Made by a program: the position numbers and the translations under genes
Shown: positions 1-64,000 of the stretch, in pieces
Numbering within the stretch: the first letter of the stretch is position 1
Layout: each line of letters begins with the position of its first letter
Assembly (NCBI GenBank): GCA_963664815.2
Contig: CAXXHB010000003.1
Coordinates: forward strand, 3,200,001 to 3,264,000
Reading direction: 5' to 3'
Length of the DNA stretch: 64,000 nt
Source of the DNA: Spirochaetota bacterium
GTDB taxonomy: Bacteria > Spirochaetota > UBA4802 > UBA5550
Notes under the pieces: generated by a model
Databases searched by the model: none
What the model was told of the DNA's origin: nothing
Seen by the model: the letters and a program-made list of their open reading frames with translations, nothing else

Positions 1-536
1 CCATTATCATCCTTTTTATATATTGATTTACCATTTGTATCTCTTTCACGCTCTTGTAATATTTGATCAATATTTGTCGTAGCTGAATAGTCTGTATATA
101 TCGTGTTAAATTTAAATTCAGATGCTTTTGAATAAAAAAATATTATTTGATGAGAATTTAAAAGTCCTTTTTTAGAATTAGACCATCTTTTATAAGACCA
201 AACTATTTCACTTTGAAAATTTTCAGTTTGAAAAACTTCATCTAATAAAATTCTTATATAATGTGATGCAGTTTTATCACAATGCAAAAAAACCGAACCA
301 GTATTTTTAAGTATTCGATTACATTGGATCAATACTTCTTTAATTAAAAATGTATATTCATCAATTGAATCAAATTTATCATCAAATTCGTATATCTTTG
401 AATTATCACGATTTGCTAAAGAATGCTTTTTCTGAGTAAAAAATGGTGGATCAAAATAGATTAAATCAATTGACTCAGAATTTATTTCTAATAATTTTTC
501 TAAGCAGTTACCATGAATAATTTTATTTGTTTCCAT
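1..536 (-). CDS. Site-specific DNA amino-methyltransferase (N6A/N4C family), 3' end runs off window
   Basis: Manual translation from ATG 536: METNKIIHGNCLEKLLEINSESIDLIYFDPPFFTQK...ILKNTGSVFLHCD...EIVWSYKRW; DPPF catalytic motif; overlaps the stop of the adjacent endonuclease. Confidence 0.85.
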   Translation of the reverse strand, partial: METNKIIHGNCLEKLLEINSESIDLIYFDPPFFTQKKHSLANRDNSKIYEFDDKFDSIDEYTFLIKEVLIQCNRILKNTGSVFLHCDKTASHYIRILLDEVFQTENFQSEIVWSYKRWSNSKKGLLNSHQIIFFYSKASEFKFNTIYTDYSATTNIDQILQERERDTNGKSIYKKDDN

Positions 537-1161
537 TATCGGGAGTCCTTTCATTAGCTATTTCTATTAAAATCTTTTTAAGATCAATACCTGTGTATTT
601 ATATACATAATTCCAAGCCTCGTCACCAACATAATATTCTCCATTCACCGCCGAGTAAAGTGTCTTAAGAGTTTCCTGGATTTTAATAGCTTGAGCTCTT
701 TGGGGATAATAAAACATAACCCGTATCGGCTTATAACCCTGATTTTGTATAACTTTTACCCTCGTGTGTTCTTTTGTAATATGATCTCCATCAGTTGTCG
801 CATCTCGCCATTTTATTTCTATTGCATCATTACCATTTAAAAAGTCAATTTCAAATGTTTTTGGTCTTTGACCAATTGTATTGTTAATCTTTGTCTTTAT
901 ACCATCAGGAAATTTATAATTAAAACATAGTGTAGCTGCTTCCCCTAAAAATGAACCAGCATATTTATATAAAAATCGACCGGTATTTTGATAAACATCA
1001 ATCAGTTTGCCTTCTTTTGATGTTATTCCAAGAACTCTATATATTAAATAATATGAATTATCATCATTATTCATCTCTTTTTTTCGTTGTTTAATTTTTT
1101 TATTGAGCTCAGATGCGTATTTTTCAGCTAATTTAATAATTTTGTTTTTTAATTCGTCCAT
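523..1161 (-). CDS. ApaLI-like type II restriction endonuclease
   Basis: LIYRVLGI...YQNTGRFLYKYAGSFL...EID...EIKWRDATTDGDH resembles the RE_ApaLI family; translationally coupled to a methyltransferase. Confidence 0.75.
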   Translation of the reverse strand: MDELKNKIIKLAEKYASELNKKIKQRKKEMNNDDNSYYLIYRVLGITSKEGKLIDVYQNTGRFLYKYAGSFLGEAATLCFNYKFPDGIKTKINNTIGQRPKTFEIDFLNGNDAIEIKWRDATTDGDHITKEHTRVKVIQNQGYKPIRVMFYYPQRAQAIKIQETLKTLYSAVNGEYYVGDEAWNYVYKYTGIDLKKILIEIANERTPDNGNK

Positions 1162-1280
1162 ATATTTCTTCCAAATAAATATTTCTTAGCCCGGCACAGA
1201 AGCCGAGCTTCTTTAAAAGGGCATGGGGGTTGTATTTTTTCAATTATTTTTCTTCAAAAACAAAAAGATTGGCTTCCCAA

Positions 1281-1460
1281 GTCTGGTAGGTCGGGGAGTT
1301 TGCACCCCCTTTCCCCCATAAGAACCGTACGTGAAAGTTTTACCACAGGCACTTCCTCCGGTCGCCCTTCATACGGCTCAAGCAGTCTTAAGCTCTCTAT
1401 TCAACCAGCCGCTGTTATCTGTTTTTATTCCCATTTTTCTATAGTAGAAATAATCAGAAT
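1281..1460 (-). mobile_element. Group II intron 3' remnant (end of IEP, domain V, domain VI), copy 1
   Basis: Minus strand GAGCCGTATGAAGG...CTTTCACGTACGGTTC (DV, 1379-1322), then DVI ending ...GACCTACCAGAC; closely matches 8805-8983. Confidence 0.85.
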
Positions 1461-1623
1461 AAAAGTATCCCTTCATGGTCTTTTTATAGTTCCATAATCA
1501 TAGTATTAATATATAGATAATAATCTACAACTGCTCTGGTTATCCGGTAATGACTGATACTTCAGCGGTTCAGGAATCTCTTTCACTACAAGCCTTCCGG
1601 TTTTACATGCAGTGCAGCATGAA
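1448..1623 (-). mobile_element. Degenerate IS91-family transposase 3' fragment (element B, copy 1)
   Basis: Similar to 6284-6460; remnant of the CCxACKTGRL zinc-ribbon tail. Confidence 0.6.
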
Positions 1624-1731
1624 ACGCGACAGCTTTTTACATCAGCTATGGTAAGGCATTATACATGTCACGGGTAAAAGTTATTGCACATCCTGTATGA
1701 AGAGTTTCATACGGCCTGGCAGGAGTCAGTA

Positions 1732-2595
1732 TTATTCTTTCGCCCCTGCTTTTTTAAGTATATCAACAATTTCAGAATAACCTTTCTCTTTCGCTATCTC
1801 TGATGCAGAATAACCCATGGCATTGTCTTTAGCATTGACGTCTGCACCTTTACTGATCAGCAGTTTTACAGCTTCAATATCTCCTGATTCTGCAGCATTA
1901 AACAGGGCGGTAAATCCATCCCTGTCTCTGGAGTTAACATTGGCTCCCCTGCTAATTAGCAGTTTAACTATTGTTATATTTACAGGATTGAACAGTCCTG
2001 ATGTGACATACATCAGGACTGTCTTGCCTTCATTATCTTTAGCATTGACATCTGCACCTTTATCCATCAGGATTTTAAAGATTTCAGTATTATCATTTTT
2101 TGAAGCGGCATACATCAGGGGATTGCATCCGTGGTCATCTTTTGCATTAACATCTGCTCCCTTGCTGACCAGGAGTTTTATAATTTCAGTGTTCCGGTAT
2201 ATTACCGAATATATTAAAGGTGTTTTACCTGAAATAGTTTTAGCATTTACATTCGCTTCATGGTTGATGAGGAGCGCGGCTATTTCTGTATTTTCTTTTT
2301 CTATAGCTACTATCAGGGGTGAGTAGCCTGAAGCTGTTTCGGGATTAATACCGGCGCCGTTACTTATAAGCAGCCTGACAATTTCTGTATTTTCTTTTTT
2401 TACAGCGAACATTACAGGTGTCCATCCGCCATCAGCTTTGTAATTGACATCCGCGCCTGCCGAGATTGTTGCCCTGACATCTTCCAGATTCCCGCTTTCT
2501 ACTGCATCAAGCAGTTTCCGATTCAGATCGTTGTTCTTCGCATATATTGCGTTTGCGGCCAGGCATATAAGAGTGATAATAAAAAAATTTTTCAT
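1732..2595 (-). CDS. Secreted ankyrin-repeat protein
   Basis: Signal peptide plus multiple G.TPL..A.....EIV.LLI..GADVNAKD repeats; GGAGG RBS. Confidence 0.9.
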   Translation of the reverse strand: MKNFFIITLICLAANAIYAKNNDLNRKLLDAVESGNLEDVRATISAGADVNYKADGGWTPVMFAVKKENTEIVRLLISNGAGINPETASGYSPLIVAIEKENTEIAALLINHEANVNAKTISGKTPLIYSVIYRNTEIIKLLVSKGADVNAKDDHGCNPLMYAASKNDNTEIFKILMDKGADVNAKDNEGKTVLMYVTSGLFNPVNITIVKLLISRGANVNSRDRDGFTALFNAAESGDIEAVKLLISKGADVNAKDNAMGYSASEIAKEKGYSEIVDILKKAGAKE

Positions 2596-2654
2596 AAACG
2601 GAGTCCTCCGTATATCATCGGGTACATAACGGGGTTTGTATTATAAATCCGGTA

Positions 2655-2790
2655 TTATTCATTCGGCATTTCATTCATTTCAAGTATTGTTTTCCAGTTT
2701 CTTGCTGTAGATATAGGGCTTAACTTTTTTTCTATATAAGTACCGATGAATTCGGACCTTACTGCTCCATCTTGATAATATATGCAGCCG
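2655..2790 (-). pseudogene. C-terminal fragment resembling DUF1697 family
   Basis: YIEKKLSPISTARNWKTILEM matches the T.RNW.T C-terminal motif; no plausible N-terminus. Confidence 0.45.
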
Positions 2791-2850
2791 ACAATCATAG
2801 TCCGGCTGCAAGCACTTCTTGTAACCTGTTTTATATATTTAACTGCATAG

Positions 2851-3404
2851 CTAAAAAGCCCTGATAGCCCTGACCCATCCATCATCACATTCGTTTATCA
2901 TAGCGCCGCTCTGAACTCCGGTACTAAAATACTGGCCTATCGCGTAATTGTAACCATCATCAGTCGAGCTCCAATAGAATTCTTCGCTAAGTCCTCCGAC
3001 TTTTGCTTTTTCAAATTTAAATACATTAAATTAAGTTCATCTTTCGATGGCAAAAACCAGTCATTTTTCCCACCTCCGCGATAATCGGCACATAGCCTTG
3101 CCGCTGAATTAACTGTGCCGCAGTTTTGTAATGCAGACCGGGTATTGCTTTTTCCTGTCCCTATTGCTGTTCCATTAGCGCCGGATTTAGCGTCACCGGA
3201 ACAACCCCATATTGTATGTTTACTCTGGTCTTCAGGTGCAGCTTCCAAATAACGCCATCCATCGGTATATTTACCCTTGTCATAAAATATCCAGCCGCCG
3301 GCGGAGCCTTTACTCCTGAGTTTATATACTTTTTCCCCTGCACAAATATCAGAATAAAAAAACAGCATCAACATTAAAGGTATAAACATCAAAAACCTTT
3401 TCAT
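2851..3404 (-). pseudogene. Frameshifted DUF1566/C-type-lectin-fold secreted protein, paralog of 7124..7696
   Basis: Starts MKRFLMF (ATG 3404, GGAG RBS); one base missing in an A-run near 3008-3012; the other frame continues VGGLSEEFYWSSTDDG...WVRAIRAF* ending at 2851. Confidence 0.75.
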
Positions 3405-3664
3405 AATACTCTCCGGATTCTTTATAATGAGAATATGAAACATTGAATTTAAAAAAATTTCAAGTTTTTTCTTTCTCATTCCAGCAAAAAAGAAAGTTAC
3501 AACATCCAACTCCTTTAGCAGTCATATTAACTTATATATCAAGTAAACTTCGATAAATCACAGAAAGTAAATACGAAACTCGCTGGAGTTAACGGGACAG
3601 ATTAGAACTTATCGGTAGATCGAATCAGTAATCTTCTTGATAAAAAGTATTCAATACGCCCTTT

Positions 3665-3800
3665 TTAAATTAAATCAAGGAACCTTCTGAACTTGATGTC
3701 CGAATCGCTGGTATGCTTCATCAACCAGTCATATAGGAAATCGAGCAACTCAAAGGAGACGACCAGCCCCCCTTCATCGAACTGGCTCTTCAGTTTCACC
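3665..3800 (-). pseudogene. Bacteriohemerythrin C-terminal fragment
   Basis: VKLKSQFDEGGLVVSFELLDFLYDWLMKHTSDSDIKFRRFL* (WL..H....D motif); cut off by the IS91-like remnant. Confidence 0.6.
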
Positions 3801-3804
3801 AAAA

Positions 3805-4082
3805 AGGACACATTCATTATATCCATGGCCTGACCGCTTACGGTTAGCTGTTATAATGAAGTTTAGCTGTACTGCACAGATTTTAAAAACTGTTTCATAG
3901 AGAGGATAAGTATGTCCGGAGCATTTGAGATTTTTCATAAAATCGCCATTCACAGTCTATCAGATAACTGTAAAAATAATTATTTTACTGGATTATTATT
4001 TCCCCTGGTAAAATCACCGGATTTTTACTGTATGTTATTTCAAAGATCGGGATAAAACGGTATTCAAATTCCTATATATACT
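3805..4082 (+). mobile_element. IS91-family element A 3' end with oriIS-like motif (copy 1)
   Basis: Near-identical to 9736-10007; GGTATTCAAATTCCTATA at 4059-4076 resembles the IS91/IS801/IS1294 oriIS terminus and is followed by GTTC at 4083. Confidence 0.75.
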
Positions 4083-4101
4083 GTTCGATCCCAGTGGTTT
4101 C

Positions 4102-4226
4102 GTCCAACAGAGTCTTAACATAGCTGCTGTCTGAAGATTGAAATTATCTGTTTAATGTTTTTATACTGCTAATAAATATTAGCGGTTTTTTTGAGGCAAC
4201 TACGTTAAGACTTCTATAAGTTAAAT
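4102..4226 (+). other. attC-like recombination site linked to IS91 element A
   Basis: GTCCAAC-ag-AGTCTTAAC...GTTAAGACT-tctataa-GTTAAAT inverted-repeat architecture; near-identical copy at 10027-10151. Confidence 0.7.
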
Positions 4227-4273
4227 GCTGTTGCCAAGGTTATAAAAAAGTAGAATCCTATATTGTTTATCAA

Positions 4274-4918
4274 TTATTTTCTATATTTTTTTAATAATTC
4301 ACTTTTCTTTTCAGTCGGTAAAACTTGTTTCGTAGGTATTTTAATTTCATTAAAAACGGTTTCTAGTTGTCCACCAGACTTAATTGTTTTCTGATATATC
4401 ATTTCAGTAGCGGATTTATTATTTTCAATAACATATACTATTTTTTCATAATCTTTAGAACTTGCTGCAGCAATTCCGCCTCCCGCTCCTCCTAATAAAA
4501 GAAGTGCATAATTAGTTTTTTCAGAACTCGAATCATAAAATGCAGTAATGTCACCTAAGTAAACTTTTTTACCACCACCATTATTTTCAAAGTTAATTCT
4601 TTTATCATTTTCAAAAAAAAACAATTTTGAATTAAAACCATTTTTACAGGCAATACGTGATAAATAGTTTTTACCGATTTTACCTTTCCCAACAAAAAAA
4701 CCGTTTTCATCTATATTCATAAAAGATTTTTGACTGTTCTGCTCATCCATGAAGATAAGATTACAACTTCTTGTTACATCCTCACCATCTATGAAAATAT
4801 GAAAAGTACCATAAAAAACTCCAGTTCCATTTTCAATTTCTAGATCATTAAAATTTTTCGTAGTAGTAGCACAACCTGTTATTAAAATACTTAATAGCAT
4901 GGTAAAAATAATTTTCAT
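4274..4918 (-). CDS. Hypothetical lipoprotein (cassette-borne)
   Basis: Lipobox-like LITGC; bounded by complementary ends GTTAAATGCAATTGCCA / GTTAAATGCTGTTGCCA. Confidence 0.75.
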   Translation of the reverse strand: MKIIFTMLLSILITGCATTTKNFNDLEIENGTGVFYGTFHIFIDGEDVTRSCNLIFMDEQNSQKSFMNIDENGFFVGKGKIGKNYLSRIACKNGFNSKLFFFENDKRINFENNGGGKKVYLGDITAFYDSSSEKTNYALLLLGGAGGGIAAASSKDYEKIVYVIENNKSATEMIYQKTIKSGGQLETVFNEIKIPTKQVLPTEKKSELLKKYRK

Positions 4919-4980
4919 TTTTAATCTCCAAATGTTTAATTCTAATGTATATATTTTTCTAAAAAAAATATGGCAATTGC

Positions 4981-5180
4981 ATTTAACGGCCAGGCTAACT
5001 GACGTTGGCGATCAGCCAATGTGCTGACCTGAAAATCTACAAAACCCTGACACATCATATTCAAAAACACAACTCAAATGTCCAGGCTACAAACATGGAA
5101 GCCAAGCACGGATGCTATTCCGTTCCTTTGAAAATCAAAAAGTTCATTCAGCCGTGCGCCGCTGTTAGCCGGTGTTATCG
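4981..5180 (-). other. Long (~200 bp) attC-like site
   Basis: Minus strand CGATAAC-acc-GGCTAAC...GTTAGCC-tggcc-GTTAAAT; lies between two co-oriented ORFs. Confidence 0.75.
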
Positions 5181-5251
5181 GCTGTAGCAACAACCACTAA
5201 TATTTTATTTTGCCCTCGTTCACGGACGAATGAGGGCAGGTCACAGGTTAA

Positions 5252-5968
5252 TCATTCAATTAATTCAAAGCTTTTAAATAAATATTCTTTTGAATCTTTT
5301 TTGTAATACATTTTAAAATCAATCAGGCAACCTTTTACAATATCAAAATGTGAAGTTACATGCAATCCCAGTAAATTATAACCATCAATATATGCAATAT
5401 TTGAAGTTATACTTTTTAATGTATAATTGATTAATATTTTATCAGGTTTTCCTTCATTGTCATATTCAAAGATATTATTCCATGATTCACCTATAGAAAT
5501 CTCTTTCTCCGAGAAATAAATTGGGATGATAATAGGGTTACCGTTTGGGACATTTTTGCGTTTAAACCTAAATAAGTTGAAGCCAAAAATGCAATTACTA
5601 TATACATAGTCACTTTCATTTTTAATAAACTCACCAGATGGCTTGATACGATTTTCAATTTCACTGCCCACCGTATAAAAATATCCCGGATATGATAATG
5701 GATTACAGCATGACTTCTTATCAAAGATTGTAAGGGTGTATGATAACTTCAAAATATCATTATCATTTTCTTTTATAGATATTTTTACAATACTTAAATC
5801 AGAATAAATTCCTGTTAATTGTTTTACTAATGCATTTTCTGGAAATGACTGAAGTTGTATTTTATATTTCAAAACTTCATTAGGCTTGAAAACCAAGGTT
5901 ACTTTATCAGAAGTATATCCTTGTGAAACGATTGACATAGCGAATATTAGAGTAAGAATTTTTTTCAT
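5252..5968 (-). CDS. Hypothetical secreted protein (cassette-borne)
   Basis: Signal peptide MKKILTLIFAMSIVSQG; bounded by complementary GTTATCGGC ends at 6039 and 5174. Confidence 0.7.
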   Translation of the reverse strand: MKKILTLIFAMSIVSQGYTSDKVTLVFKPNEVLKYKIQLQSFPENALVKQLTGIYSDLSIVKISIKENDNDILKLSYTLTIFDKKSCCNPLSYPGYFYTVGSEIENRIKPSGEFIKNESDYVYSNCIFGFNLFRFKRKNVPNGNPIIIPIYFSEKEISIGESWNNIFEYDNEGKPDKILINYTLKSITSNIAYIDGYNLLGLHVTSHFDIVKGCLIDFKMYYKKDSKEYLFKSFELIE

Positions 5969-6032
5969 AAAATATATTTATCCTTATTTACTCGGCCACG
6001 GATGGCCGACCACAAAGTTTTGTTGCCATTGC

Positions 6033-6095
6033 CGATAACGTTAAGAAGAGTATCTTAATCAATCTTCTCCGATTGAGATACTCTTCAAGTTGGAC
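6033..6095 (-). other. Short (63 bp) attC-like site linked to IS91 element B
   Basis: Minus strand GTCCAAC-tt-GAAGAGTATCTCAATC...GATTAAGATACTCTTC-ttaac-GTTATCG. Confidence 0.7.
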
Positions 6096-6170
6096 AGAAC
6101 CGCCTGAGCAACAGCCCGATATAATATTAATGGATTTTAAATTACCGGATTTATAATTGCAAGAATAATT

Positions 6171-6555
6171 CGTATGTAGAAATTTGAATAAATAAACAAT
6201 TGCTTCTTTATAACAACCAATATATCTGCTTTTAAAATATACTGTTAAACGATACTTTCCGGAATAAATTATAAGTATTTCTTAATAATCAGAATAAAAG
6301 TATCCCTTCATGGTCTTCCTACAGCCACCACAATCATAATACATCAATATGCAGATAATAATATACAACCGCTCTGGTTCGCTGGAGGTGAACGATACCT
6401 CACCGGTTCAAGAATCTCTTTTACAATAAGCCTTCCGGTTTTGCATGCAGGGCAGCATGAAAGATTTTTACCTGTGACACGCAGATAGATTTCACTCCAT
6501 GTCTGCGGTATACTTTCATTCTTCTTTTGAATTTCGTAAAACTCGCGGCATGCCT
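6171..6555 (-). mobile_element. IS91-family element B 3' end (transposase tail plus oriIS-like motif), copy 2
   Basis: Encodes ACREFYEIQ...TGKNLSCCPACKTGRLIVKEILEPVRYRSPP (zinc ribbon and RxPP tail); TATTCAAATTTCTACATACG at 6190-6171 resembles oriIS. Confidence 0.7.
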
Positions 6556-6664
6556 CAACAGCCTACTTTTTGTTTCTGTGTGATAGAATTACAAAGTATC
6601 TGATGCGGACTCAAAGCTGGAGTTGTCAGCTTTAACTGATTTTTTACACAAAACCGGCAAAATT

Positions 6665-6875
6665 ATATCGGGATAGATCAATTTTATTTTTCCACGACCC
6701 AGTGAATCGTATATTCCAGTGTTCCCGGGATGATTTGCTTTGTAAAATCAACCGGAATCATTATACCCTGCTCACATGAATATTGTTTATACCGTGCCAT
6801 GGATGCCTCCAATGGCTTTATTCACAGCATAACTATTATGTAATTGCAATCAATTTATACTTTTTTTACAATCTC
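6665..6875 (-). mobile_element. IS1182-family transposase N-terminal remnant with left end
   Basis: ATG 6800 with GGAGG RBS: MARYKQYSCEQGIMIPVDFTKQIIPGTLEYTIHWVVENKIDLSRY; end GAGATTGTAAAAAA at 6875. Confidence 0.65.
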
Positions 6876-6905
6876 GTTATATGAAAGCGCTTAACAACGA
6901 CCAGT

Positions 6906-6933
6906 CGCAGCAATACACGGATGTATTGCTGCG
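6906..6933. repeat. Perfect 12-bp hairpin
   Basis: CGCAGCAATACA-CGGA-TGTATTGCTGCG. Confidence 0.6.
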
Positions 6934-7123
6934 TTCCGACGAAACAGATTATATCTCAGAACATGAGCAATCATATTTTAATATTTTGCAGTATCAGTAT
7001 AAGTCAATAAAATAATTGACATATGCTTATAAAGAGTAATTATTTGAATATTCGATGAAACGAGTAGAGGAGATTCATTCATTCTAAAATATTTATCTTA
7101 TATTAAAAAAGGAGACATATATT

Positions 7124-7696
7124 ATGAAGAAAAATGTTTCATCAGCAGTTTTAGTAATGGTTCTGTTAATGTTTGCAGGAACAGGAGTTTTATTTGTAAG
7201 CGAAAGTAACGCGAAGAGTAAGACATACAGAATAGGAGATAAAGGCCCTGCAGGAGGCTGGATATTTTATGATAAAGGGAATTCTTCTGATGGATGGCGG
7301 TATTTAGAAGCCGCACCAAATGATCAGAGCGCTGAATCAGCGTGGGGCTGTTATGAAAAATCAATTCCCGGTGCGCAAGGAACAGCTATTGGAACGGGAA
7401 AAACCAATACTGCAGTAATAATTGGAAGCTGCGATGAATCAGGAATAGCAGCTAAAGTCGCAGCTGATTATCGTGGCGGAGGAAAAAGCGACTGGTTTTT
7501 ACCATCTGATGATGAACTGAATCTGATGTATCATAATTTGCATATAAAAGGAATTGGCGGTTTCGCCGAAGGCGACTATTGGAGTTCGTCTGAGGGCCCT
7601 GCGGACGGCGCGGCGAAACAGAATTTCATCGCTGGCGGTCATGACTACTACAATAAGGTCATGACGTTAAGGGTTAGGGCTGTCCGGGCTTTTTAA
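7124..7696 (+). CDS. DUF1566/C-type-lectin-fold secreted protein (possible DGR target)
   Basis: GPAGGWIFYDKG...DWFLPS.DELNLMY...YWSSSE...VRAVRAF; N-terminal signal/TM segment; AGGAG RBS. Confidence 0.8.
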   Translation: MKKNVSSAVLVMVLLMFAGTGVLFVSESNAKSKTYRIGDKGPAGGWIFYDKGNSSDGWRYLEAAPNDQSAESAWGCYEKSIPGAQGTAIGTGKTNTAVIIGSCDESGIAAKVAADYRGGGKSDWFLPSDDELNLMYHNLHIKGIGGFAEGDYWSSSEGPADGAAKQNFIAGGHDYYNKVMTLRVRAVRAF

Positions 7697-7711
7697 CAAT
7701 TTTTCACAGGG

Positions 7712-7901
7712 CAACCGCTCTGGTTCGCCGGAGGTGAACGATACCTCACCGGTTCAGGATTCTCTTTCACTACAAGCCTTCCGGTTTTGCATGCAGGGCA
7801 GCATGAAAGATTTTTACCTGTGATACGCAGATAGATTTCACTCCATGTCTGCGGTATACTTTCATTCTTCTTTTGAATTTCGTAAAACTCGCGGCATGCC
7901 T
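7712..7901 (-). mobile_element. IS91-family element B transposase tail, copy 3
   Basis: Near-identical to 6366-6555 and broken at the same GCGGCATGCCT point. Confidence 0.7.
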
Positions 7902-8208
7902 ATCACCATTCTGAGGATAGAACCCTTATTTGATATACAAATTAAGCGGCAATTTTAAATCGGTGGTGACATCTATCATCGTGGACTGGAAAAGGTTAAC
8001 ACAATCTAGGCTCTTATCTGTATTGCTCATAATTTCCGGAAGCCCGCCCGGTTGGAATACGGATTATAATTAAATAAAGTAAAATATTCCCGAAGACACA
8101 CAATCTTCGGGATACATACAGGATTGTCAAAATAAAAGCAGAGGGTATTCAGCCGATATTATTTTAGAGTACTCAATTTTTTTAATAAGCTACTTTTGCG
8201 ACAGACTC
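7902..8208 (+). mobile_element. Degenerate IS1182-family transposase C-terminus and right end
   Basis: Remnant ..EPLF...RGLEKVNT..LICIAHNFRK; terminal TTTTGCGACAGACTC at 8194-8208. Confidence 0.6.
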
Positions 8209-8240
8209 GTTTGTTGTGTGCAGTATCGCGGTTTACACAT

Positions 8241-8777
8241 TCATTTATCAATTACAAATGTAACTTCTTGAAATGTTCCAGGCCGTGGTACAATTGGAGG
8301 AAATATACATCCAGGTATGCATGCAATTGTTTTTTTTATCGCTTTACTATCATCAAGTTTTAGTTTTATTGTTTCATCCTGTTTAATCTTCAAATGTAGC
8401 ATTCGAATTGAACCAATTCCAGGGTTTTGCGAAGTACCGTACGTATCAGCCTGTCCAGTTGCCGCATGTAGGATATATTCTATTTTTAAATCACCAACTG
8501 GTACTGGAAATTTATATTTAAAATCATCTTTTTTATAAATCTTTTTATCATTTTGATCAAAATAATGATTACCAAAAGTTCCATAAAAATATTCTTCATC
8601 ATTCACAATAAATTTACAAGACCAGTGATCAATATATTTATAATAATTGAAGTCTAATACTATATAACCATGCGCAGATAATAAAATTGAATTTTCTTTT
8701 TCTTTAATCTGTCGTGATGGTGTACACGATGTAATAAAAAATAGGATAAGTATAATTATTGATATATGTTTTTGCAT
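8241..8777 (-). CDS. Hypothetical lipoprotein (cassette-borne)
   Basis: Lipobox-like FITSC; AGGAG RBS; followed on the minus strand by R''-like GCACACAAC ending at 8213. Confidence 0.7.
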   Translation of the reverse strand: MQKHISIIILILFFITSCTPSRQIKEKENSILLSAHGYIVLDFNYYKYIDHWSCKFIVNDEEYFYGTFGNHYFDQNDKKIYKKDDFKYKFPVPVGDLKIEYILHAATGQADTYGTSQNPGIGSIRMLHLKIKQDETIKLKLDDSKAIKKTIACIPGCIFPPIVPRPGTFQEVTFVIDK

Positions 8778-8804
8778 TTACTAACTCCTAAAGTTTTAGC
8801 GATA

Positions 8805-9190
8805 GTCTGGCAGGTCGGGGAGTTTGCACCCACTTTCCCCCATAAGAACCGTACGTGAAAGTTTTACCACAGGCACTTCCTCCGGTCGCCCTTCATACGG
8901 CTCAAGCCGTCTAAAGCTGATTATACAACCAGCCGCTGTTATCTGTTTGTATTCCCATTTTTCTATAGTAGAAATAATCAGAATCTTCTTTTAAAAATGG
9001 GTTCCTGTCAAGACTTATCATTCTGTGTCGTACAATTTTAATGTGTCCCGCAGTAATGAGAATCTCCTCATCAGAGCAGAAAGTTTAAGTACTGGTTTTT
9101 AAGTCATAAAGAATTTTTCATCGGGTGTCTGAATCTGCCCCATATCCATAGAGCCTGAAAAAGAACAGTATCGAGTTTTAAAGGCTACCT
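8805..9190 (-). mobile_element. Group II intron 3' remnant (degraded maturase domain X, DV, DVI), copy 2
   Basis: Frameshifted LDTVLFQALWIWA.FRHPMKN...GHIKIVRHRMISLDRNPFLKEDSDYF; DV at 8903-8846; ends ...CCTGCCAGAC; no endonuclease domain. Confidence 0.85.
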
Positions 9191-9772
9191 TTGACATTCA
9201 TGAAAATGCTTTTATTCCACCTCGGCAAAGAACTTAAAAACGGTTCTTTAAAGACACCTGACGGCATTGAAAATATTGCAAAGCTTTTTAATCAGCTTGC
9301 GCATATTCCATGGGTTGTAAACTCCCAGCCTCCCGGCAAAGGTAAAAAGAAACCGGTAAACATAGTCCGCTATCTTTCGAGATACGTTGCTAAAAGTGCA
9401 GTCAGTGATAAACGGATACAGAAAGCGGAGAATGGAAATGTTTACATCCGCTATTACAATAGAAAAAGGAAGCAAAGTAAAATTGAGGTTGTTACAGAGA
9501 TTCAATTCATGAAACGTCTGGCACTGCATATTCTTCCTAAAGGATTTAAAAAAGTCCGGTTCTTCGGTTTTATGGCAAACCATAACAGGGCAAACAATCT
9601 TGCCCTTTGCCGGATGTTTCTTGGTCAGCCTCTGGCAGAACAGTATGAGCAGAGCAAAGAGCTTCCTGATGATACGGCTTTCCTGTTCTGGAAATATTTC
9701 AGGATTGATATAACTCTCTGCAGGGAGTGCGGAAGAGGACACATTCATTATATCCATGGCCTGTCGACTTAA
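9191..9772 (+). pseudogene. IS91-family (Y2) transposase, N-terminally truncated (element A, copy 2)
   Basis: PWVVNSQPP, YLSRY (YxxxY), HILPKGFKKVRFFGF and C-terminal CRECG; HUH and N-terminal zinc domain absent. Confidence 0.85.
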
Positions 9773-10007
9773 GGTTAGCTGTTATAAAGAGTATATCCGC
9801 ACAGATTTAAAAAACTGTTTCATAGAGAGGATAAGTATGCCCGGAGCTTTTGAGATTTTGCATAAAATCGCCATTCACAGTCTATCAGATAACTGTAGAA
9901 ATAATTATTTTACGGGATTATTATTTTTTCCGGTAAAATCACCGGATTTTTATTGTATGTTATTTCAAAGATCGGGAGAAAACGGTATTCAAATTCCTAT
10001 ATATACT
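9773..10007 (+). mobile_element. IS91 element A 3' non-coding end with oriIS-like motif
   Basis: GGTATTCAAATTCCTATA at 9984-10001, followed by GTTC at 10008. Confidence 0.75.
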
Positions 10008-10026
10008 GTTCGATCCCAGTGGTTTC

Positions 10027-10151
10027 GTCCAACAGAGTCTTAACATAGTTGTTGTCTGAAGATTAAAATTATCTGTTTAATGTTTTTATACCGCTAATAA
10101 AGATAAGCGGTTTTTTTGAGGCAACTACGTTAAGACTTCTATAAGTTGTGC
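10027..10151 (+). other. attC-like site linked to IS91 element A (copy 2)
   Basis: Same as 4102-4226 up to the G|TT, then diverges (GTTGTGC versus GTTAAAT). Confidence 0.7.
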
Positions 10152-10172
10152 GAAGAACACGAATTAATACTA

Positions 10173-11015
10173 TTAGTGTTCAATTAATAAAAAATTCATA
10201 ATTGGAAGTATTTCACCAAATAAATCACCATTTTCTAAAGTAAGAAATCTATTTTCTATATCCGTTGATTTTAAATGTTCAATTATTTTAAATTGATTTT
10301 CGAGAACAAATTTTTCTATTTCTCCCATCTTAATTCCGAATTTAATTACTTCATCTTTCAAACCTATATCTATAAGGTCTTCACCATTTAATATTGTTTG
10401 GAAATCAAAACCCAATTTACTTCCAGTCCCAGAATTCTGCCTTATTTTTTCCAGCATTGAAATTACAGTTTTGCCTGATAAATAAAACGTAACACCTTCA
10501 CATATAAACAAGGTTTCTTTGTGTGTATCATAGCCATATTTTTGAAGTAAAAACATGAAATTATCTGTTTCAAAATTAACAGAAACATATGAAATATTTC
10601 TATGAATGTTTATATTATTATTGTTTAAAACTTCAAGTTTATATTCCTGTGTTGGTTTTGAGTCCACTTCAAAAATCTTTGTATCTCTTATTGAATTACT
10701 AAATCTATATGACCGACTATCATAACCAGCTCCCAGAAAGACTATTTGATCGATATTATTTGTTAACTCATTTATGAATAATTCATCAAAATACTTTGTC
10801 CTTGATATCACATATTCATACAATCCTTTGGGTAAAACTTTTTTTAAACCTTCTCTTGAATCAATATAAGCAAGAATTTTTTTTTGATCATCTGTTAAAA
10901 ACAATTCGGCCAAAGTATCATTGGTTTTAATTTTTTCAATTTTTTCGTAATTTGAAAGAGCACGTAATGATAGTGTAGCAAATGCAGTTTCCGATTTTTT
11001 GTTATCAATACCCAT
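10173..11015 (-). CDS. SAM-dependent methyltransferase, leucine carboxyl methyltransferase-like
   Basis: SRTKYFD, QIVFLGAGYDSR, FEVD, EGVTFYL motifs; likely start MGIDNKK at 11015 (ORF track extends to 11066). Confidence 0.85.
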   Translation of the reverse strand: MGIDNKKSETAFATLSLRALSNYEKIEKIKTNDTLAELFLTDDQKKILAYIDSREGLKKVLPKGLYEYVISRTKYFDELFINELTNNIDQIVFLGAGYDSRSYRFSNSIRDTKIFEVDSKPTQEYKLEVLNNNNINIHRNISYVSVNFETDNFMFLLQKYGYDTHKETLFICEGVTFYLSGKTVISMLEKIRQNSGTGSKLGFDFQTILNGEDLIDIGLKDEVIKFGIKMGEIEKFVLENQFKIIEHLKSTDIENRFLTLENGDLFGEILPIMNFLLIEH

Positions 11016-11044
11016 AAAATGATCTCCTAGTTTTAAAGTGATTG

Positions 11045-11680
11045 TTAATTCTTCATTAAATCGCAAAAAAAACTTAAAGTTTTTATCATATACTTCACTG
11101 TTGATTCATTATCAATTAATCCATTTTGAGATATGAAATATTCTTGAGTGAGGGCAATAGAAACATAATTATATTGTTCGGCAAATAATTGTGCATCGAT
11201 AGGCTTAACCATTTTTCGTATAATCATTTTTTCGATTAGGTTTTTGTAGTAGTTTACTGGTTCGCTTACCATGTATTTATGATATGTTTCTGCTGCTAAT
11301 GAATTTCTAAATTTCTCATAATGTATAAACATTGCAACATCCTGAAGCATTTTGCTTATTTGACTGCCAACTTGAAAAACTATAAATTTGAATATTTCTT
11401 CAGGTAACATAATTTCTAGCATTCTATCAAGCTCTACATCAGAAGGTCTTGATTTATAAGTTTCTTCTGCAAAAAACTTGAATAAAGAATCCCTGATGTC
11501 TGCTTTATTCTTAAAATGATTATATAAAGAGCTCTCTTTTATATCTAGAAGACTAGCAATTTCCCTTAGAGAAACACTATCATATCCCTTATTTGCGAAT
11601 AAGTTTGCAGATACCTCAAGTATCTTATTTCGCGTATCTATCCCAGTTTTGCGCTTTTTTTTATTATTTTCTGATTGCAT
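11045..11680 (-). CDS. TetR/AcrR family transcriptional regulator
   Basis: N-terminal LFANKGYDSVSLREIA...SSLYNHFKNK HTH. Confidence 0.9.
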   Translation of the reverse strand: MQSENNKKKRKTGIDTRNKILEVSANLFANKGYDSVSLREIASLLDIKESSLYNHFKNKADIRDSLFKFFAEETYKSRPSDVELDRMLEIMLPEEIFKFIVFQVGSQISKMLQDVAMFIHYEKFRNSLAAETYHKYMVSEPVNYYKNLIEKMIIRKMVKPIDAQLFAEQYNYVSIALTQEYFISQNGLIDNESTVKYMIKTLSFFCDLMKN

Positions 11681-11813
11681 ATATCCATTAAACTATCAAA
11701 TGATAGTTTTATCAATAATTATACTAATAATTGATAGCTCAAAAGAATAAAAAAGATATTATTATGAAAGAAGAATGGTTTTAATATAGGAAAAAAATAA
11801 ATTTGTGCTTTTC

Positions 11814-11872
11814 GCATAACTGATTACTGTAAGCAATTCCTGATTATACATGAATTTTACAGCAAGTTGAGA
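11814..11872 (-). other. attC/attI-like site at the array boundary
   Basis: Minus strand TCTCAAC-ttg-CTGTAA-AATTC...GAATT-gc-TTACAG-taatca-GTTATGC; GTTATGCGAAAAGCAC mirrors the cassette's other end GTTGTGCGAAGAACAC (10145). Confidence 0.55.
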
Positions 11873-12126
11873 ATTGTCAGACGGGGCTATATGAATTTCA
11901 TTTTTATTCATTACTTAACTTACTCATCATTGCAACCGGCTATTAATACATATCAGGATTGTCTATATTTCAATACTTCTTTAGTATTCAAATAAATATT
12001 ATATATTTTATACAAAATCAGTAATCACGTTATTAAGCTGGCTGCCGTGCAATGAAGGAATATGAAAAAAATGTTACAAGCACAAATCATGCCGAAACTG
12101 CTGCATTTGGGCCTGGTTTATACCCC

Positions 12127-12181
12127 TTCTACCTCAATGTATCCGCTATCTGTTCGCCATGTATTCGCCATCTATCCGGCG
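12127..12181. repeat. Degenerate 11-bp tandem repeat
   Basis: TGTATCCGCTA TCTGTTCGCCA TGTATTCGCCA TCTATCCGGCG. Confidence 0.55.
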
Positions 12182-12320
12182 AACTAACTTCAGAATTTTT
12201 TTTGCTTTTCCCGGAAATTTTTTAAATTCTTCTGTTTCAGACGTATTAATGTTATGTAAGGATGCCGGGGGGAGCATTATAACGCGCTATCGATAATCCA
12301 CATCAGTCCCATTACCGCTC

Positions 12321-12717
12321 CTCCCGGTTTCCTTAACTACACCGCTCCCCGGGTGTTTTTAAGTGAAACGAGAAATGTCCCGAGGGGATCACTACCGGAA
12401 AACTGTTTTCTTAAAACATATTAATAATATCAATCTTTGAACACGATTACAGGATTTAAGGATTAACGGGATTTTCTGCAGAGTGAACAGACATCAGGAC
12501 AGGTGCTCCCTGCATATCTCTTTGATACTGTTCGTAATGAAATATTATCAATATGCCCGTGTCAGCTATGAAACCGCATCTTCAAGTTTCTTAAACCACA
12601 CCGTTCCCCGAGTGTTTTTAGTGAAACTGGAAATGTATCGAGGGGATCACTACAGGATCTCCCGGTTTCCTTAACCTCACCGCTCCCCGGGTATTTTTTA
12701 AGTAAAACCGTAAATGC
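12321..12717. repeat. Three copies of a ~78-bp repeat (12321-12399, ~12581-12657, 12659-12717 partial)
   Basis: Core CCTTAAC..CACCGCTCCCCGGGTGTTTTTAAGTGAAAC..GAAATGT..CGAGGGGATCACTAC.GGA. Confidence 0.75.
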
Positions 12718-12721
12718 TTTA

Positions 12722-12760
12722 TCCTCCCCTCGCCATTTAGAGAGGGCCGGGGGTGAGGTC
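12722..12760. repeat. REP-like GC-rich palindromic element
   Basis: TCCTCCCCTCGCC...GAGAGGGCCGGGGGTGAGG resembles widespread CCCTCTCC...GGAGAGGG..GGGGTGAGG intergenic repeats. Confidence 0.45.
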
Positions 12761-12889
12761 TGCATCGTGCATCATCTGGTTCAGATTCAAATTCACTGCA
12801 GATTTATGACAAAATTCCGACTCTGTTTACAGAGTATTCAGTTTCGCCTACATTTCGCTTCAATTACGCCTCAAACACGCTACTGACAG

Positions 12890-13429
12890 TTAAAAACGCG
12901 CGTTTTTCTCTGTCAGTAACGGAGTTGAAACGGTATTGAAACGGTTTTTAACAGGGTCTACATACTGCTTAAGTCCTGTTTTAACAGCTTCACCTCTGTC
13001 TTTTGCTGCATTAATATTATTCTCCCCATCTGCTGATCTGCTGTTTTCTGAACAGTAACAGGTATATTCTGCAACTTCTCCGGAAGCAGATACAACCACC
13101 GCATCCCCTGTTCCGCCGTTTCCCGATGGAGTAACAGGTGAACCGGGTGCAATGCCGCGAAGGTATTCAGACATAAAAAGGTTATACCCTGACTTTCTCT
13201 TCCTCTTTGCCCTGTTTCTGTAGAGAGCCTTCTCCTCTTCCGGAAGAACCTGCCAGGCCTTAACACCGCCGCCGAAATTACCCCTGCACTTCACCTGCGG
13301 TTCAGTTCGCGGATTAGCAGGAATTGTACGTGCTTTAATGTAGATTTTACCATAGCGTCTGTAAAACACAAGATCGCCCATACCTCCATGCGCAGTTCTT
13401 AAATAAGGATGAAGCTTTACTTTTGCCAT
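12890..13429 (-). CDS. Hypothetical basic protein (G.LVFY...NPRT..Q...R type), possibly DNA-binding
   Basis: AGGAG RBS; basic ~90-aa N-terminal domain and low-complexity tail. Confidence 0.7.
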   Translation of the reverse strand: MAKVKLHPYLRTAHGGMGDLVFYRRYGKIYIKARTIPANPRTEPQVKCRGNFGGGVKAWQVLPEEEKALYRNRAKRKRKSGYNLFMSEYLRGIAPGSPVTPSGNGGTGDAVVVSASGEVAEYTCYCSENSRSADGENNINAAKDRGEAVKTGLKQYVDPVKNRFNTVSTPLLTEKNARF

Positions 13430-13707
13430 AGATATACACTCCTTTATTGCTGTTATATTTTATCGTTATTTATATAGAAACTTATGTCTCTAATAACCAG
13501 TGCGGAAAAGCAAATGACATGGGGCAAGCATAATTTTTAAAAAAGTTACCAGATTGGATTACGGACATGTTGCTTTGCCACCTCCGGGGGTGCGGGGGCT
13601 GAGCGGTTACGGCTGCTGAATGTATATTTTACAAGCAATGTGTACTCAATGAGTAATGGCTATACACCCACTTTAACAAAGCTGGTGTATAAAATAATTC
13701 GCTGCAC

Positions 13708-14961
13708 TCAGATATACTGCCGGTAAAAATTTAAGTGCTTTTCAATATAATGGTAAACAAGATTTATCCGTTCAATGTTGTCTTCAGAATAACTTCCAAA
13801 AGTAGTGATTGTTACTGCGTCATCAAATGTTGAAAATGTGAATTGTATGGAACTGTTTCTTTTTAATGATGCAACAAAGAAGGCATTGGTTATTTTTGAC
13901 CCGTCAAATTGAAAATCTTTTTTATCCAGTACCCCTATATTCGTTGCCGAGATGACAGGTTTCATTATTTTCTTTTTTATTAACCGGAAGAAAAGCCGTC
14001 TTGGCAGCAGGCTTCTGAAAAATCTGAGACTTAATAAGTTTCTGTACCCGGGCATGTTTAATTTTATTTTCTTCAGTTCCGAATGGATACTCAGTAATAA
14101 TTCTTCTTTATTCCTGTTGTTACAGAATATTGAGACTTTTTCCATTGATGAAGCATTGATATATGGATAGAGAAAGCGATTATGGTCATATCTCCTGGCA
14201 TCAATCATCATTGATATATCCGATACCTTATTCAGTTTAAAGAGTCCGGAATCAATTAATGCAAGGACGAAAGCAGTCATCATATAATCATTAACGGTAA
14301 CTCCCTTTGACCTGCAATATCTCTGAATCTCAGAATAACCGGTTTTATCTGTTTTTGTTGTAAAAAACACTGAACCATATTTCGATGGTCTGTTCTCTGA
14401 TTTTTTGCCGGGTGTCAGAAATCTGTTCACTGTCTCTGAATTTCTTCTTTTCTTCCCTGCGGGCTTTAATATTGTGAATATATCCCGCTCTGCCGATACT
14501 TCTTTTTTATTGATTGTAACTCCGTTATATATTCCGGACAAAAGGGTTAAATAGTTTTTGAATCCTGTGCCGTCAAAAACCATATGATTTACTGTTATAA
14601 CAAGAACATCATTCTTTTGAGATCGTAAAACAGTAACATTCAGCTGAGGGGCGGTATACTGATCCACATGTTTCTCAAGTGTTTCTTTCAGCAGTGAAAA
14701 AGAAAAATCACCTTCAATTATATTAAAATAGTTTTTTTCAAAATCGCAGGAATCACTCCCCTCCCACAGTAAATCCGTTCCATTTACAATCAGCCTGCTG
14801 GCAAGAACCGGCACATATTTAAAACTCTCCCTGATTGCGTATTGTAATCTGCCGCTGTCTATTCTTTCATTAAACTCAATCACAACGCGGATTTGATGGT
14901 CATTTGCCACTTCCTGCAGATATAGATATTCATCTAATATTTCAACATTATATGCACTCAT
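13708..14961 (-). CDS. Condensation-domain / CoA-dependent acyltransferase family protein
   Basis: NHMVFDGTG (HHxxxDG-like) and TVND motifs; likely start MSAYNVE (ORF track extends to 15012). Confidence 0.7.
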   Translation of the reverse strand: MSAYNVEILDEYLYLQEVANDHQIRVVIEFNERIDSGRLQYAIRESFKYVPVLASRLIVNGTDLLWEGSDSCDFEKNYFNIIEGDFSFSLLKETLEKHVDQYTAPQLNVTVLRSQKNDVLVITVNHMVFDGTGFKNYLTLLSGIYNGVTINKKEVSAERDIFTILKPAGKKRRNSETVNRFLTPGKKSENRPSKYGSVFFTTKTDKTGYSEIQRYCRSKGVTVNDYMMTAFVLALIDSGLFKLNKVSDISMMIDARRYDHNRFLYPYINASSMEKVSIFCNNRNKEELLLSIHSELKKIKLNMPGYRNLLSLRFFRSLLPRRLFFRLIKKKIMKPVISATNIGVLDKKDFQFDGSKITNAFFVASLKRNSSIQFTFSTFDDAVTITTFGSYSEDNIERINLVYHYIEKHLNFYRQYI

Positions 14962-15277
14962 GATATAACTCTTTACGCCCGTTTGTATGATTAAACACAT
15001 TAATTGCAACATTAAAAAAGCTTTATATTAAGGGGGGACAGCCATATTAAAAGCTCTTTCTTTTCTTTAAAATCTGCAGGTACACCTATGTTAACAGTCA
15101 GATGTATTAATGTAGTTACCCGGCGGAAAAATAATATACAACTATAATATAGTTGAAAATAATGTAACAGATTATTATTAGTGTCAACAAATGGTTTTTC
15201 ATATTTCTGCATAATCTTCAGGGTTTTGCAGCATAGTATTGAATATGACAATCAATATCTCAAAAAGGACTTAAAAA

Positions 15278-16342
15278 ATGTACAACAACATTGAAATATA
15301 TGCCGGCGATAAAGCAGCAGAGATAATCCGCAGCAGGGGGCTGAAAGAGAACGACATAAAGGCCATTGTCGGAGCTTCCGGAGGACCCAAGTTTCTTGTA
15401 CTTGCAGGATTCGACAAGGTTTTACTTGACTCATGGTTTAAGAAGAGGAAGGAACCGCTTTACTTTATCGGCTCATCCATCGGCGCATGGAGAGGGGCTG
15501 CGTTTTCAACCGGCACCCCGGCTAAGTCTCTTGAAAAGCTTACACAATCCTACCTTAAACAGCAGTATTCGGAAAAGCCCTCGGCAAAGGATGTAACCGA
15601 TGAGAGCATGAAGATAATAAACGGCTTCCTCAGTGATGAGGATATAAACTACATAATAAACAGATCGGTTGTGAACCTCAACATTATTTCAGCACAATGC
15701 AGGGGATTGTCCTCCAGCGACAACAGCGCGGCACTTGCGCTTTCACTTTTACCATCTGCCATCTTAAATATTGCAAGCAGGGAACTTCTTCTGAAAATCT
15801 TTCACCGGACGCTTTTTAATGACGGAAGAAATACCCCCCCTTTCAGCGGCATATTTAAAAAAAAGAATATTGTAAAACTTACATCAGAAAATTTCAAACA
15901 GGCGCTCCTCTCCTCCGGGTCCATACCTTTTGTAATGCAGGGGATTAAAAATATACCGGGAGCGCCGGCAGGCACCTACAGGGATGGCGGGCTTACCGAT
16001 TACCACATTAATATAGATTTCGGCATTGAAGATGGAATTGTTCTGTTTCCCCACTTCAGCAGCAAGGTCACTCCGGGCTGGCTTGACAAAACAGTTCCAT
16101 GGAGAAGAGCCGACAAAAGCCTTTTCTCAAATACAGTACTTGTCGCCCCGTCAAAAAGTTTCATAGACAGCCTCCCAATGGGCAAAATTCCGGACAGGAA
16201 AGATTTTAATACATTCGTCGGCAGGGATAACGAAAGGCTCACATACTGGAACGAGGTTATTAAAAGAAGTTCGATTATCGGAGAGGAGTTTATGGAGGCT
16301 GTTTCAGGCGGAAAAATTAAAGATGTTATTAGAAGTTTTTAA
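15278..16342 (+). CDS. Patatin-like phospholipase family protein
   Basis: GASGG, GSSIG (GxSxG), SGSIP and DGG motifs. Confidence 0.8.
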   Translation: MYNNIEIYAGDKAAEIIRSRGLKENDIKAIVGASGGPKFLVLAGFDKVLLDSWFKKRKEPLYFIGSSIGAWRGAAFSTGTPAKSLEKLTQSYLKQQYSEKPSAKDVTDESMKIINGFLSDEDINYIINRSVVNLNIISAQCRGLSSSDNSAALALSLLPSAILNIASRELLLKIFHRTLFNDGRNTPPFSGIFKKKNIVKLTSENFKQALLSSGSIPFVMQGIKNIPGAPAGTYRDGGLTDYHINIDFGIEDGIVLFPHFSSKVTPGWLDKTVPWRRADKSLFSNTVLVAPSKSFIDSLPMGKIPDRKDFNTFVGRDNERLTYWNEVIKRSSIIGEEFMEAVSGGKIKDVIRSF

Positions 16343-16369
16343 ACCGGGGTGTTGTTAATCACCCCGGTT
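16342..16369. terminator. Hairpin / probable terminator between convergent genes
   Basis: AACCGGGGTG-ttgttaat-CACCCCGGTT. Confidence 0.55.
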
Positions 16370-16439
16370 CATGTTTATATTTTTCTGAATAACTGTTCAT
16401 GGTTTCATATTATAGTATTTCACGAAACGATTAGCACTA

Positions 16440-16522
16440 TGTCATTCCGGCCGTAGTGATAACGAAGTGCCGGAATCTCATAATACTTGTTCTATGGGAT
16501 TCCCGCCTTCGCGGGAATGACA
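16440..16522. repeat. dRS3/RPE-like palindromic repeat
   Basis: TGTCATTCCGG...CCGGAATC...GATTCCCGCCTTCGCGGGAATGACA; contains ATTCCC-N8-GGGAAT at 16499-16518. Confidence 0.65.
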
Positions 16523-16626
16523 ATGAGTATACTGATTCAATTGTTAACAGCTATAGTTACCTGATTCAGGTAAATTTTACTGCTGAACAGATGAATCTGT
16601 TTTTTAAAACATGTTTTCTGACGACT

Positions 16627-18468
16627 TCACTCCTCATACATCGAATCTATTACGTCTTTATACTTTTCCATAATCACCTTTCTTTTAATTTTAAAGGTAG
16701 GAGTAAGCTCACCGCTCTCCTGGGCGAAATCCTTTGCAAGAAGAGTAAACTTTTTAACCTGTTCTACCTGGCCAAGGGCCGCTGTTCTTTCATTGATTCT
16801 GTCTCTGAAAAACCGGACTATAGCAGGATTCTTAATAAGCTCCTCCCTCGAAGAGTACTCTACACCATTTTTTTTGCAGTATAATTCCAGCTGTTCGTAG
16901 TTGGGAACAATAAGCGCTGATACGTATTTCTTCCCGTCGCCGATTGCTGCCGCCTGTTCAAAATAGATATCCTCTTTAAGAAGTGTTTCAATCTGCTGAG
17001 GTGCAATATATTTACCGCCGGATGTTTTAAACATATCCTTGAGCCTGTCGGTAATTACAACATAACCCTCTTCATCGAGATGCCCTATGTCGCCGGTTCT
17101 TACCCATCCGTCTTCAGTAAAAAGTTCTTTATCCAGATGAGGCTTGTTCCAGTATCCGGGCGTCTGGCTCGGGCTTGTGGCCTGAATTTCTCCCTCGGGA
17201 GATATCCTTACCTTCATCAGCGGAACCACCGGGCCGCATGTGCCGAACTTGTTTCTCTGCGGATTGGACACGCTTATTACAAAGCATTCCGTCATCCCGT
17301 ATCCCTGCAGAAGGAGAACTCCGCAGCTGAAAAAGAATTCAGATATCTCACCGGAAAATGCCGAACCTCCGCAGTTGTAAACCTTGTTTCTTCCGCCGAA
17401 CAGGTTCCGTACTTTTTTCAACACAAGAGTATCTGCTATTTTAAACCTGAATTTTAATCCGAATGGTATCGGTTTCATCTCTTTTTTCAGATATGCGACC
17501 TGTTTCCCTGTGTTTATTGCCCAGTTGAAGAGTTTCTGTTTCTTCTCCGGAGCCTGGCTTATTCCATCCTGAACCTTGGAGTAAATTTTTTCCCAGAGCC
17601 TTGGAACACTGCACATATAATGAGGCTTCGATTCAAGGAGGAACTGAAGCAGAACATCGGGTTTTGCCTCGTGGCAGTAGTCAACCCGGGCATTGCTGCA
17701 TAAAATAAAATAGCTCCAGGCCCTCTCAAACACGTGGGCAAGGGGGAGAAACGCCAGGTTCACATCAGATTCAATAATAGGGATATAGTAGCCTGTGGCA
17801 AAGAGCATCGCGAGCCAGTTTTTGTGAGTAAGCTTAACACCCTTTGGCTCACCCGTTGTCCCTGAAGTATATATCAGTGTTGAAAGGTCATCGCCTGTTG
17901 CATCAGCAAGCAGTTTTTCAACTTCATCTTTTTTTGATGATTTTTTACCCATTTCAATAAAATCTTTATAAAGTATAACCTTGCTGTTGTTTTTATCGTA
18001 GTTTATCCTGTGATCAATTACTATAAGCTTTTCAACCTGCGGAGAGTCTTTAAGTATACTCACCGCCTTGTCGTAATGTTCCTGTTTTTCCACGAAGAGT
18101 ATTTTAATGCCGCAGTCATTAACTATATACTTCAGCTCCTCTGCTGAATTTGACTGGTAAATCAGCACCGAACATGCGCGGATTGAAAAGCATCCGAAGT
18201 CCGCAACTGCAAGTTCCACCCTGTTATTGGAAAAAACTCCGACAAAATCTCTCTCCCTGACTCCATACTCAAGAAGTCCCATGGCGCATGAATCGATGAG
18301 ATCGGCAAATTTCGCCCAGCTGAACTCCTCCCACTCTCCAAAAGCCTTATGCCTCACAGCTGTTTTACTGTTCCCGAATTTTTCCGCCCTTTTATGAACC
18401 ATTTTACCCAGATGGTTATCCTTCGCGAGAAAATCCTGAAATTCCTTTTCATAATCCACATTACTCAT
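16627..18468 (-). CDS. Long-chain fatty acid--CoA ligase (AMP-binding)
   Basis: YTSGTTGEPKG, QGYGMTE, TGDIG, DRLKD motifs; likely start MSNVDY after GGAGGG (ORF track extends to 18516). Confidence 0.92.
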   Translation of the reverse strand: MSNVDYEKEFQDFLAKDNHLGKMVHKRAEKFGNSKTAVRHKAFGEWEEFSWAKFADLIDSCAMGLLEYGVRERDFVGVFSNNRVELAVADFGCFSIRACSVLIYQSNSAEELKYIVNDCGIKILFVEKQEHYDKAVSILKDSPQVEKLIVIDHRINYDKNNSKVILYKDFIEMGKKSSKKDEVEKLLADATGDDLSTLIYTSGTTGEPKGVKLTHKNWLAMLFATGYYIPIIESDVNLAFLPLAHVFERAWSYFILCSNARVDYCHEAKPDVLLQFLLESKPHYMCSVPRLWEKIYSKVQDGISQAPEKKQKLFNWAINTGKQVAYLKKEMKPIPFGLKFRFKIADTLVLKKVRNLFGGRNKVYNCGGSAFSGEISEFFFSCGVLLLQGYGMTECFVISVSNPQRNKFGTCGPVVPLMKVRISPEGEIQATSPSQTPGYWNKPHLDKELFTEDGWVRTGDIGHLDEEGYVVITDRLKDMFKTSGGKYIAPQQIETLLKEDIYFEQAAAIGDGKKYVSALIVPNYEQLELYCKKNGVEYSSREELIKNPAIVRFFRDRINERTAALGQVEQVKKFTLLAKDFAQESGELTPTFKIKRKVIMEKYKDVIDSMYEE

Positions 18469-18723
18469 GAAATCCCTCCAATACTGAACCCGTTTTTTAT
18501 GTCTGTGTAAAGACAAGTTACACCATAAAAAAGATAAAGTCTTGCCGATGTATAATTTTTAAAATGAGTAAATTTCGTAAGTTATAATTCTGAAAGAATC
18601 CCGGAAGATATACTGCCATACGCAGCATATGGTTTCTGCTGGCACAGTATCAAAACAGCCCTATTTATCATTGACAGCGTTACAATAAACTAATAATTTT
18701 ATTAAAATAATGGAGCCTGTATT

Positions 18724-19848
18724 ATGACACATAAAATTTTATATTTCATCATGTTTTTCGGCCCGGTTTTTGCGCTTATAATATCAATCGGACAGATGAT
18801 ACAGGCAAAAAAGAGACTGATCGATTACCTCTTCGCTCTTTCTTTCTTCGGGATGTCTGTCTGGATGTTCCAGATAGCGCTTTTCAGCACAGAGCTTATA
18901 AATAACTGGCAATACGCCTGGTACCTGACTTTTCTTCCGGTTCCCCTTATATATATCATCCCCCCGATAATGGTTTTGAGATACAGGTGGGTTCTTGCCA
19001 GTACATTTAAAATTAAAAAGGCTCATGCATATTTGATAATTCCATCTGTTATATCACTTTTAATATTTCTTTACTTCCCGTTTTCAGGACATGGCGATGT
19101 TTCAAGGTATTATCCCGGGTTACCTGTTATGGGGGAGAGATTTGCCCGGCTTCCTCTTTATTTTAAAATTACCTACATAACCGCAATAATACCCAATCTC
19201 TATGTCTCCGCTCTTATGACACCTGTCCTTATTCAGATGCTCCCGGTGTGGAGACGCGACCACAATAACAGAATTTCAAAACCTGCAAGAATGGGTTATA
19301 TATCAGCACTCTCAATCGCTGTTACAAACATAATGTGTCTCGCCGGTTACATATACTCTCTTGACCTTGTAATAATCTCACTGATCGCAGCAAACGCGGC
19401 TACCATATATGTCTATCTTGTCACACAGCGTCATCCGGACTATCACCGCCTCCTCAGAAGCGAAACAAGAAAGGCAAGTTATGAAAAATCAAGGATAACC
19501 GGCCTTGATGTAGATGTTATCTGCACGCGTCTGAACGAGCTTATGCACGACGAAAAGGTTTTTGCCGATGAAGATCTCTCCCTCCGTGACCTCGCCGGCG
19601 AGCTCGGCATAAGCGCCCACCAGCTCTCTGAAATACTCAATGAAAAGATGAAAAAAAATTTCAACACATTTGTAAATGAATACCGCGTAGACGAGGCAAA
19701 AAATATGCTTGTAGAGGAACCGGGGAGATCCATACTGTCCGTGGGAATAGCTGTGGGCTTCAACTCAAACACAACATTCTGCACGGTATTTTCCAAAATT
19801 GCGGGAGAATCTCCAAGCCACTACAGAAAAAGGAGACTTAACGGGTAA
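18724..19848 (+). CDS. Membrane-anchored AraC-family regulator
   Basis: Multiple TM helices plus C-terminal AraC HTH (GFNSNTTFCTVFSK..G.SPS.YR). Confidence 0.88.
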   Translation: MTHKILYFIMFFGPVFALIISIGQMIQAKKRLIDYLFALSFFGMSVWMFQIALFSTELINNWQYAWYLTFLPVPLIYIIPPIMVLRYRWVLASTFKIKKAHAYLIIPSVISLLIFLYFPFSGHGDVSRYYPGLPVMGERFARLPLYFKITYITAIIPNLYVSALMTPVLIQMLPVWRRDHNNRISKPARMGYISALSIAVTNIMCLAGYIYSLDLVIISLIAANAATIYVYLVTQRHPDYHRLLRSETRKASYEKSRITGLDVDVICTRLNELMHDEKVFADEDLSLRDLAGELGISAHQLSEILNEKMKKNFNTFVNEYRVDEAKNMLVEEPGRSILSVGIAVGFNSNTTFCTVFSKIAGESPSHYRKRRLNG

Positions 19849-19852
19849 TATC

Positions 19853-20737
19853 ATGACACCAATACTGGACGTAATAGATCTTAAGAAAACTTTTCCCGGG
19901 GTAAAAGCAGTAGACGGTATATCTTTCAGTATTGAACCTGGAATCTGCTTCGGCCTTCTGGGGCCTAACGGAGCGGGAAAAACCACGACAATTGAAATTA
20001 TTGAAGGGATACTTAAACCTGACTCCGGCCGGATTCTCTACAGAGGCGCGAAAAGAGGAAAAACATTCAAGGAGGAGGTGGGAATTCAGTTCCAGAATAC
20101 CGAGCTTCCCCAATACCTTACTGTCTATGAAACCCTCAAAGCCTTCAGAACACTTTATACGAGAAAAGCAAAACTCGACTGGATTGTGGATGTCTGTCAG
20201 CTGGGCGAAATACTCAGCCGTGATAACAGGAAAATATCCGGAGGGCAGAAACAGAGACTCCTGCTTGCTATTGCTCTTACCAATGACCCGGAACTGATAA
20301 TCCTGGATGAACCTACTACCGGTCTTGATCCACAGGCAAGAAGGCACCTGTGGGATATAGTAAACGGGATAAAGGATTCTGGAAGGACAATAATACTGAC
20401 GACACACTATATGGAAGAGGCCGAAATACTCTGCAACTCCATTGCCATCATGGATTACGGTAAAATCATAGATAAAGACTCACCTGGGAATCTGCTGATG
20501 AAATATGGTGAAGGCGCCACTATTACCATAAAAACAGATACACCGGAAAAGGTAATTGATGCCGTCGCGTGCACTGTCTACAGGGTGGAAGATACAGTTG
20601 AAATTCACACGAACCGGCTGAATGAATGTATAAAGAATCTCGCGCATGCCGGGGCGGATCTTTCCAATATGACAGTCCGCACACCAAACCTGGAGGATGT
20701 TTTCATCAAACTTACCGGGCACACTCTGAGAGCATAG
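19853..20737 (+). CDS. ABC-2 type exporter ATP-binding protein
   Basis: GPNGAGKTT, ISGGQKQR, LDEPTTGLD; likely start MTPILDV. Confidence 0.92.
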   Translation: MTPILDVIDLKKTFPGVKAVDGISFSIEPGICFGLLGPNGAGKTTTIEIIEGILKPDSGRILYRGAKRGKTFKEEVGIQFQNTELPQYLTVYETLKAFRTLYTRKAKLDWIVDVCQLGEILSRDNRKISGGQKQRLLLAIALTNDPELIILDEPTTGLDPQARRHLWDIVNGIKDSGRTIILTTHYMEEAEILCNSIAIMDYGKIIDKDSPGNLLMKYGEGATITIKTDTPEKVIDAVACTVYRVEDTVEIHTNRLNECIKNLAHAGADLSNMTVRTPNLEDVFIKLTGHTLRA

Positions 20738-20752
20738 AGACAGGAATATAAT

Positions 20753-21793
20753 ATGATTAAAAGAATATGGATAATTTTTCTTTCAAGAAACAGGGAATTC
20801 TACAGAGACAGATCAGGTTTCGGATGGAACATCATCTTCCCGTTTTTTATAATAATAGGTTTCAGCCTGATATTCAACCAGAACGATAAGACCGAATACA
20901 AGATCGGTATTACAGGAGATGAAGCAAATATAAAGAAGGAGATAACACTTCAATACAAAAACTTCAGGGAATCAAAATTCCTGGAGTTTATCCCTGTGGA
21001 AAACGCAGAGTCAGGCAAAGAGAAGCTTGGACACCACAGGATTGACATGCTGATCGATCCCGAACATGGAGTCTACTGGAAAAGCAAGTCATCACCGAAA
21101 AGCTACCTCGCGGAGAAGATTCTCCAGGCCGGTAATTATACTGCAGGCGCAGAATCATTTAAAACAGGGACTGTCGAGGGGAGAGAGATCCCATATATAG
21201 AATGGCTCTTCCCCGGAGTTCTTGGTATGAACATGATGTTCAGCGCGCTTTTTGGAGTAGGCTACGCTGTAGTCCGCGACAGGAAAAACGGTGTCCTGAA
21301 AAGGCTCAGCGTAACACCGCTGATTCCTTTCGAATTCCTGACAGCGCATATCATGTCGCGGATGTTTGCGCTGTTTATAACTACGGCTGTTGTCTATATC
21401 GGCTGCGCATTGCTTTACGGCTTTGAAAACCGCGGGTCATATCTGTCCCTGATAGTAATATTTTCACTTGGCGGTTTCAGCATGATTTCACTTTCACTGA
21501 TAATTGCCTCCCGGAGCAGCAGCGAGGAGTTTGCCGGAGGTGCATTAAACCTGATTTCATGGCCCATGATGCTTCTGTCCGAGGTATGGTTTTCCCTTGA
21601 AGGGGCAAAGCCGTGGGTGAAAAACGCAGCGCAGGCATTTCCTCTAACTCATCTCACAGCAGGTGTAAGAAGAATTATGAATGACGGTGCCTCTCTCTAC
21701 GACATCAGGTATAACGTTATTGTGCTTTCCGTTATGTCTGTACTTTTCCTGGCTATCGGTTCCCTGCTTTTCAGATGGAGAAAAGCAGACTGA
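20753..21793 (+). CDS. ABC-2 type exporter permease
   Basis: One plus five TM layout, FPGVLGM, GVLKRL..TP. Confidence 0.88.
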   Translation: MIKRIWIIFLSRNREFYRDRSGFGWNIIFPFFIIIGFSLIFNQNDKTEYKIGITGDEANIKKEITLQYKNFRESKFLEFIPVENAESGKEKLGHHRIDMLIDPEHGVYWKSKSSPKSYLAEKILQAGNYTAGAESFKTGTVEGREIPYIEWLFPGVLGMNMMFSALFGVGYAVVRDRKNGVLKRLSVTPLIPFEFLTAHIMSRMFALFITTAVVYIGCALLYGFENRGSYLSLIVIFSLGGFSMISLSLIIASRSSSEEFAGGALNLISWPMMLLSEVWFSLEGAKPWVKNAAQAFPLTHLTAGVRRIMNDGASLYDIRYNVIVLSVMSVLFLAIGSLLFRWRKAD

Positions 21794-21799
21794 AGAGCG

Positions 21800-22996
21800 C
21801 TATTCAAATTTCAGCGCATCAATCGGTTTAAGGTTGGACGCTTTCCTTGCAGGATAATACCCGAAAAAAACACCAACCGCTGTGGAAAAAATAAAAGAGA
21901 TCAGCACTGATAATATAGAAAAAACAAAAGCCCACTTCAGTACAATTATAATAATCAGGTAAATTACCAGTCCAAGCATAATCCCTATCGCCCCCCCTGC
22001 CGAAGTAAGGGTAACAGCCTCTATTAAAAACTGGAAAAGCACATCCCTTCTCTTAGCGCCGATTGCCATCCTTATCCCTATCTCCCGTGTTCTCTCCGTG
22101 ACAGAGACAAGCATGATATTCATGATCCCCACTCCGCCTACGAATAAAGATATTGAGGCAATCCCGGCCAGAAGCAGAGAAAGAGCCCGTGTTATATCTT
22201 CAGTCATTTTCAGTTTTTCCTTGCTAGTTTTTATCCAGAAATCATCTTCAGCATCTGCCCTCAGGTTATGAACTGTTCTGAGGTATTTCACAAGCTTTCT
22301 GCTTGCATCATCAAGCATATTCTCTTCCCTCGTCGATAAAAGCATCTCGGCATAATCATTTCTCTTCCCGAAAAACCTGATGTTCGCAGTGGTATATGGT
22401 ATCATTATTTCATTATCAAAATCATTGCCGGAAAACGCCACACCTGCCCTGTTCAAAATACCTATAACCTGGAGCGGCACACCGTTATAAAGAATCTGCT
22501 CACCTATTGGATCCCTGTTCCCGAAAACCATCTCTTTAACAGTTAAACCTATTATAACAACCTTTGCAAATGAATTATAATCTTCCTCGTTAAAAGATCT
22601 TCCATTAATTACACTGCGGCCTTTGATAATAAGATATTCATTGCTTACCCCCCACATTTTAGCATGGGTTATATTATTTCTATACCGCAACAATCCCCCT
22701 TTTTCAGGAATGTAGCAAATTGGACTTATTTTATCTATTTCAAAGATTTCATTTTTGATAGTCAGTATATCATTATTGGAAATTCTTTTACCGCCCGGCT
22801 TTGATTCAACTGATATACCGTTATCGCCAAAATTGGCAACCTTATCCTTAACCTCAACTCTTGCGCTGCTGCCAAGTCCTATCATAAGGATTACCGACGA
22901 AACACCAATTACTATACCAATACTTGTTAGAAAGGATCTCAGCTTATTTCTTCTGAGAGATCTTATAGCAGTAATAATTGCATTCTTTATATTCAT
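21800..22996 (-). CDS. MacB/FtsX-type ABC permease
   Basis: RSFLTSIGIVIGV, GGVGIMNIMLVSVTERTREIGIRMAIGA, YPARKAS.L.PIDAL. Confidence 0.9.
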   Translation of the reverse strand: MNIKNAIITAIRSLRRNKLRSFLTSIGIVIGVSSVILMIGLGSSARVEVKDKVANFGDNGISVESKPGGKRISNNDILTIKNEIFEIDKISPICYIPEKGGLLRYRNNITHAKMWGVSNEYLIIKGRSVINGRSFNEEDYNSFAKVVIIGLTVKEMVFGNRDPIGEQILYNGVPLQVIGILNRAGVAFSGNDFDNEIMIPYTTANIRFFGKRNDYAEMLLSTREENMLDDASRKLVKYLRTVHNLRADAEDDFWIKTSKEKLKMTEDITRALSLLLAGIASISLFVGGVGIMNIMLVSVTERTREIGIRMAIGAKRRDVLFQFLIEAVTLTSAGGAIGIMLGLVIYLIIIIVLKWAFVFSILSVLISFIFSTAVGVFFGYYPARKASNLKPIDALKFE

Positions 22997-23503
22997 AAAA
23001 CCTTTTTAATAATTGTTTTTTAACTTTTATGCTTATCTGTTTGTCTGCTTATTACTTATTATGTAATAATAAAGATAATTCGTTACCTAAAAAAATAGTA
23101 AATGAAAGTAATATCAGTAATAATTTCCGAACTTTTTATAATTAAGCAAAACTATTCACACGGTTGAAGGCGCCCGTGAGACATAATCGTCTGTCTGAAA
23201 CTGAAATATTCTTTTTAGAAATTAACATTGAAGTTATATAATTAAATTCAAATTCTTCATGATAAAAAAAGTCAAGAAAATTACAGGAGACTGATATTGA
23301 CCTGACAGCGTAAGTGAACAGGAATTATATTTCCTGGAATTATTGCTGAAAAAAAGTGACTAAAAATAAAATAATGTTGAAAAGATAGGAATAAAATTTG
23401 AAATAAAAAGTAAAAAATAATTTCATGCTCCCTTACTACAGCCCCGACAGTAATTAATGGAGCAATACAGTATCAGCAGATATATTTTCCAGGAGTAGAT
23501 AAA

Positions 23504-24337
23504 ATGGCAATATCAAAAGCACAGAAGGCCGCTTATAATGATGATATAAAGGCAATCAAACTGCAATCTGACGAGCTTGAAAAAAAAATAAGAGATCTCC
23601 TGCAGAAGAGAAAAAGCAAACCCAACCTTGAACCATACTATAATCTTGAAATTGCAACATACCTTCTCGGGACAATAGAATTATATCTTAAAATGAATGA
23701 CCTGTCAATTGCGATGCTAGGAATAAAAAACAACAAAGCCCTTGATATTGCAAAATCTAACTTCTCAAAAGTGCTTCTTCTGCTGAAAGAAACTGTCGGG
23801 GATGAGGTAGACAGAGAATCTCTTAAGGAAAATGAAGAATATCTTCAGGCAATAGATAAATTAAATCCGCGCCAGATAATCGATTTTTTAAACAGAGTTG
23901 ATATGGTTTTTAACAACCTGAGAAATAACATGGGTGAAGATTCAAAGTGGAAATGGCTCTTTGTGGAACTCCAGGCAAAAATTGCCGTAATAATAAGAAA
24001 CTTTATCAATTTTTCAGATATTCTCAAATACAGAGATCCAAGGCAGCCATATTTCCGCGACAGACGCGAACATCTCTCTATGGCAAAAGATGCTCTGGAA
24101 GAAGCAGCAAAACAGTACAGAACCAAATATGAGCTGTCATCAAAATCCCGGGAGGATTTAAAAAAATCGATCGAGATACTTGAAGCGCTGCGTAAAATCC
24201 ATTTTACCATGGGTGAGAGTAACGAAGCTGATAAATTGAAAACGACTATAGATGCCGCTAAATTTACGCTTGAAGCCGGGGATAAAAAGAAAGAAACTGA
24301 CGAAAAAAGTAAAACTAAACCATCTGTAAAAAAGTGA
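23504..24337 (+). CDS. Conserved hypothetical helical protein
   Basis: Long ORF with AGGAG RBS upstream of hrcA. Confidence 0.7.
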   Translation: MAISKAQKAAYNDDIKAIKLQSDELEKKIRDLLQKRKSKPNLEPYYNLEIATYLLGTIELYLKMNDLSIAMLGIKNNKALDIAKSNFSKVLLLLKETVGDEVDRESLKENEEYLQAIDKLNPRQIIDFLNRVDMVFNNLRNNMGEDSKWKWLFVELQAKIAVIIRNFINFSDILKYRDPRQPYFRDRREHLSMAKDALEEAAKQYRTKYELSSKSREDLKKSIEILEALRKIHFTMGESNEADKLKTTIDAAKFTLEAGDKKKETDEKSKTKPSVKK

Positions 24338-24368
24338 TAAAACTTATAAAAAAAGTTGAAATTTTTCC

Positions 24369-24396
24369 TTGACGATTAGAGATAAATTATTATATT
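24369..24396 (+). promoter_or_regulatory. Sigma70-type promoter of the hrcA operon
   Basis: TTGACG-16 nt-TATATT immediately upstream of CIRCE. Confidence 0.55.
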
Positions 24397-24401
24397 GTTT
24401 A

Positions 24402-24428
24402 TTAGCACTCAATAATCATGAGTGCTAA
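24402..24428. promoter_or_regulatory. CIRCE operator (HrcA binding site)
   Basis: Perfect TTAGCACTC-N9-GAGTGCTAA. Confidence 0.95.
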
Positions 24429-25497
24429 TAAACGGGTAAAAGGTAATTACTTGAAAAGCGAAATGCAGGCAGAAAGGCAGCTGGATGAAAGAGAATCTGC
24501 AATACTTAACGCTATCGTTTATGAGTATATCCTTACTGGCAAACCGGTAGGATCACGGTCTTTTGTCCAGAAATACTCATTTTCTCTCTCACCAGCTACA
24601 ATGAGAAACATCATGTTCGATCTTGAAAGAATGAACTTCCTCATGCAGCCACATACTTCCTCCGGGAGAGTCCCTACGGACAAGGGATATAGATATTATG
24701 TGGATTCTCTTCTGGATAATTACAACTTCCATGAGATGATTCTTGATGAAAAAATTTTTCAGAGGGAAGTGCAGCTGGATAAAATATTTGAATCTGTTAC
24801 AAAAATGCTTTCGGTAACTTCAAACTATGCGGGAGTTATGCTGTCACCTAAACCCGATTTTACAGTAGTAAAACTCGTGGAACTGATTCAGCTCGAAAGC
24901 AGCGAAATTCTGCTTATTGCAATAACAAGAACAGGGATGATACTAACGCGCAAAGTTGGAATTTCAGTAAAGGTTACACAGGATGAGTTATTTGAGTATT
25001 CCAAGTTTCTGACCAGTGAACTTTGCGGATATTCTCTTTTCGATATAAAAGAGAAAATCTTCGAGAACCTCAGGCTGGATAAAATTAATTCCACCAACAG
25101 GGAACTGGCCCTCGATATAGCACAGATAGCTTTCAACGAAACAACAAATTCAACCATCAATATTGACGGGATAGAAAACCTTTTAAGAATTCCGGAAATG
25201 GTTGAAGAGAGCCGGTTAAACAGCCTTCTGAATATAATTGAAGAAAAAAATATTCTTAAAAGTATTCTCGAAAAGCATATGGAGGGGGAGGGAGTAAAAA
25301 TACTGATCGGTAAAGAAATAGAAAATGACAAGGTTACAGGCTGCAGCCTCGTAGCCTCTTCTTATAAGATCGGCAACAAATCAGTCGGAGCAGTTGGAGT
25401 TTTCGGTCCGACCAGGATGGATTATGAAAAAGTGGTTCCGCTGGTTGATTATACAGGAAAAGCGGTATCTGGCCTTTTGACCAAGATGTCGAAATAA
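24418..25497 (+). CDS. hrcA: Heat-inducible transcription repressor HrcA
   Basis: PVGSR, SPATMRN, QPHTSSGRVPTDKGYRYYVD, GPTRMDY; true start probably 24451 or 24463 because ATG 24418 lies inside CIRCE. Confidence 0.95.
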   Translation: MSANKRVKGNYLKSEMQAERQLDERESAILNAIVYEYILTGKPVGSRSFVQKYSFSLSPATMRNIMFDLERMNFLMQPHTSSGRVPTDKGYRYYVDSLLDNYNFHEMILDEKIFQREVQLDKIFESVTKMLSVTSNYAGVMLSPKPDFTVVKLVELIQLESSEILLIAITRTGMILTRKVGISVKVTQDELFEYSKFLTSELCGYSLFDIKEKIFENLRLDKINSTNRELALDIAQIAFNETTNSTINIDGIENLLRIPEMVEESRLNSLLNIIEEKNILKSILEKHMEGEGVKILIGKEIENDKVTGCSLVASSYKIGNKSVGAVGVFGPTRMDYEKVVPLVDYTGKAVSGLLTKMSK

Positions 25498-25523
25498 ACA
25501 GTAATTTAAGGTGGAGATTTAAA

Positions 25524-26168
25524 ATGGGTAACGGGGAAACGGGCGCAGCCAAAGAAAATCAGACTGAAACAGAAAATATTGTAAATAGTGAAAACGGTCA
25601 TGAAAGCAATTGCGAAGATGTTAAAAATCTTGAAAATGAGATTTCGAACCAGGATGAAGAGATTGTAAAGTTAAACAAAGAAATAGAGACTTTAAAAGAT
25701 CTTCTTCAGAGAAGGCAGGCAGATTTTGAAAACTTCAGAAAACGGACGATTAAACTTCAGGAGGATTACAGAAAACTGGCCATAAAGGATTTTGCCTGTG
25801 ATATTATCAATGTAAATGATGATATAATGAGGGCAATTGAAGCTTCGGACAGTCTATCCGGACAGGAACAGACAGACTCAAAGAATTCTTTTATAGAAGG
25901 AATCAGACTTGTATCCAGAAGAATTGAAGAGATACTGAATAAATACGGAATTGAAGAGATTGCATCCGAGAATAAACCCTTTAATCCGAGTTTTCACGAA
26001 GCTGTGGAAATTGAAAACAGCGCGGATCACAACGAAGATACTGTAACAAAGGTTTACCAGAAAGGTTTTAAACTGGATGAGCATCTTGTAAGAAGCGCAA
26101 AAGTTAAAGTATCAAAACCTGCCCCGAAGAAGACAGATGGGGCGGACGATAATGGAAAATGCAGCTGA
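25524..26168 (+). CDS. grpE: Nucleotide exchange factor GrpE
   Basis: ADFENFRKR, FNPSFHEAV, YQKGF...RSAKVKV; operon context. Confidence 0.95.
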   Translation: MGNGETGAAKENQTETENIVNSENGHESNCEDVKNLENEISNQDEEIVKLNKEIETLKDLLQRRQADFENFRKRTIKLQEDYRKLAIKDFACDIINVNDDIMRAIEASDSLSGQEQTDSKNSFIEGIRLVSRRIEEILNKYGIEEIASENKPFNPSFHEAVEIENSADHNEDTVTKVYQKGFKLDEHLVRSAKVKVSKPAPKKTDGADDNGKCS

Positions 26169-26236
26169 TTGCTCATTTAATCATGCTGTTGTAATAAAAT
26201 GACAAAAGAATAATATAATTTACAAGGAGTAATGTA

Positions 26237-28156
26237 ATGAGTAAAATAATAGGAATAGATCTTGGAACCACAAATTCATGTGTATCTGTTATGTCAGGCG
26301 GTGAACCGGTTGTAATACAGAATGCAGAGGGACAGAGAACTACACCTTCAATTGTAGCTTATACGGATAAAGGCGAGCGTCTCGTGGGACAGATTGCCAA
26401 AAACCAGATTATAACAAATCCCGAGAACACCATAAGATCGGTAAAACGTTTTATGGGGAGAAAATATAATGAAGTAACAGGGGAAATCTCCATGGTTGCA
26501 TATCATGTTAAAGATGACAGCAAGGGCGGAGTTACAATCAATACTGTATCAGGTGAATTTACACCGCCGGAGATTTCTGCAAGAATACTGCAGAAGATGA
26601 AACAGACCGCTGAGGATTTTCTCGGAGAGACTGTTTCAAAAGCTGTTATCACAGTACCTGCATATTTTAACGACTCACAGAGGCAGGCTACAAAAGACGC
26701 AGGGAGAATAGCAGGCCTTGAAGTTGAGAGGATAATAAACGAACCGACAGCAGCCGCACTGGCTTATGGTCTCGACAAAGGAAAAAACAACGAAAAAATA
26801 GCAGTATATGACCTCGGTGGCGGCACATTTGACGTTTCCATCCTCGAACTTGGTGATGGAGTTTTTGAGGTAAAATCCACCAATGGCAACACTCACCTCG
26901 GAGGAGATGACTTCGACCAGAGAATAATGGAGTGGCTCATTGCTGAATTCAAGAAGCAGACCGGAATTGATGTTTCCAAGGATAAAATGGCTCTTCAGAG
27001 ACTTAAAGAATCAGCTGAAAAAGCGAAGATCGAATTATCAGGCAAGATGCAGACTGAAATCAATATACCATTCCTCACAGCCGATCAGAATGGCCCGAAA
27101 CACCTTGTTACCACACTGTCGAGATCGAAGTTCGAGCAGCTTGTGGAGGATCTCGTTGAATCGACCAAATCTCCCTGTATGAGAGCGCTGGAAGATGCGG
27201 GACTTACTGCAGGTGATATCGATGAAGTAATACTCGTAGGGGGATCAACAAGGATACCATCCGTTCAGGAACTTGTAAAAAGAGTTTTCGCGAAAGAGCC
27301 CCACAAGGGAGTTAACCCCGATGAGGTTGTAGCCATAGGAGCTGCCATTCAGGGCGGAGTTCTTGCAGGTGACGTACACGATGTACTTCTTCTCGACGTA
27401 ACTCCCCTTTCTCTCGGAATTGAGACCCTGGGCGGAGTTATGACAAAACTGATAGAAAGAAATACGACAATTCCGGCAAGGAAGAGCCAGACTTTCTCTA
27501 CAGCTGCTGATAACCAGCCTGCTGTTTCAATCCATGTTCTCCAGGGTGAAAGGGAGATAGCCGCACAGAACAGAACGCTGGGCAGATTTGACCTGTCAGA
27601 TATTCCTCCTGCTCCGAGGGGAATTCCACAGATAGAGGTTACATTCGATATAGATGCAAACGGTATTGTACACGTTTCAGCTAAAGATCTTGGAACCGGC
27701 AAAGAGCAGAAAATTAAAATTGAATCTTCAAGCGGACTTTCAGAATCTGATATCGAAAAAATGGTTAAAGAGGCTGAACTGCACGCCGAAGAGGACAAAA
27801 AAGCCAAAGAACTTATTGAGGCTAAAAATGAATCTGATTCACTCATTTATTCAATGGAAAAAATGATAAGAGAAAACGAAACAAAAATTGAGCCTGGTGA
27901 AAAAGATTCAATCAATACAGCAATTTCAAAGCTGAAGACCGCAATGGAAGGGAGCAACCTGGAATCTATACGACATGCAAAATCCGAACTTGAACAGGCC
28001 TCACACCAGTTCGCACAACGTATATATCAGGATGCATCAAAGGAACATAGTGAACCCGGACAGGAAGGGCCGGCAGGGGAAAAGCCGGGTGAATCTGCAG
28101 GCGGGAAAGATAAAGTTTATGACGCAGATTATGAAGTAGTTGACGAGGATAAATAA
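26237..28156 (+). CDS. dnaK: Chaperone DnaK
   Basis: [17 protein letters not shown] and full-length Hsp70 signatures. Confidence 0.98.
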
Positions 28157-28170
28157 TCCTGGCATAATAC

Positions 28171-28201
28171 TACCGCAGTTTTAAACAATAAAACTGCGGT
28201 A
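28171..28201 (+). terminator. Hairpin between dnaK and dnaJ
   Basis: TACCGCAGTTTTA-aacaa-TAAAACTGCGGTA. Confidence 0.6.
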
Positions 28202-28231
28202 TAAAAGCCTTTTAAATGTGAGGGGATTAAA

Positions 28232-29329
28232 TTGGCAAAAAGAGATTATTACGAGATACTTGGCGTTGTTAAAACAGCCTCTGATCAGGAAATAAAACAG
28301 GCGTACAGGAAACTCGCGTTAAAATATCATCCGGATAAAAACAAGGGTAATAAAGAATCCGAAGAAATGTTCAAAGAAGCTACTGAAGCCTATGAAGTAC
28401 TCAGGGATCCGAAAAAACGCGCATCTTACGACAAATTCGGACATGAGGGTGTAGGTGGTTTTGAAAATTTCGGCCGTGGAGCATATTCCGATTTTTCAGA
28501 TATTTTCGGCAATGTAGACCTTGGCGATATATTTGAAGGTTTTTTCGGTTCGTCCTTCGGCAGAAGCGGATCAAAGAAAGCAAAAAGAGGTTCCGATTTA
28601 CAGTATGACATGACAATAACGCTTGAAGAAGCGGCATCAGGAAGCGAAATACAGATTGAAATACCAAGAAATGAAACATGTGAAACCTGCAGTGGTACCG
28701 GCTCCTCTTCAAAAACAAAACCCGCAGTATGCCCCACATGTAATGGGATGGGACAGGTCAGACAAACCCAGGGATTCTTCTCAATAACTCAGGCCTGCCC
28801 CAGGTGCCGTGGTGAGGGGAAAATTGTAACATCACCCTGCAAAGTCTGCAATGGATCAGGACTAACAAAGAAAAAAAGGACTATAACAGTAAAGATTCCG
28901 GCCGGTGTGGAATCCGGGTCACGGCTTAAAATTTCGGGAGAGGGTGAGCATGCCCCTAATGACGGAATTACCGGAGATCTTTATGTTGTTCTTCACATAA
29001 AAAAACATCCCAACTTTGACAGGCATGGTAATGATATACTGAGCGTCATAGACGTTTCATACCCGATCGTCTGCCTTGGCGGAGAAATTGAAGTGCCGAC
29101 CATTTATGGGAACAAGGTTAAAATGAAGCTTCCGCCGGGAACTGAAAACGGACAGGTATTCCGCCTGAAAGGCAACGGCATACCATATCTTGGATCATAT
29201 GGCAAAGGTGATCAACTGGTAAAAATAAATATCCTGGTGCCTAAAAAACTCACATCAAGGCAGAAGGAACTGCTCAAAGAATTTGCAAAACTCTCGGGAG
29301 AAAGTCCGGCGGGTGAGGATTTTTACTGA
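28232..29329 (+). CDS. dnaJ: Chaperone DnaJ
   Basis: HPD J-domain, four CxxCxGxG repeats; TTG start. Confidence 0.97.
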
Positions 29330-29679
29330 AAACGAATAGGCTCTGTTGTATATTATCACCCTGCCCTTCATGGTTGCAGCAGGTGTCTTTTATGGAGACA
29401 ATAGTTATCTATATATTTATAAAATGTTTTATTATTGCATTAATTTGAAGAAATTCATCATTTGATTGATATAAAATAAAAGATGAAAATTTTTAAATCG
29501 TTTTTATCAAACCGCTTAATAATGAATGCTCTTTTCAGGTCAATTTTTATGAAATCCAGCCATTCATGCCTTTATTTACGGTGATATCAAAACGGCTGCT
29601 TAAAAAACATTATAAAACCATGCCCATTAATAATTAAGGGTATAGGTTTATAAAACAAAAGCTGCAACTGGAGAGATAG

Positions 29680-29967
29680 ATGATTCCAATAGTAGATTAC
29701 GGAAGCATTGCAATTGTTGTCCCAAAAGTAACTGCTGTTGGCAGTACTGTTTCCGAAGAAGGGAAACCAGGTTTTGAAGTATTTCTTTCCGGAATGGAGG
29801 AACCTATTGTTATCGGATTTGATACCGAGAAAGAAGCTTTTGATGCAAGAGAGGAACTGATCGCCATTATAGCACAATATCATTATGTAAAAGAGCTTGG
29901 TCCCGACTTTGATATCAGCGATTTCCTCGGTAAAGAAGAAAATGATGATGACATCAGTGAACATTAA
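29680..29967 (+). CDS. Small acidic hypothetical protein
   Basis: GGAG RBS; coherent 95-aa ORF upstream of the ECF sigma. Confidence 0.6.
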   Translation: MIPIVDYGSIAIVVPKVTAVGSTVSEEGKPGFEVFLSGMEEPIVIGFDTEKEAFDAREELIAIIAQYHYVKELGPDFDISDFLGKEENDDDISEH

Positions 29968-30070
29968 AAAATCGGGCAAACTCAGGAAAAAATAATGATA
30001 AAAAATGAATCTGAATCTGTAAAAAAAATTTTTTTCTTAAAATAATTATTGTAACCATAACAGGACAATC

Positions 30071-30643
30071 ATGTCACCTATAAATGATATAGAAATAATA
30101 AACAGAGTTATTGAAGGGGATAAAGAAGCCTTCACTATAATTGTTAAAAAATACCAGAATATGGTGTTTAAATATGTTTATTATCAGTTCAACAACTATG
30201 ACGAAGCACTCGATATTACACAGGATATATTTATAACTGTTATGGAAGCTCTACAATCATTCAGGCAGGAATCAAAGTTTTCCACATGGCTTTACAGTAT
30301 AATGGTAAACCATTGTAAAAACTACAGGAAGAAAATGAACAGGTACAGTACTGTTTCTCTGAAAATCCAGAGAGGTGAGGATGAAGTTGATCTTCAGCTT
30401 CAGGATTACAGGGAAAATCCTGAGGAAAAAGTAGTAAATGAAGATTCACTGCGGATAATAAAAGAAGAAATTGAGAAGCTGCCAGATGATTTTAAAGATA
30501 TTCTGACTCTCCGTGATATTGACGGTTTATCATATAATGAAATATCTGATATACTGGGAATAAACCTTTCCAATGTCAAAGTACGGATTCACAGAGGCCG
30601 CGAATATTTAAAAAACAGATTATATGCCAGAGGTTTAATATGA
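30071..30643 (+). CDS. ECF RNA polymerase sigma factor
   Basis: DITQDIF, FSTWLYSI, GLSYNEIS...VKVRIHRGR. Confidence 0.92.
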   Translation: MSPINDIEIINRVIEGDKEAFTIIVKKYQNMVFKYVYYQFNNYDEALDITQDIFITVMEALQSFRQESKFSTWLYSIMVNHCKNYRKKMNRYSTVSLKIQRGEDEVDLQLQDYRENPEEKVVNEDSLRIIKEEIEKLPDDFKDILTLRDIDGLSYNEISDILGINLSNVKVRIHRGREYLKNRLYARGLI

Positions 30644-31308
30644 CATTTAAGCATCTGAATTTTGAACAATTATCCGATTTAATAGACAACGAACTCCCCG
30701 ATCAACAGAAAGAATACTGTCTGTCACATATCACCATATGTGAAATATGCGGCAGGGAATATGAATCTTTGACTAAATGTTTATCTCTTTTATCAACTCT
30801 GAAAAATGAATGTATAACAATCCCTGATTTTTCAGAGCGTACAATAATGATATGCAGGTCCCGGGAAAGGAAGAAATTATTCATTAAAGCCATCCCGGCT
30901 ATTGCAGCCTCAGTGGTAATAATTGCAGGAGCGGGTTTTATCCGTACCGGTATTTTTAATAACGGGAGCTCTTATGTTGCAGCCAATTTGTCAGGACATA
31001 ATGAAACACAGAAAATAATTGAATCGATAAGCAACTCACATGGCAGAATTATTCAGATAGCACATTCTTATATTGACAGTGAATTTGATAAAAAATCCCT
31101 TGATACAATTGAACAAATATTACATAAAAATAACATAAAGCATGCAGTTATTGTGAATTCAGGAATGCTTATAAATCCTGCAACCGGGAATATGGAAGAT
31201 GTAAACTTTTATTACGGCAGCAGTCCTGTTTCGGATAATACTCTTTCAAAAAATAACAATTATTTTGCCACAGGAAACGGTAAAATACGCATAAGAATTT
31301 TCAAATAG
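30640..31308 (+). CDS. Zinc-finger anti-sigma factor
   Basis: HITICEIC (HxxxCxxC) plus TM helix; ATGA overlap with the sigma gene. Confidence 0.8.
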   Translation: MTFKHLNFEQLSDLIDNELPDQQKEYCLSHITICEICGREYESLTKCLSLLSTLKNECITIPDFSERTIMICRSRERKKLFIKAIPAIAASVVIIAGAGFIRTGIFNNGSSYVAANLSGHNETQKIIESISNSHGRIIQIAHSYIDSEFDKKSLDTIEQILHKNNIKHAVIVNSGMLINPATGNMEDVNFYYGSSPVSDNTLSKNNNYFATGNGKIRIRIFK

Positions 31309-31948
31309 ATTCCACCATCAATTCAAGGAAAGAATCCGTGTCATAAATAGCTCCGCCGCACACACCTCTGGATGAATATAAAGAGGCTTCATGCACCATC
31401 TCGTCATAATCTGCCTGTGCATCATGTATTTGATAAATATTATAACCTCTGTCAGATGCATCTCTTGCTGTTGTTTCAACACACTGGCTGGTAGCAAGAC
31501 CCGTTAATACCAGAGTTGAAATATTCATAGATTTAAGAATATTGTCTATATCCGATGAAGAAAATGGACTGAATGTTGTTTTGTCAACTATTATATCTTC
31601 GGGATCAGGTTTCAATTCATCAATTATATCTGCTGACAATTCAGTTTCAACAGGATAAACTCCGGCAAATCCTCTTGCCATTCCATCATCATAGGTTTTT
31701 TTAAAAAACCTGTGAAGATCTTTTCTTTCATAATCCTGCCCGCATAATCTCAGATAAATTACTGGCAGATTAAGCTCTTTAAATGATTTTTTTATTTTCA
31801 TAATATTAGGAATTATGATATTATATGAACGATCGCGAATATATGTAAGAGATCCCGGATACAGGGAATTAAAATACTCTGAGTATGCAGAATTACTTTC
31901 CAGATAATATTTCTGCATATCTACTATAACAAGGGCGAATCCTTTCAT
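31301..31948 (-). CDS. Isochorismatase-family cysteine hydrolase
   Basis: ALVIVDMQ, KTTFSPF, GLATSQCVETTARDA; likely start MKGFAL (ORF track extends to 32029). Confidence 0.88.
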   Translation of the reverse strand: MKGFALVIVDMQKYYLESNSAYSEYFNSLYPGSLTYIRDRSYNIIIPNIMKIKKSFKELNLPVIYLRLCGQDYERKDLHRFFKKTYDDGMARGFAGVYPVETELSADIIDELKPDPEDIIVDKTTFSPFSSSDIDNILKSMNISTLVLTGLATSQCVETTARDASDRGYNIYQIHDAQADYDEMVHEASLYSSRGVCGGAIYDTDSFLELMVESI

Positions 31949-32260
31949 ATAAACACCGTTATACCATATATTTTGAAAATGAAAAATCATTAATTTATTA
32001 ATTTTAATAATAATTTGAGCCTCCGTCAATAATTTTACTTGTAATCATTTCAGCGATTATAGTAATACTTAAGAGTGGCCATAAAACAGCATTTATATAA
32101 CAAAAGTAAACTCTGCAATGCATTCATGGGTCATTAACCGAAAGTTCAGGGTTAGTTATCCTGCCATAATGTATATGTCCGGATAATTAAGACAGTTTCT
32201 GCCCATTCAGCAGTTGAATCTCAGAATTTACTATCAAGAAATTTTCAAAAGGGTATAATC

Positions 32261-34405
32261 ATGTACACAATAAATCTTACAGTAACATTTATAAGTACTT
32301 TTCTTGTTTTGTTTTCTGCCCTTTTTGTACTTTATAAAAACAGAACCAGCCAGGCATGGCAGTTTTTTTTCATGTATAATTTCATTGCCACTGGAATTCC
32401 CGGATGCATTTTTCTCACTTACTTCATGCATAATTCCTCTGATCTTGTTATCTACAGCAAATTAAGTCAGGTTTTTGGTATACTCTTTTCCGCTTCTGTT
32501 TTAAATCTTTCTCTTACCTATCCCGGCAAAGATAAAAAAGTTCCTTTGTATATCCCTTTTCTGTTATCTCTCCCGGCTATTGTTTTTTCAATTTTCATCT
32601 TAACAACAGACCTCACAGTTAAAAGTGCCAGATTTGACAACTGGAAACTGATAAGAGATATGGGAGTGTTATATCCCTTATACTCCGCGATTTCATTGCT
32701 TTATTTTGTTACTAGCTGGATAATATTTATAATTAATTATATAAGAACAAAAGTAGAGACCTATAGGTTACAGATAAGATATGTTTTTCTCGCAACGTCT
32801 ATATTTTTAACTTTGGGATATATCGGATCAATTTTACTTCCGCTAATTGCCAACAATTACACATTTTATGCACTTGGGATTTCAAGCGCCTCTGTTGTTT
32901 CAACTATTACCCTCTTCTATTCGGTAATAGCATACAATATCATGGATATAAGAACTGCTATTCATAAAACTACAATGTATTTTGTGCTTAGTACTACTTT
33001 TTTTATCCCGGTTGCTATTATTATTTATCTTACAGAAAAGTTTAATAATTCACTGAATTTTCCCCCCGCAATCATTGCCGGATCGACAGTGATGTCTTTT
33101 ATTCTTTTTATATACCTCTTTCAGCCAGGAATAGACCGCGCTTTTAAAAGAAAAATTGCAGATATTGAAGATTTAACCAACAGATATATCCAGAAAGCCT
33201 CCAGATTAAAAACACTGGAAGAACTTGTTCAATCAAGTTCACTGGAACTTCACAACGCTCTGGGATTGGCACGTACGCTGTTTTTTATTTACGATGAAGA
33301 TACCAGAGGATTTAAAAAGTTTTTTGATACTTCCCCTTCTTTTGATGAAATAATAACAATCGACCGGCATTTTCCTCTTATTATATGGTTTGCAAGAAAT
33401 CAGGAAATACTCCCTCTCAACAGGGTCTATACTGATGATTTGTCATTTAAACCGATAAGAGAAGAAGTTTCAGGTTTTTACAACAGGTTTGGTATTGATG
33501 TCATACTTCCGATCTATTATGAAAACAGAATTTACGGAATGCTCTGCCTCGGGAGAAAGGAGAACATGAAATCAATCACTCCTGATGAGCTTTTAAAGCT
33601 TGAAGAATTCCGTATAAGATCAAACGATTTTATCATAACAACCCTTGCATATGATAAAGCAAAACAGGACCAGTTTATTTCCAGGAGTCTCGGCTTATCG
33701 GGAAGTATACTGCAAAGCTCTGCTGCAAATGCTTTACCCCAGATGAAAAACATGAAATTCGGTTCCTTAATAGCTCCGGGATACTCCAGAGGCGTAGATT
33801 ATTTTGATTTTCTCCAGCCTACAAAAAATACAATAGGGATTCTTTTTACTGATGTATCAGGTTTAGGTATAAACAATGCTCTTTATTCCGTTTTACTCCG
33901 GTCAGTTTTCCATTCATGTATAAATGAAGCAGCTTCTCCATACATCATTATCAAAAGAATAAACCTTGTTCTGCATGATTATACCAGGGGTAAAGGGGAG
34001 CTTGTAACCGCATTTTACGCTTTTTTTGATACAGAAACAAAAAGATTATTCTATTCCAATGCGGGATTTCCCCCTGCCGAGGTCTTCCGAATTGATAAAA
34101 ACGACTTCGACTCACTCGACACCGAGGGTTCTCCACTTGGTTACAAGCTTAATGCTGATTTTGGTCAGGGGCGCACTGAACTTAAAAGCGGGGATATTTG
34201 TATTATTTACTCCAAGTCATTTATTAACTCAAAAAACAGCGATAATGAGAGTTTTGGATTATTACGTTTAAGAAATATCATAAAGGAATCCAAATCAAAA
34301 CTCCCTGTTGATATTGTAAAAAACTTAAAAACCGGATATGAAAAATTCATGGGAATTGCCCTTCAGGGATCAGATATTACCCTTCTTGTAATAAAAATTA
34401 TTTAA
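32261..34405 (+). CDS. Membrane sensor with GAF-like and SpoIIE/PP2C-like domains
   Basis: N-terminal TM bundle, GMLCLGRK GAF-like motif, VDYFDF...DVSGLG...YSNAGF. Confidence 0.8.
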   Translation: MYTINLTVTFISTFLVLFSALFVLYKNRTSQAWQFFFMYNFIATGIPGCIFLTYFMHNSSDLVIYSKLSQVFGILFSASVLNLSLTYPGKDKKVPLYIPFLLSLPAIVFSIFILTTDLTVKSARFDNWKLIRDMGVLYPLYSAISLLYFVTSWIIFIINYIRTKVETYRLQIRYVFLATSIFLTLGYIGSILLPLIANNYTFYALGISSASVVSTITLFYSVIAYNIMDIRTAIHKTTMYFVLSTTFFIPVAIIIYLTEKFNNSLNFPPAIIAGSTVMSFILFIYLFQPGIDRAFKRKIADIEDLTNRYIQKASRLKTLEELVQSSSLELHNALGLARTLFFIYDEDTRGFKKFFDTSPSFDEIITIDRHFPLIIWFARNQEILPLNRVYTDDLSFKPIREEVSGFYNRFGIDVILPIYYENRIYGMLCLGRKENMKSITPDELLKLEEFRIRSNDFIITTLAYDKAKQDQFISRSLGLSGSILQSSAANALPQMKNMKFGSLIAPGYSRGVDYFDFLQPTKNTIGILFTDVSGLGINNALYSVLLRSVFHSCINEAASPYIIIKRINLVLHDYTRGKGELVTAFYAFFDTETKRLFYSNAGFPPAEVFRIDKNDFDSLDTEGSPLGYKLNADFGQGRTELKSGDICIIYSKSFINSKNSDNESFGLLRLRNIIKESKSKLPVDIVKNLKTGYEKFMGIALQGSDITLLVIKII

Positions 34406-34628
34406 CACTTTTTTAGTACAAATAAATGATTATATCTTGCCGCCGTTTTAGGCGGCTGTACAAATAGAACATTTTATATTATAAAAATTTCCAGTACTGT
34501 TATTAAAAAAAATACCTTTTTTTTAAACAAAAATTTGACATTTTTTAATTAGTTGAATACTTATTAATCAGGATTGTATATTTTCAAAGCTTAAAAAGAT
34601 CCAGATTTGATACTCAGGAGGATTCCCG

Positions 34629-34976
34629 ATGGGAAACAGAAAAGAAAGGGCTATGATGCCTGAACTGACAGATGAAATTACTCTTTGTAATGAATTGTTT
34701 TCAAAATGCTGCCATGATGAATTAAGAGAGATCGATAAACATGAAATTATTGTTAAAATCTGTCAGATAATCGGTTCAACTCCGGAAAACCTGTGTAAAG
34801 CAGAGGAAGTGTTTAATACCATTAAATATGACATAACAAAATATACTTTGCATCATGAATACTGCTCAGAAACAAAAAATCAGGTTAAACCTAAATTTTT
34901 ACTATGGCTGGACAGCAAAGCTGAGCCGCAGAAAGCCAGAGAGCTGTCGAATTTTCTTGATAAGTACCTGAAATAA
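34629..34976 (+). CDS. Hypothetical protein
   Basis: AGGAGG RBS, upstream TTGACA. Confidence 0.6.
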   Translation: MGNRKERAMMPELTDEITLCNELFSKCCHDELREIDKHEIIVKICQIIGSTPENLCKAEEVFNTIKYDITKYTLHHEYCSETKNQVKPKFLLWLDSKAEPQKARELSNFLDKYLK

Positions 34977-34979
34977 AGA

Positions 34980-35849
34980 GTGAATTTAAAAAAAATATTA
35001 CTTCACACCTGTTGTGCTCCATGCATTGGGTATGTTTATGAGATTTTAAAAGAAAAATTCATAGTGTCGGCATATTTCTATAATCCTAATATTATGCCGA
35101 CAGATGAATACAGGAAAAGATATGCCGAGTTGGAAACATACAGCAGGTTTAAAGGTTTTAATCTTATAACAGAAATTCCAGATGTAAAAAACTGGGTAAA
35201 TGAAATAAAAGAATTCCGTTATTATGGTGAATATACAGAACGATGCTGGAAGTGTTACGAAATCAGACTGGAAAGCACATTCAAAAAAGCCGTCGAATTA
35301 AAATTTGATTTAGTAGCTACTACTCTGTCTATAAGCCCCCACAAAAATGCTGCAAAAATCAATGAAATAGGTGAAAAACTTTCAAAAAAATACAGTATTG
35401 AGTTTTATTCTGCGGATTTTAAAAAAAATGACGGAGTAAGAAAATCTGTTGAAATATCAAAATTAAACAGTTTTTACAGACAGAATTACTGCGGATGTAT
35501 TTATTCAAAACTTGAAAAAGACAGTAAAAGTCCATGGTCGGAAAAAGCAAGAGAATTCAGACTGAAAAATTTATCAGCAGCAGGATCAGGTAATGATCTT
35601 TCTGAAATGCTTTCAGGTAACGAAATTGACCTGCACCATTTCCACCATTCAGACACAGCATTGCTTATAGAAAAATTCCTTGAAAACGCTGTTAATAAAA
35701 AATATAAAAATGTAAGAATCATCCATGGAAAAGGAAAATCTGTAAAAAAAAGACAGATACACGAAATTCTGAAAAGTCACCCATCCGTAATAGTATTTCA
35801 TGATGACTCAGGTAACTGGGGTGCGACTGTTATCACCCTTAAAATATAA
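34980..35849 (+). CDS. queH: Epoxyqueuosine reductase QueH with C-terminal Smr domain
   Basis: LLHTCCAPC, YNPNI, RC.KCY..RL, YRQNYCGC; C-terminal IDLHHF...IIHGKG...GNWGAT. Confidence 0.85.
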   Translation: MNLKKILLHTCCAPCIGYVYEILKEKFIVSAYFYNPNIMPTDEYRKRYAELETYSRFKGFNLITEIPDVKNWVNEIKEFRYYGEYTERCWKCYEIRLESTFKKAVELKFDLVATTLSISPHKNAAKINEIGEKLSKKYSIEFYSADFKKNDGVRKSVEISKLNSFYRQNYCGCIYSKLEKDSKSPWSEKAREFRLKNLSAAGSGNDLSEMLSGNEIDLHHFHHSDTALLIEKFLENAVNKKYKNVRIIHGKGKSVKKRQIHEILKSHPSVIVFHDDSGNWGATVITLKI

Positions 35850-35859
35850 AAAAATTTTT

Positions 35860-37662
35860 TTAAATTCCTGCAGGAACGAAATGCCACTTCCCCTTTTCAT
35901 CAAAAGATAAAAGCCGAAGTTCTATTTTTTCACCGGATTTATATATTTTATTATTGTTATTCATTCCGCAAAGTTCCAGTAAATTATCACTGTGATTAAG
36001 CAAACTCCCTGATACATTCTCAATATCTTCACTGTATACTTTTATTTCAAGCTTGGGAGAATCGAGCATCACATACAATCTTGTTTCTTTCATGCCGAGT
36101 ATTGTCCCCGGATGAAGCGGCCTTTTGTTAAATTCCAGCTCCAGTTCAATGTTAAATACTGAATCAAGCAGCAGTTGGTTGACAAAGCGATCTATTGACT
36201 TCTGTGTTTCTTTTGACCTGTTGGCGGAATTTATCACCTGTTCGCGGATCATCAGATCATCCTCGTCAGAATTCGGCACCTCAATACCGAGTTTTTCAAG
36301 CAGCTCCTTGTGTGAAAATATTCCGACAATTTCTCTCATAGGGGATGAGAATCGTCCATAAAGATTCACTTTAAGAGCAAAATGCTGTCCGGGATGTTCC
36401 GAGAAAAATGATCTCTGATTTGTTATAAGTATCTGGCGCTCTATTGTTTCAGTAATCCGTCCGGCATCACCATCCCTGGGAAGCCTTGCAAGATATTCTC
36501 CGGATGTTTCTTCACCCTTCTTCCATATCCAGCATTTATCCAGTAAATGAATATCAACTATTGAGTTAATCACTTTTTCAAGTCTGTTCAGGCTCGATTC
36601 ATCAGGGGCGCCATGTACCCTGAAAATGGGATGAATATGCAGGTCGTTCCCGTTACCTTCAGGCGCAAGGATTCCGGCACCGGCCATGTTGCATATAAGA
36701 GAAACCTGTTCATTCCAGCGGCTCGTATCGTTTCTTTCAGTTTCTTTAAATATAAAGCTGTTTCCATCCCCGTTTATACTTATTAAATTCTCAAATCTCT
36801 CGAAATTTATTACACCCCTCTTCTCCCCATTACAAGCCAGTATCCTTCCTGCCTCCTGAAGAAAAATAAGTGAAGATCTGAACTCTTCATTATTGATAAA
36901 ACTGCTTTCCATGCAGTTATAGAAATCCTGCACTCCGGTATAGGAAAGTTTTGCCCTGCTCAGAATTTTAGAGCGCAGCACTCTGTTTGAAACTATTTCT
37001 CCTGCCAGATCAATCTGAATGATAAAAACTATTGCCCTTCTTGAAACACCTTCATTGAGAGAAATTATTCCCTCTGATAATTCCGGCGGAAGCATCGGTA
37101 CAGTAAATCCCGGCAGATAGTAACTCGCCCCTCTTCTGATACTTTCCTTAAAAAGAGCGGAACCCGGTTTCACATAATATGAAGCGTCCGCTATAGCATA
37201 ATAAATTTCATAACCTGAAATGTTTTTCTCTACATATACTGCCTGATCCAGATCTTTTGATCCGTCATTATCAATGGTCACAAAAGGCAGTTTTGTATAA
37301 TCATGAAGAAGCGGATCATCAACTCCAGGATTCAGTACAATCTTTTCAACTTCCTTCATAACTTCATTCGGGAACAAAGGATTTATTCCGGTTCTTTCAA
37401 ATTCAAGCAGATACCTGTTAATTATCGACCCCTTTTTATAAACAGTATTTGACAATTCACTATATGAGTTACTTCTTTTGAAAAAAACAATATCACCTTC
37501 TTCCATAGATTTCTCATATTCATTATAGATCAGAAGATTTCCGTCACCAAACATCGGACGAAGCGAAATATACTTCCCTTTTCTTATACATATAGCTATT
37601 AAACATTCACTGTCTTTTATCTGATTCATACCCTTACCCGGCATTAAAATAATCATTTCCAA
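35860..37662 (-). CDS. RNB-domain (RNase II/R family) exoribonuclease
   Basis: TIDNDGSKDLDQA, AIADAS, HFAL....Y.RFSSPMR. Confidence 0.85.
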   Translation of the reverse strand: MEMIILMPGKGMNQIKDSECLIAICIRKGKYISLRPMFGDGNLLIYNEYEKSMEEGDIVFFKRSNSYSELSNTVYKKGSIINRYLLEFERTGINPLFPNEVMKEVEKIVLNPGVDDPLLHDYTKLPFVTIDNDGSKDLDQAVYVEKNISGYEIYYAIADASYYVKPGSALFKESIRRGASYYLPGFTVPMLPPELSEGIISLNEGVSRRAIVFIIQIDLAGEIVSNRVLRSKILSRAKLSYTGVQDFYNCMESSFINNEEFRSSLIFLQEAGRILACNGEKRGVINFERFENLISINGDGNSFIFKETERNDTSRWNEQVSLICNMAGAGILAPEGNGNDLHIHPIFRVHGAPDESSLNRLEKVINSIVDIHLLDKCWIWKKGEETSGEYLARLPRDGDAGRITETIERQILITNQRSFFSEHPGQHFALKVNLYGRFSSPMREIVGIFSHKELLEKLGIEVPNSDEDDLMIREQVINSANRSKETQKSIDRFVNQLLLDSVFNIELELEFNKRPLHPGTILGMKETRLYVMLDSPKLEIKVYSEDIENVSGSLLNHSDNLLELCGMNNNNKIYKSGEKIELRLLSFDEKGKWHFVPAGI

Positions 37663-37795
37663 TTACAGTATTTTCATAAATAATTATCAACCATTTTTAG
37701 TCAGCGACTTCATTAAGAACCTGGTTGTTAAAGAATTGACAATTATTATCAGGTATAATATATTATGTATTATACCTGATAATAATTGGTGATAA

Positions 37796-38365
37796 ATGGA
37801 ACTTCTCAAAAACAGAATTTTGAAAGATGGTCAGATAATTACAGATCAGATTTTAAGAGTTGATTCTTTCCTAAATCATCAGATAGACCCTGCCCTTGTC
37901 GATGAAATTGCAGCTGAATTTACATACAGATTTTCTGACTCGCATTTCAATAAAATTCTTACTGTTGAGTCATCAGGAATCGCTCCCGCCGTTTTAACCG
38001 GTCTCAAACTTTCAATTCCTGTAATTTTTGCAAAAAAAAGCAGACCATCAACGATGACTGAAGATACCTATTCAGCAACTGTACATTCATTCACAAAAAA
38101 TAGTGATTACGACATTTCAGTTTCCTCCAATTATATTAAAAAAGGGGACCAGTTTTTAATCATTGATGATTTTCTTGCTAACGGTAGCGCTTCCCGTGCT
38201 CTTATAAACATAGTCGAACAGAGTGGAGCAAAGGTCAACGGTATCGGGATAATAATTGAAAAAGGATTTCAGAATGGCGGTAAACTGATAAGAGAAATGG
38301 GATATAAACTGGTTTCCCTCGCCATAATAGACAGTATGAGTGAAAATAAAATACAATTCAGATGA
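37796..38365 (+). CDS. xpt: Xanthine phosphoribosyltransferase
   Basis: VDSFLNHQIDP, ESSGIAPA, IIDDFLANG, IEKGFQ.G. Confidence 0.93.
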   Translation: MELLKNRILKDGQIITDQILRVDSFLNHQIDPALVDEIAAEFTYRFSDSHFNKILTVESSGIAPAVLTGLKLSIPVIFAKKSRPSTMTEDTYSATVHSFTKNSDYDISVSSNYIKKGDQFLIIDDFLANGSASRALINIVEQSGAKVNGIGIIIEKGFQNGGKLIREMGYKLVSLAIIDSMSENKIQFR

Positions 38366-38496
38366 TAAATATATAAAACAATAAACATAATACGCCAATT
38401 CATTGCATGATCGGCAGATTTTTATTTAATGTTTGTTGCTGGTATCATATTATCCGGTTGTATAATTTGAATAAAAAAAACAGAGGGTGAAATACC

Positions 38497-39585
38497 ATGA
38501 AAAAGTTTACATTTTTTTCAGTCCTTGCTCTGACTGCGCTTATTGCATTCAGCAGCTGCGACAAAAAGGAAAAAACAAAAGTTGACGGCAAGGAAGTGGT
38601 TATGGGTTTTGTATATGTCGGCCCCATTGGTGATGGAGGGTGGACCTATGCTCATGAACAGGGAAGAAAATTCGTTGAAAAGGAAACAGGCATCAGGACA
38701 ATTTTCAAGGAAACAGTTCCGGAGGGAGCCGAAGTTAAAGATGTAATAAGAAGCATGATCGATCAGGGTGCTACTATTATCGCCGCTACAAGTTTCGGAT
38801 ACATGGATTATGTTGTAGAAATAGCGAAAGAATTTCCAAAAGTAAAATTCCTTCACTGCTCAGGTTATAAAATGGGAGAAAACCTTTCAACATATTTCGG
38901 AAGAATAGAACAGCCGAGATACCTTTCCGGTATAGTTGCAGGGATGAAAACAAAAACAAATAAAATAGGTTACGTAGCAGCATTTGAAATTCCGGAAGTA
39001 ATAAGAGGGATAAATGCTTTCACTCTTGGTGCAAAATCAGTAAACCCAAAAGTCGAAGTTCATGTAAGATGGACTCATACATGGTATGATCCGGCTAAAG
39101 AGAAAGAGGCTGCAAAAGCGCTGCTGGACGATAAATGTGATGTAATAGCCCAACACCAGGATACAGCTGGTCCTCAACAAGCTGCCGAAGAGCGCGGAGT
39201 ATTTTCAGTAGGATATAACTCTGATATGTCAAAAATGGCTCCTAAAGCATATATGACAGCACCGATATGGAACTGGGGACCATATTACACAGCTGAAGTT
39301 AAAAAGGTACTAAACGGAACATGGAAAGCAGCAGATTACTGGGAAGGGATGAATGCCGACATAGTAAGGCTGGCTCCTATCACAAAAAATGCCCCTGACG
39401 GCGCTGAAGCAAAAGTGAATGAAGTTAAAAAGAAAATTCTTGACGGCTCATTCAATGTATTCTCCGGGCCGATCAAAGACCAGAAAGGAACAGTTAAAGT
39501 TCCTGCAGGATCTGCCCTGTCTGATAAAGATCAGCTTTCTTGCGACTGGTTTGTTGAGGGAGTTATAGGTAAAGCAAAAAAATAA
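38497..39585 (+). CDS. BMP-family ABC substrate-binding lipoprotein (purine/nucleoside)
   Basis: Lipobox FSSC; GPIGDGGWTYAH, INAFTLGA, WYDPAKE. Confidence 0.9.
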   Translation: MKKFTFFSVLALTALIAFSSCDKKEKTKVDGKEVVMGFVYVGPIGDGGWTYAHEQGRKFVEKETGIRTIFKETVPEGAEVKDVIRSMIDQGATIIAATSFGYMDYVVEIAKEFPKVKFLHCSGYKMGENLSTYFGRIEQPRYLSGIVAGMKTKTNKIGYVAAFEIPEVIRGINAFTLGAKSVNPKVEVHVRWTHTWYDPAKEKEAAKALLDDKCDVIAQHQDTAGPQQAAEERGVFSVGYNSDMSKMAPKAYMTAPIWNWGPYYTAEVKKVLNGTWKAADYWEGMNADIVRLAPITKNAPDGAEAKVNEVKKKILDGSFNVFSGPIKDQKGTVKVPAGSALSDKDQLSCDWFVEGVIGKAKK

Positions 39586-39667
39586 ACAACACTATCTCTT
39601 CAGGGTTCTCAGTCACATATAATCTGATCCCTGATAAAGAGCTGATAAAAAAATATCTGACATTTAT

Positions 39668-39706
39668 AAAAAACCGGCGAAAATAAGTTTAAACGCCGGT
39701 TTTTTT
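39668..39706 (+). terminator. Rho-independent terminator-like hairpin
   Basis: AAAAAACCGGCG...CGCCGGTTTTTTT. Confidence 0.6.
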
Positions 39707-39795
39707 ATTTACAATATGCTTTCAGCAAAAATTCTGTTATTATTAAATATAGGTTTAATATAGGTAATACCATTAAAGAACAGACAGCAGTTAAA

Positions 39796-41280
39796 ATGGT
39801 TAACATCTCCAAGTTTTTTGGCGGGATAAAAGCCAATAATAACATCTCTTTCAGCGTAAACTATGGAGAAATATACGCCATTCTTGGAGAAAACGGTGCA
39901 GGAAAAAGTACGCTGGTTAACATGCTTTCCGGCGTCTATACTCCCGATTCCGGCGAGATATATGTGCATAATAAAAAACTGAGGTTTTCATCCCCCGGAG
40001 ACTCAATCGCTTCCGGCATAGGTATGATTCATCAACACTTCAAACTGGTGGAGGTCATGACCGCTGCGGAAAATATTATTATAGGACAAAAACGTTCTTT
40101 TATCATCAAACGGAATAAACTGAGAAAAACAATAAACTCCATATCTGAAAAATATGGGTTTAAAACTGAACCTGATAAATATATTTACAACATGTCTGTA
40201 GGTGAGAAACAGAGCATAGAGATATTAAAAGTTTTATATCGCGGAGCGGATATACTGATACTGGATGAGCCAACTGCCGTACTTACACCTCAGGAAACAC
40301 ACAAGCTTTTTAAAATACTGCTTAAAATGAAAGATGAAGGATGTGCTGTAATTATAATTACACATAAACTTCATGAGGTAATGGATATCAGCGACAGAGT
40401 TACCGTACTTCGCCATGGTGAAATCGCCGGAACTCTGAACACCAGGGAGACTAATCCAAAAGAACTAACCTCAATGATGGTGGGAAAACCGGTGGATCTT
40501 TCAATTGATCGACCTCTGTTTTTAAAAAATGAGGTTATGCTTGAAGTTAAAAACCTTTCGCTGATCGACCGTGACAATGTTAAAAAATTGGATAATGTTT
40601 CATTTGATGTTAAGGCCGGAGAGATTATGGGAGTTGCCGGAATCGCCGGAAGCGGTCAAAAGGAACTTTGTGAGAGTATACAGGGACTCGAGAGAAGAAA
40701 ACGCGGAGAGATTCTGTTCAGAGGTGAAAATATAGCCCGTCTTACTCCAAGATCAATATTTGAGCGTGGACTTCGCATCAGCTTCATCCCGGAAGACAGA
40801 CTCGGGATGGGCCTTGTTCCAAGCATGGATATAGTAGATAATGTGATAATGAAAGATTACTATCTTCAGAAAAATCTGTTACTGGACCGGAATCCTGCAC
40901 GTGTCCGCGCTGAACATATTGTAAAAATGCTCAATGTCCAGACGCCTGGAATTAATCACCCTGTTAATCAGCTTTCAGGAGGAAACATTCAGAAGGTACT
41001 TCTTGGCCGTGAAATTGATGCCAACCCTGATTTTCTGGTAACAGCCTACCCTACAAGAGGCCTGGACATAGGCTCATCACACCTTATTTATGATGAGCTT
41101 AACAGACAGAAGACAAAAGGTGTTGGAATAATTTACGTCGGAGAGGATCTCAATGTTCTTCTGAGTCTTTGTGACAGAATAATGGTTCTTTTTGAAGGAA
41201 GGATCATCGGGATTGTAGATGCTTCTTCATCTACAAAGGATGAAATCGGATTCATGATGCTCGGAGGTAAAGAATGCTGA
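39796..41280 (+). CDS. Nucleoside/sugar ABC transporter ATP-binding protein (two NBDs)
   Basis: GENGAGKST, LDEPTAVL, LSGGNIQK, PTRGLD; true start may be slightly upstream. Confidence 0.92.
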   Translation: MVNISKFFGGIKANNNISFSVNYGEIYAILGENGAGKSTLVNMLSGVYTPDSGEIYVHNKKLRFSSPGDSIASGIGMIHQHFKLVEVMTAAENIIIGQKRSFIIKRNKLRKTINSISEKYGFKTEPDKYIYNMSVGEKQSIEILKVLYRGADILILDEPTAVLTPQETHKLFKILLKMKDEGCAVIIITHKLHEVMDISDRVTVLRHGEIAGTLNTRETNPKELTSMMVGKPVDLSIDRPLFLKNEVMLEVKNLSLIDRDNVKKLDNVSFDVKAGEIMGVAGIAGSGQKELCESIQGLERRKRGEILFRGENIARLTPRSIFERGLRISFIPEDRLGMGLVPSMDIVDNVIMKDYYLQKNLLLDRNPARVRAEHIVKMLNVQTPGINHPVNQLSGGNIQKVLLGREIDANPDFLVTAYPTRGLDIGSSHLIYDELNRQKTKGVGIIYVGEDLNVLLSLCDRIMVLFEGRIIGIVDASSSTKDEIGFMMLGGKEC

Positions 41281-42344
41281 GAATGTCAACAAGAACCGAT
41301 TGTTCAGCAAAAGAAGCTGCTGTTATCAGAACCACAGCAATTATACTTGCCCTTGTTTCTGTCGCCTTTTTTATATTACTTCTCGGTCATAATCCATTAT
41401 CAGTTTATATTTCCATGATTGAAGGGGCTTTCGGATCAATATACCGAATAACTGAGACTATAAGAAAAGCTATTCCACTGATCATCACATCTCTTGGTAT
41501 TTCCCTGGCATTCAGACTTAAATTCTGGAATATCGGCGCAGAAGGACAGATTATGATGGGAGCGTTCGGCGCCACTTTCTGTGCCCTGAACTTTTCGAGT
41601 TTGCCCCCGTTCATTCTGCTTCCTCTGATGGGATTAGCATCAATAATCTGCGGCGGTATCTGGGGAGCTATCCCTGCATATTTTCGGGCAATGTTCAGGA
41701 CAAATGAAACAATTTTCACCCTTATGATGAATTATATAGCTCTGAAATGGCTTACATATCTTCAATATGGTCCATGGAAAGATCCCGGCGCGCTTGGATT
41801 TCCTAAAATTCCAGGATTTTCGTCAAACGCAATCCTTCCTTCAGTATTCGGCCTTCATATAGGATGGATTATCGCAATGATTCTGATCATAATTATGCAT
41901 GTCTTTGTTAATCACACAAAAAGAGGCTATGAAATAAATGTCGTCGGAGAGAGCGAAAATACAGGACGTTATGCAGGCATGAATGTTAAATTTATTATTA
42001 TTTATACAATTTTTATCAGCGGCGGGTTATGTGGTCTCACTGGCATGATTGAAGCATCTGGAGTAAATAAAACCTTGTCTGTTGAGATAACACGCGGAGT
42101 GGGTTATACTGCGATTATAACAAGCTGGCTTTCATCACTCCGCGCACCTGTTATTGGTCTGGTATGCATACTCTTCGCAGCCATGATTCAGGGCGGTACA
42201 TTTATTCAGATGGCATTTCAAATTCCACAATCAGCAGCCCAGATACTTCAGGGCATGATTCTCTTCTTTGTTCTCGGAAGCGAATTTTTCATAAAATACA
42301 GAATCTCCGTCACAAGTGAAAATAAAAGTGAGGCTGAACAGTAA
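41274..42344 (+). CDS. Nucleoside ABC transporter permease
   Basis: WNIGAEGQ, NE...TLMMNY; operon context. Confidence 0.9.
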   Translation: MLRMSTRTDCSAKEAAVIRTTAIILALVSVAFFILLLGHNPLSVYISMIEGAFGSIYRITETIRKAIPLIITSLGISLAFRLKFWNIGAEGQIMMGAFGATFCALNFSSLPPFILLPLMGLASIICGGIWGAIPAYFRAMFRTNETIFTLMMNYIALKWLTYLQYGPWKDPGALGFPKIPGFSSNAILPSVFGLHIGWIIAMILIIIMHVFVNHTKRGYEINVVGESENTGRYAGMNVKFIIIYTIFISGGLCGLTGMIEASGVNKTLSVEITRGVGYTAIITSWLSSLRAPVIGLVCILFAAMIQGGTFIQMAFQIPQSAAQILQGMILFFVLGSEFFIKYRISVTSENKSEAEQ

Positions 42345-43273
42345 TGGATATATCTTTTTTTGCTGCAGCTGTCGTTGCCGGAACTCCTCTTCTCTATGCG
42401 ATTCTCGGGGAGCTTATCACGGAAAAATCCGGACAACTCAATCTCGGTGTTGAGGGTATGATGCTCATGGGTGCTGTCGTAGGATTCAAAACAGCAATTT
42501 TAACGGGTAACCCTTTCCTGTCTCTTGCCGGAGCTATGGCCGCCGGAGGGGCTGGAGCACTTATTTACGCTTTACTCACTGTAACCTTAAGAGCAAACCA
42601 GGTAGTAGCAGGTTTAACACTTACTATCTTCGGTACAGGATTTGCAAGCTTTATGGGACAGGGTCTTATGGGAGAGATTGTCCCCCCTGACATGAAAATT
42701 TTCTTTTCAGATTTCAGAATTCCGGTTTTGGGATATATTCCGGTAATCGGCGATATTTTTTTTAACCAGGGATTCCTCGTCTATGCAGGATATATTCTCA
42801 CAATTGTTTTCGGGATCTATCTTTACAGAACACAGGTTGGATTAAACCTCCGCGCAATTGGAGAAAATACCGCCGCTGCAGACGCAGCCGGAATAAATGT
42901 ATCCCTTTATAAATATATCCATGTAATTATCGGAGGGATACTTTGTGGACTTGCCGGCGCGTACCTTTCGCTTGTATACATTCCTTCATGGCAGGAAAAT
43001 GTCACAGCCGGCAGAGGATGGATAGCTGTTGCTCTTGTTATATTTTGCAGGTGGAATCCATACAGAGTAATGATGGGTGCCTTTTTATTTGGAGGTCTTG
43101 ATATTATAGGATTCAGAATTCAAAAATATGATTTTCATATTTCACAATATATAATTGACCTTTTGCCTTATATTGTGACCATTGTAATTCTTATACTGGT
43201 TTCTGTAAGGAAGTCTCACTCCGGTTCTGCTCCGGCCAGTCTGGGTGTTGCATACTTCAGAGAAGAGAGATGA
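42344..43273 (+). CDS. Nucleoside ABC transporter permease
   Basis: EKSG.LNLGVEGMM, GRGWIAVAL, PASLG. Confidence 0.9.
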   Translation: MDISFFAAAVVAGTPLLYAILGELITEKSGQLNLGVEGMMLMGAVVGFKTAILTGNPFLSLAGAMAAGGAGALIYALLTVTLRANQVVAGLTLTIFGTGFASFMGQGLMGEIVPPDMKIFFSDFRIPVLGYIPVIGDIFFNQGFLVYAGYILTIVFGIYLYRTQVGLNLRAIGENTAAADAAGINVSLYKYIHVIIGGILCGLAGAYLSLVYIPSWQENVTAGRGWIAVALVIFCRWNPYRVMMGAFLFGGLDIIGFRIQKYDFHISQYIIDLLPYIVTIVILILVSVRKSHSGSAPASLGVAYFREER

Positions 43274-43274
43274 T

Positions 43275-43727
43275 ATGCTTAAAGTTTTTTTAATATATCT
43301 TGTAATGGCTTTCTTAGCCGGCGCTACAGTTCCTCTCCAGGCCGGAATAAATTCACGTCTGAGTTTTTTCAGCGGTTCTCCTGTTATGGCATCAATAATC
43401 TCCTTTCTAACAGGAAGCGTTACACTGATAATTTTTGCCCTTATTTCCAGAACCCCACTTCCTTCTTCCGGTGCATTTACCGGAGCACCATGGTGGATAT
43501 GGACAGGAGGAATTCTGGGAGCATTTTATGTTGCCTCATGTGTTATACTTGCCAACAAGGTTGGAGCGGTATCAATGCTCGCATTAATAATGGCCGGTCA
43601 GATGATAACATCTCTTGTTCTCGATCATTATGGGATTGCAGGATACCAGATACAGCCTGTTAATATATATAAAATTTTAGGAATACTTCTTATGATCGCG
43701 GGGATATTCCTTATTCGATTTTCATGA
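43275..43727 (+). CDS. DMT-family (YdcZ-like) membrane protein
   Basis: QAGINSRL, WWIWTGG.LGA, AGQMITSLVLDHYG; likely start MLKVFL. Confidence 0.85.
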   Translation: MLKVFLIYLVMAFLAGATVPLQAGINSRLSFFSGSPVMASIISFLTGSVTLIIFALISRTPLPSSGAFTGAPWWIWTGGILGAFYVASCVILANKVGAVSMLALIMAGQMITSLVLDHYGIAGYQIQPVNIYKILGILLMIAGIFLIRFS

Positions 43728-43736
43728 GGTAAACAT

Positions 43737-44615
43737 ATGCGCTACGAAGGAAATATTTTCAGACCATTCAGTGAAGCGGACAGTTATCTTCTGCAATGTA
43801 CTGTTGGATGTTCTCATAATAAATGTACTTTCTGCGGGATGTATAAAGATAAAAAATACAGAATAAAACCTTTATCAGAAATTAAAGAAGATATTAAACT
43901 TGCAAAAGAATATTATAACGATCTTGACAAAGTATTCCTTTGTGATGGTGATGCTATTGATATAGATACTGATATACTCCTTGAAATACTTGCAGATCTT
44001 AAAAAGGCATTCCCATCCCTGAAACATGTTGGAACATATGCCGGACCGGTAAGTACGCTTAATAAAAGTATGTCTGAACTTTCCGCCTTAAGAGCAGCAG
44101 GACTTGACAAAGCATATCTTGGAGTTGAAACCGGTGACGACAAGCTTCTGCATGAAGTTAATAAAGGGGCTGGTTATACAGAAATGCTACAGGCAGGATT
44201 AAACCTGAAAAATGCCGGGATTAACCTTTCATCAATGGTACTTCTTGGTCTGGCCGGTAAAGGTGAAAGATCCATTGAGCATGCTCTTGCAACTGCAAGA
44301 ATTACAAACGAAATGAAACCCAACTACCTGGCTGCATTAACAGTCACACCAGTTCCCGGCACAATTCTTTTCAACAAAGTACAGAAAGGAGAATTCGAAA
44401 TACTCAACCCATTCGAAACCCTTGAAGAAATGAAAATTATTTTTGAAAATATAACAATCGATAACCTGAAATTCGTTGGAGTTCACGCCTCAAACTATCT
44501 GCCGGTAAATGGAACATTGCAGAAAGATAAACAAAAAATGCTCGACACAATAAACCGGGTTCTTGAAACAAGAGACGAAAGGCTTATAAAGCCGGAAAGG
44601 ATGAGAGGACTTTAA
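43737..44615 (+). CDS. Radical SAM protein
   Basis: CSHNKCTFC (CxxxCxxC), HASNY. Confidence 0.88.
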   Translation: MRYEGNIFRPFSEADSYLLQCTVGCSHNKCTFCGMYKDKKYRIKPLSEIKEDIKLAKEYYNDLDKVFLCDGDAIDIDTDILLEILADLKKAFPSLKHVGTYAGPVSTLNKSMSELSALRAAGLDKAYLGVETGDDKLLHEVNKGAGYTEMLQAGLNLKNAGINLSSMVLLGLAGKGERSIEHALATARITNEMKPNYLAALTVTPVPGTILFNKVQKGEFEILNPFETLEEMKIIFENITIDNLKFVGVHASNYLPVNGTLQKDKQKMLDTINRVLETRDERLIKPERMRGL

Positions 44616-44618
44616 GCT

Positions 44619-44972
44619 CTACCGGTCAAGTAACCCGGTGTAATATGGAACCTTCTTTATACTTATTTCATCCCCCGAACTTTTTAGTCTGATTGAATCC
44701 TCCATAACCACAAATTCTTCATCTATCGGACTGTATTTACAGTAAGTAAATTCATCTTTCACCTGGAATTTTTCATCAAATGCTTTTTCGAAGAAAACTT
44801 TCAATTCATTCATCTTTATTGAATATTGACGCGCTGTTTTAACAAGAATAACCAGTTTTGTTTCAGGAGATTTTATACCATTTCTTGTCTCCAGCAGTAT
44901 TGCAACCTTCCCTTCATTTTTTGCTGCGATAGCCTTATACTCTTTTATTCCCTTCGATCTGAAAAAGCCCAT
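44619..44972 (-). CDS. Hypothetical protein
   Basis: AGGAG RBS; 117-aa ORF. Confidence 0.6.
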   Translation of the reverse strand: MGFFRSKGIKEYKAIAAKNEGKVAILLETRNGIKSPETKLVILVKTARQYSIKMNELKVFFEKAFDEKFQVKDEFTYCKYSPIDEEFVVMEDSIRLKSSGDEISIKKVPYYTGLLDR

Positions 44973-45077
44973 AACAGATCACTCCTGTTAATAATTTTAT
45001 TATTCAATAAATTAATGCGATATGCATTTTAACAACAAAAAAATTTCACTCGTTCTTTAATTTTTCGTATATATATC

Positions 45078-46412
45078 ATGATTGAACTGAACAAACAACA
45101 GATGATTGCGTCAAACCCCAACCGAGGAGTAAGTCTTATAATTGCAGGCGCCGGGACAGGCAAAACAAGCACTATGATTAAAAAAATTCAAAACGTGATT
45201 GAACATTCTATAGTAAAACCTGAAGAAATTCTTATTCTTACATTCAGCATAAAAGCTGCTGAAGATATAAGAAAAAAAATATTAACCAGATTAAATCCAG
45301 ATGATAATATCGGTTTTATCGGAACATTCCATTCTTTCTCTCTAAAAATCCTTAAAGAAAACAGTGATATTTACCTTAAACATCTGGGAAATAATTATTT
45401 CCCATTAATAATAGAAAAAGAAGAAAAAGAAAGAATTTTAAAAAAACTGATAATGAATAAACCGGAAAGATTTCTCGGCTTTCCAGTTGATACTATTTTA
45501 AATCTTTCAGAAAATTTGCAACATATGGATAAAAATACTATAAACAAGCTTAAATCAATTTCATTATTTACTGAAATATCTGTTCTGAAAGAATCCTATG
45601 CAAATTATAAAAAGAAAAACAATTTAATTGAATTCGAGGATATGATATATCATGCTTCGGAAATACTTGAAAAATATCCTGCTTTAAAGCTAAAAATGAA
45701 TAATAAGTATAAATATATTTTCATCGATGAATATCAGGATACATCAGACAACAATTTTCATTTGCTTTCCCTCCTGCTTCCGGACAAAGAAAAAAATTTA
45801 TTTTTAGTGGGTGATGACTTTCAGAGTATTTATAAATTCCGCCACAGCAGAGTTGAATATATTGTCAATGCCAAAAAATTTTTTCCCGAAATTACCCAAT
45901 ACAAACTCACAATAAACTATAGATCTCGAAAAGAAATCATAAAAATTTCAAATAGATTTATACAATTAAATAAATTCCGGACATCAAAAAATATTTCATC
46001 ATATCGTGGTAAGGGTGGAAAAGTAAAATATCATCCAGTCACTGATATGCATCATGAAGCTGAAATAATAAAAGAAATAACAGCTTCCATTCCATTTACC
46101 TCAACATTAGCTGTACTCTACAGAAATAATTATCAAGGAGATTACCTTAAGAACAAACTTGAATCTGTAAATCGTGATAAACCCATTGAATTTATGACAA
46201 TGCATAAATCAAAAGGTCTTGAGTTTGATGTGGTAATAATCGCTGGAATATCAGACAAAATTATTCCTGACAGTACATCTGATATTGAAGAAGAAAGAAG
46301 ATTATTCTATGTTGCATTGACAAGAGCAAGGAACGAGCTTCATCTTATATTTTATAAAAACAGCAATAATAAAATGCCCAGATTTGTAATTGAAACCGGT
46401 CATAGAAAATAA
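45078..46412 (+). CDS. UvrD/Rep-family ATP-dependent helicase (short form)
   Basis: AGAGTGKT, DEYQD, GDDFQSIY, NYRS, TMHKSKGLEF, ERRLFYVALTRA. Confidence 0.9.
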   Translation: MIELNKQQMIASNPNRGVSLIIAGAGTGKTSTMIKKIQNVIEHSIVKPEEILILTFSIKAAEDIRKKILTRLNPDDNIGFIGTFHSFSLKILKENSDIYLKHLGNNYFPLIIEKEEKERILKKLIMNKPERFLGFPVDTILNLSENLQHMDKNTINKLKSISLFTEISVLKESYANYKKKNNLIEFEDMIYHASEILEKYPALKLKMNNKYKYIFIDEYQDTSDNNFHLLSLLLPDKEKNLFLVGDDFQSIYKFRHSRVEYIVNAKKFFPEITQYKLTINYRSRKEIIKISNRFIQLNKFRTSKNISSYRGKGGKVKYHPVTDMHHEAEIIKEITASIPFTSTLAVLYRNNYQGDYLKNKLESVNRDKPIEFMTMHKSKGLEFDVVIIAGISDKIIPDSTSDIEEERRLFYVALTRARNELHLIFYKNSNNKMPRFVIETGHRK

Positions 46413-46419
46413 TAAAACT

Positions 46420-46581
46420 TCAGGCAACCGTATCAACCTTCTGCCCTTTATTCTCATCCACAGAACGTTCACTTTTTACTTCACGAGTTTGATCAGTAGG
46501 AATCTGTTCGTTTTTCGATGTATATTCCGGTGTAAAATTAGCAGATACAATATCAGCACCTGAAATATTCTGAATTGCCAT
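46420..46581 (-). CDS. Small protein, 53 aa (below ORF-track cutoff)
   Basis: GGAG RBS; MAIQNISGAD...ENKGQKVDTVA*. Confidence 0.55.
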   Translation of the reverse strand: MAIQNISGADIVSANFTPEYTSKNEQIPTDQTREVKSERSVDENKGQKVDTVA

Positions 46582-46627
46582 AAAATTTCTCCATTAATCA
46601 ATATAATAATTTACTATTGAGAAAGAG

Positions 46628-46828
46628 TCAAATAAAAAGCTTAAAAATCAGTCTGAATACAGATGTAATAACAGCAGATGAAACAACTGACACTACAACA
46701 ATTTCAATGTCCCTGAAATCGGCATTTACATTTCTTCTTTTAAAAAAATTTAACATTATTTTAGAAACTGCAATGTAGGAAATAACGAATATGGCAGTTT
46801 TAAATAGTATCAGAAAAAAAGAATTCAT
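46628..46828 (-). CDS. Small membrane protein
   Basis: Two hydrophobic segments; ATGA-coupled to the upstream small ORF. Confidence 0.5.
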   Translation of the reverse strand: MNSFFLILFKTAIFVISYIAVSKIMLNFFKRRNVNADFRDIEIVVVSVVSSAVITSVFRLIFKLFI

Positions 46829-47004
46829 AATCTTTTCAAAAGAAATTCAAGTTCTTCCTTCGTACAATCACAATTCGATATCAAGGATTTTTCAATCTCT
46901 TTTTTTAAGTATTTAATGCGCAAAGATACTGAATTGATTTCCTTGATGAAGAAATTATCCGTAAAATCTGGCTTTTCATTTAATATTTTTGACTCACCGG
47001 GCAT
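46825..47004 (-). CDS. Small protein, 59 aa (below ORF-track cutoff)
   Basis: MPGESKIL...EFLLKRL*; stop overlaps the next ATG. Confidence 0.4.
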   Translation of the reverse strand: MPGESKILNEKPDFTDNFFIKEINSVSLRIKYLKKEIEKSLISNCDCTKEELEFLLKRL

Positions 47005-47212
47005 AATAACAATAAAGCTCTCAGGTGTTTATCTAATGTAAAACAAAACAAAATTTGAGTCAAGGAATTAAACCACATTTCATTATTATTAATATTTTTT
47101 AAAAAAGAAGAAATGAAAAAAAATGAACATTCCTTGAATTGAATGTCATGTTTTATATATAAAACAAATTTATCTTATAATAAATACAATAAAATTAGTC
47201 TGGTGCAAATAA

Positions 47213-48688
47213 TCATGAAAAAGAATTCTCTTTTAAAAATTTAACTCTTTCATAAAAAATTTTCATTACAGTATTATAAAGCTCATCTTTCAGCACTTTA
47301 TCTTCAATTCCAAAATCGATACTGGGATTATCATTTACCTCTATCACATAGCATTTATTTCCGATTACTTTCAGATCAACACCGTAAAATCCACGACCTA
47401 TATAACTCGCTGCCTTTAATGCAGTTTTAATTATCTTTTTCGGTACATCACTGATACTTAGTGTTTCATCCTTCCCGGAGTGTTTGTTTGAATTTTTATT
47501 CCTTGACCAGTTGACTATCTGCCAGTGATCCTCTGCCATATAATATTTGCAGACATATAAAGGATACCCATCAATTATTCCGACTCGCCAGTCATAATCA
47601 GTTTTAATAAACTCCTGTGCTATAATAAGATCAGATTTTTCAAGAAGCGAATTTACTTTTACAAAGTATTCACCTCTTGTCTCGACTTTAAGTACCCCCT
47701 GTGAATATGAACTATCCGGTTGTTTCAGAATTAGAGGAAGTTCCATACTGCTCAGAACAAGTTCAAGTGTATCACGACTTATAACAACAGTTTTTGGAGC
47801 GGGAATCCTGTAATGACTTAAAAGCTCGGCAAGGTAAACTTTATTTGTACACTTTATTATCGAATCGGGATCATCCATAACAACAAGACCTTCAGCTGTT
47901 GCGCGCTGAGAAAATCTAAAAGTGTAGTGATTTACACTTGTAGTTTCTCTTATAAAAAGTGCATCAAATTCCGCAATACGATGAATATCGTCTTTATCAA
48001 TCAGTTCAACATTAAATCCGTTTTTTTCTCCTGCTTTTATAAATTTTTCAAGAGCCTTTTTATTCGAGGGTGGAGTCGGTTCATCCGGGTTTACAAGTAT
48101 AGCCATATCATAGGGCGCAGCAGGTCTTCTTTTTTTTCTTGATATTGCTCTTGAAAAATACTGTGTCGCGAATTCAATTACATAATGATGGTGTTCTTCA
48201 GGAATATCGTTAGCAGATATAAGCTGAATATTCTGTATCTTCCATCTCACCCCCTTTCTTGAAAAAAAAACTCTGATTAGTGGGGCCTGAAATAAATTGT
48301 AAAGCTGAAGACAAAGCCGGTCATACCTTTTAGAAATATTTTTCCCGAAATAAATACTCAGCACAAAAGTGTCTGTCTGGATATGTGCAAGACTTCGTTG
48401 TATGCTTTTATCCAGATCTTCAGCAAGTACACGTATAACATACGGTGTCTTCATCTCCTGTATTGTGTTAACATTTGGAAACGCCTTGTGGCCTCTTGCA
48501 GAAGCCAGAAGTGAAACATAATAACCAATGGACTGGTATCTATATGATCTGCAAAGATTAAATATCCTCGCACCCCTCTTGCGGATAAATTCATCCTCAA
48601 GCAAATAATCTCTCGCTGATATTACTTCAACCCCGGGTATATTAAACTGCCAGTTTCTTTTATTATTTACAATGATATAATTAGGCAT
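47213..48688 (-). CDS. RimK-family ATP-grasp protein with N-terminal RLAN-like domain
   Basis: GYYVSLLA.ARGH, ALFIRETT, CTNKVYL, DWRVG, YGVDLK, IEVNDNPS. Confidence 0.85.
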   Translation of the reverse strand: MPNYIIVNNKRNWQFNIPGVEVISARDYLLEDEFIRKRGARIFNLCRSYRYQSIGYYVSLLASARGHKAFPNVNTIQEMKTPYVIRVLAEDLDKSIQRSLAHIQTDTFVLSIYFGKNISKRYDRLCLQLYNLFQAPLIRVFFSRKGVRWKIQNIQLISANDIPEEHHHYVIEFATQYFSRAISRKKRRPAAPYDMAILVNPDEPTPPSNKKALEKFIKAGEKNGFNVELIDKDDIHRIAEFDALFIRETTSVNHYTFRFSQRATAEGLVVMDDPDSIIKCTNKVYLAELLSHYRIPAPKTVVISRDTLELVLSSMELPLILKQPDSSYSQGVLKVETRGEYFVKVNSLLEKSDLIIAQEFIKTDYDWRVGIIDGYPLYVCKYYMAEDHWQIVNWSRNKNSNKHSGKDETLSISDVPKKIIKTALKAASYIGRGFYGVDLKVIGNKCYVIEVNDNPSIDFGIEDKVLKDELYNTVMKIFYERVKFLKENSFS

Positions 48689-48914
48689 TTGAACCTGTAA
48701 AAATTTATACTACTTCTGCTGTATTAATGAATAATTACAATTAAAAATAAAAAATTTCCATTTAAATTAACTTTTATTTGAATAAAAATATTCTTCTTTT
48801 AAAATTTAACTTTCAAACTATTCAATTTTAAACAAATAATTATGAATTAATATTGACATCAATACATTAAATGTTAAAAATAATTAAATTTAAGATCCTC
48901 GAAGGGGTAGTTTA

Positions 48915-49094
48915 ATGGATAAGGCGATCATGGATTTTATGAGAGAATACCATCTTCTCGTCAGAAACACTATTGTAATTGCCAGCATAGTAATTGGCTT
49001 TATTTGCGTTTCAGGATGTATCAGATTTGGTATTGCTATTTACCGAAGAAAGAAAGGGACTTATCCTCCGGCAACAAGCCAGATGGGGCATTAA
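48915..49094 (+). CDS. Small single-TM protein, 59 aa (below ORF-track cutoff)
   Basis: AGGGG RBS and upstream TTGACA; MDKAIMDFMREYHLLVRNTIVIASIVIGFICVSGCIRFGIAIYRRKKG. Confidence 0.55.
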   Translation: MDKAIMDFMREYHLLVRNTIVIASIVIGFICVSGCIRFGIAIYRRKKGTYPPATSQMGH

Positions 49095-49116
49095 TTCCGG
49101 TCTGATAAAGGTAAAT

Positions 49117-49884
49117 TTGTTTAAAAAAGTAAATTTATTTACATTATCTGTATTAATAATTCTGATATTTTTTATTAATGCGACTTCTGCAGAAACAGGG
49201 ATCCAGGTGATTCCTGTTTCTGATTATGTAACCGGCAGATTTGATCCGTCAAAACATACAGATTTTATCAATTTAAAAAAATCCGGCATACCATGCTCTT
49301 CAGATATGTATCTCCGGAAAGAGACCGTTGAAGCGTTAAAATATATGCTCACTGCCTTCAAAAAGGACAATCCAAAAATTGTTATTACTATCCAGAGCGC
49401 TACAAGAAATTTTTATTCACAAAAAATCATCTGGGATGAAAAATTCAATGGAAAACGCAGAATAAATGAGATACCTGATATTACAAAAATAACAGATTCA
49501 TTAACAAGATCAATGAAAATTCTCAAATATTCATCAATGCCTGGCACTTCACGACATCACTGGGGTACTGATTTTGATATAAACATACTAAATAATAGTT
49601 ATTATGAAAATGGTGAAGGTAAAGTTGTATATCAATGGCTTAAAAATAATGCATTAAAATTCGGATTTTCCCAACCATATACCGAAGGCCGTACTGAAGG
49701 ATATATGGAAGAAAAATGGCACTGGTCATATATTCCACTTTCAAAAATTTTCTTAACCCAATGGAATGAAGTTTATAAAAATAATTCAGCTCAATTTATT
49801 AAACCTGGAATTTTTGCCGGATCAGAAAAAGCAGGACATCTTGCTCCTTTGTATGTTAACTCAATTAATCCGGCATGCAGATGA
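49117..49884 (+). CDS. D-Ala-D-Ala carboxypeptidase, M15/VanY family
   Basis: SATR, SMPGTSRHHWGTDFD, EKWHWSY; likely TTG start at 49117 (ORF track starts 48994). Confidence 0.85.
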   Translation: MFKKVNLFTLSVLIILIFFINATSAETGIQVIPVSDYVTGRFDPSKHTDFINLKKSGIPCSSDMYLRKETVEALKYMLTAFKKDNPKIVITIQSATRNFYSQKIIWDEKFNGKRRINEIPDITKITDSLTRSMKILKYSSMPGTSRHHWGTDFDINILNNSYYENGEGKVVYQWLKNNALKFGFSQPYTEGRTEGYMEEKWHWSYIPLSKIFLTQWNEVYKNNSAQFIKPGIFAGSEKAGHLAPLYVNSINPACR

Positions 49885-51512
49885 AACTTTTCTGTGTATA
49901 TCTATGTAATTATAAAGACCGAAACGATTATTATCTTTCCCTTATGCCATACGGTATAATATCCATTGCAGCATTTCTTGAAAAAAATGGCCACGATGTA
50001 ACTCTTGCCAATTTTTCATCTAATGGATACTCAAACGGCATCGATCTTACAATTAAAGACCGGCCAGACGCTGTTTTAATATCAATATTTTCTTTTAACC
50101 GGGCTGACTCTTTTAAATATATAACAGAATTAAAAAAAAGAGATAAACAGATAATTATAATAGCTGGTGGTCAACATCCGACTTTTCTTTCTTCACAGAT
50201 TATTTCGAGATACCCCCAGATTGATTTTATAATCAAAGGAGAAGGTGAATTTGCTGTTAATAAACTTATTGCAGAATCATTTTCTGGAAGTGAAAAAATT
50301 ATATCTTCAGAAAGAATTCCTGATCTTGATTTATTACCATATGCTTCATATTTTTCCGGAAAAACCATCGGAGTCAATCAAAATGAGCAGTTTAAATTTA
50401 TAATTACTTCCAGAGGTTGCCCATCCAGTTGTACATATTGTTCCTCACCTGGTTTCTGGAATCAGAAAGTAACATACAGAAGTGCTGAAAATATAATTGC
50501 TGAACTAAAACATATTCAAAAAAAATACGGCATAATCTATTTTTCAATACGTGACGACAATTTCACTTTAAATAAAAAACGTGTCATGAAATTCTGCCAT
50601 CTTTTATTTGAAAATAAACTGTATATGATGTGGAACTGTCAGGCAAGGGTAGACACTATTGATGAAGAAATGCTTATAGCAATGAAACAATCAGGACTGG
50701 AACACATACAATTCGGAGTAGAGTCTGGTTCGGAAAAAATTTTAAAGCTTTATGATAAAAGCATTACAGTTGATAAAATAAAAAAAGCCGCTTATTCAGC
50801 CCGAAAAATCGGTGTTTACCTCTCTTTTTATTTAATGACCGGTATGAATGGTGAAACTCAGATTGATACTAATTATACAAAAAAATTATTATCAGATACG
50901 CACCCCCATGATGTCATCGTTTCACCTGTTGCCTATTATCCGGGAACAGTAATTTATTCCGAATCAGTAAAATCCGGCAGAATAAATGATGACATCTGGT
51001 TTAACTCAGAAAGCGATGGCTTGTTTCTAAACAATATGGATAAAAATGAAAAGAATATCAAAGACATACTGTCACATTCGAAAAGTGTTTCCTTAAAATC
51101 AAAATATTCTATAAATGACTTTAAGCTACATAAACAGATAACAGGCGAAAACTGCTGGATAAATAATATAATTGAAGGCGATTATTATTCTGATGAAGGT
51201 TATTTTGATACATCATATTCATGCTATAATAAAGTAATTGAACAATTTCCTGAAAACATCTGGGGCTATCTACGCATGGCTGAACTGATCGCTAATGATT
51301 CACCCAAACAGGCATTAAAACTTTTTTTAAAAGCCTCTGAAATTGTTCCATCATATTACGGAATCTGGTTAAGAATTGCTCAAATCCAATTACTGAACAA
51401 CAATATATCTGATGCAGAATATTCAATTCAAAAAGCTTTAAATTTTAATCCTTTAGATCCTAAGGTAATTAAAATATCTGCAAAAATTAAGAAATTACAT
51501 TCTTTAAAGTAA
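49875..51512 (+). CDS. B12-binding radical SAM protein with C-terminal TPR-like repeats
   Basis: GGQHPT, GEGE, TSRGCPSSCTYC, GVESGS. Confidence 0.88.
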   Translation: MQMKLFCVYLCNYKDRNDYYLSLMPYGIISIAAFLEKNGHDVTLANFSSNGYSNGIDLTIKDRPDAVLISIFSFNRADSFKYITELKKRDKQIIIIAGGQHPTFLSSQIISRYPQIDFIIKGEGEFAVNKLIAESFSGSEKIISSERIPDLDLLPYASYFSGKTIGVNQNEQFKFIITSRGCPSSCTYCSSPGFWNQKVTYRSAENIIAELKHIQKKYGIIYFSIRDDNFTLNKKRVMKFCHLLFENKLYMMWNCQARVDTIDEEMLIAMKQSGLEHIQFGVESGSEKILKLYDKSITVDKIKKAAYSARKIGVYLSFYLMTGMNGETQIDTNYTKKLLSDTHPHDVIVSPVAYYPGTVIYSESVKSGRINDDIWFNSESDGLFLNNMDKNEKNIKDILSHSKSVSLKSKYSINDFKLHKQITGENCWINNIIEGDYYSDEGYFDTSYSCYNKVIEQFPENIWGYLRMAELIANDSPKQALKLFLKASEIVPSYYGIWLRIAQIQLLNNNISDAEYSIQKALNFNPLDPKVIKISAKIKKLHSLK

Positions 51513-51699
51513 TATAATTCAATATTAAAAATTGTTTTAACTAATAACAAATCTATAATTTAAGCCTTGACTCAGTTTTTTGTATTCAGAATGATGATAT
51601 TTTCTTTTTAATAAATGTTTTTATCTAAATATCATCACTTCCAGTGTATATTATTAAAAAAATTTGAAAAATTGAGTAATTCAATATAGATATATAAAT

Positions 51700-52389
51700 A
51701 TGGCTTTAATAGACAACTATAATAAAATAAAAGAAAAAATTCATGATACCGCGTTGCAATGTGGAAGAAATCCTGATGAAATAAAAATTCTCTCAGTTTC
51801 AAAAACTTTCAGTACTGAAATAATCCAAAATGCTATAGATTCAGGAATAACACTTTTTGGTGAAAATAAAATTCAGGAAGCCAATCAAAAATTCAACAAT
51901 ATCAAAGGTTCTTTTGAACTCCATATGATTGGACACCTCCAATCCAATAAAATAAATGATGCTTTGGATCTTTTTGAAGTAATTCATTCAATTGATAAAG
52001 CTACAACAGCATTAAAACTCAACTCCGCAGCAGAAACGAAAGATAAAATACAAAGAATTTTTTTACAACTTAAGACAACTGAAGAAGTCACCAAATATGG
52101 TGCTTCCTTGAGTGAATTATTATCAATTACTGAAATTATTATTAATCTAAAAAATCTGAAGCTTGAAGGGTTAATGTCTATTGGCCCTAATACTACTGAT
52201 ACTACTCAAATCCAAAAATCATTCATCGAAACCGCAAAAGCGCTCGATATATTAAATAATAAGTTTAATCTCAATCTCACTGAATTATCAATGGGAATGT
52301 CCGGGGATTATCCTATCGCCGTAAAAGAAGGCGCAACAATCGTACGAGTAGGTTCAGCAATTTTTGGAAACAGGTATTATTATAAATGA
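51700..52389 (+). CDS. yggS: PLP homeostasis protein YggS
   Basis: VSKT, GENKIQE, HMIGHLQSNK, LSMGMSGDY, VRVGSAIFG. Confidence 0.93.
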   Translation: MALIDNYNKIKEKIHDTALQCGRNPDEIKILSVSKTFSTEIIQNAIDSGITLFGENKIQEANQKFNNIKGSFELHMIGHLQSNKINDALDLFEVIHSIDKATTALKLNSAAETKDKIQRIFLQLKTTEEVTKYGASLSELLSITEIIINLKNLKLEGLMSIGPNTTDTTQIQKSFIETAKALDILNNKFNLNLTELSMGMSGDYPIAVKEGATIVRVGSAIFGNRYYYK

Positions 52390-53189
52390 ATAATAAAAAA
52401 AGCAATATTGGAATTATCGGAACCGGTAATATGGGTTATGCTCTAGTTAAAGGAATTAAAGCAAATCCAATGTATACTGAAATAATGATTTATGATATAG
52501 ACCATTTTAAATTAACATCAATTCAAAATGAAACTGAAGTCATAATTGCAAAATCGATTGATGAAATTATCAACTATTCAAATCTATTGATACTTGCCGT
52601 TAAACCTGACATAACAATTAAAATTGCTTCAGAACTGAAACTCTACCATGGTATTATTATCTCTATCGCTGCGGGAATTTCAATACTCTCATTACAAAAT
52701 ATAACTGGAGTTGATAAGAAAATAATCCGTGCAATGCCCAATACCCCTTCAATAGTTGGAGAAGGTATGACAGTTATATCAGCTTCATCAAATCTTCCTG
52801 ATAATGAAATTGAGCAGGTAAAATCAATATTTTTATCAGTAGGAGATGTTCTTATAATGGATGAAAAACATATGAATGCTGTTACTGCATTATCAGGCAG
52901 TGGCCCTGCATATATATTTACTTTCATCCAGGCAATGGCAGATGCAGGAGTAAAACTTGGAATTCCACGATCTGAATCTTTACTTTTAGCTGGACAGACT
53001 ATTTATGGTTCAGTAAAAATGTTTCTTGACAAAAAAGAAAATCCCATTATGCTTAGGGATAAAGTAACTTCTCCAGGTGGAACAACAATATCAGCATTGC
53101 ATGTACTTGATAAAGCCGGTTTTAATGGTATAATTATTGATGCAATTGAAGCAGCCGCAAATAGAGCAAAGGAGCTTGATAAATCCTGA
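52386..53189 (+). CDS. proC: Pyrroline-5-carboxylate reductase
   Basis: GTGNMG, AVKP, RAMPNTP, SGSGPAY, VTSPGGTT. Confidence 0.95.
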   Translation: MNNKKSNIGIIGTGNMGYALVKGIKANPMYTEIMIYDIDHFKLTSIQNETEVIIAKSIDEIINYSNLLILAVKPDITIKIASELKLYHGIIISIAAGISILSLQNITGVDKKIIRAMPNTPSIVGEGMTVISASSNLPDNEIEQVKSIFLSVGDVLIMDEKHMNAVTALSGSGPAYIFTFIQAMADAGVKLGIPRSESLLLAGQTIYGSVKMFLDKKENPIMLRDKVTSPGGTTISALHVLDKAGFNGIIIDAIEAAANRAKELDKS

Positions 53190-54163
53190 TGAAAATGCCA
53201 ACAATTTACCAGCTCAATCAAATCAGGCAAATAATGCTGTTCACTTTTGTATCATTTCTGTTAGTTGTTTTATGTGGAAATATAATTTCATACTTCTTTA
53301 CTAAAAAAATTACAATAAACCATAATGCATATGTTCTCAAAGACGGTTTTCCTATATTCATATCTGAAAAAGATTACATTGATTTTATCAAAAATTATCC
53401 ATTCGATCCTGGTGTTGAACTTACAATTTACAAAATATCATCTGGTGAAACTCTATGGTCTTTAAAAAAACGTTTTAATATAACTATTGACACATTAATA
53501 TCTGCGAACCCACACCTTAAAGGACTTGAACTATCTGAAAACACTTCAGTAGTAATCCCGTCAAAAAATGGATCCTTATTTACATTTGACGATTACAGAG
53601 ATGTAGGCAAAATGCATTCTATGATGGGAGGAAAAAATAAAATTCTCGGAGACTATAAACCGAAAATTTTCAGAATCTTTTCACCCGATGATATCCGTAT
53701 TGTTTTTTTTGAAAATGAAAAACCAATAATTGTTAATAATGATATTCAAAAAATTTACAATTATAAAATGACTTTTGTAGACCCTCTTGATACTGGTTTT
53801 TATTCTTCTGTGTTTGGAGATAGGACAAATCCGACCTCAGGGTTTGGAGAGGGTGTTGAATTTCATACTGGAGTAGATATTGCAACGAAAACAGGAACTC
53901 CAATTAAAGCAGTAAGAGATGGAATTGTTTTTTTTGCAGGATGGCGTGACGGTTACGGTTATACTATGATCATACAGCATGATGATGGCTATTCAACTTT
54001 TTATGCCCACTGCTCAAGGATGTATGTAAAACAAGGTCAATGGGTTAATCAAAGTGAAAAAATTGGACTTGTGGGATCAACAGGTCGTTCAACTGGTTCA
54101 CATCTTCATTTCTCAGTCATACGACATGGGAAGCTTGTAAATCCTCTTAAATATTTATGGTAA
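53189..54163 (+). CDS. LysM / M23 family peptidase
   Basis: GETLWSL LysM; HTGVD, YAH, STGSHLHF. Confidence 0.88.
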   Translation: MKMPTIYQLNQIRQIMLFTFVSFLLVVLCGNIISYFFTKKITINHNAYVLKDGFPIFISEKDYIDFIKNYPFDPGVELTIYKISSGETLWSLKKRFNITIDTLISANPHLKGLELSENTSVVIPSKNGSLFTFDDYRDVGKMHSMMGGKNKILGDYKPKIFRIFSPDDIRIVFFENEKPIIVNNDIQKIYNYKMTFVDPLDTGFYSSVFGDRTNPTSGFGEGVEFHTGVDIATKTGTPIKAVRDGIVFFAGWRDGYGYTMIIQHDDGYSTFYAHCSRMYVKQGQWVNQSEKIGLVGSTGRSTGSHLHFSVIRHGKLVNPLKYLW

Positions 54164-54181
54164 TTTATAATATTAATTTTT

Positions 54182-54994
54182 TTAATTACTATTTCTGTCT
54201 TTTTTATCAACAACAACTCTAAAACCATAATATGGACTTCTTGCAGTTGGGCATCTTCTAAATCTGAATTCTCTGGTTCTTTGAATATTTTCGCTTAAAA
54301 GCGAACCACCCCTCAATATCTTATATATTTCACCAAAGTCTTTATTTTTTATACTATCATCATACGCATTATACCAGTCAGAAGTCCATTCCCAAAGTAA
54401 TCCTAATTGAAATTTTGAATTTTCAATTTCATCTTTAAGTTTTATTATAAAATCGTCTGGAAAATTATTTTCATTCTTTTTATTTAGAAATATACTTTTA
54501 ATAGAATCTATTCCAGCTAAATTACTTAAAATTTCCCACTCATATTCAAGCGGCAATCTCACATTTTTTTTACTTACATTGCTTAACCATCTTGTATACT
54601 CTAATGCATCATTCCAGCTTATATGCATAACAGGAAACATGTCTGAATTACTATTATAAACTAAATCCCTTGCATCTAAAAATGGATTTTTCCATGAAAC
54701 ATTCACTTTTTTAATCCAGTTGTTATTCCATATCCAACCCCACCCTTCTTTTTCAGCGTCAGTAATATATTTTGTATCATCAGTAAACAACATAAAACTC
54801 TTTAAGCTGACAAGTTTTCTTTGAATATAGAACTGAGAATATTGTATAGTTTTTGAAGGAGTTGAAGCTTCAATATATTCTTTTTTTAGAGCCGTGCTGT
54901 AAATAGATTTAAATATTTTGTCTATATCATCAAAATCAATTCCAATACTAATTTTACCTTTTGGGAAGAAAATAAAATCATCCAGATTCAGCAT
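54182..54994 (-). CDS. FGE-sulfatase (SUMF1) domain protein
   Basis: PV.HISWNDA..Y..W, RLP.E.EWE, WEWTSDWY, RGGS, GFRVV. Confidence 0.8.
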   Translation of the reverse strand: MLNLDDFIFFPKGKISIGIDFDDIDKIFKSIYSTALKKEYIEASTPSKTIQYSQFYIQRKLVSLKSFMLFTDDTKYITDAEKEGWGWIWNNNWIKKVNVSWKNPFLDARDLVYNSNSDMFPVMHISWNDALEYTRWLSNVSKKNVRLPLEYEWEILSNLAGIDSIKSIFLNKKNENNFPDDFIIKLKDEIENSKFQLGLLWEWTSDWYNAYDDSIKNKDFGEIYKILRGGSLLSENIQRTREFRFRRCPTARSPYYGFRVVVDKKDRNSN

Positions 54995-54997
54995 TTT

Positions 54998-56956
54998 TTA
55001 TTCTAAAACTTCCATTATTGAAAATAAATCTTTTCCATCATCAGGAAAAACTGAATTTAATGATGTAATAAGAAGCTTAAAATCACTCGTATTATATTTT
55101 TCCATAATCTCATTTTTAATAGTGTTCGATATCATTACTGAATAACGTTTTTCCTTACCTGGTAATACAATTACAAATCTACTTCTGTCAATTTTTACAG
55201 CAAAATCTCCTGCGTTTAATTTAGACTTTATTATTTCGGCAATATTAATAAAAAGCTTTTCAAGCTCTATCTGTCCAAATCTGTCATGAAATCTTTTATA
55301 ATTTTTTATAGTTAATAATACCAGACTTACCGGTATATTCATTTCATCTGCATGTTTAATCTCACTATCAATTCTTTCATAAAACATTCCTGTCAAATCG
55401 TTATATTTATTCAGTTCAGGATCAAGTTCATAAACCCTATAGAGATACGTAAATAAAAATTGATTTATTTTTTGTATACGTATATCGATATCTTTTATTT
55501 CTACAGCTGAGTTAATTTTATAAATTGTTATGAATCCAGATAATTTTCCTGACATTAAAAATGGATATGCGATAAATAATTCCATTTTAACAATTCTGTT
55601 CCTTCCAAATGTATCTATAATAACACTCGATTCATTAAAGCCTTCAAGTATTATTGATGTTTTTTTGTTTATTAAAAATGTAATTAAACGATTATCTTTT
55701 TTTATCTTAAATCCTGAATCAGAAAATCCGAGCATATCTTCTTTTTCAAAATATGCAGGATAATAGTCACTCCCAATCTTATCTTCCATGAAAATTGTAT
55801 AATTTTCAAGCCCAAGAGAATAAAAATTTTTTCTTATAACCTCTTCAAGTTCATTAATTGATGATACATTCAATAATGAATTCTGAAATAATTCAACATC
55901 AGATAAAATTTCTTTTTCTATTCTTAACCCCAGAAGTTCTGTACTTGTTCTTTCATGTAGTACTAAGGATTCAATGATCGATGAACTTATATCCGAAAGA
56001 GCCTGTAAAAAATCTAGTTCTATCATCGTAAATTGTTCTGAATTTATTTTTTCACCTACAAGGATGGCTCCAACAAGTTTATCTTCATTCATCAAAGGAG
56101 CAATAATTCTTGCATCGACAGCAGTAAATTTATAATAATCATCTCTCAAATTATTATCATTTTTAAGATCTTCAATATCAAGCACGCCTTTATAGGTATC
56201 CAGAATTTTAAGAATACCATTATCTATTTCCCAGTAAATATCATTATCAGATATTTTTATTCCATGTGAATCTATTATAATCCATTTTTTTAAATCATCT
56301 GGTGAAGAAGCAATTATCGATACTGACGATACTCCGACTTGCCCCATAATTGAAAATAAGATAGTTGAATATACTTCTTCAATTGTATCAGCTTTTATAA
56401 ATTCTTTCTGTATTTCAAATAAAGTGCCAAAATCATTAAACTCCGGCATTTCATTCTCTTTAATCTCTGCTTCAATATTACCTGTATCATGTACTGAAGA
56501 CTCTTCTTTAACTGAATCACCATTTATATCTGTTAAAATATTTTCTTTATTAATTTGAAAATTTTTTTCATTTCCTTTTTTATCAAAACTCGATAATTCA
56601 GCTATTTTCTTTTCAACAGAATTTTTTATAATAGTTTCATCATTCTGTCGGATTTCTTCAGTTTTTGTTTCTTGGAAATCATCCTCATCAAAAAGTATTA
56701 TATCTTCTTCTTTTTTAATAAGATTAATTTCTTCATATATTTTATTATCTGCTTTTATTATTTCGTTTTTAAATTCATTACTTTTATCAGATATACTTTG
56801 ATTCAATGAATCAATTTCATCGATATTTATTTTTTTAATATTTATCTCTTCTTTATTATCATTTTCAGCAGGCCCTTTAATTCTATCAATTAATGTTTCT
56901 TTCCCGGTTTCATTTATTCTTTGTTTATACTGTAAGGCTCGTTCGAGAAGTCCCAT
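54998..56956 (-). CDS. GAF-domain protein with degenerate GGDEF-like domain
   Basis: Likely start MGLLERA; GAF-like APL...LVGAILVG; GGDEF motif replaced by IDRSR. Confidence 0.7.
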   Translation of the reverse strand: MGLLERALQYKQRINETGKETLIDRIKGPAENDNKEEINIKKINIDEIDSLNQSISDKSNEFKNEIIKADNKIYEEINLIKKEEDIILFDEDDFQETKTEEIRQNDETIIKNSVEKKIAELSSFDKKGNEKNFQINKENILTDINGDSVKEESSVHDTGNIEAEIKENEMPEFNDFGTLFEIQKEFIKADTIEEVYSTILFSIMGQVGVSSVSIIASSPDDLKKWIIIDSHGIKISDNDIYWEIDNGILKILDTYKGVLDIEDLKNDNNLRDDYYKFTAVDARIIAPLMNEDKLVGAILVGEKINSEQFTMIELDFLQALSDISSSIIESLVLHERTSTELLGLRIEKEILSDVELFQNSLLNVSSINELEEVIRKNFYSLGLENYTIFMEDKIGSDYYPAYFEKEDMLGFSDSGFKIKKDNRLITFLINKKTSIILEGFNESSVIIDTFGRNRIVKMELFIAYPFLMSGKLSGFITIYKINSAVEIKDIDIRIQKINQFLFTYLYRVYELDPELNKYNDLTGMFYERIDSEIKHADEMNIPVSLVLLTIKNYKRFHDRFGQIELEKLFINIAEIIKSKLNAGDFAVKIDRSRFVIVLPGKEKRYSVMISNTIKNEIMEKYNTSDFKLLITSLNSVFPDDGKDLFSIMEVLE

Positions 56957-56957
56957 C

Positions 56958-58745
56958 TTATACACCCATTTCTTTAAGAACCTTTGAATAAAGTTCAAAA
57001 TATTCAGATTCAGCAAATTTTCTTATAACTTCTTCTGGTAATTTTTCAAATAATCCATCCAAATAGGATAATAACTTTATCAAACTATCATGCTTTTCTG
57101 GAAAATCTGATGTTATTTCCATAAGTTTTTCTTTATCTTCTAATATTACTATTTTGTCAGTTATATCCAGAATTTCTTTATTAGTATTATTCTCTTTTTT
57201 TTCAAATTTTATACTGTTTATTAAATTTTCATCTATATCATAATCTCTTCTTAAAATATTTTCAATTTCAGAAATATCTTCATCAAACACAACTGCATTT
57301 GGTGATGAAATATCTTCTTCAATTGAAATTTTTTCAGAATCAATTATACTATCTTCTTTTTCAGAAAAATATGCAGGATTTTTTTTGCCGGAATAGTTAC
57401 TCCTAAAAAAATCTATTTCTGGTTTAATAAAATCAATTTCATTATCCAGATCATATCTCTTATAATAATCTCCAAATAATTTATCTTCTATATATCCACT
57501 TTCTTCAGGTATTAATCCTAAAATTTCTGATATTTCACTCTGTATCAATGACTCTTCTGATTCAAAATAATCATCTATTTCATGAATATATTTACTAAAA
57601 TCATCACGAATTATTGCGTTATCAATAAACTCAAAATCAGAATCAAGATAAAATACTTCGTCTTTAAATACGTCATCAAATTTTTCTGAACTATATAGTG
57701 TATAATCTTCAAGAATATAACCTGAAAATTCATTATTTACCGATATATTTTCAACTATCTCCAGTTTACCATCTGCAACTTCAATCATTTTAACTAATCT
57801 TTCGGTTAAAATATCTTCTTTATATAAATCTATATCATCAGAATTAATTTTATTTAAAAACTGATCATCTACAAATCTGCATCTTTGATCATTTTGATTG
57901 TTTTTAAATTTTTCTATAAAATTATCATCTGTTTTATAGCCATATTCAACATTTAAAATTGATTCTAATTGTTTATCCAATGTTTCTTCGTTTATCGTTA
58001 CAGAAAATAATTTTTTTGCTGACAACTCTTCATTGATTTCATCTTCATTTACAATATTTTTTATAATTGAAATATTATTTTTCTCAATTATATTTTTTTC
58101 TATAGATAAATCGCTATTAATTAAGATTTTCTCATTTTCTATATCTGAAATAATATCTGTCTCTTCAATTATCGATACTTCATTCTGAATTTCATCTTTA
58201 TTGAATCTCTTTTCATTCACTATTGCTTTTTGAGTTTCTGTAATTTCTTGAGCTTCTGCAATTTCTTGTGTTTCTGCAATTTCTTGAATTTCTGGAATTT
58301 CTTGAGCTTCTGGAATTTCTTGAGCTTCTGAAATAATTATTATATCATCAAGCCTTGCTACCTGCTGGATTTTATTTAAATCATTAAATATATTTTCTTC
58401 GTTTTTATTATATTTCTCTTTATAATTTAGTTTTTCTTCAAAGACTACAGCTCTTTCTTTTTCTTTACTTTTCTCATTTTTTATTTCTCCATAAAAAGAA
58501 TCCCTATGTTTAATAGGAACTAATTCAAAATCTTCTAATCCTTCAATTAGATCTTCTTCATTAAGAAATATCACATCTTCACTTGCTATTTTTTCTGCTT
58601 CTTTAAGGTCTATCCTGCCAATTATAGAAAAATCAAATTTTTCAGGGATTTTTTGCTTAATCTTTTCCTTAAAATTTTCAGTAAGATAGTTTTCTGCTTT
58701 TTTATTATTCTGTTCTTTTTTTTCTGAATCCATTTCTGTCATCAT
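56958..58745 (-). CDS. Large acidic hypothetical protein
   Basis: Glu/Asp/Ile-rich; C-terminal LLSYLDGLFEKLPEEVIRKFAESEYFELY looks like a folded conserved domain. Confidence 0.7.
   Translation of the reverse strand: MMTEMDSEKKEQNNKKAENYLTENFKEKIKQKIPEKFDFSIIGRIDLKEAEKIASEDVIFLNEEDLIEGLEDFELVPIKHRDSFYGEIKNEKSKEKERAVVFEEKLNYKEKYNKNEENIFNDLNKIQQVARLDDIIIISEAQEIPEAQEIPEIQEIAETQEIAEAQEITETQKAIVNEKRFNKDEIQNEVSIIEETDIISDIENEKILINSDLSIEKNIIEKNNISIIKNIVNEDEINEELSAKKLFSVTINEETLDKQLESILNVEYGYKTDDNFIEKFKNNQNDQRCRFVDDQFLNKINSDDIDLYKEDILTERLVKMIEVADGKLEIVENISVNNEFSGYILEDYTLYSSEKFDDVFKDEVFYLDSDFEFIDNAIIRDDFSKYIHEIDDYFESEESLIQSEISEILGLIPEESGYIEDKLFGDYYKRYDLDNEIDFIKPEIDFFRSNYSGKKNPAYFSEKEDSIIDSEKISIEEDISSPNAVVFDEDISEIENILRRDYDIDENLINSIKFEKKENNTNKEILDITDKIVILEDKEKLMEITSDFPEKHDSLIKLLSYLDGLFEKLPEEVIRKFAESEYFELYSKVLKEMGV
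58230..58330 (-). repeat. Coding 18-bp tandem repeat (AQEIPE-type hexapeptide, about 5.5 units)
   Basis: AQEIPE AQEIPE IQEIAE TQEIAE AQEITE TQK. Confidence 0.75.
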
Positions 58746-58831
58746 TCTTTTTTTTTATTATAACAAATGCATTTATATATAATTAAAATATCATTATCAT
58801 TTAATTATCGGCATTTTGTTTTACAATAAAT

Positions 58832-58865
58832 AAAAAAAGGAATGCCTAGATGCATTCCTTTTTTT
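58832..58865 (-). terminator. Terminator after the atp operon
   Basis: AAAAAAAGGAATGC-ctagat-GCATTCCTTTTTTT. Confidence 0.75.
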
Positions 58866-58883
58866 ATTTATTGTAAGTAAAAA

Positions 58884-59288
58884 TTAGCGTCTTGCAACTT
58901 TCAACTTAACCTTCAGCTTGTCTTTTTCCAGTCTTAATAAAAATTTTTCTTCTGAAAAAGGAGCCTGTTCTTCAATCTTCGCCTCAAGCTCTTTCAATTT
59001 TAAATCAAGTTCAGCCAATGTTAAATCGCTTTTTTTAAATGCTCTTTCTGCTATAACTATCAATTTATTATTCTTTATCTCGACAACACCACCTTCAACT
59101 ACCAGATAGTCTACACTCTTTGGATTATTTAATCTAATTTCTCCAACACCAAGTTTCGATATTAAAGGAGAGTGCCCATAAAGAAAACCCATTTCACCAT
59201 CATGTGCTTGAACAACAGCAAAACCTACTTCGCCTTCGTAAATAAGTCTCTCAGGAGTTAATATACTGCAATTTATTACACGTTCCAT
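58884..59288 (-). CDS. atpC: ATP synthase epsilon subunit
   Basis: ILTPER, GEMGFL.GH.P, GGVVEI; operon position. Confidence 0.92.
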   Translation of the reverse strand: MERVINCSILTPERLIYEGEVGFAVVQAHDGEMGFLYGHSPLISKLGVGEIRLNNPKSVDYLVVEGGVVEIKNNKLIVIAERAFKKSDLTLAELDLKLKELEAKIEEQAPFSEEKFLLRLEKDKLKVKLKVARR

Positions 59289-59290
59289 TA

Positions 59291-60718
<1,428 letters not shown>

Positions 60719-60744
60719 TTACGTTAATATAGATTAACCTTTTA

Positions 60745-61626
60745 TTATTCGAGAGCTGCCGCTCCCCCGACTATTTCAGAAATTTCAGTAGTAATCTTAT
60801 CCTGTCTAACCCTATTATATGTAACAGTTAATTCTTTAATCATGTCTTTCGCTGCATCTGTTGCATTTTTCATTGCTACACGACGAGCAAAATGTTCTGA
60901 ATAAGATGATTCAAGAAAACAGGTATATAATTTTACTTTAAGATAAAGAGGCAAAATATAAGAAAATATTTCAGCCGGATTAGGTTCAAAAATATAATCC
61001 ATATTTGCGCTTGGTAAAGCATCGTAATCAATTTCCATCTCCGGAGCAATAGGAAGCAATTTTACAGCTTCGGGCCTTTGATTAGCAAAAGAGATAACCT
61101 TTGTATATGAGATGTAGACTTCATGTATCTCGCCGCTTACAAAAAATTTAGTTAATTCTTCACCCAATTTCGCTGCATCATCAAAGGAGAATTTATCTTC
61201 TTTATTCTGCACCGTTCGGAACATTGACGTTTTAGTGAAGTTATAGAATGAAATCGCTTTCTTTCCGATTACATAGAGTAATACTTCTTTTCCTTCAGAT
61301 TCAAGCTGTTCTTTAAGCTCAAGAGTCTTGTCCAGAACTCTTGCATTATAACTTCCACACAGACCTCTATTTCCGGAAATCTGCACTATTAAACATCTGT
61401 TCGGTTGAGCTACTTCTCTGAATAAAGGATGTTGAATAGTCGAAAATCCCGCAGCCATGAGATTTTTTATAATCTCATTTACCTTTACTTCATAAGGCTT
61501 TGACTGACCTAAACGATCCTGTACCTTCTTCATTTTAGAAGTAGCAACCATTTCCATCGTGCTTGTAATTTTTTTAGTATTACCGACGGATTTTATTCTG
61601 TTTTTTATATCCCTTTGATTAGCCAC
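60745..61626 (-). CDS. atpG: ATP synthase gamma subunit
   Basis: KITSTMEMVA, RGLCG, AMKNATD, RQ..IT.EISEIVGGA. Confidence 0.96.
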   Translation of the reverse strand: MANQRDIKNRIKSVGNTKKITSTMEMVATSKMKKVQDRLGQSKPYEVKVNEIIKNLMAAGFSTIQHPLFREVAQPNRCLIVQISGNRGLCGSYNARVLDKTLELKEQLESEGKEVLLYVIGKKAISFYNFTKTSMFRTVQNKEDKFSFDDAAKLGEELTKFFVSGEIHEVYISYTKVISFANQRPEAVKLLPIAPEMEIDYDALPSANMDYIFEPNPAEIFSYILPLYLKVKLYTCFLESSYSEHFARRVAMKNATDAAKDMIKELTVTYNRVRQDKITTEISEIVGGAAALE

Positions 61627-61644
61627 AATTCAATCCTCAATCAT

Positions 61645-63751
<2,107 letters not shown>

Positions 63752-63762
63752 GACAGTTCAGA

Positions 63763-64000
63763 TTACTGAACTGTCCTGACTTTATTAAGAGTCTCTTCTA
63801 CAAGAGTTTTCTGATCATTCGGATTAAGGTTCTTATTGATTATTTTTGCAGCTATGTCTGTCGAAAGGACAACAATTTCTGCTTTAATGTCAGCAAGAGC
63901 TTTATCTTTTGCCAGAACTATCTCTTTTTTAGCTCTATCTGATATATCCTTAGCATCAGCTCCTGCTTTTTCAATGATTTCATGTCTCATCTTTTCCGCT
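63763..64000 (-). CDS. atpF: ATP synthase b subunit (3' part; start outside window)
   Basis: Coiled-coil ...AKKEI..AKDKALADIKAEIV.LS..IAAKII; operon position. Confidence 0.85.
   Translation of the reverse strand, partial: AEKMRHEIIEKAGADAKDISDRAKKEIVLAKDKALADIKAEIVVLSTDIAAKIINKNLNPNDQKTLVEETLNKVRTVQ

Follow-up and report, generated by a model that had tools for sequence, protein, structure and literature searches.

Expanded group II intron domain V hairpins at the 3' end of an IS91-derived composite repeat in a Spirochaetota genome

We analyzed a 64,000-nt stretch of contig 3 of a Spirochaetota genome (the window), in which two group II intron domain V (DV) hairpins, w1 and w2, bear an expanded terminal loop. 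These hairpins are probably DV-DVI tails of a lineage of compact ORF-less introns in which an arm replaces the DV tetraloop, and all that is left of them in this genome forms the 3' terminus of a composite repeat. The window copies themselves are non-functional intron tail pieces carried by a transposon-derived repeat, not introns. Elsewhere, a small lineage of ORF-less introns, structurally complete, has the expansion as a conserved trait. No part of a group II intron is more conserved or more constant in size than DV, which corresponds to the U6/U2 catalytic helix and whose tetraloop docks with a receptor in domain I.

Expanded hairpins and the composite repeat that carries them

The 58-nt minus-strand DV described in the initial annotation reads back identically at both sites (Table 1), and its assignment to group II introns was borne out by a search with the Rfam model RF00029 (Intron_gpII), which matches w1 (1281-1381, minus strand, 50.8 bits, E 4.9e-07) and w2 (8805-8905, minus strand, 43.0 bits, E 4e-05). 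Both matches span the full model (positions 1-77), with 27 nt occupying three model loop positions, and both score above the Rfam gathering threshold for DV-DVI. The AGC triad, the 2-nt bulge and both DV stems, including an upper stem of 5 bp, are intact. Domain VI and the 3' terminus are also present, aligned to model position 77 of 77, and a putative branch adenosine can be assigned from the model. The 4-nt GNRA-type terminal loop of a 34-nt DV is absent from w1 and w2, where a 28-nt loop region is found instead. The excess over a 4-nt loop is 24 nt, as originally described, but the stretch that had been bracketed as a 24-nt insertion actually measures 28 nt. RNAfold predicts a stable structure for the expanded DV (-26.0 kcal/mol, z -4.5; 1 of 200 shuffles equally good), in which the lower and upper stems are followed by a 3x4 internal loop (GCG/AAAA) and an extension hairpin of 4+3 bp with an AAGUG cap, in agreement with the earlier proposal that the insert can form its own stem. 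The 181-nt block around the hairpins is 95% identical between w1 and w2, so that the flanks do differ while the DV does not.

Table 1. Features of the window that relate to the expanded domain V hairpins
Feature	Position (nt)	Strand	Remarks
Expanded DV, copy w1, 58 nt	1322..1379	minus	28-nt loop region replaces 4-nt loop
Expanded DV, copy w2	8846..8903	minus	sequence identical to w1
Linker, domain VI and intron 3' terminus, w1	1281..1321	minus	exact repeat end; Rfam match 1281-1381
Linker, domain VI and intron 3' terminus, w2	8805..8845	minus	Rfam match; G006 homology resumes at next base
Conserved 3' block P3b, w1	1280..1460	minus	only last 113-136 nt or so intron-like
Passenger DNA between the ends of w1	1461..3801	minus	three same-strand ORFs, 2.3 kb
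Ankyrin-repeat protein, 287 aa, passenger in w1	1732-2595	minus	99-111-nt DNA periodicity is a direct-repeat family
77-aa ORF, passenger in w1	2655-2888	minus	
190-aa ORF, passenger in w1	2937-3509	minus	weak Lcl_C match
5' end of w1	3802..4223	minus	P5 3917-4223 plus first ~110 nt of transposase-remnant block (3802-3914)
Complete long composite repeat w2, 1351 nt	8805..10155	minus	
Blocks of w2	P5 9842-10155; transposase remnant 9193-9841; P3a 8985-9192; P3b with DV-DVI 8804-8984	minus	
193-aa ORF, C-terminal fragment of IS91-family Y2 transposase	9191..9772	plus	antisense to intron tail

All-against-all comparison, BLAST and MAFFT alignment revealed that DV-DVI forms the 3' end of a composite repeat of 0.7-1.4 kb, whose opposite end is that of an IS91-family element. 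The long form (1351-1414 nt; w2, c1966 and c1368, with c3198 truncated at its 5' end) consists, in order, of the P5 block of ~315 nt, ~650 nt with an antisense Y2 fragment, a ~230-nt spacer and the 181-nt DV-DVI block. The 193-aa ORF of w2 matches the Pfam family Y2_Tnp with an E value of 1.7e-25 over profile positions 52-180 of 183. No copy of the repeat holds an intact Y2 (HUH) transposase: the gene is truncated in the long form and deleted in the short form (714-779 nt; c3691, c2565, c2545 and c3686), which lacks the transposase part at a single common junction. The copies are co-oriented on contig 3 and clustered at about 1367-1396, 2534-2566, 3193-3210 and 3686-3692 kb. Of 60 related genomes, 13 also contain P5, and in one of them (G016) it sits just downstream of an intact 381-aa Y2 transposase; on both grounds, P5 is the end of an IS91-type element. 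In relatives, no intron-tail block was found in the 16 loci compared.

The outer boundaries of the repeat are sharp. In all eight complete elements, the repeat ends at the last intron base, and no target duplication is visible at any of the eight. Genome G006 is 97% identical to the DNA beside w2 up to the base just beyond the last intron nucleotide and carries a different, 120-nt palindromic element at the w2 position. Because this identity breaks exactly at the intron terminus, the 3' boundary of the repeat is the intron 3' end. An empty site with both flanks was not found. Two of the copies, c3691 and c3686, have a common 5' flank, which points to segmental duplication of these two and not to transposition.

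The intron-derived part of w1 and w2 is confined to the last ~113-136 nt, namely the end of domain IV, DV and DVI, as judged by alignment with true members of the intron lineage. Upstream of either window DV there is no RT ORF, no intron-encoded RT/maturase in a domain IV was found near the copies, and the three RT matches of the whole genome are all away from DV copies. Searches of three element loci with the D1-D4 models gave no match at E values up to 1; the sole match among the four loci scanned is an unrelated full-length intron in the fourth locus, just outside the window. RF02012 has no match in the whole genome. A GUGYG-type 5' end with domains I-IV contiguous with DV is absent from the window copies and from the genome elements.

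In the genome as a whole, 15 complete expanded DVs were counted, all within the composite repeat; one further copy (c2539) is truncated inside the insert, and two of the 18 copies (c1368 and c2565) have a 4-nt loop and no insert. The mean pairwise difference among 13 tails is 0.118. The exact insert window, at 0.082, ranks 23rd of 152 for low diversity, and the lowest 28-nt windows, at 0.054, run from the distal insert into the DV 3' strand. The signal, modest in size, could mean that the tail is more than a mere passenger. The tree of the 13 tails is star-like, with one of ten inner branches supported, and a single origin of the two insert-less copies is compatible with it (p-AU 0.32). Since c1368 is of the long form and c2565 of the short form, two events or recombination are suggested.

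A second repeat family was also noticed in the window, with pieces 83-96% identical at 1449-1624, 6284-6555 and 7689-7901. One of its copies adjoins the w1 intron-tail block and has the first ~12 nt in common with it, which suggests recombination at microhomology at this junction.

Insert-bearing introns in other genomes and metagenomes

Relatives were sought with the insert pattern in 122 genomes of the order, in 401 genomes sampled from the phylum, and in viral and metagenome contigs. Within the order, the pattern occurs in two of the 122 genomes, this one and G051, which belongs to another family; the same two were recovered among the 401. Viral contigs gave no match, and six metagenome contigs matched, five with DV-DVI and one (L052) by chance. 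The insert is therefore found outside this genome, as the initial annotation had proposed to check, in G051 and five metagenome contigs, in each case within DV. In four of these five contigs, RF02012 (group-II-D1D4-7) matches about 420-610 nt upstream of DV, which leaves no room for an intron-encoded protein (IEP). The intron in L055 starts with GTGCG and spans ~910 nt. That in L053 is ~710 nt long; its 5' end deviates from the canonical one, and some copies may therefore be in decay. Three different 3' flanks were found among the insert-bearing metagenome introns. L054 matches the L053 copy in its 5' part, flank included, and the L050 copy in its 3' part, likewise with the flank; the contig was probably assembled as a chimera over the repeated intron.

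These findings bear out the earlier interpretation only in part. An intron lineage that tolerates an extended DV is real, with members in metagenome contigs and in one genome from another family, but the argument for its mobility that had been drawn from the window was wrong. A full-length copy, which had been recommended as a check, is present among the metagenome contigs as structurally complete, insert-bearing, ORF-less introns, whereas this genome has none.

In G051, a contig (C2) bears the insert with one base changed, in an intron that is cut by the contig start. The same genome has a D1D4-7 intron (L080) encoding an IEP of 483 aa with RVT_N, RVT_1 and GIIM domains; it is the only IEP-encoding relative found, and its DV is canonical. 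ORF-less relatives in G046 carry a 4-nt GAAA loop atop the same upper stem, and the relatives L025 and L081 have, like L080, a 4-nt DV loop.

Comparison of L017 with L053 gave 269 of 419 identical positions (64%) over the aligned 3' halves and 27 of 28 in the loop region; judged by this alignment, the insert and the DV core are equally conserved over a divergence of 36%. Among 16 sequences, one pair of the DV upper stem is A-U in 14 and reversed to U-A in two. In the extension hairpin, none of the seven pairs has changed on both sides. A search of L053, L055 and L017 for a long-range pairing partner of the insert gave none: as many as 64, 35 and 33 of 300 shuffled inserts formed duplexes as good as the best ones, and the targets differ among the three introns.

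Expansions of DV are otherwise rare. The 19 RF00029 matches in the order that we inspected as longer than usual or related all have a 34-nt DV, and in those that exceed the model the surplus length lies in DVI. A generic pattern with a consensus lower stem and an enlarged interior, searched in the 122 genomes, returned this genome's three consensus copies and two chance matches, one of which (in G058) lies inside a 565-aa ORF. In viral contigs, the enlarged-DV pattern had no matches, as against 73 canonical 34-nt DVs with the same stem.

Among contigs of four public runs that map to L055, the DNA run X1 covers 30 of 30 bins; contigs from RNA runs cover short parts only, with no joint at the intron boundaries. 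We also observed that a short palindromic sequence, with TTAGC or TTAGTC at its end, precedes the ORF-less introns (L055 ~95-110, L081 ~1990-2010, L053 ~340-355), and its occurrence in three contexts hints at a hairpin-type homing site.

Origin of the repeat and alternative explanations

In the explanation that we favor as probable, the source would be a lineage of compact ORF-less group II introns of the Rfam group-II-D1D4-7 type, in which the DV tetraloop was replaced by a 3x4 A-rich internal loop and a ~21-nt hairpin arm. Selection would maintain the insert in the living lineage. Considering the predicted fold together with the known tetraloop contact, G15 and A40-A42 of the loop may keep a GNRA-like A-rich face for docking of DV to domain I, with the new arm pointing outward as a peripheral addition. 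This genome no longer holds a complete intron of the lineage, and the last ~113-136 nt persist in a non-autonomous repeat that runs from the IS91-family end through an antisense Y2 remnant, a deletion or passenger genes, and the ~230-nt spacer to the intron tail. Such a repeat may have arisen when an IS91-type element was joined to an intron copy and internal deletions then left the composite. It would have spread as a unit, either by rolling-circle (IS91-type) mobilization in trans or by recombination within arrays, with the intron tail as a passenger or surrogate terminus that has no ribozyme role. The composite nature of the repeat is supported by its defined ends, the Y2_Tnp fragment, the recurrence of P5 in relatives, the clustering, the lack of target duplication and the exact boundary in G006. 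Nevertheless, several observations weigh against this explanation. The sole IEP-encoding relative found is canonical in its DV, compensatory changes are absent from the extension hairpin, and the genome's one intact Y2 transposase locus has no DNA similarity to the remnant in the repeat. In addition, simple rolling-circle read-through does not explain why the repeat ends at the intron 3' end.

The initial annotation had taken the different sequences downstream of w1 and w2 as two different 3' exons, and thereby as a possible sign of intron mobility. These differences come instead from the spread of the IS91-derived composite repeat. That the window holds two live ORF-less introns homing into different sites would fit the unlike downstream sequences, the identical DV and a DV-DVI score above the Rfam threshold, but we give this idea almost no credence: there is no GUGYG-type 5' end, the DNA upstream is an IS91 end with a transposase remnant, and the D1-D4 scan of the elements, the lack of any RF02012 match and the tail-only similarity to introns contradict it. 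It is likewise very improbable that the 24 nt began as an independent small unit, mobile or repeated, and entered the DV loop from elsewhere, although the insert folds as a hairpin and its presence or absence is clean, both between the insert-less copies c1368 and c2565, with a perfect 4-nt loop on the same stems, and the other copies, and between the introns of G051 and G046. When the 28-mer was searched in the 5.2-Mb genome, all 14 matches of at least 20 nt lay inside DV, and the remaining matches were of 12-13 nt, with E values around 1-4; this confinement to DV rules out a dispersed mini-repeat, which had been the second possibility raised at the outset. The single metagenome match outside DV (L052) has no intron context and is in line with the one or so expected by chance for 20 specified bases, and viral contigs, as noted, gave none.

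A further possibility, which we hold only tentatively, is that the intron tail has been co-opted as a functional terminus, either as a surrogate end for rolling-circle termination or as a recombination site. The stable DV and DVI hairpins would then be a recognition structure, and the tail would be selected in this genome for a role at the DNA level; we regard this as possible but less than likely. All eight complete elements end at the last intron base, in agreement with the G006 comparison, the copies are co-oriented in arrays, the ends of w1 enclose 2.3 kb of passenger genes, and the lack of visible target duplication is as expected of the IS91 family. The least variable 28-nt window, covering the distal insert and the DV 3' strand, also speaks for co-option (0.054 against a mean of 0.118 in 13 copies). 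However, the exact insert window ranks only 23rd of 152 in this respect, DV pairs are disrupted in several copies, an empty site with both flanks was not found, and the 5' flank common to c3691 and c3686 points to segmental duplication. A broader proposal joins such recruitment of the tail as a transposon terminus to the idea that the arm is a selected modular addition to DV, with its A-rich internal loop in place of the docking tetraloop and a new peripheral helix that would contact RNA or protein, which might serve folding or the trans mobilization of protein-less introns and might have been cleanly gained or lost more than once. We consider this proposal as a whole to be doubtful. The tail of a compact ORF-less intron, preserved as the end of the composite repeat, remains the explanation that we prefer.

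Comparison with known systems and neighboring elements

Bacteria seldom carry ORF-less group II introns, according to the accessible part of a review (PMC4424553). The relatives in metagenomes, G046 and G051 resemble the introns described there in being compact (~0.7-0.9 kb) and composed of D1D4-7, DV and DVI with no IEP, and the related IEP-encoding intron in G051 could act in trans, as that text describes. They differ from those introns in that a 24-nt expansion replaces the DV tetraloop. The window copies themselves are 3' tails only. A survey of ORF-less introns by RF00029 (PMC8919778) makes no mention of DV insertions in its accessible text.

Introns of the B.c.I4 type, of class B, have a 3' extension called domain VII, as set out in the accessible parts of three papers (PMC1865049, PMC2691827, PMC4424553), and likewise carry a lineage-specific structured addition at the 3' catalytic end in several copies. 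Their addition follows DVI and shifts the 3' splice site, whereas the one described here lies inside the DV terminal loop and is known from sequence alone. Truncated introns have also been described in integron cassette arrays and CALINs (PMC7923331, in the portion available), where intron fragments similarly occur among co-oriented small cassettes near mobile elements. IEP-encoding IIC/IIB introns at attC sites gave rise to the fragments in those arrays; the one described here is joined to an IS91-family end and has multiplied to about 18 copies, in a genome with no integron integrase above the cut-off.

IS91-family elements are rolling-circle insertion sequences with one-ended transposition, and the lack of a target-site duplication is a hallmark of the family. 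The composite repeat shares with them a Y2 transposase remnant, a conserved end common to intact elements in relatives, the lack of target duplication and the capture of adjacent DNA. In contrast to them, its transposase is truncated or absent and its far end is an intron tail in place of a recognized terminus.

In the literature searched, we found no description of a natural lineage with a 24-nt arm in the DV docking loop that is as tightly conserved as the catalytic core. Should these introns splice, nature would have supplied a test of how far the contact between DV and domain I can be remodeled, and it would follow that surveys keyed to a 34-nt DV or to an RT gene can miss ORF-less lineages. 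The window also holds a warning for annotation: a DV-DVI match above the Rfam threshold may be a fossil tail that was multiplied by another mobile element.

Further elements were noted around the repeat. The ~120-nt imperfect palindrome in G006 (L156:2096-2215), exactly at the w2 position, shares its first 8-9 nt with P5. Partial copies of it lie on contig 3 at 1970096-1970211, 2567619-2567718, 3697537-3697630 and other places, one of them just upstream of a gene pair for a tyrosine recombinase and a Y2 transposase (contig 3, 3695386-3697429). This palindrome may be an attC-like or IS-end-like site, and the arrays may be a recombinase-driven cassette system; the best match to the integron integrase model TIGR02249 scores 126 bits, where the cut-off is 265. 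Another group II intron (L007), apparently full-length and of a different structural type, lies just outside the window, on the minus strand of contig 3 from 3194618 to about 3197000, with a match to RF01999 (D1D4-2, 116.6 bits), a 413-aa frame with RVT_1 and a canonical 34-nt DV. Directly downstream of w1, a restriction-modification pair (window 3-1161, minus strand) comprises an ApaLI-like endonuclease (523-1161, minus strand; Pfam E 1.5e-92) and, cut off by the start of the window, an N6/N4 DNA methylase. Farther along, in the stretch 12310-12698 of the window, a 51-nt unit occurs three times and a 43-nt unit twice, spaced ~79-259 nt apart.

Follow-up and report, generated by a model that had tools for sequence, protein, structure and literature searches.

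Relic IS91-family ends between gene cassettes are probably remnants of elements that lodge at attC cut points

How do IS91-type transposase tails, each followed by a hairpin that opens GTCCAAC, come to join gene cassettes directly at G|TT? The question is raised by a 64,000-nucleotide stretch of a Spirochaetota bacterium contig (CAXXHB010000003.1, positions 3,200,001 to 3,264,000), hereafter the window. A preliminary description had reported three junctions with one layout, and this observation held. A1 (3802-4220, plus strand) and A2 (9191-10145, plus strand) were about 92% alike over 421 nt as far as G|TT and diverged beyond it (repeat families D2 at 95% and D8 at 90%). A1 retains the final transposase codons and a tail with an ori-like motif (TATTCAAATTCCTATATATAC, 4061-4081), followed by GTTC (4083-4086) and by a right inverted repeat with an R''-like box (4090-4108), whose GTCCAAC (4102-4108) opens the hairpin (4102-4220). 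This hairpin closes at G 4220 ahead of TTAAAT, setting the cut point at 4220|4221. The same parts of A2 lie at 9986-10006 (motif), 10008-10011 (GTTC), 10015-10033 (inverted repeat and box), 10027-10033 (GTCCAAC), and 10027-10145 (hairpin), which closes at G 10145 ahead of TTGTGC (cut point 10145|10146). Repeats and boxes were read from the sequence, and hairpins from sequence and fold. Upstream in A2, an open reading frame (9191-9772) codes for a C-terminal stretch of a Y2 transposase (PF04986, 1.7e-25; positions 52-180 of 183 in the profile). B1 (6039-6652, minus strand) has an A-like layout with a different hairpin: a tail carrying ATTCAAATTTCTACATACGA at 6190→6171, an inverted repeat at about 6113→6089, GTCCAAC at 6095→6089, and a 57-nt hairpin (6095→6039) that ends in G 6039 before TTATCG. 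The stretch at 6190-6171 had been proposed as the oriIS-like motif of B. This assignment is replaced here, because the subterminal motif conserved family-wide (..AATYCC(C)ATAG..) is represented in B by AAAATCCATTAATA, which precedes the inverted repeat by about 25 nt. The GTTC that follows the A motif is likewise unconserved: type-2 A copies have none at this position.

All five copies in the window (A1, A2, B1-B3) are dead fragments. In none of them is the left end or the recombinase gene left, and the transposase gene is always truncated. B1, a B-type 3' relic, was 93% alike to the intact copy at C3:3695084-3695602, and its transposase C-terminus has decayed (protein match to residues 317-418 with 5 stops). 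B2 (7705..7905, minus strand) is only a piece of a B-type transposase gene (D4 at 96%; residues 348-414 matched, 2 stops), and B3 (1449..1640, minus strand; D3, D5, D10) is a fragment of the transposase C-terminus (residues 375-418 matched). A2 is 5'-truncated, and its transposase gene is fused to a group II intron 3' fragment (8805..9190, minus strand; RF00029, 43 bits at 8805-8905). This composite of intron fragment and A2 (8804-10145) was found at 4 loci. A second group II intron 3' fragment (1281-1460; RF00029, 50.8 bits at 1281-1381) adjoins B3, and the Rfam search returned group II intron matches only.

The relics persist between the cassettes of an array without an integrase. The A1 hairpin meets, at AA|C, the downstream end of a minus-strand cassette (4221..4986, open reading frame 4274-4918) with 8-nt inverted ends, TTAAATGC at 4986→4979 and GCATTTAA at 4228→4221, an exact inverted partner as checked by script. 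A direct reading of the next cassette (4987..6038, minus strand, open reading frame 5252-5968) gave its own attC at 5182→4987. This cassette opens TTATCGGC directly after the final G of the B1 hairpin, and the opening pairs with GCCGATAA|C at 5182→5174. The A2 hairpin meets the downstream end, CGCACAA|C, of a minus-strand cassette (10146..11825) with TetR-family (PF00440) and leucine carboxyl methyltransferase-family (PF04072) genes. The junction sequences thus agree with the earlier statement that A meets the downstream (R'') cassette end and B the upstream (R') end, and the A ends adjoin the AA|C of the cassettes in inverted orientation. Exact 8-mer inverted cassette ends were found within 4 kb at 11 of 31 A junctions (control 3/31) and at 7 of 16 B junctions (control 0/16).

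Genome-wide, the layout recurs more often than chance would give. A search with the 3' arm of hairpin A, allowing up to 4 mismatches in 23, gave 31 matches, of which 28 end in GTT. Their right flanks are of 30 kinds, one pair being a segmental duplicate. A fuzzy search with the hairpin B 3' arm gave 16 matches, and TT came next in 14. Likeness among the collected copies therefore stops at G|TT before different cassettes, and the hairpin travels with the insertion sequence, both as first suggested; the intact B element and its relatives likewise carry a hairpin behind the transposase gene. Ends that lack the hairpin or the fixed breakpoint, which the preliminary description had named as evidence against its view, occurred only as rare decay products (4 hairpin-less tail fragments, and the 3 of 31 ends that do not close in GTT). 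Folded with DNA parameters and compared with shuffles, A2 gave z -4.3, B z -4.0, and A1 only z -1.6. Apart from A1, the hairpins ranged from z -2.3 to -4.3 in this folding, and they have unpaired bases in the 3' arm, candidates for the extrahelical bases that set the polarity of attC sites.

Alternatively, the hairpins could be ordinary cassette attC sites, an IS91 element having inserted near a boundary and the segment having been duplicated later. Many copies are indeed segmental copies of a few rearranged ancestors, with shared fusions (4 to a group II intron fragment, 3-4 B'/A', and at least 5 intron/A-tail) and one A pair with identical flanks, and cassettes lying right of an A relic lack a further attC on the side facing it. 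However, the diversity of right flanks at the A ends speaks against this history, and the right inverted repeat accompanies the hairpin, the sole exception among 26 copies inspected being an internal deletion. Homologous transposase genes are followed by the same hairpin types in another MAG and in other genera, and Clostridium plasmids have ends with a hairpin at loci where no array is seen. The left end of the element also covaries with the hairpin box, and the other attC sites resident in these arrays do not resemble A or B. We regard this alternative as very improbable.

The genome holds one intact B element (L001, C3:3695082-3697539, minus strand). Genes for a tyrosine recombinase and an IS91 transposase are both present in it, along with the hairpin, so the intact copy that had been predicted to pair such a recombinase with the Y2 transposase does exist. 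The recombinase (287 aa, PF00589 and PF13495) matched TIGR02249 at 164.6 bits in two stretches, with profile positions 180-234 skipped, and NF040815 at 206 bits; its frame shows GLRVGE, HTLRHSFA, LGHRH, and LVYVH. The transposase (418 aa; NF033538, 429.5 bits against a cut-off of 125) has the HUH-like LHPHLH and YLARYTHR. Judged by its HUH/Y2 transposase (NF033538, PF04986) and by the missing target-site duplication, the element belongs to the IS91 family. Its hairpin reads GTCCAAC..CTTAACG|TTAGAC. The upstream flank is a complete resident attC (GCACAAC ... GGCG, folded); downstream, the next cassette opens TTAGACGAC, and the attC of that cassette opens GTCGTCTAA|C, a 9-nt perfect complement. 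The element sits precisely between G and TT of the resident attC, and its flanks (..GGCG | element | TTAGACGAC..) share no direct repeat, i.e., there is no target-site duplication.

The best explanation overall, to which we give a probability of roughly 0.7, is that the window junctions represent right ends, now decayed, from two lineages (A and B) within a single IS91-family subgroup that lodges at attC cut points. Its structural part, namely a hairpin borne by the insertion sequence, cassette-like ends, and an element located at attC cut points, is very likely correct. A complete element spans about 2.4-2.5 kb and begins with a left inverted repeat (TTGAAC-AAAACCGC) and a small stem-loop. 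The gene for an integron-integrase-like tyrosine recombinase, without the IntI-specific insertion, comes next, followed by the HUH/Y2 rolling-circle transposase gene, an AT-rich tail with the ..CC(C)ATAG.. motif, and the right inverted repeat (GCGGTTTC-GTYCAA). A hairpin of 55-125 nt lies outside the right repeat, its last base, G (sometimes C or A), preceding the host TT. B is found in the same orientation as the cassettes, between G and TT of the R' box, and A is found inverted, at AA|C of the R'' box, which on the other strand is the same place.

The two ends of these elements appear matched. The left end (TTGNAC...) was complementary at its variable base to the hairpin-opening box in 7 of 10 elements (A-T in four, T-A in two, and C-G in one), and 9 of 10 had left and right repeats that complement each other at 14-19 of 20 positions. 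Mean repeat complementarity was 15.2 for an element's own pair and 13.2 for cross-pairs. An A.C mismatch between GTCCAAC and TTGAAC in the A and B lineages weighs against this pairing. Because the left end complements the hairpin box, the predicted circle junction forms a single long hairpin that resembles attC; each of the 7 elements folded gave one hairpin in which the repeats pair (6-18 pairs, z -4.3 to -7.4). The junction boxes GTYCAAC (GTCCAAC or GTTCAAC) ... G|TTGAAC match the attC consensus RYYYAAC ... GTTRRRY, cut at G|TT. On the other side, neither a circle junction nor a clean empty site was seen; contigs of four public runs break at the repeats. In the mechanism we propose, the Y2 enzyme would copy the element out as a single-stranded circle, the circle junction would then fold like an attC, and the element's IntI-like recombinase would join the folded junction to a folded attC, as an integron integrase inserts a cassette. 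Rolling-circle copying could plausibly be coupled to integron-type recombination in this way, and we lean slightly toward an insertion step driven by the element's own recombinase.

Relatives in other genomes extended this picture. A contig of a Bacteroidetes MAG (L023) holds the same element, with a transposase 83% identical and the same hairpin. This contig opens acGTTGAACAAAACCGCC, and likeness stops at CTTAACG|TTA, beyond which a different open reading frame follows. An A-type homologue in another genome (L016 in G016) has a full 381-aa transposase, 66% identical, a homologous A hairpin, the left end tGTTGAACTAAACCAC, and a recombinase gene that is decayed but kept. A search across the phylum gave matches at E<=1e-40 in 20 of 401 genomes, and 18 tails were inspected by eye. 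Fifteen had the right repeat, an RYYCAAY box, a hairpin, and x|TT, with unrelated hairpin sequences; the remaining three comprised two contigs too short to judge and one without such an end. Two contigs (L012 and L013) terminate exactly at GTT, and two copies in G070 differ only past GAG|TTA. A recombinase frame of at least 214 aa lay upstream in 9 of 14 relatives examined. Four Clostridium estertheticum plasmid copies, in four contexts, kept the hairpin, here too of unrelated sequence, and the 6-kb stretches inspected contained no cassette array. The target of each copy is a palindrome, whose 3' arm has the element at its 5' edge, and none of the four has a target-site duplication; the only related Clostridium empty site, 92% alike, is ambiguous. 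At its end the element reads x|TT, where x is G, C, or A and the base after TT is A, G, or C. Before TT stands C in L027, L028, and L029 but either A or G in Clostridium; integron integrases, with their AAC/GTT rule, are stricter. The left flanks in four other genomes gave only small stem-loops or nothing clear, so attC targeting is shown here for one intact insertion and the relic junctions rather than as a general rule.

The right (ori) end of IS91 adjoins a GTTC/CTTG target, and canonical IS91 elements are not known to require a recombinase. In a rival reading, the Y2 transposase would act alone here, with hairpin and repeats as ori/ter signals, attC sites as the commonest folded hairpins beside xTT, and a convergent attC likeness; the recombinase would be accessory, e.g., for multimer resolution. 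Comparable recognition of single-stranded hairpins occurs in IS200/IS605 and Helitrons. The variable base before TT, reminiscent of the central TT in IS91 targets, fits such a process, as do the Clostridium targets, which are palindromes and not attC sites. The conserved ..CC(C)ATAG.. motif near the end is oriIS-like, a 28-nt block around it is duplicated at two loci, and right-end relics far outnumber left ends (31 + 16 against 3), as expected of one-ended rolling-circle copying from the ori end. However, the relatives have largely kept a recombinase frame that canonical IS91 would not need, even in decayed form in L016. The predicted circle junction also fits both attC boxes and, like attC, would be cut one base within the 3' arm, and known members of the recombinase subgroup act on folded attC sites (10.1101/542381). 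We consider transposition by the Y2 enzyme alone unlikely.

The preliminary description had further proposed that the IS91 ends act as cassette-capture platforms. In its working form, relic right ends would give neighboring genes a recombination site, with the recombinase of the intact copy acting in trans. Several observations are suggestive: an inverted A end is the only downstream hairpin of 30 different cassettes, copies with one shared dead internal structure differ in their neighbors on both sides, at least 5 cassettes lie between a B end and an inverted A end, and A-type relics occur in G006, G009, and G011, genomes without a strong transposase match. Nothing in the data shows capture, however, and the proposal was not upheld by the five dead copies of the window. 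Segmental duplicates aside, no cassette was seen in two places with its A or B hairpin, and the same pattern could arise by gene conversion or homologous exchange among the many relics that are 85-96% alike. Hairpin and right inverted repeat were never found apart, and a cut at the other box was accordingly not observed. Working platforms are distinctly doubtful. A simple insert-and-decay history nevertheless explains neither the excess of right ends nor the one dead composite that sits between different cassettes at 4 loci. If left-behind right ends did become recombination sites of their neighbors, they would offer a natural route to new attC sites and hence to new cassettes, whose origin is a long-standing open question. 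By linking insertion sequences to integrons, elements with an IntI-like recombinase and a self-made attC-like site might even be a living model of the IntI/attC ancestor, an idea we hold to be quite unlikely.

These elements, taken to be IS91-family members lodging at attC cut points, behave as cassette look-alikes. Integron cassettes and attC sites (class 1, Vibrio superintegron, and CALIN) share with them the G|TT boundaries, the position between two cassettes, and an R''-like GTYCAAC that complements the unit start TTGAAC; the stretch between the boxes also seems to fold, as in attC, into an imperfect hairpin that leaves some bases unpaired. The element differs in being 2.4 kb long with two mobility genes of its own, whereas a cassette usually holds one promoterless cargo gene, and its paired "R" stem measures 14-20 nt against 7 in attC. 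Its relatives may also have C or A before TT and live outside integrons. The mobilizing integrase of integrons, with its IntI-specific extra domain, was not found in this genome, where the best TIGR02249 match reached 220.7 bits against a cut-off of 265 and skipped positions 180-234; canonical IntI was present in 4 of 40 relatives. ISCR1 is likewise an IS91-like rolling-circle element tied to integrons, being physically linked to class 1 integrons beyond the 3' conserved segment, but it is not known to have a recombinase gene or an attC-like end, or to insert at attC cut points.

The system had been called undescribed, which proved true in part. Pairing of IS91 with an integron-like recombinase is already in print: a preprint by Smyshlyaev et al. 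(10.1101/542381) groups recombinases of IS91 elements with IntI in an "integron-like" subgroup without the IntI insertion. Public plasmid records annotated by PGAP also place a "site-specific tyrosine recombinase/integron integrase" beside an "IS91 family transposase". The intact B recombinase falls into this subgroup on sequence features, having a SAM-like N-terminal domain, a catalytic domain closest to IntI, and no IntI insertion. The annotated plasmid elements have the same two genes in the same order, and the insertion is missing from the B recombinase just as the preprint states for its subgroup. A terminal attC-like hairpin, cassette-like ends, and targeting of attC cut points by IS91 elements were not found described in the literature searched.

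To our knowledge, the two kinds of element known to home to attC are IS1111-attC insertion sequences and group IIC-attC introns. Both resemble the present elements in their site- and orientation-specific lodging in attC, but they use other enzymes (a DDE transposase, and a ribozyme with reverse transcriptase, respectively) and are not known to carry an attC-like site of their own. Introns in integrons are the subject of PMC7923331. Relics of group II introns are present in these same arrays.

The preliminary description of this DNA reported three junctions with a shared layout, in which the tail of an IS91-type transposase gene leads through an origin-like motif and a short spacer into a hairpin starting GTCCAAC and then, at G|TT, into a gene cassette. 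Reading of A1 (3802-4220) and A2 (9191-10145), both right-end relics of an A-type IS91 element on the plus strand, and of B1 (6039-6652), a B-type relic on the minus strand, showed this layout to be correct. A1 and A2 were 92% identical across 421 nt and had in common the motif TATTCAAATTCCTATATATAC, GTTC, a 15-nt spacer, GTCCAAC, and a 119-nt hairpin. They diverged at the cut point G|TT, between the hairpin's last G and the TT of the host cassette, with A1 continuing into TTAAAT and A2 into TTGTGC. B1 contained a related motif, GTCCAAC, and a distinct 57-nt hairpin ending G|TTATCG. Folding against shuffled sequences gave z values of -4.3 and -4.0 for the A2 and B hairpins, respectively, and A1 folded weakly (z -1.6).

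Every element copy in the window is a dead relic. Of its Y2 transposase, the A2 ORF (9191-9772) retains the C-terminal two thirds (PF04986, 1.7e-25), the match to the 183-position Pfam profile beginning at about position 50. Missing from A2 are the left end, the recombinase gene, and the start of the transposase gene; what remains is fused to a 3' fragment of a group II intron (RF00029). A1 is shortened more than A2, the B1 transposase remnant has five stops, and B2 (7705-7905) and B3 (1449-1640) are two more pieces of the B transposase gene. An Rfam scan of positions 1-16000 (E ≤ 0.1) returned no attC-like family, only group II intron matches; these 3' fragments were found at 1281-1460 and 8805-9190 on the minus, cassette-sense strand (RF00029, 50.8 and 43 bits, respectively). 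Genome-wide, group II intron 3' ends were present at 12 sites, with a different sequence after each, in which a ribosome-binding site and ATG frequently lay within 15-30 nt.

Independent evidence of several kinds places the hairpin in the IS and not in the cassette, as had been proposed. The 3' arm of hairpin A had 31 matches in the genome, 28 of them ending in GTT, and the 400-nt right flanks of these 31 A ends comprised 30 different sequences, the one repeated pair being a segmental duplicate. Among the 26 copies printed, all but one had at least 10-25 nt to the left of the hairpin (..CAGTGGTTTC) in its company, and the single exception was an internal deletion. Ends named beforehand as contrary to an IS-borne hairpin do occur, but as rare decay products: four tail fragments without the hairpin, a single internally deleted hairpin, and one box directly before AAAAG|TT. 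The last is an A-type end at C3:2534418 of the genome studied, where the box is followed at once by AAAAG|TTATGCG and no hairpin is present. An alternative reading, in which the IS proper would stop at ..GTYCAA and the hairpin would be what remains of a split target attC, was rejected because the left flanks never end in RYYYAA and because copies in different contexts share the hairpin.

An intact copy with a tyrosine recombinase gene beside the Y2 transposase gene, which the preliminary description had anticipated, exists as one intact B element on the minus strand at C3:3695082-3697539 (locus L001). Its recombinase gene encodes a tyrosine recombinase of 287 aa and its IS91 transposase gene a protein of 418 aa (NF033538, 429.5 bits) that contains HUH-like LHPHLH and YLARYTHR; the tail and the same 57-nt hairpin follow. 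A search of genome contigs with the B transposase returned one locus only. On a Bacteroidetes MAG contig (MWDJ01000123.1), which begins two bases before GTTGAACAAAACCGCC, an 83% identical relative of the B transposase was followed by the same hairpin as at L001; identity was lost at CTTAACG|TTA, after which a different ORF began. A full-length A-type transposase was found only in the related genome G016 (381 aa, 66% identical), with a homologue of hairpin A after it and a decayed recombinase gene and left end tGTTGAACTAAACCAC before it. A-type right-end relics with tail, repeat, hairpin, and G|TT were also seen at L059 (genome G006), L058 and L063 (G011), and L060 (G009), though no strong transposase match was found in these three genomes.

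In a phylum-wide sample, 20 of 401 genomes had a transposase relative at E ≤ 1e-40. Eighteen tails were read by eye, and 15 showed a ..CC(C)ATAG.. motif, a GCGGTTTC-like repeat, a RYYCAAY box, a hairpin, and x|TT; of the other three, two were on contigs stopping too early to judge and one had no such end. The hairpin sequences were unrelated between lineages. Two short contigs terminated exactly at GTT, and two copies in genome G070 differed only after GAG|TTA.

The left end of the complete element is TTGNAC-(A/T)AAACCGC with a small stem-loop. The reverse complement of this left end, GCGGTTTC-GTN'CAA, is located 2.4-2.5 kb rightward (2.0 kb in the deleted G016 copy), directly before the hairpin. 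This puts the hairpin beyond the right inverted repeat and the end of the element one base before a host TT. In nine of ten elements, left and right repeats were complementary at 14-19 of 20 positions; for the tenth, from Clostridium, the script's 12 of 20 came from a wrong window, and the right repeat was identified by eye as GCGGCATCGTTCAA. The core base covaried in 7/10 elements (TTGAAC/GTTCAA in four, TTGTAC/GTACAA in two, and TTGCAC/GTGCAA in one), with an A.C mismatch instead in the A and B lineages of the genome studied and in the MAG's B element. When the right and left ends were joined by script, the predicted circle junction formed a single long imperfect hairpin with the repeats paired in all seven elements (6-18 repeat pairs, z -4.3 to -7.4 vs shuffles). 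The attC box consensus is RYYYAAC/GTTRRRY, and the junction boxes GTYCAAC and G|TTGAAC satisfy it, a fit readable from the sequences.

Two further features of the ends were observed. A 28-nt block at the A origin-like motif, ATTCAA(A)TTCCTATATATACTGTTCGATC, was duplicated astride unrelated 34-37-nt inserts at C3:1367764-1367818 and C3:3686864-3686918. In about 10 copies, including C3:3587262-3587402, 2543593-2543710, 1964130-1964286, 1371487-1371618, and 3687908-3689465, the box at a B right end was interrupted at GTC|CAAC by a structured module of about 105-130 nt. This module was found only together with B ends, and at one locus its two parts were about 1.5 kb apart with two small ORFs between them. 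The 3' end of the module, ..ATAAAAAAGCCGG, stood directly before every solo B hairpin.

The window (C3:3200001-3264000) opens with 11.8 kb belonging to an integron-type gene-cassette array, with ORFs almost all on the minus strand and cassette boundaries provable internally from each cassette's own inverted ends. By sequence reading and script, the cassette with ORF 5252-5968 starts with TTATCGGC (6038->6031), and its own site starts with GCCGATAA|C (5182->5174); the cassette with ORF 4274-4918 starts with TTAAATGC (4986->4979) and ends with GCATTTAA|C (4228->4220). At L001, a complete, GC-rich resident attC (GCACAAC ... GGCG) lies upstream of the intact B element, and on the element's other side is a cassette that begins TTAGACGAC, nine bases perfectly complementary to the start of its own attC, GTCGTCTAA|C. 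The element thus occupies the exact G|TT cut point, like an inserted cassette, and its orientation is that of the cassette ORFs. Cassette starts of the same kind also come directly after B relic ends, both in the window and elsewhere. A relic ends are oppositely oriented and adjoin AA|C of cassette ends, which is the same position on the opposite strand. An exact 8-mer inverted partner within 4 kb was present at 11/31 A junctions and 7/16 B junctions, compared with 3/31 and 0/16, respectively, at control sites 20 kb away. At least five cassettes had a B end on one side and an inverted A end on the other.

Four element copies on Clostridium estertheticum plasmids (L043-L046) had four gene contexts, all with the hairpin, and no cassette array was seen around them in the 6-kb stretches viewed. 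Each interrupts a palindrome of one repeat family, AAATGTCGTGAAA..TTTCACGACATTT, with the flanks forming the inverted repeat AAATGTCGTGAAA-N6-7 | element | TTCMTTYCACGACATTT, so the element sits at the 5' edge of the palindrome's 3' arm, the same geometry without an integron. One copy was unlike the other three solely in the 3' arm of the hairpin. A related Clostridium site without the IS was only 92% alike, which leaves the exact target base ambiguous. When the 150 nt to the left of each of six full-length elements were folded, a clear attC was obtained for one alone, the copy in the genome studied; the left flank in four other genomes showed small stem-loops only, or nothing clear, and we therefore claim no universal attC rule from these data. 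A search of the genome for empty sites with the 31 right flanks returned only paralogues that have A remnants themselves (C2:298629) or that begin within the flank. Contigs from four public runs broke at the repeats of the intact B element; no circle junction and no bridged empty site appeared in them.

The architecture, the covarying ends, the junction fold, and the exact position in attC sites are observations. The finding itself is real; how the element moves, and any part that it has in forming cassettes, are proposals. IS91 moves by rolling-circle copying via single-stranded circles, and IntI recombines folded single-stranded attC sites. According to 10.1101/542381, IS91-linked recombinases are grouped with IntI and lack its insertion. 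We propose, with a probability of about 0.55, that the Y2 enzyme would release the element as a single-stranded circle, that the circle junction would fold like an attC, and that the element's recombinase would join this folded junction to a folded attC at x|TT. The main rival, which we regard as unlikely, is that the Y2 enzyme makes all cuts and the hairpin is its own end signal. In favor of this rival are the variation of the base before TT, the Clostridium targets, which are not attC sites, and the fact that right ends outnumber left ends.

A composite of an A end fused to the intron fragment was present at four loci with different neighbors on both sides (window 8804-10145; C3:1966556-1967935, 3197964-3199252, and 1367764-1368981), and two other composite forms behaved similarly. 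True left ends in the genome numbered three, including the intact copy. Such composites with changed neighbors, together with the scarcity of left ends, could reflect trans-action at G|TT, one-ended copying, or gene conversion, for which the relics, 85-96% alike, would be the substrate. The preliminary interpretation went beyond an IS-borne hairpin, which stands, to ends that capture cassettes and couple rolling-circle transposition to integron-type recombination; the changed neighbors of the dead composites are what bears on the idea of capture, and they hint at it faintly.

Integron cassette arrays are a major reservoir of adaptive and resistance genes, and to our knowledge only two kinds of element home to attC sites. 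A third, if true, would be a new route of array disruption, rearrangement, and possibly extension. Combining the closest known relative of the integron integrase, a rolling-circle enzyme that may supply the single strand, and its own attC-like site, it would also offer a simple system for how IntI-type recombinases came to use folded single strands. The pair of recombinase and IS91 transposase genes is known and routinely annotated, and the kinship of the recombinase with IntI is already published. Full-text literature searches, together with passages of PMC9345347, PMC7923331, and PMC11023631, gave no description of a hairpin outside the right repeat, of cassette-like ends, or of attC cut-point insertion of IS91 elements; ISfinder and TnPedia may describe such ends. 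In annotation, an 'attC' call in a Bacteroidota array may mark an IS end, and an 'integron integrase' call next to an IS91 transposase gene does not denote an integron.

The genome encodes no integron integrase, its best TIGR02249 match scoring 220.7 bits against a cut-off of 265 and skipping the IntI-specific profile positions 180-234. Canonical IntI genes were present in 4/40 related genomes; this is therefore an integrase-less cassette array in a lineage that has integrons. The top IntI-like score belonged to a stand-alone 357-aa recombinase (C3:1972136-1973212; L002:12136-13209, minus strand), which scored 235 bits with NF040815, exceeding its cut-off of 220. Its N terminus is extended by 85 aa, and the gene that follows encodes a ParA-like ATPase; no IS91 transposase gene adjoins that of the recombinase. 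A or B relics occurred in at least eight separate clusters, on C3 at about 1.10, 1.365-1.40, 1.964-1.968, 2.53-2.57, 3.19-3.21, 3.58-3.59, and 3.686-3.697 Mb and on C2 at about 0.298-0.311 Mb, which suggests many cassette arrays in one genome without an integron integrase. Cassette cargo in the window, all on the minus strand, included an ApaLI-like restriction endonuclease (523-1161; PF09499, 1.5e-92), an ankyrin-repeat protein (1732-2595), and a TetR-family regulator with a leucine carboxyl methyltransferase-family protein (10173-11680). Just past the array end, at 12310-12700, were the repeat families D7 and D9, with 51- and 43-nt units 73-86% alike.
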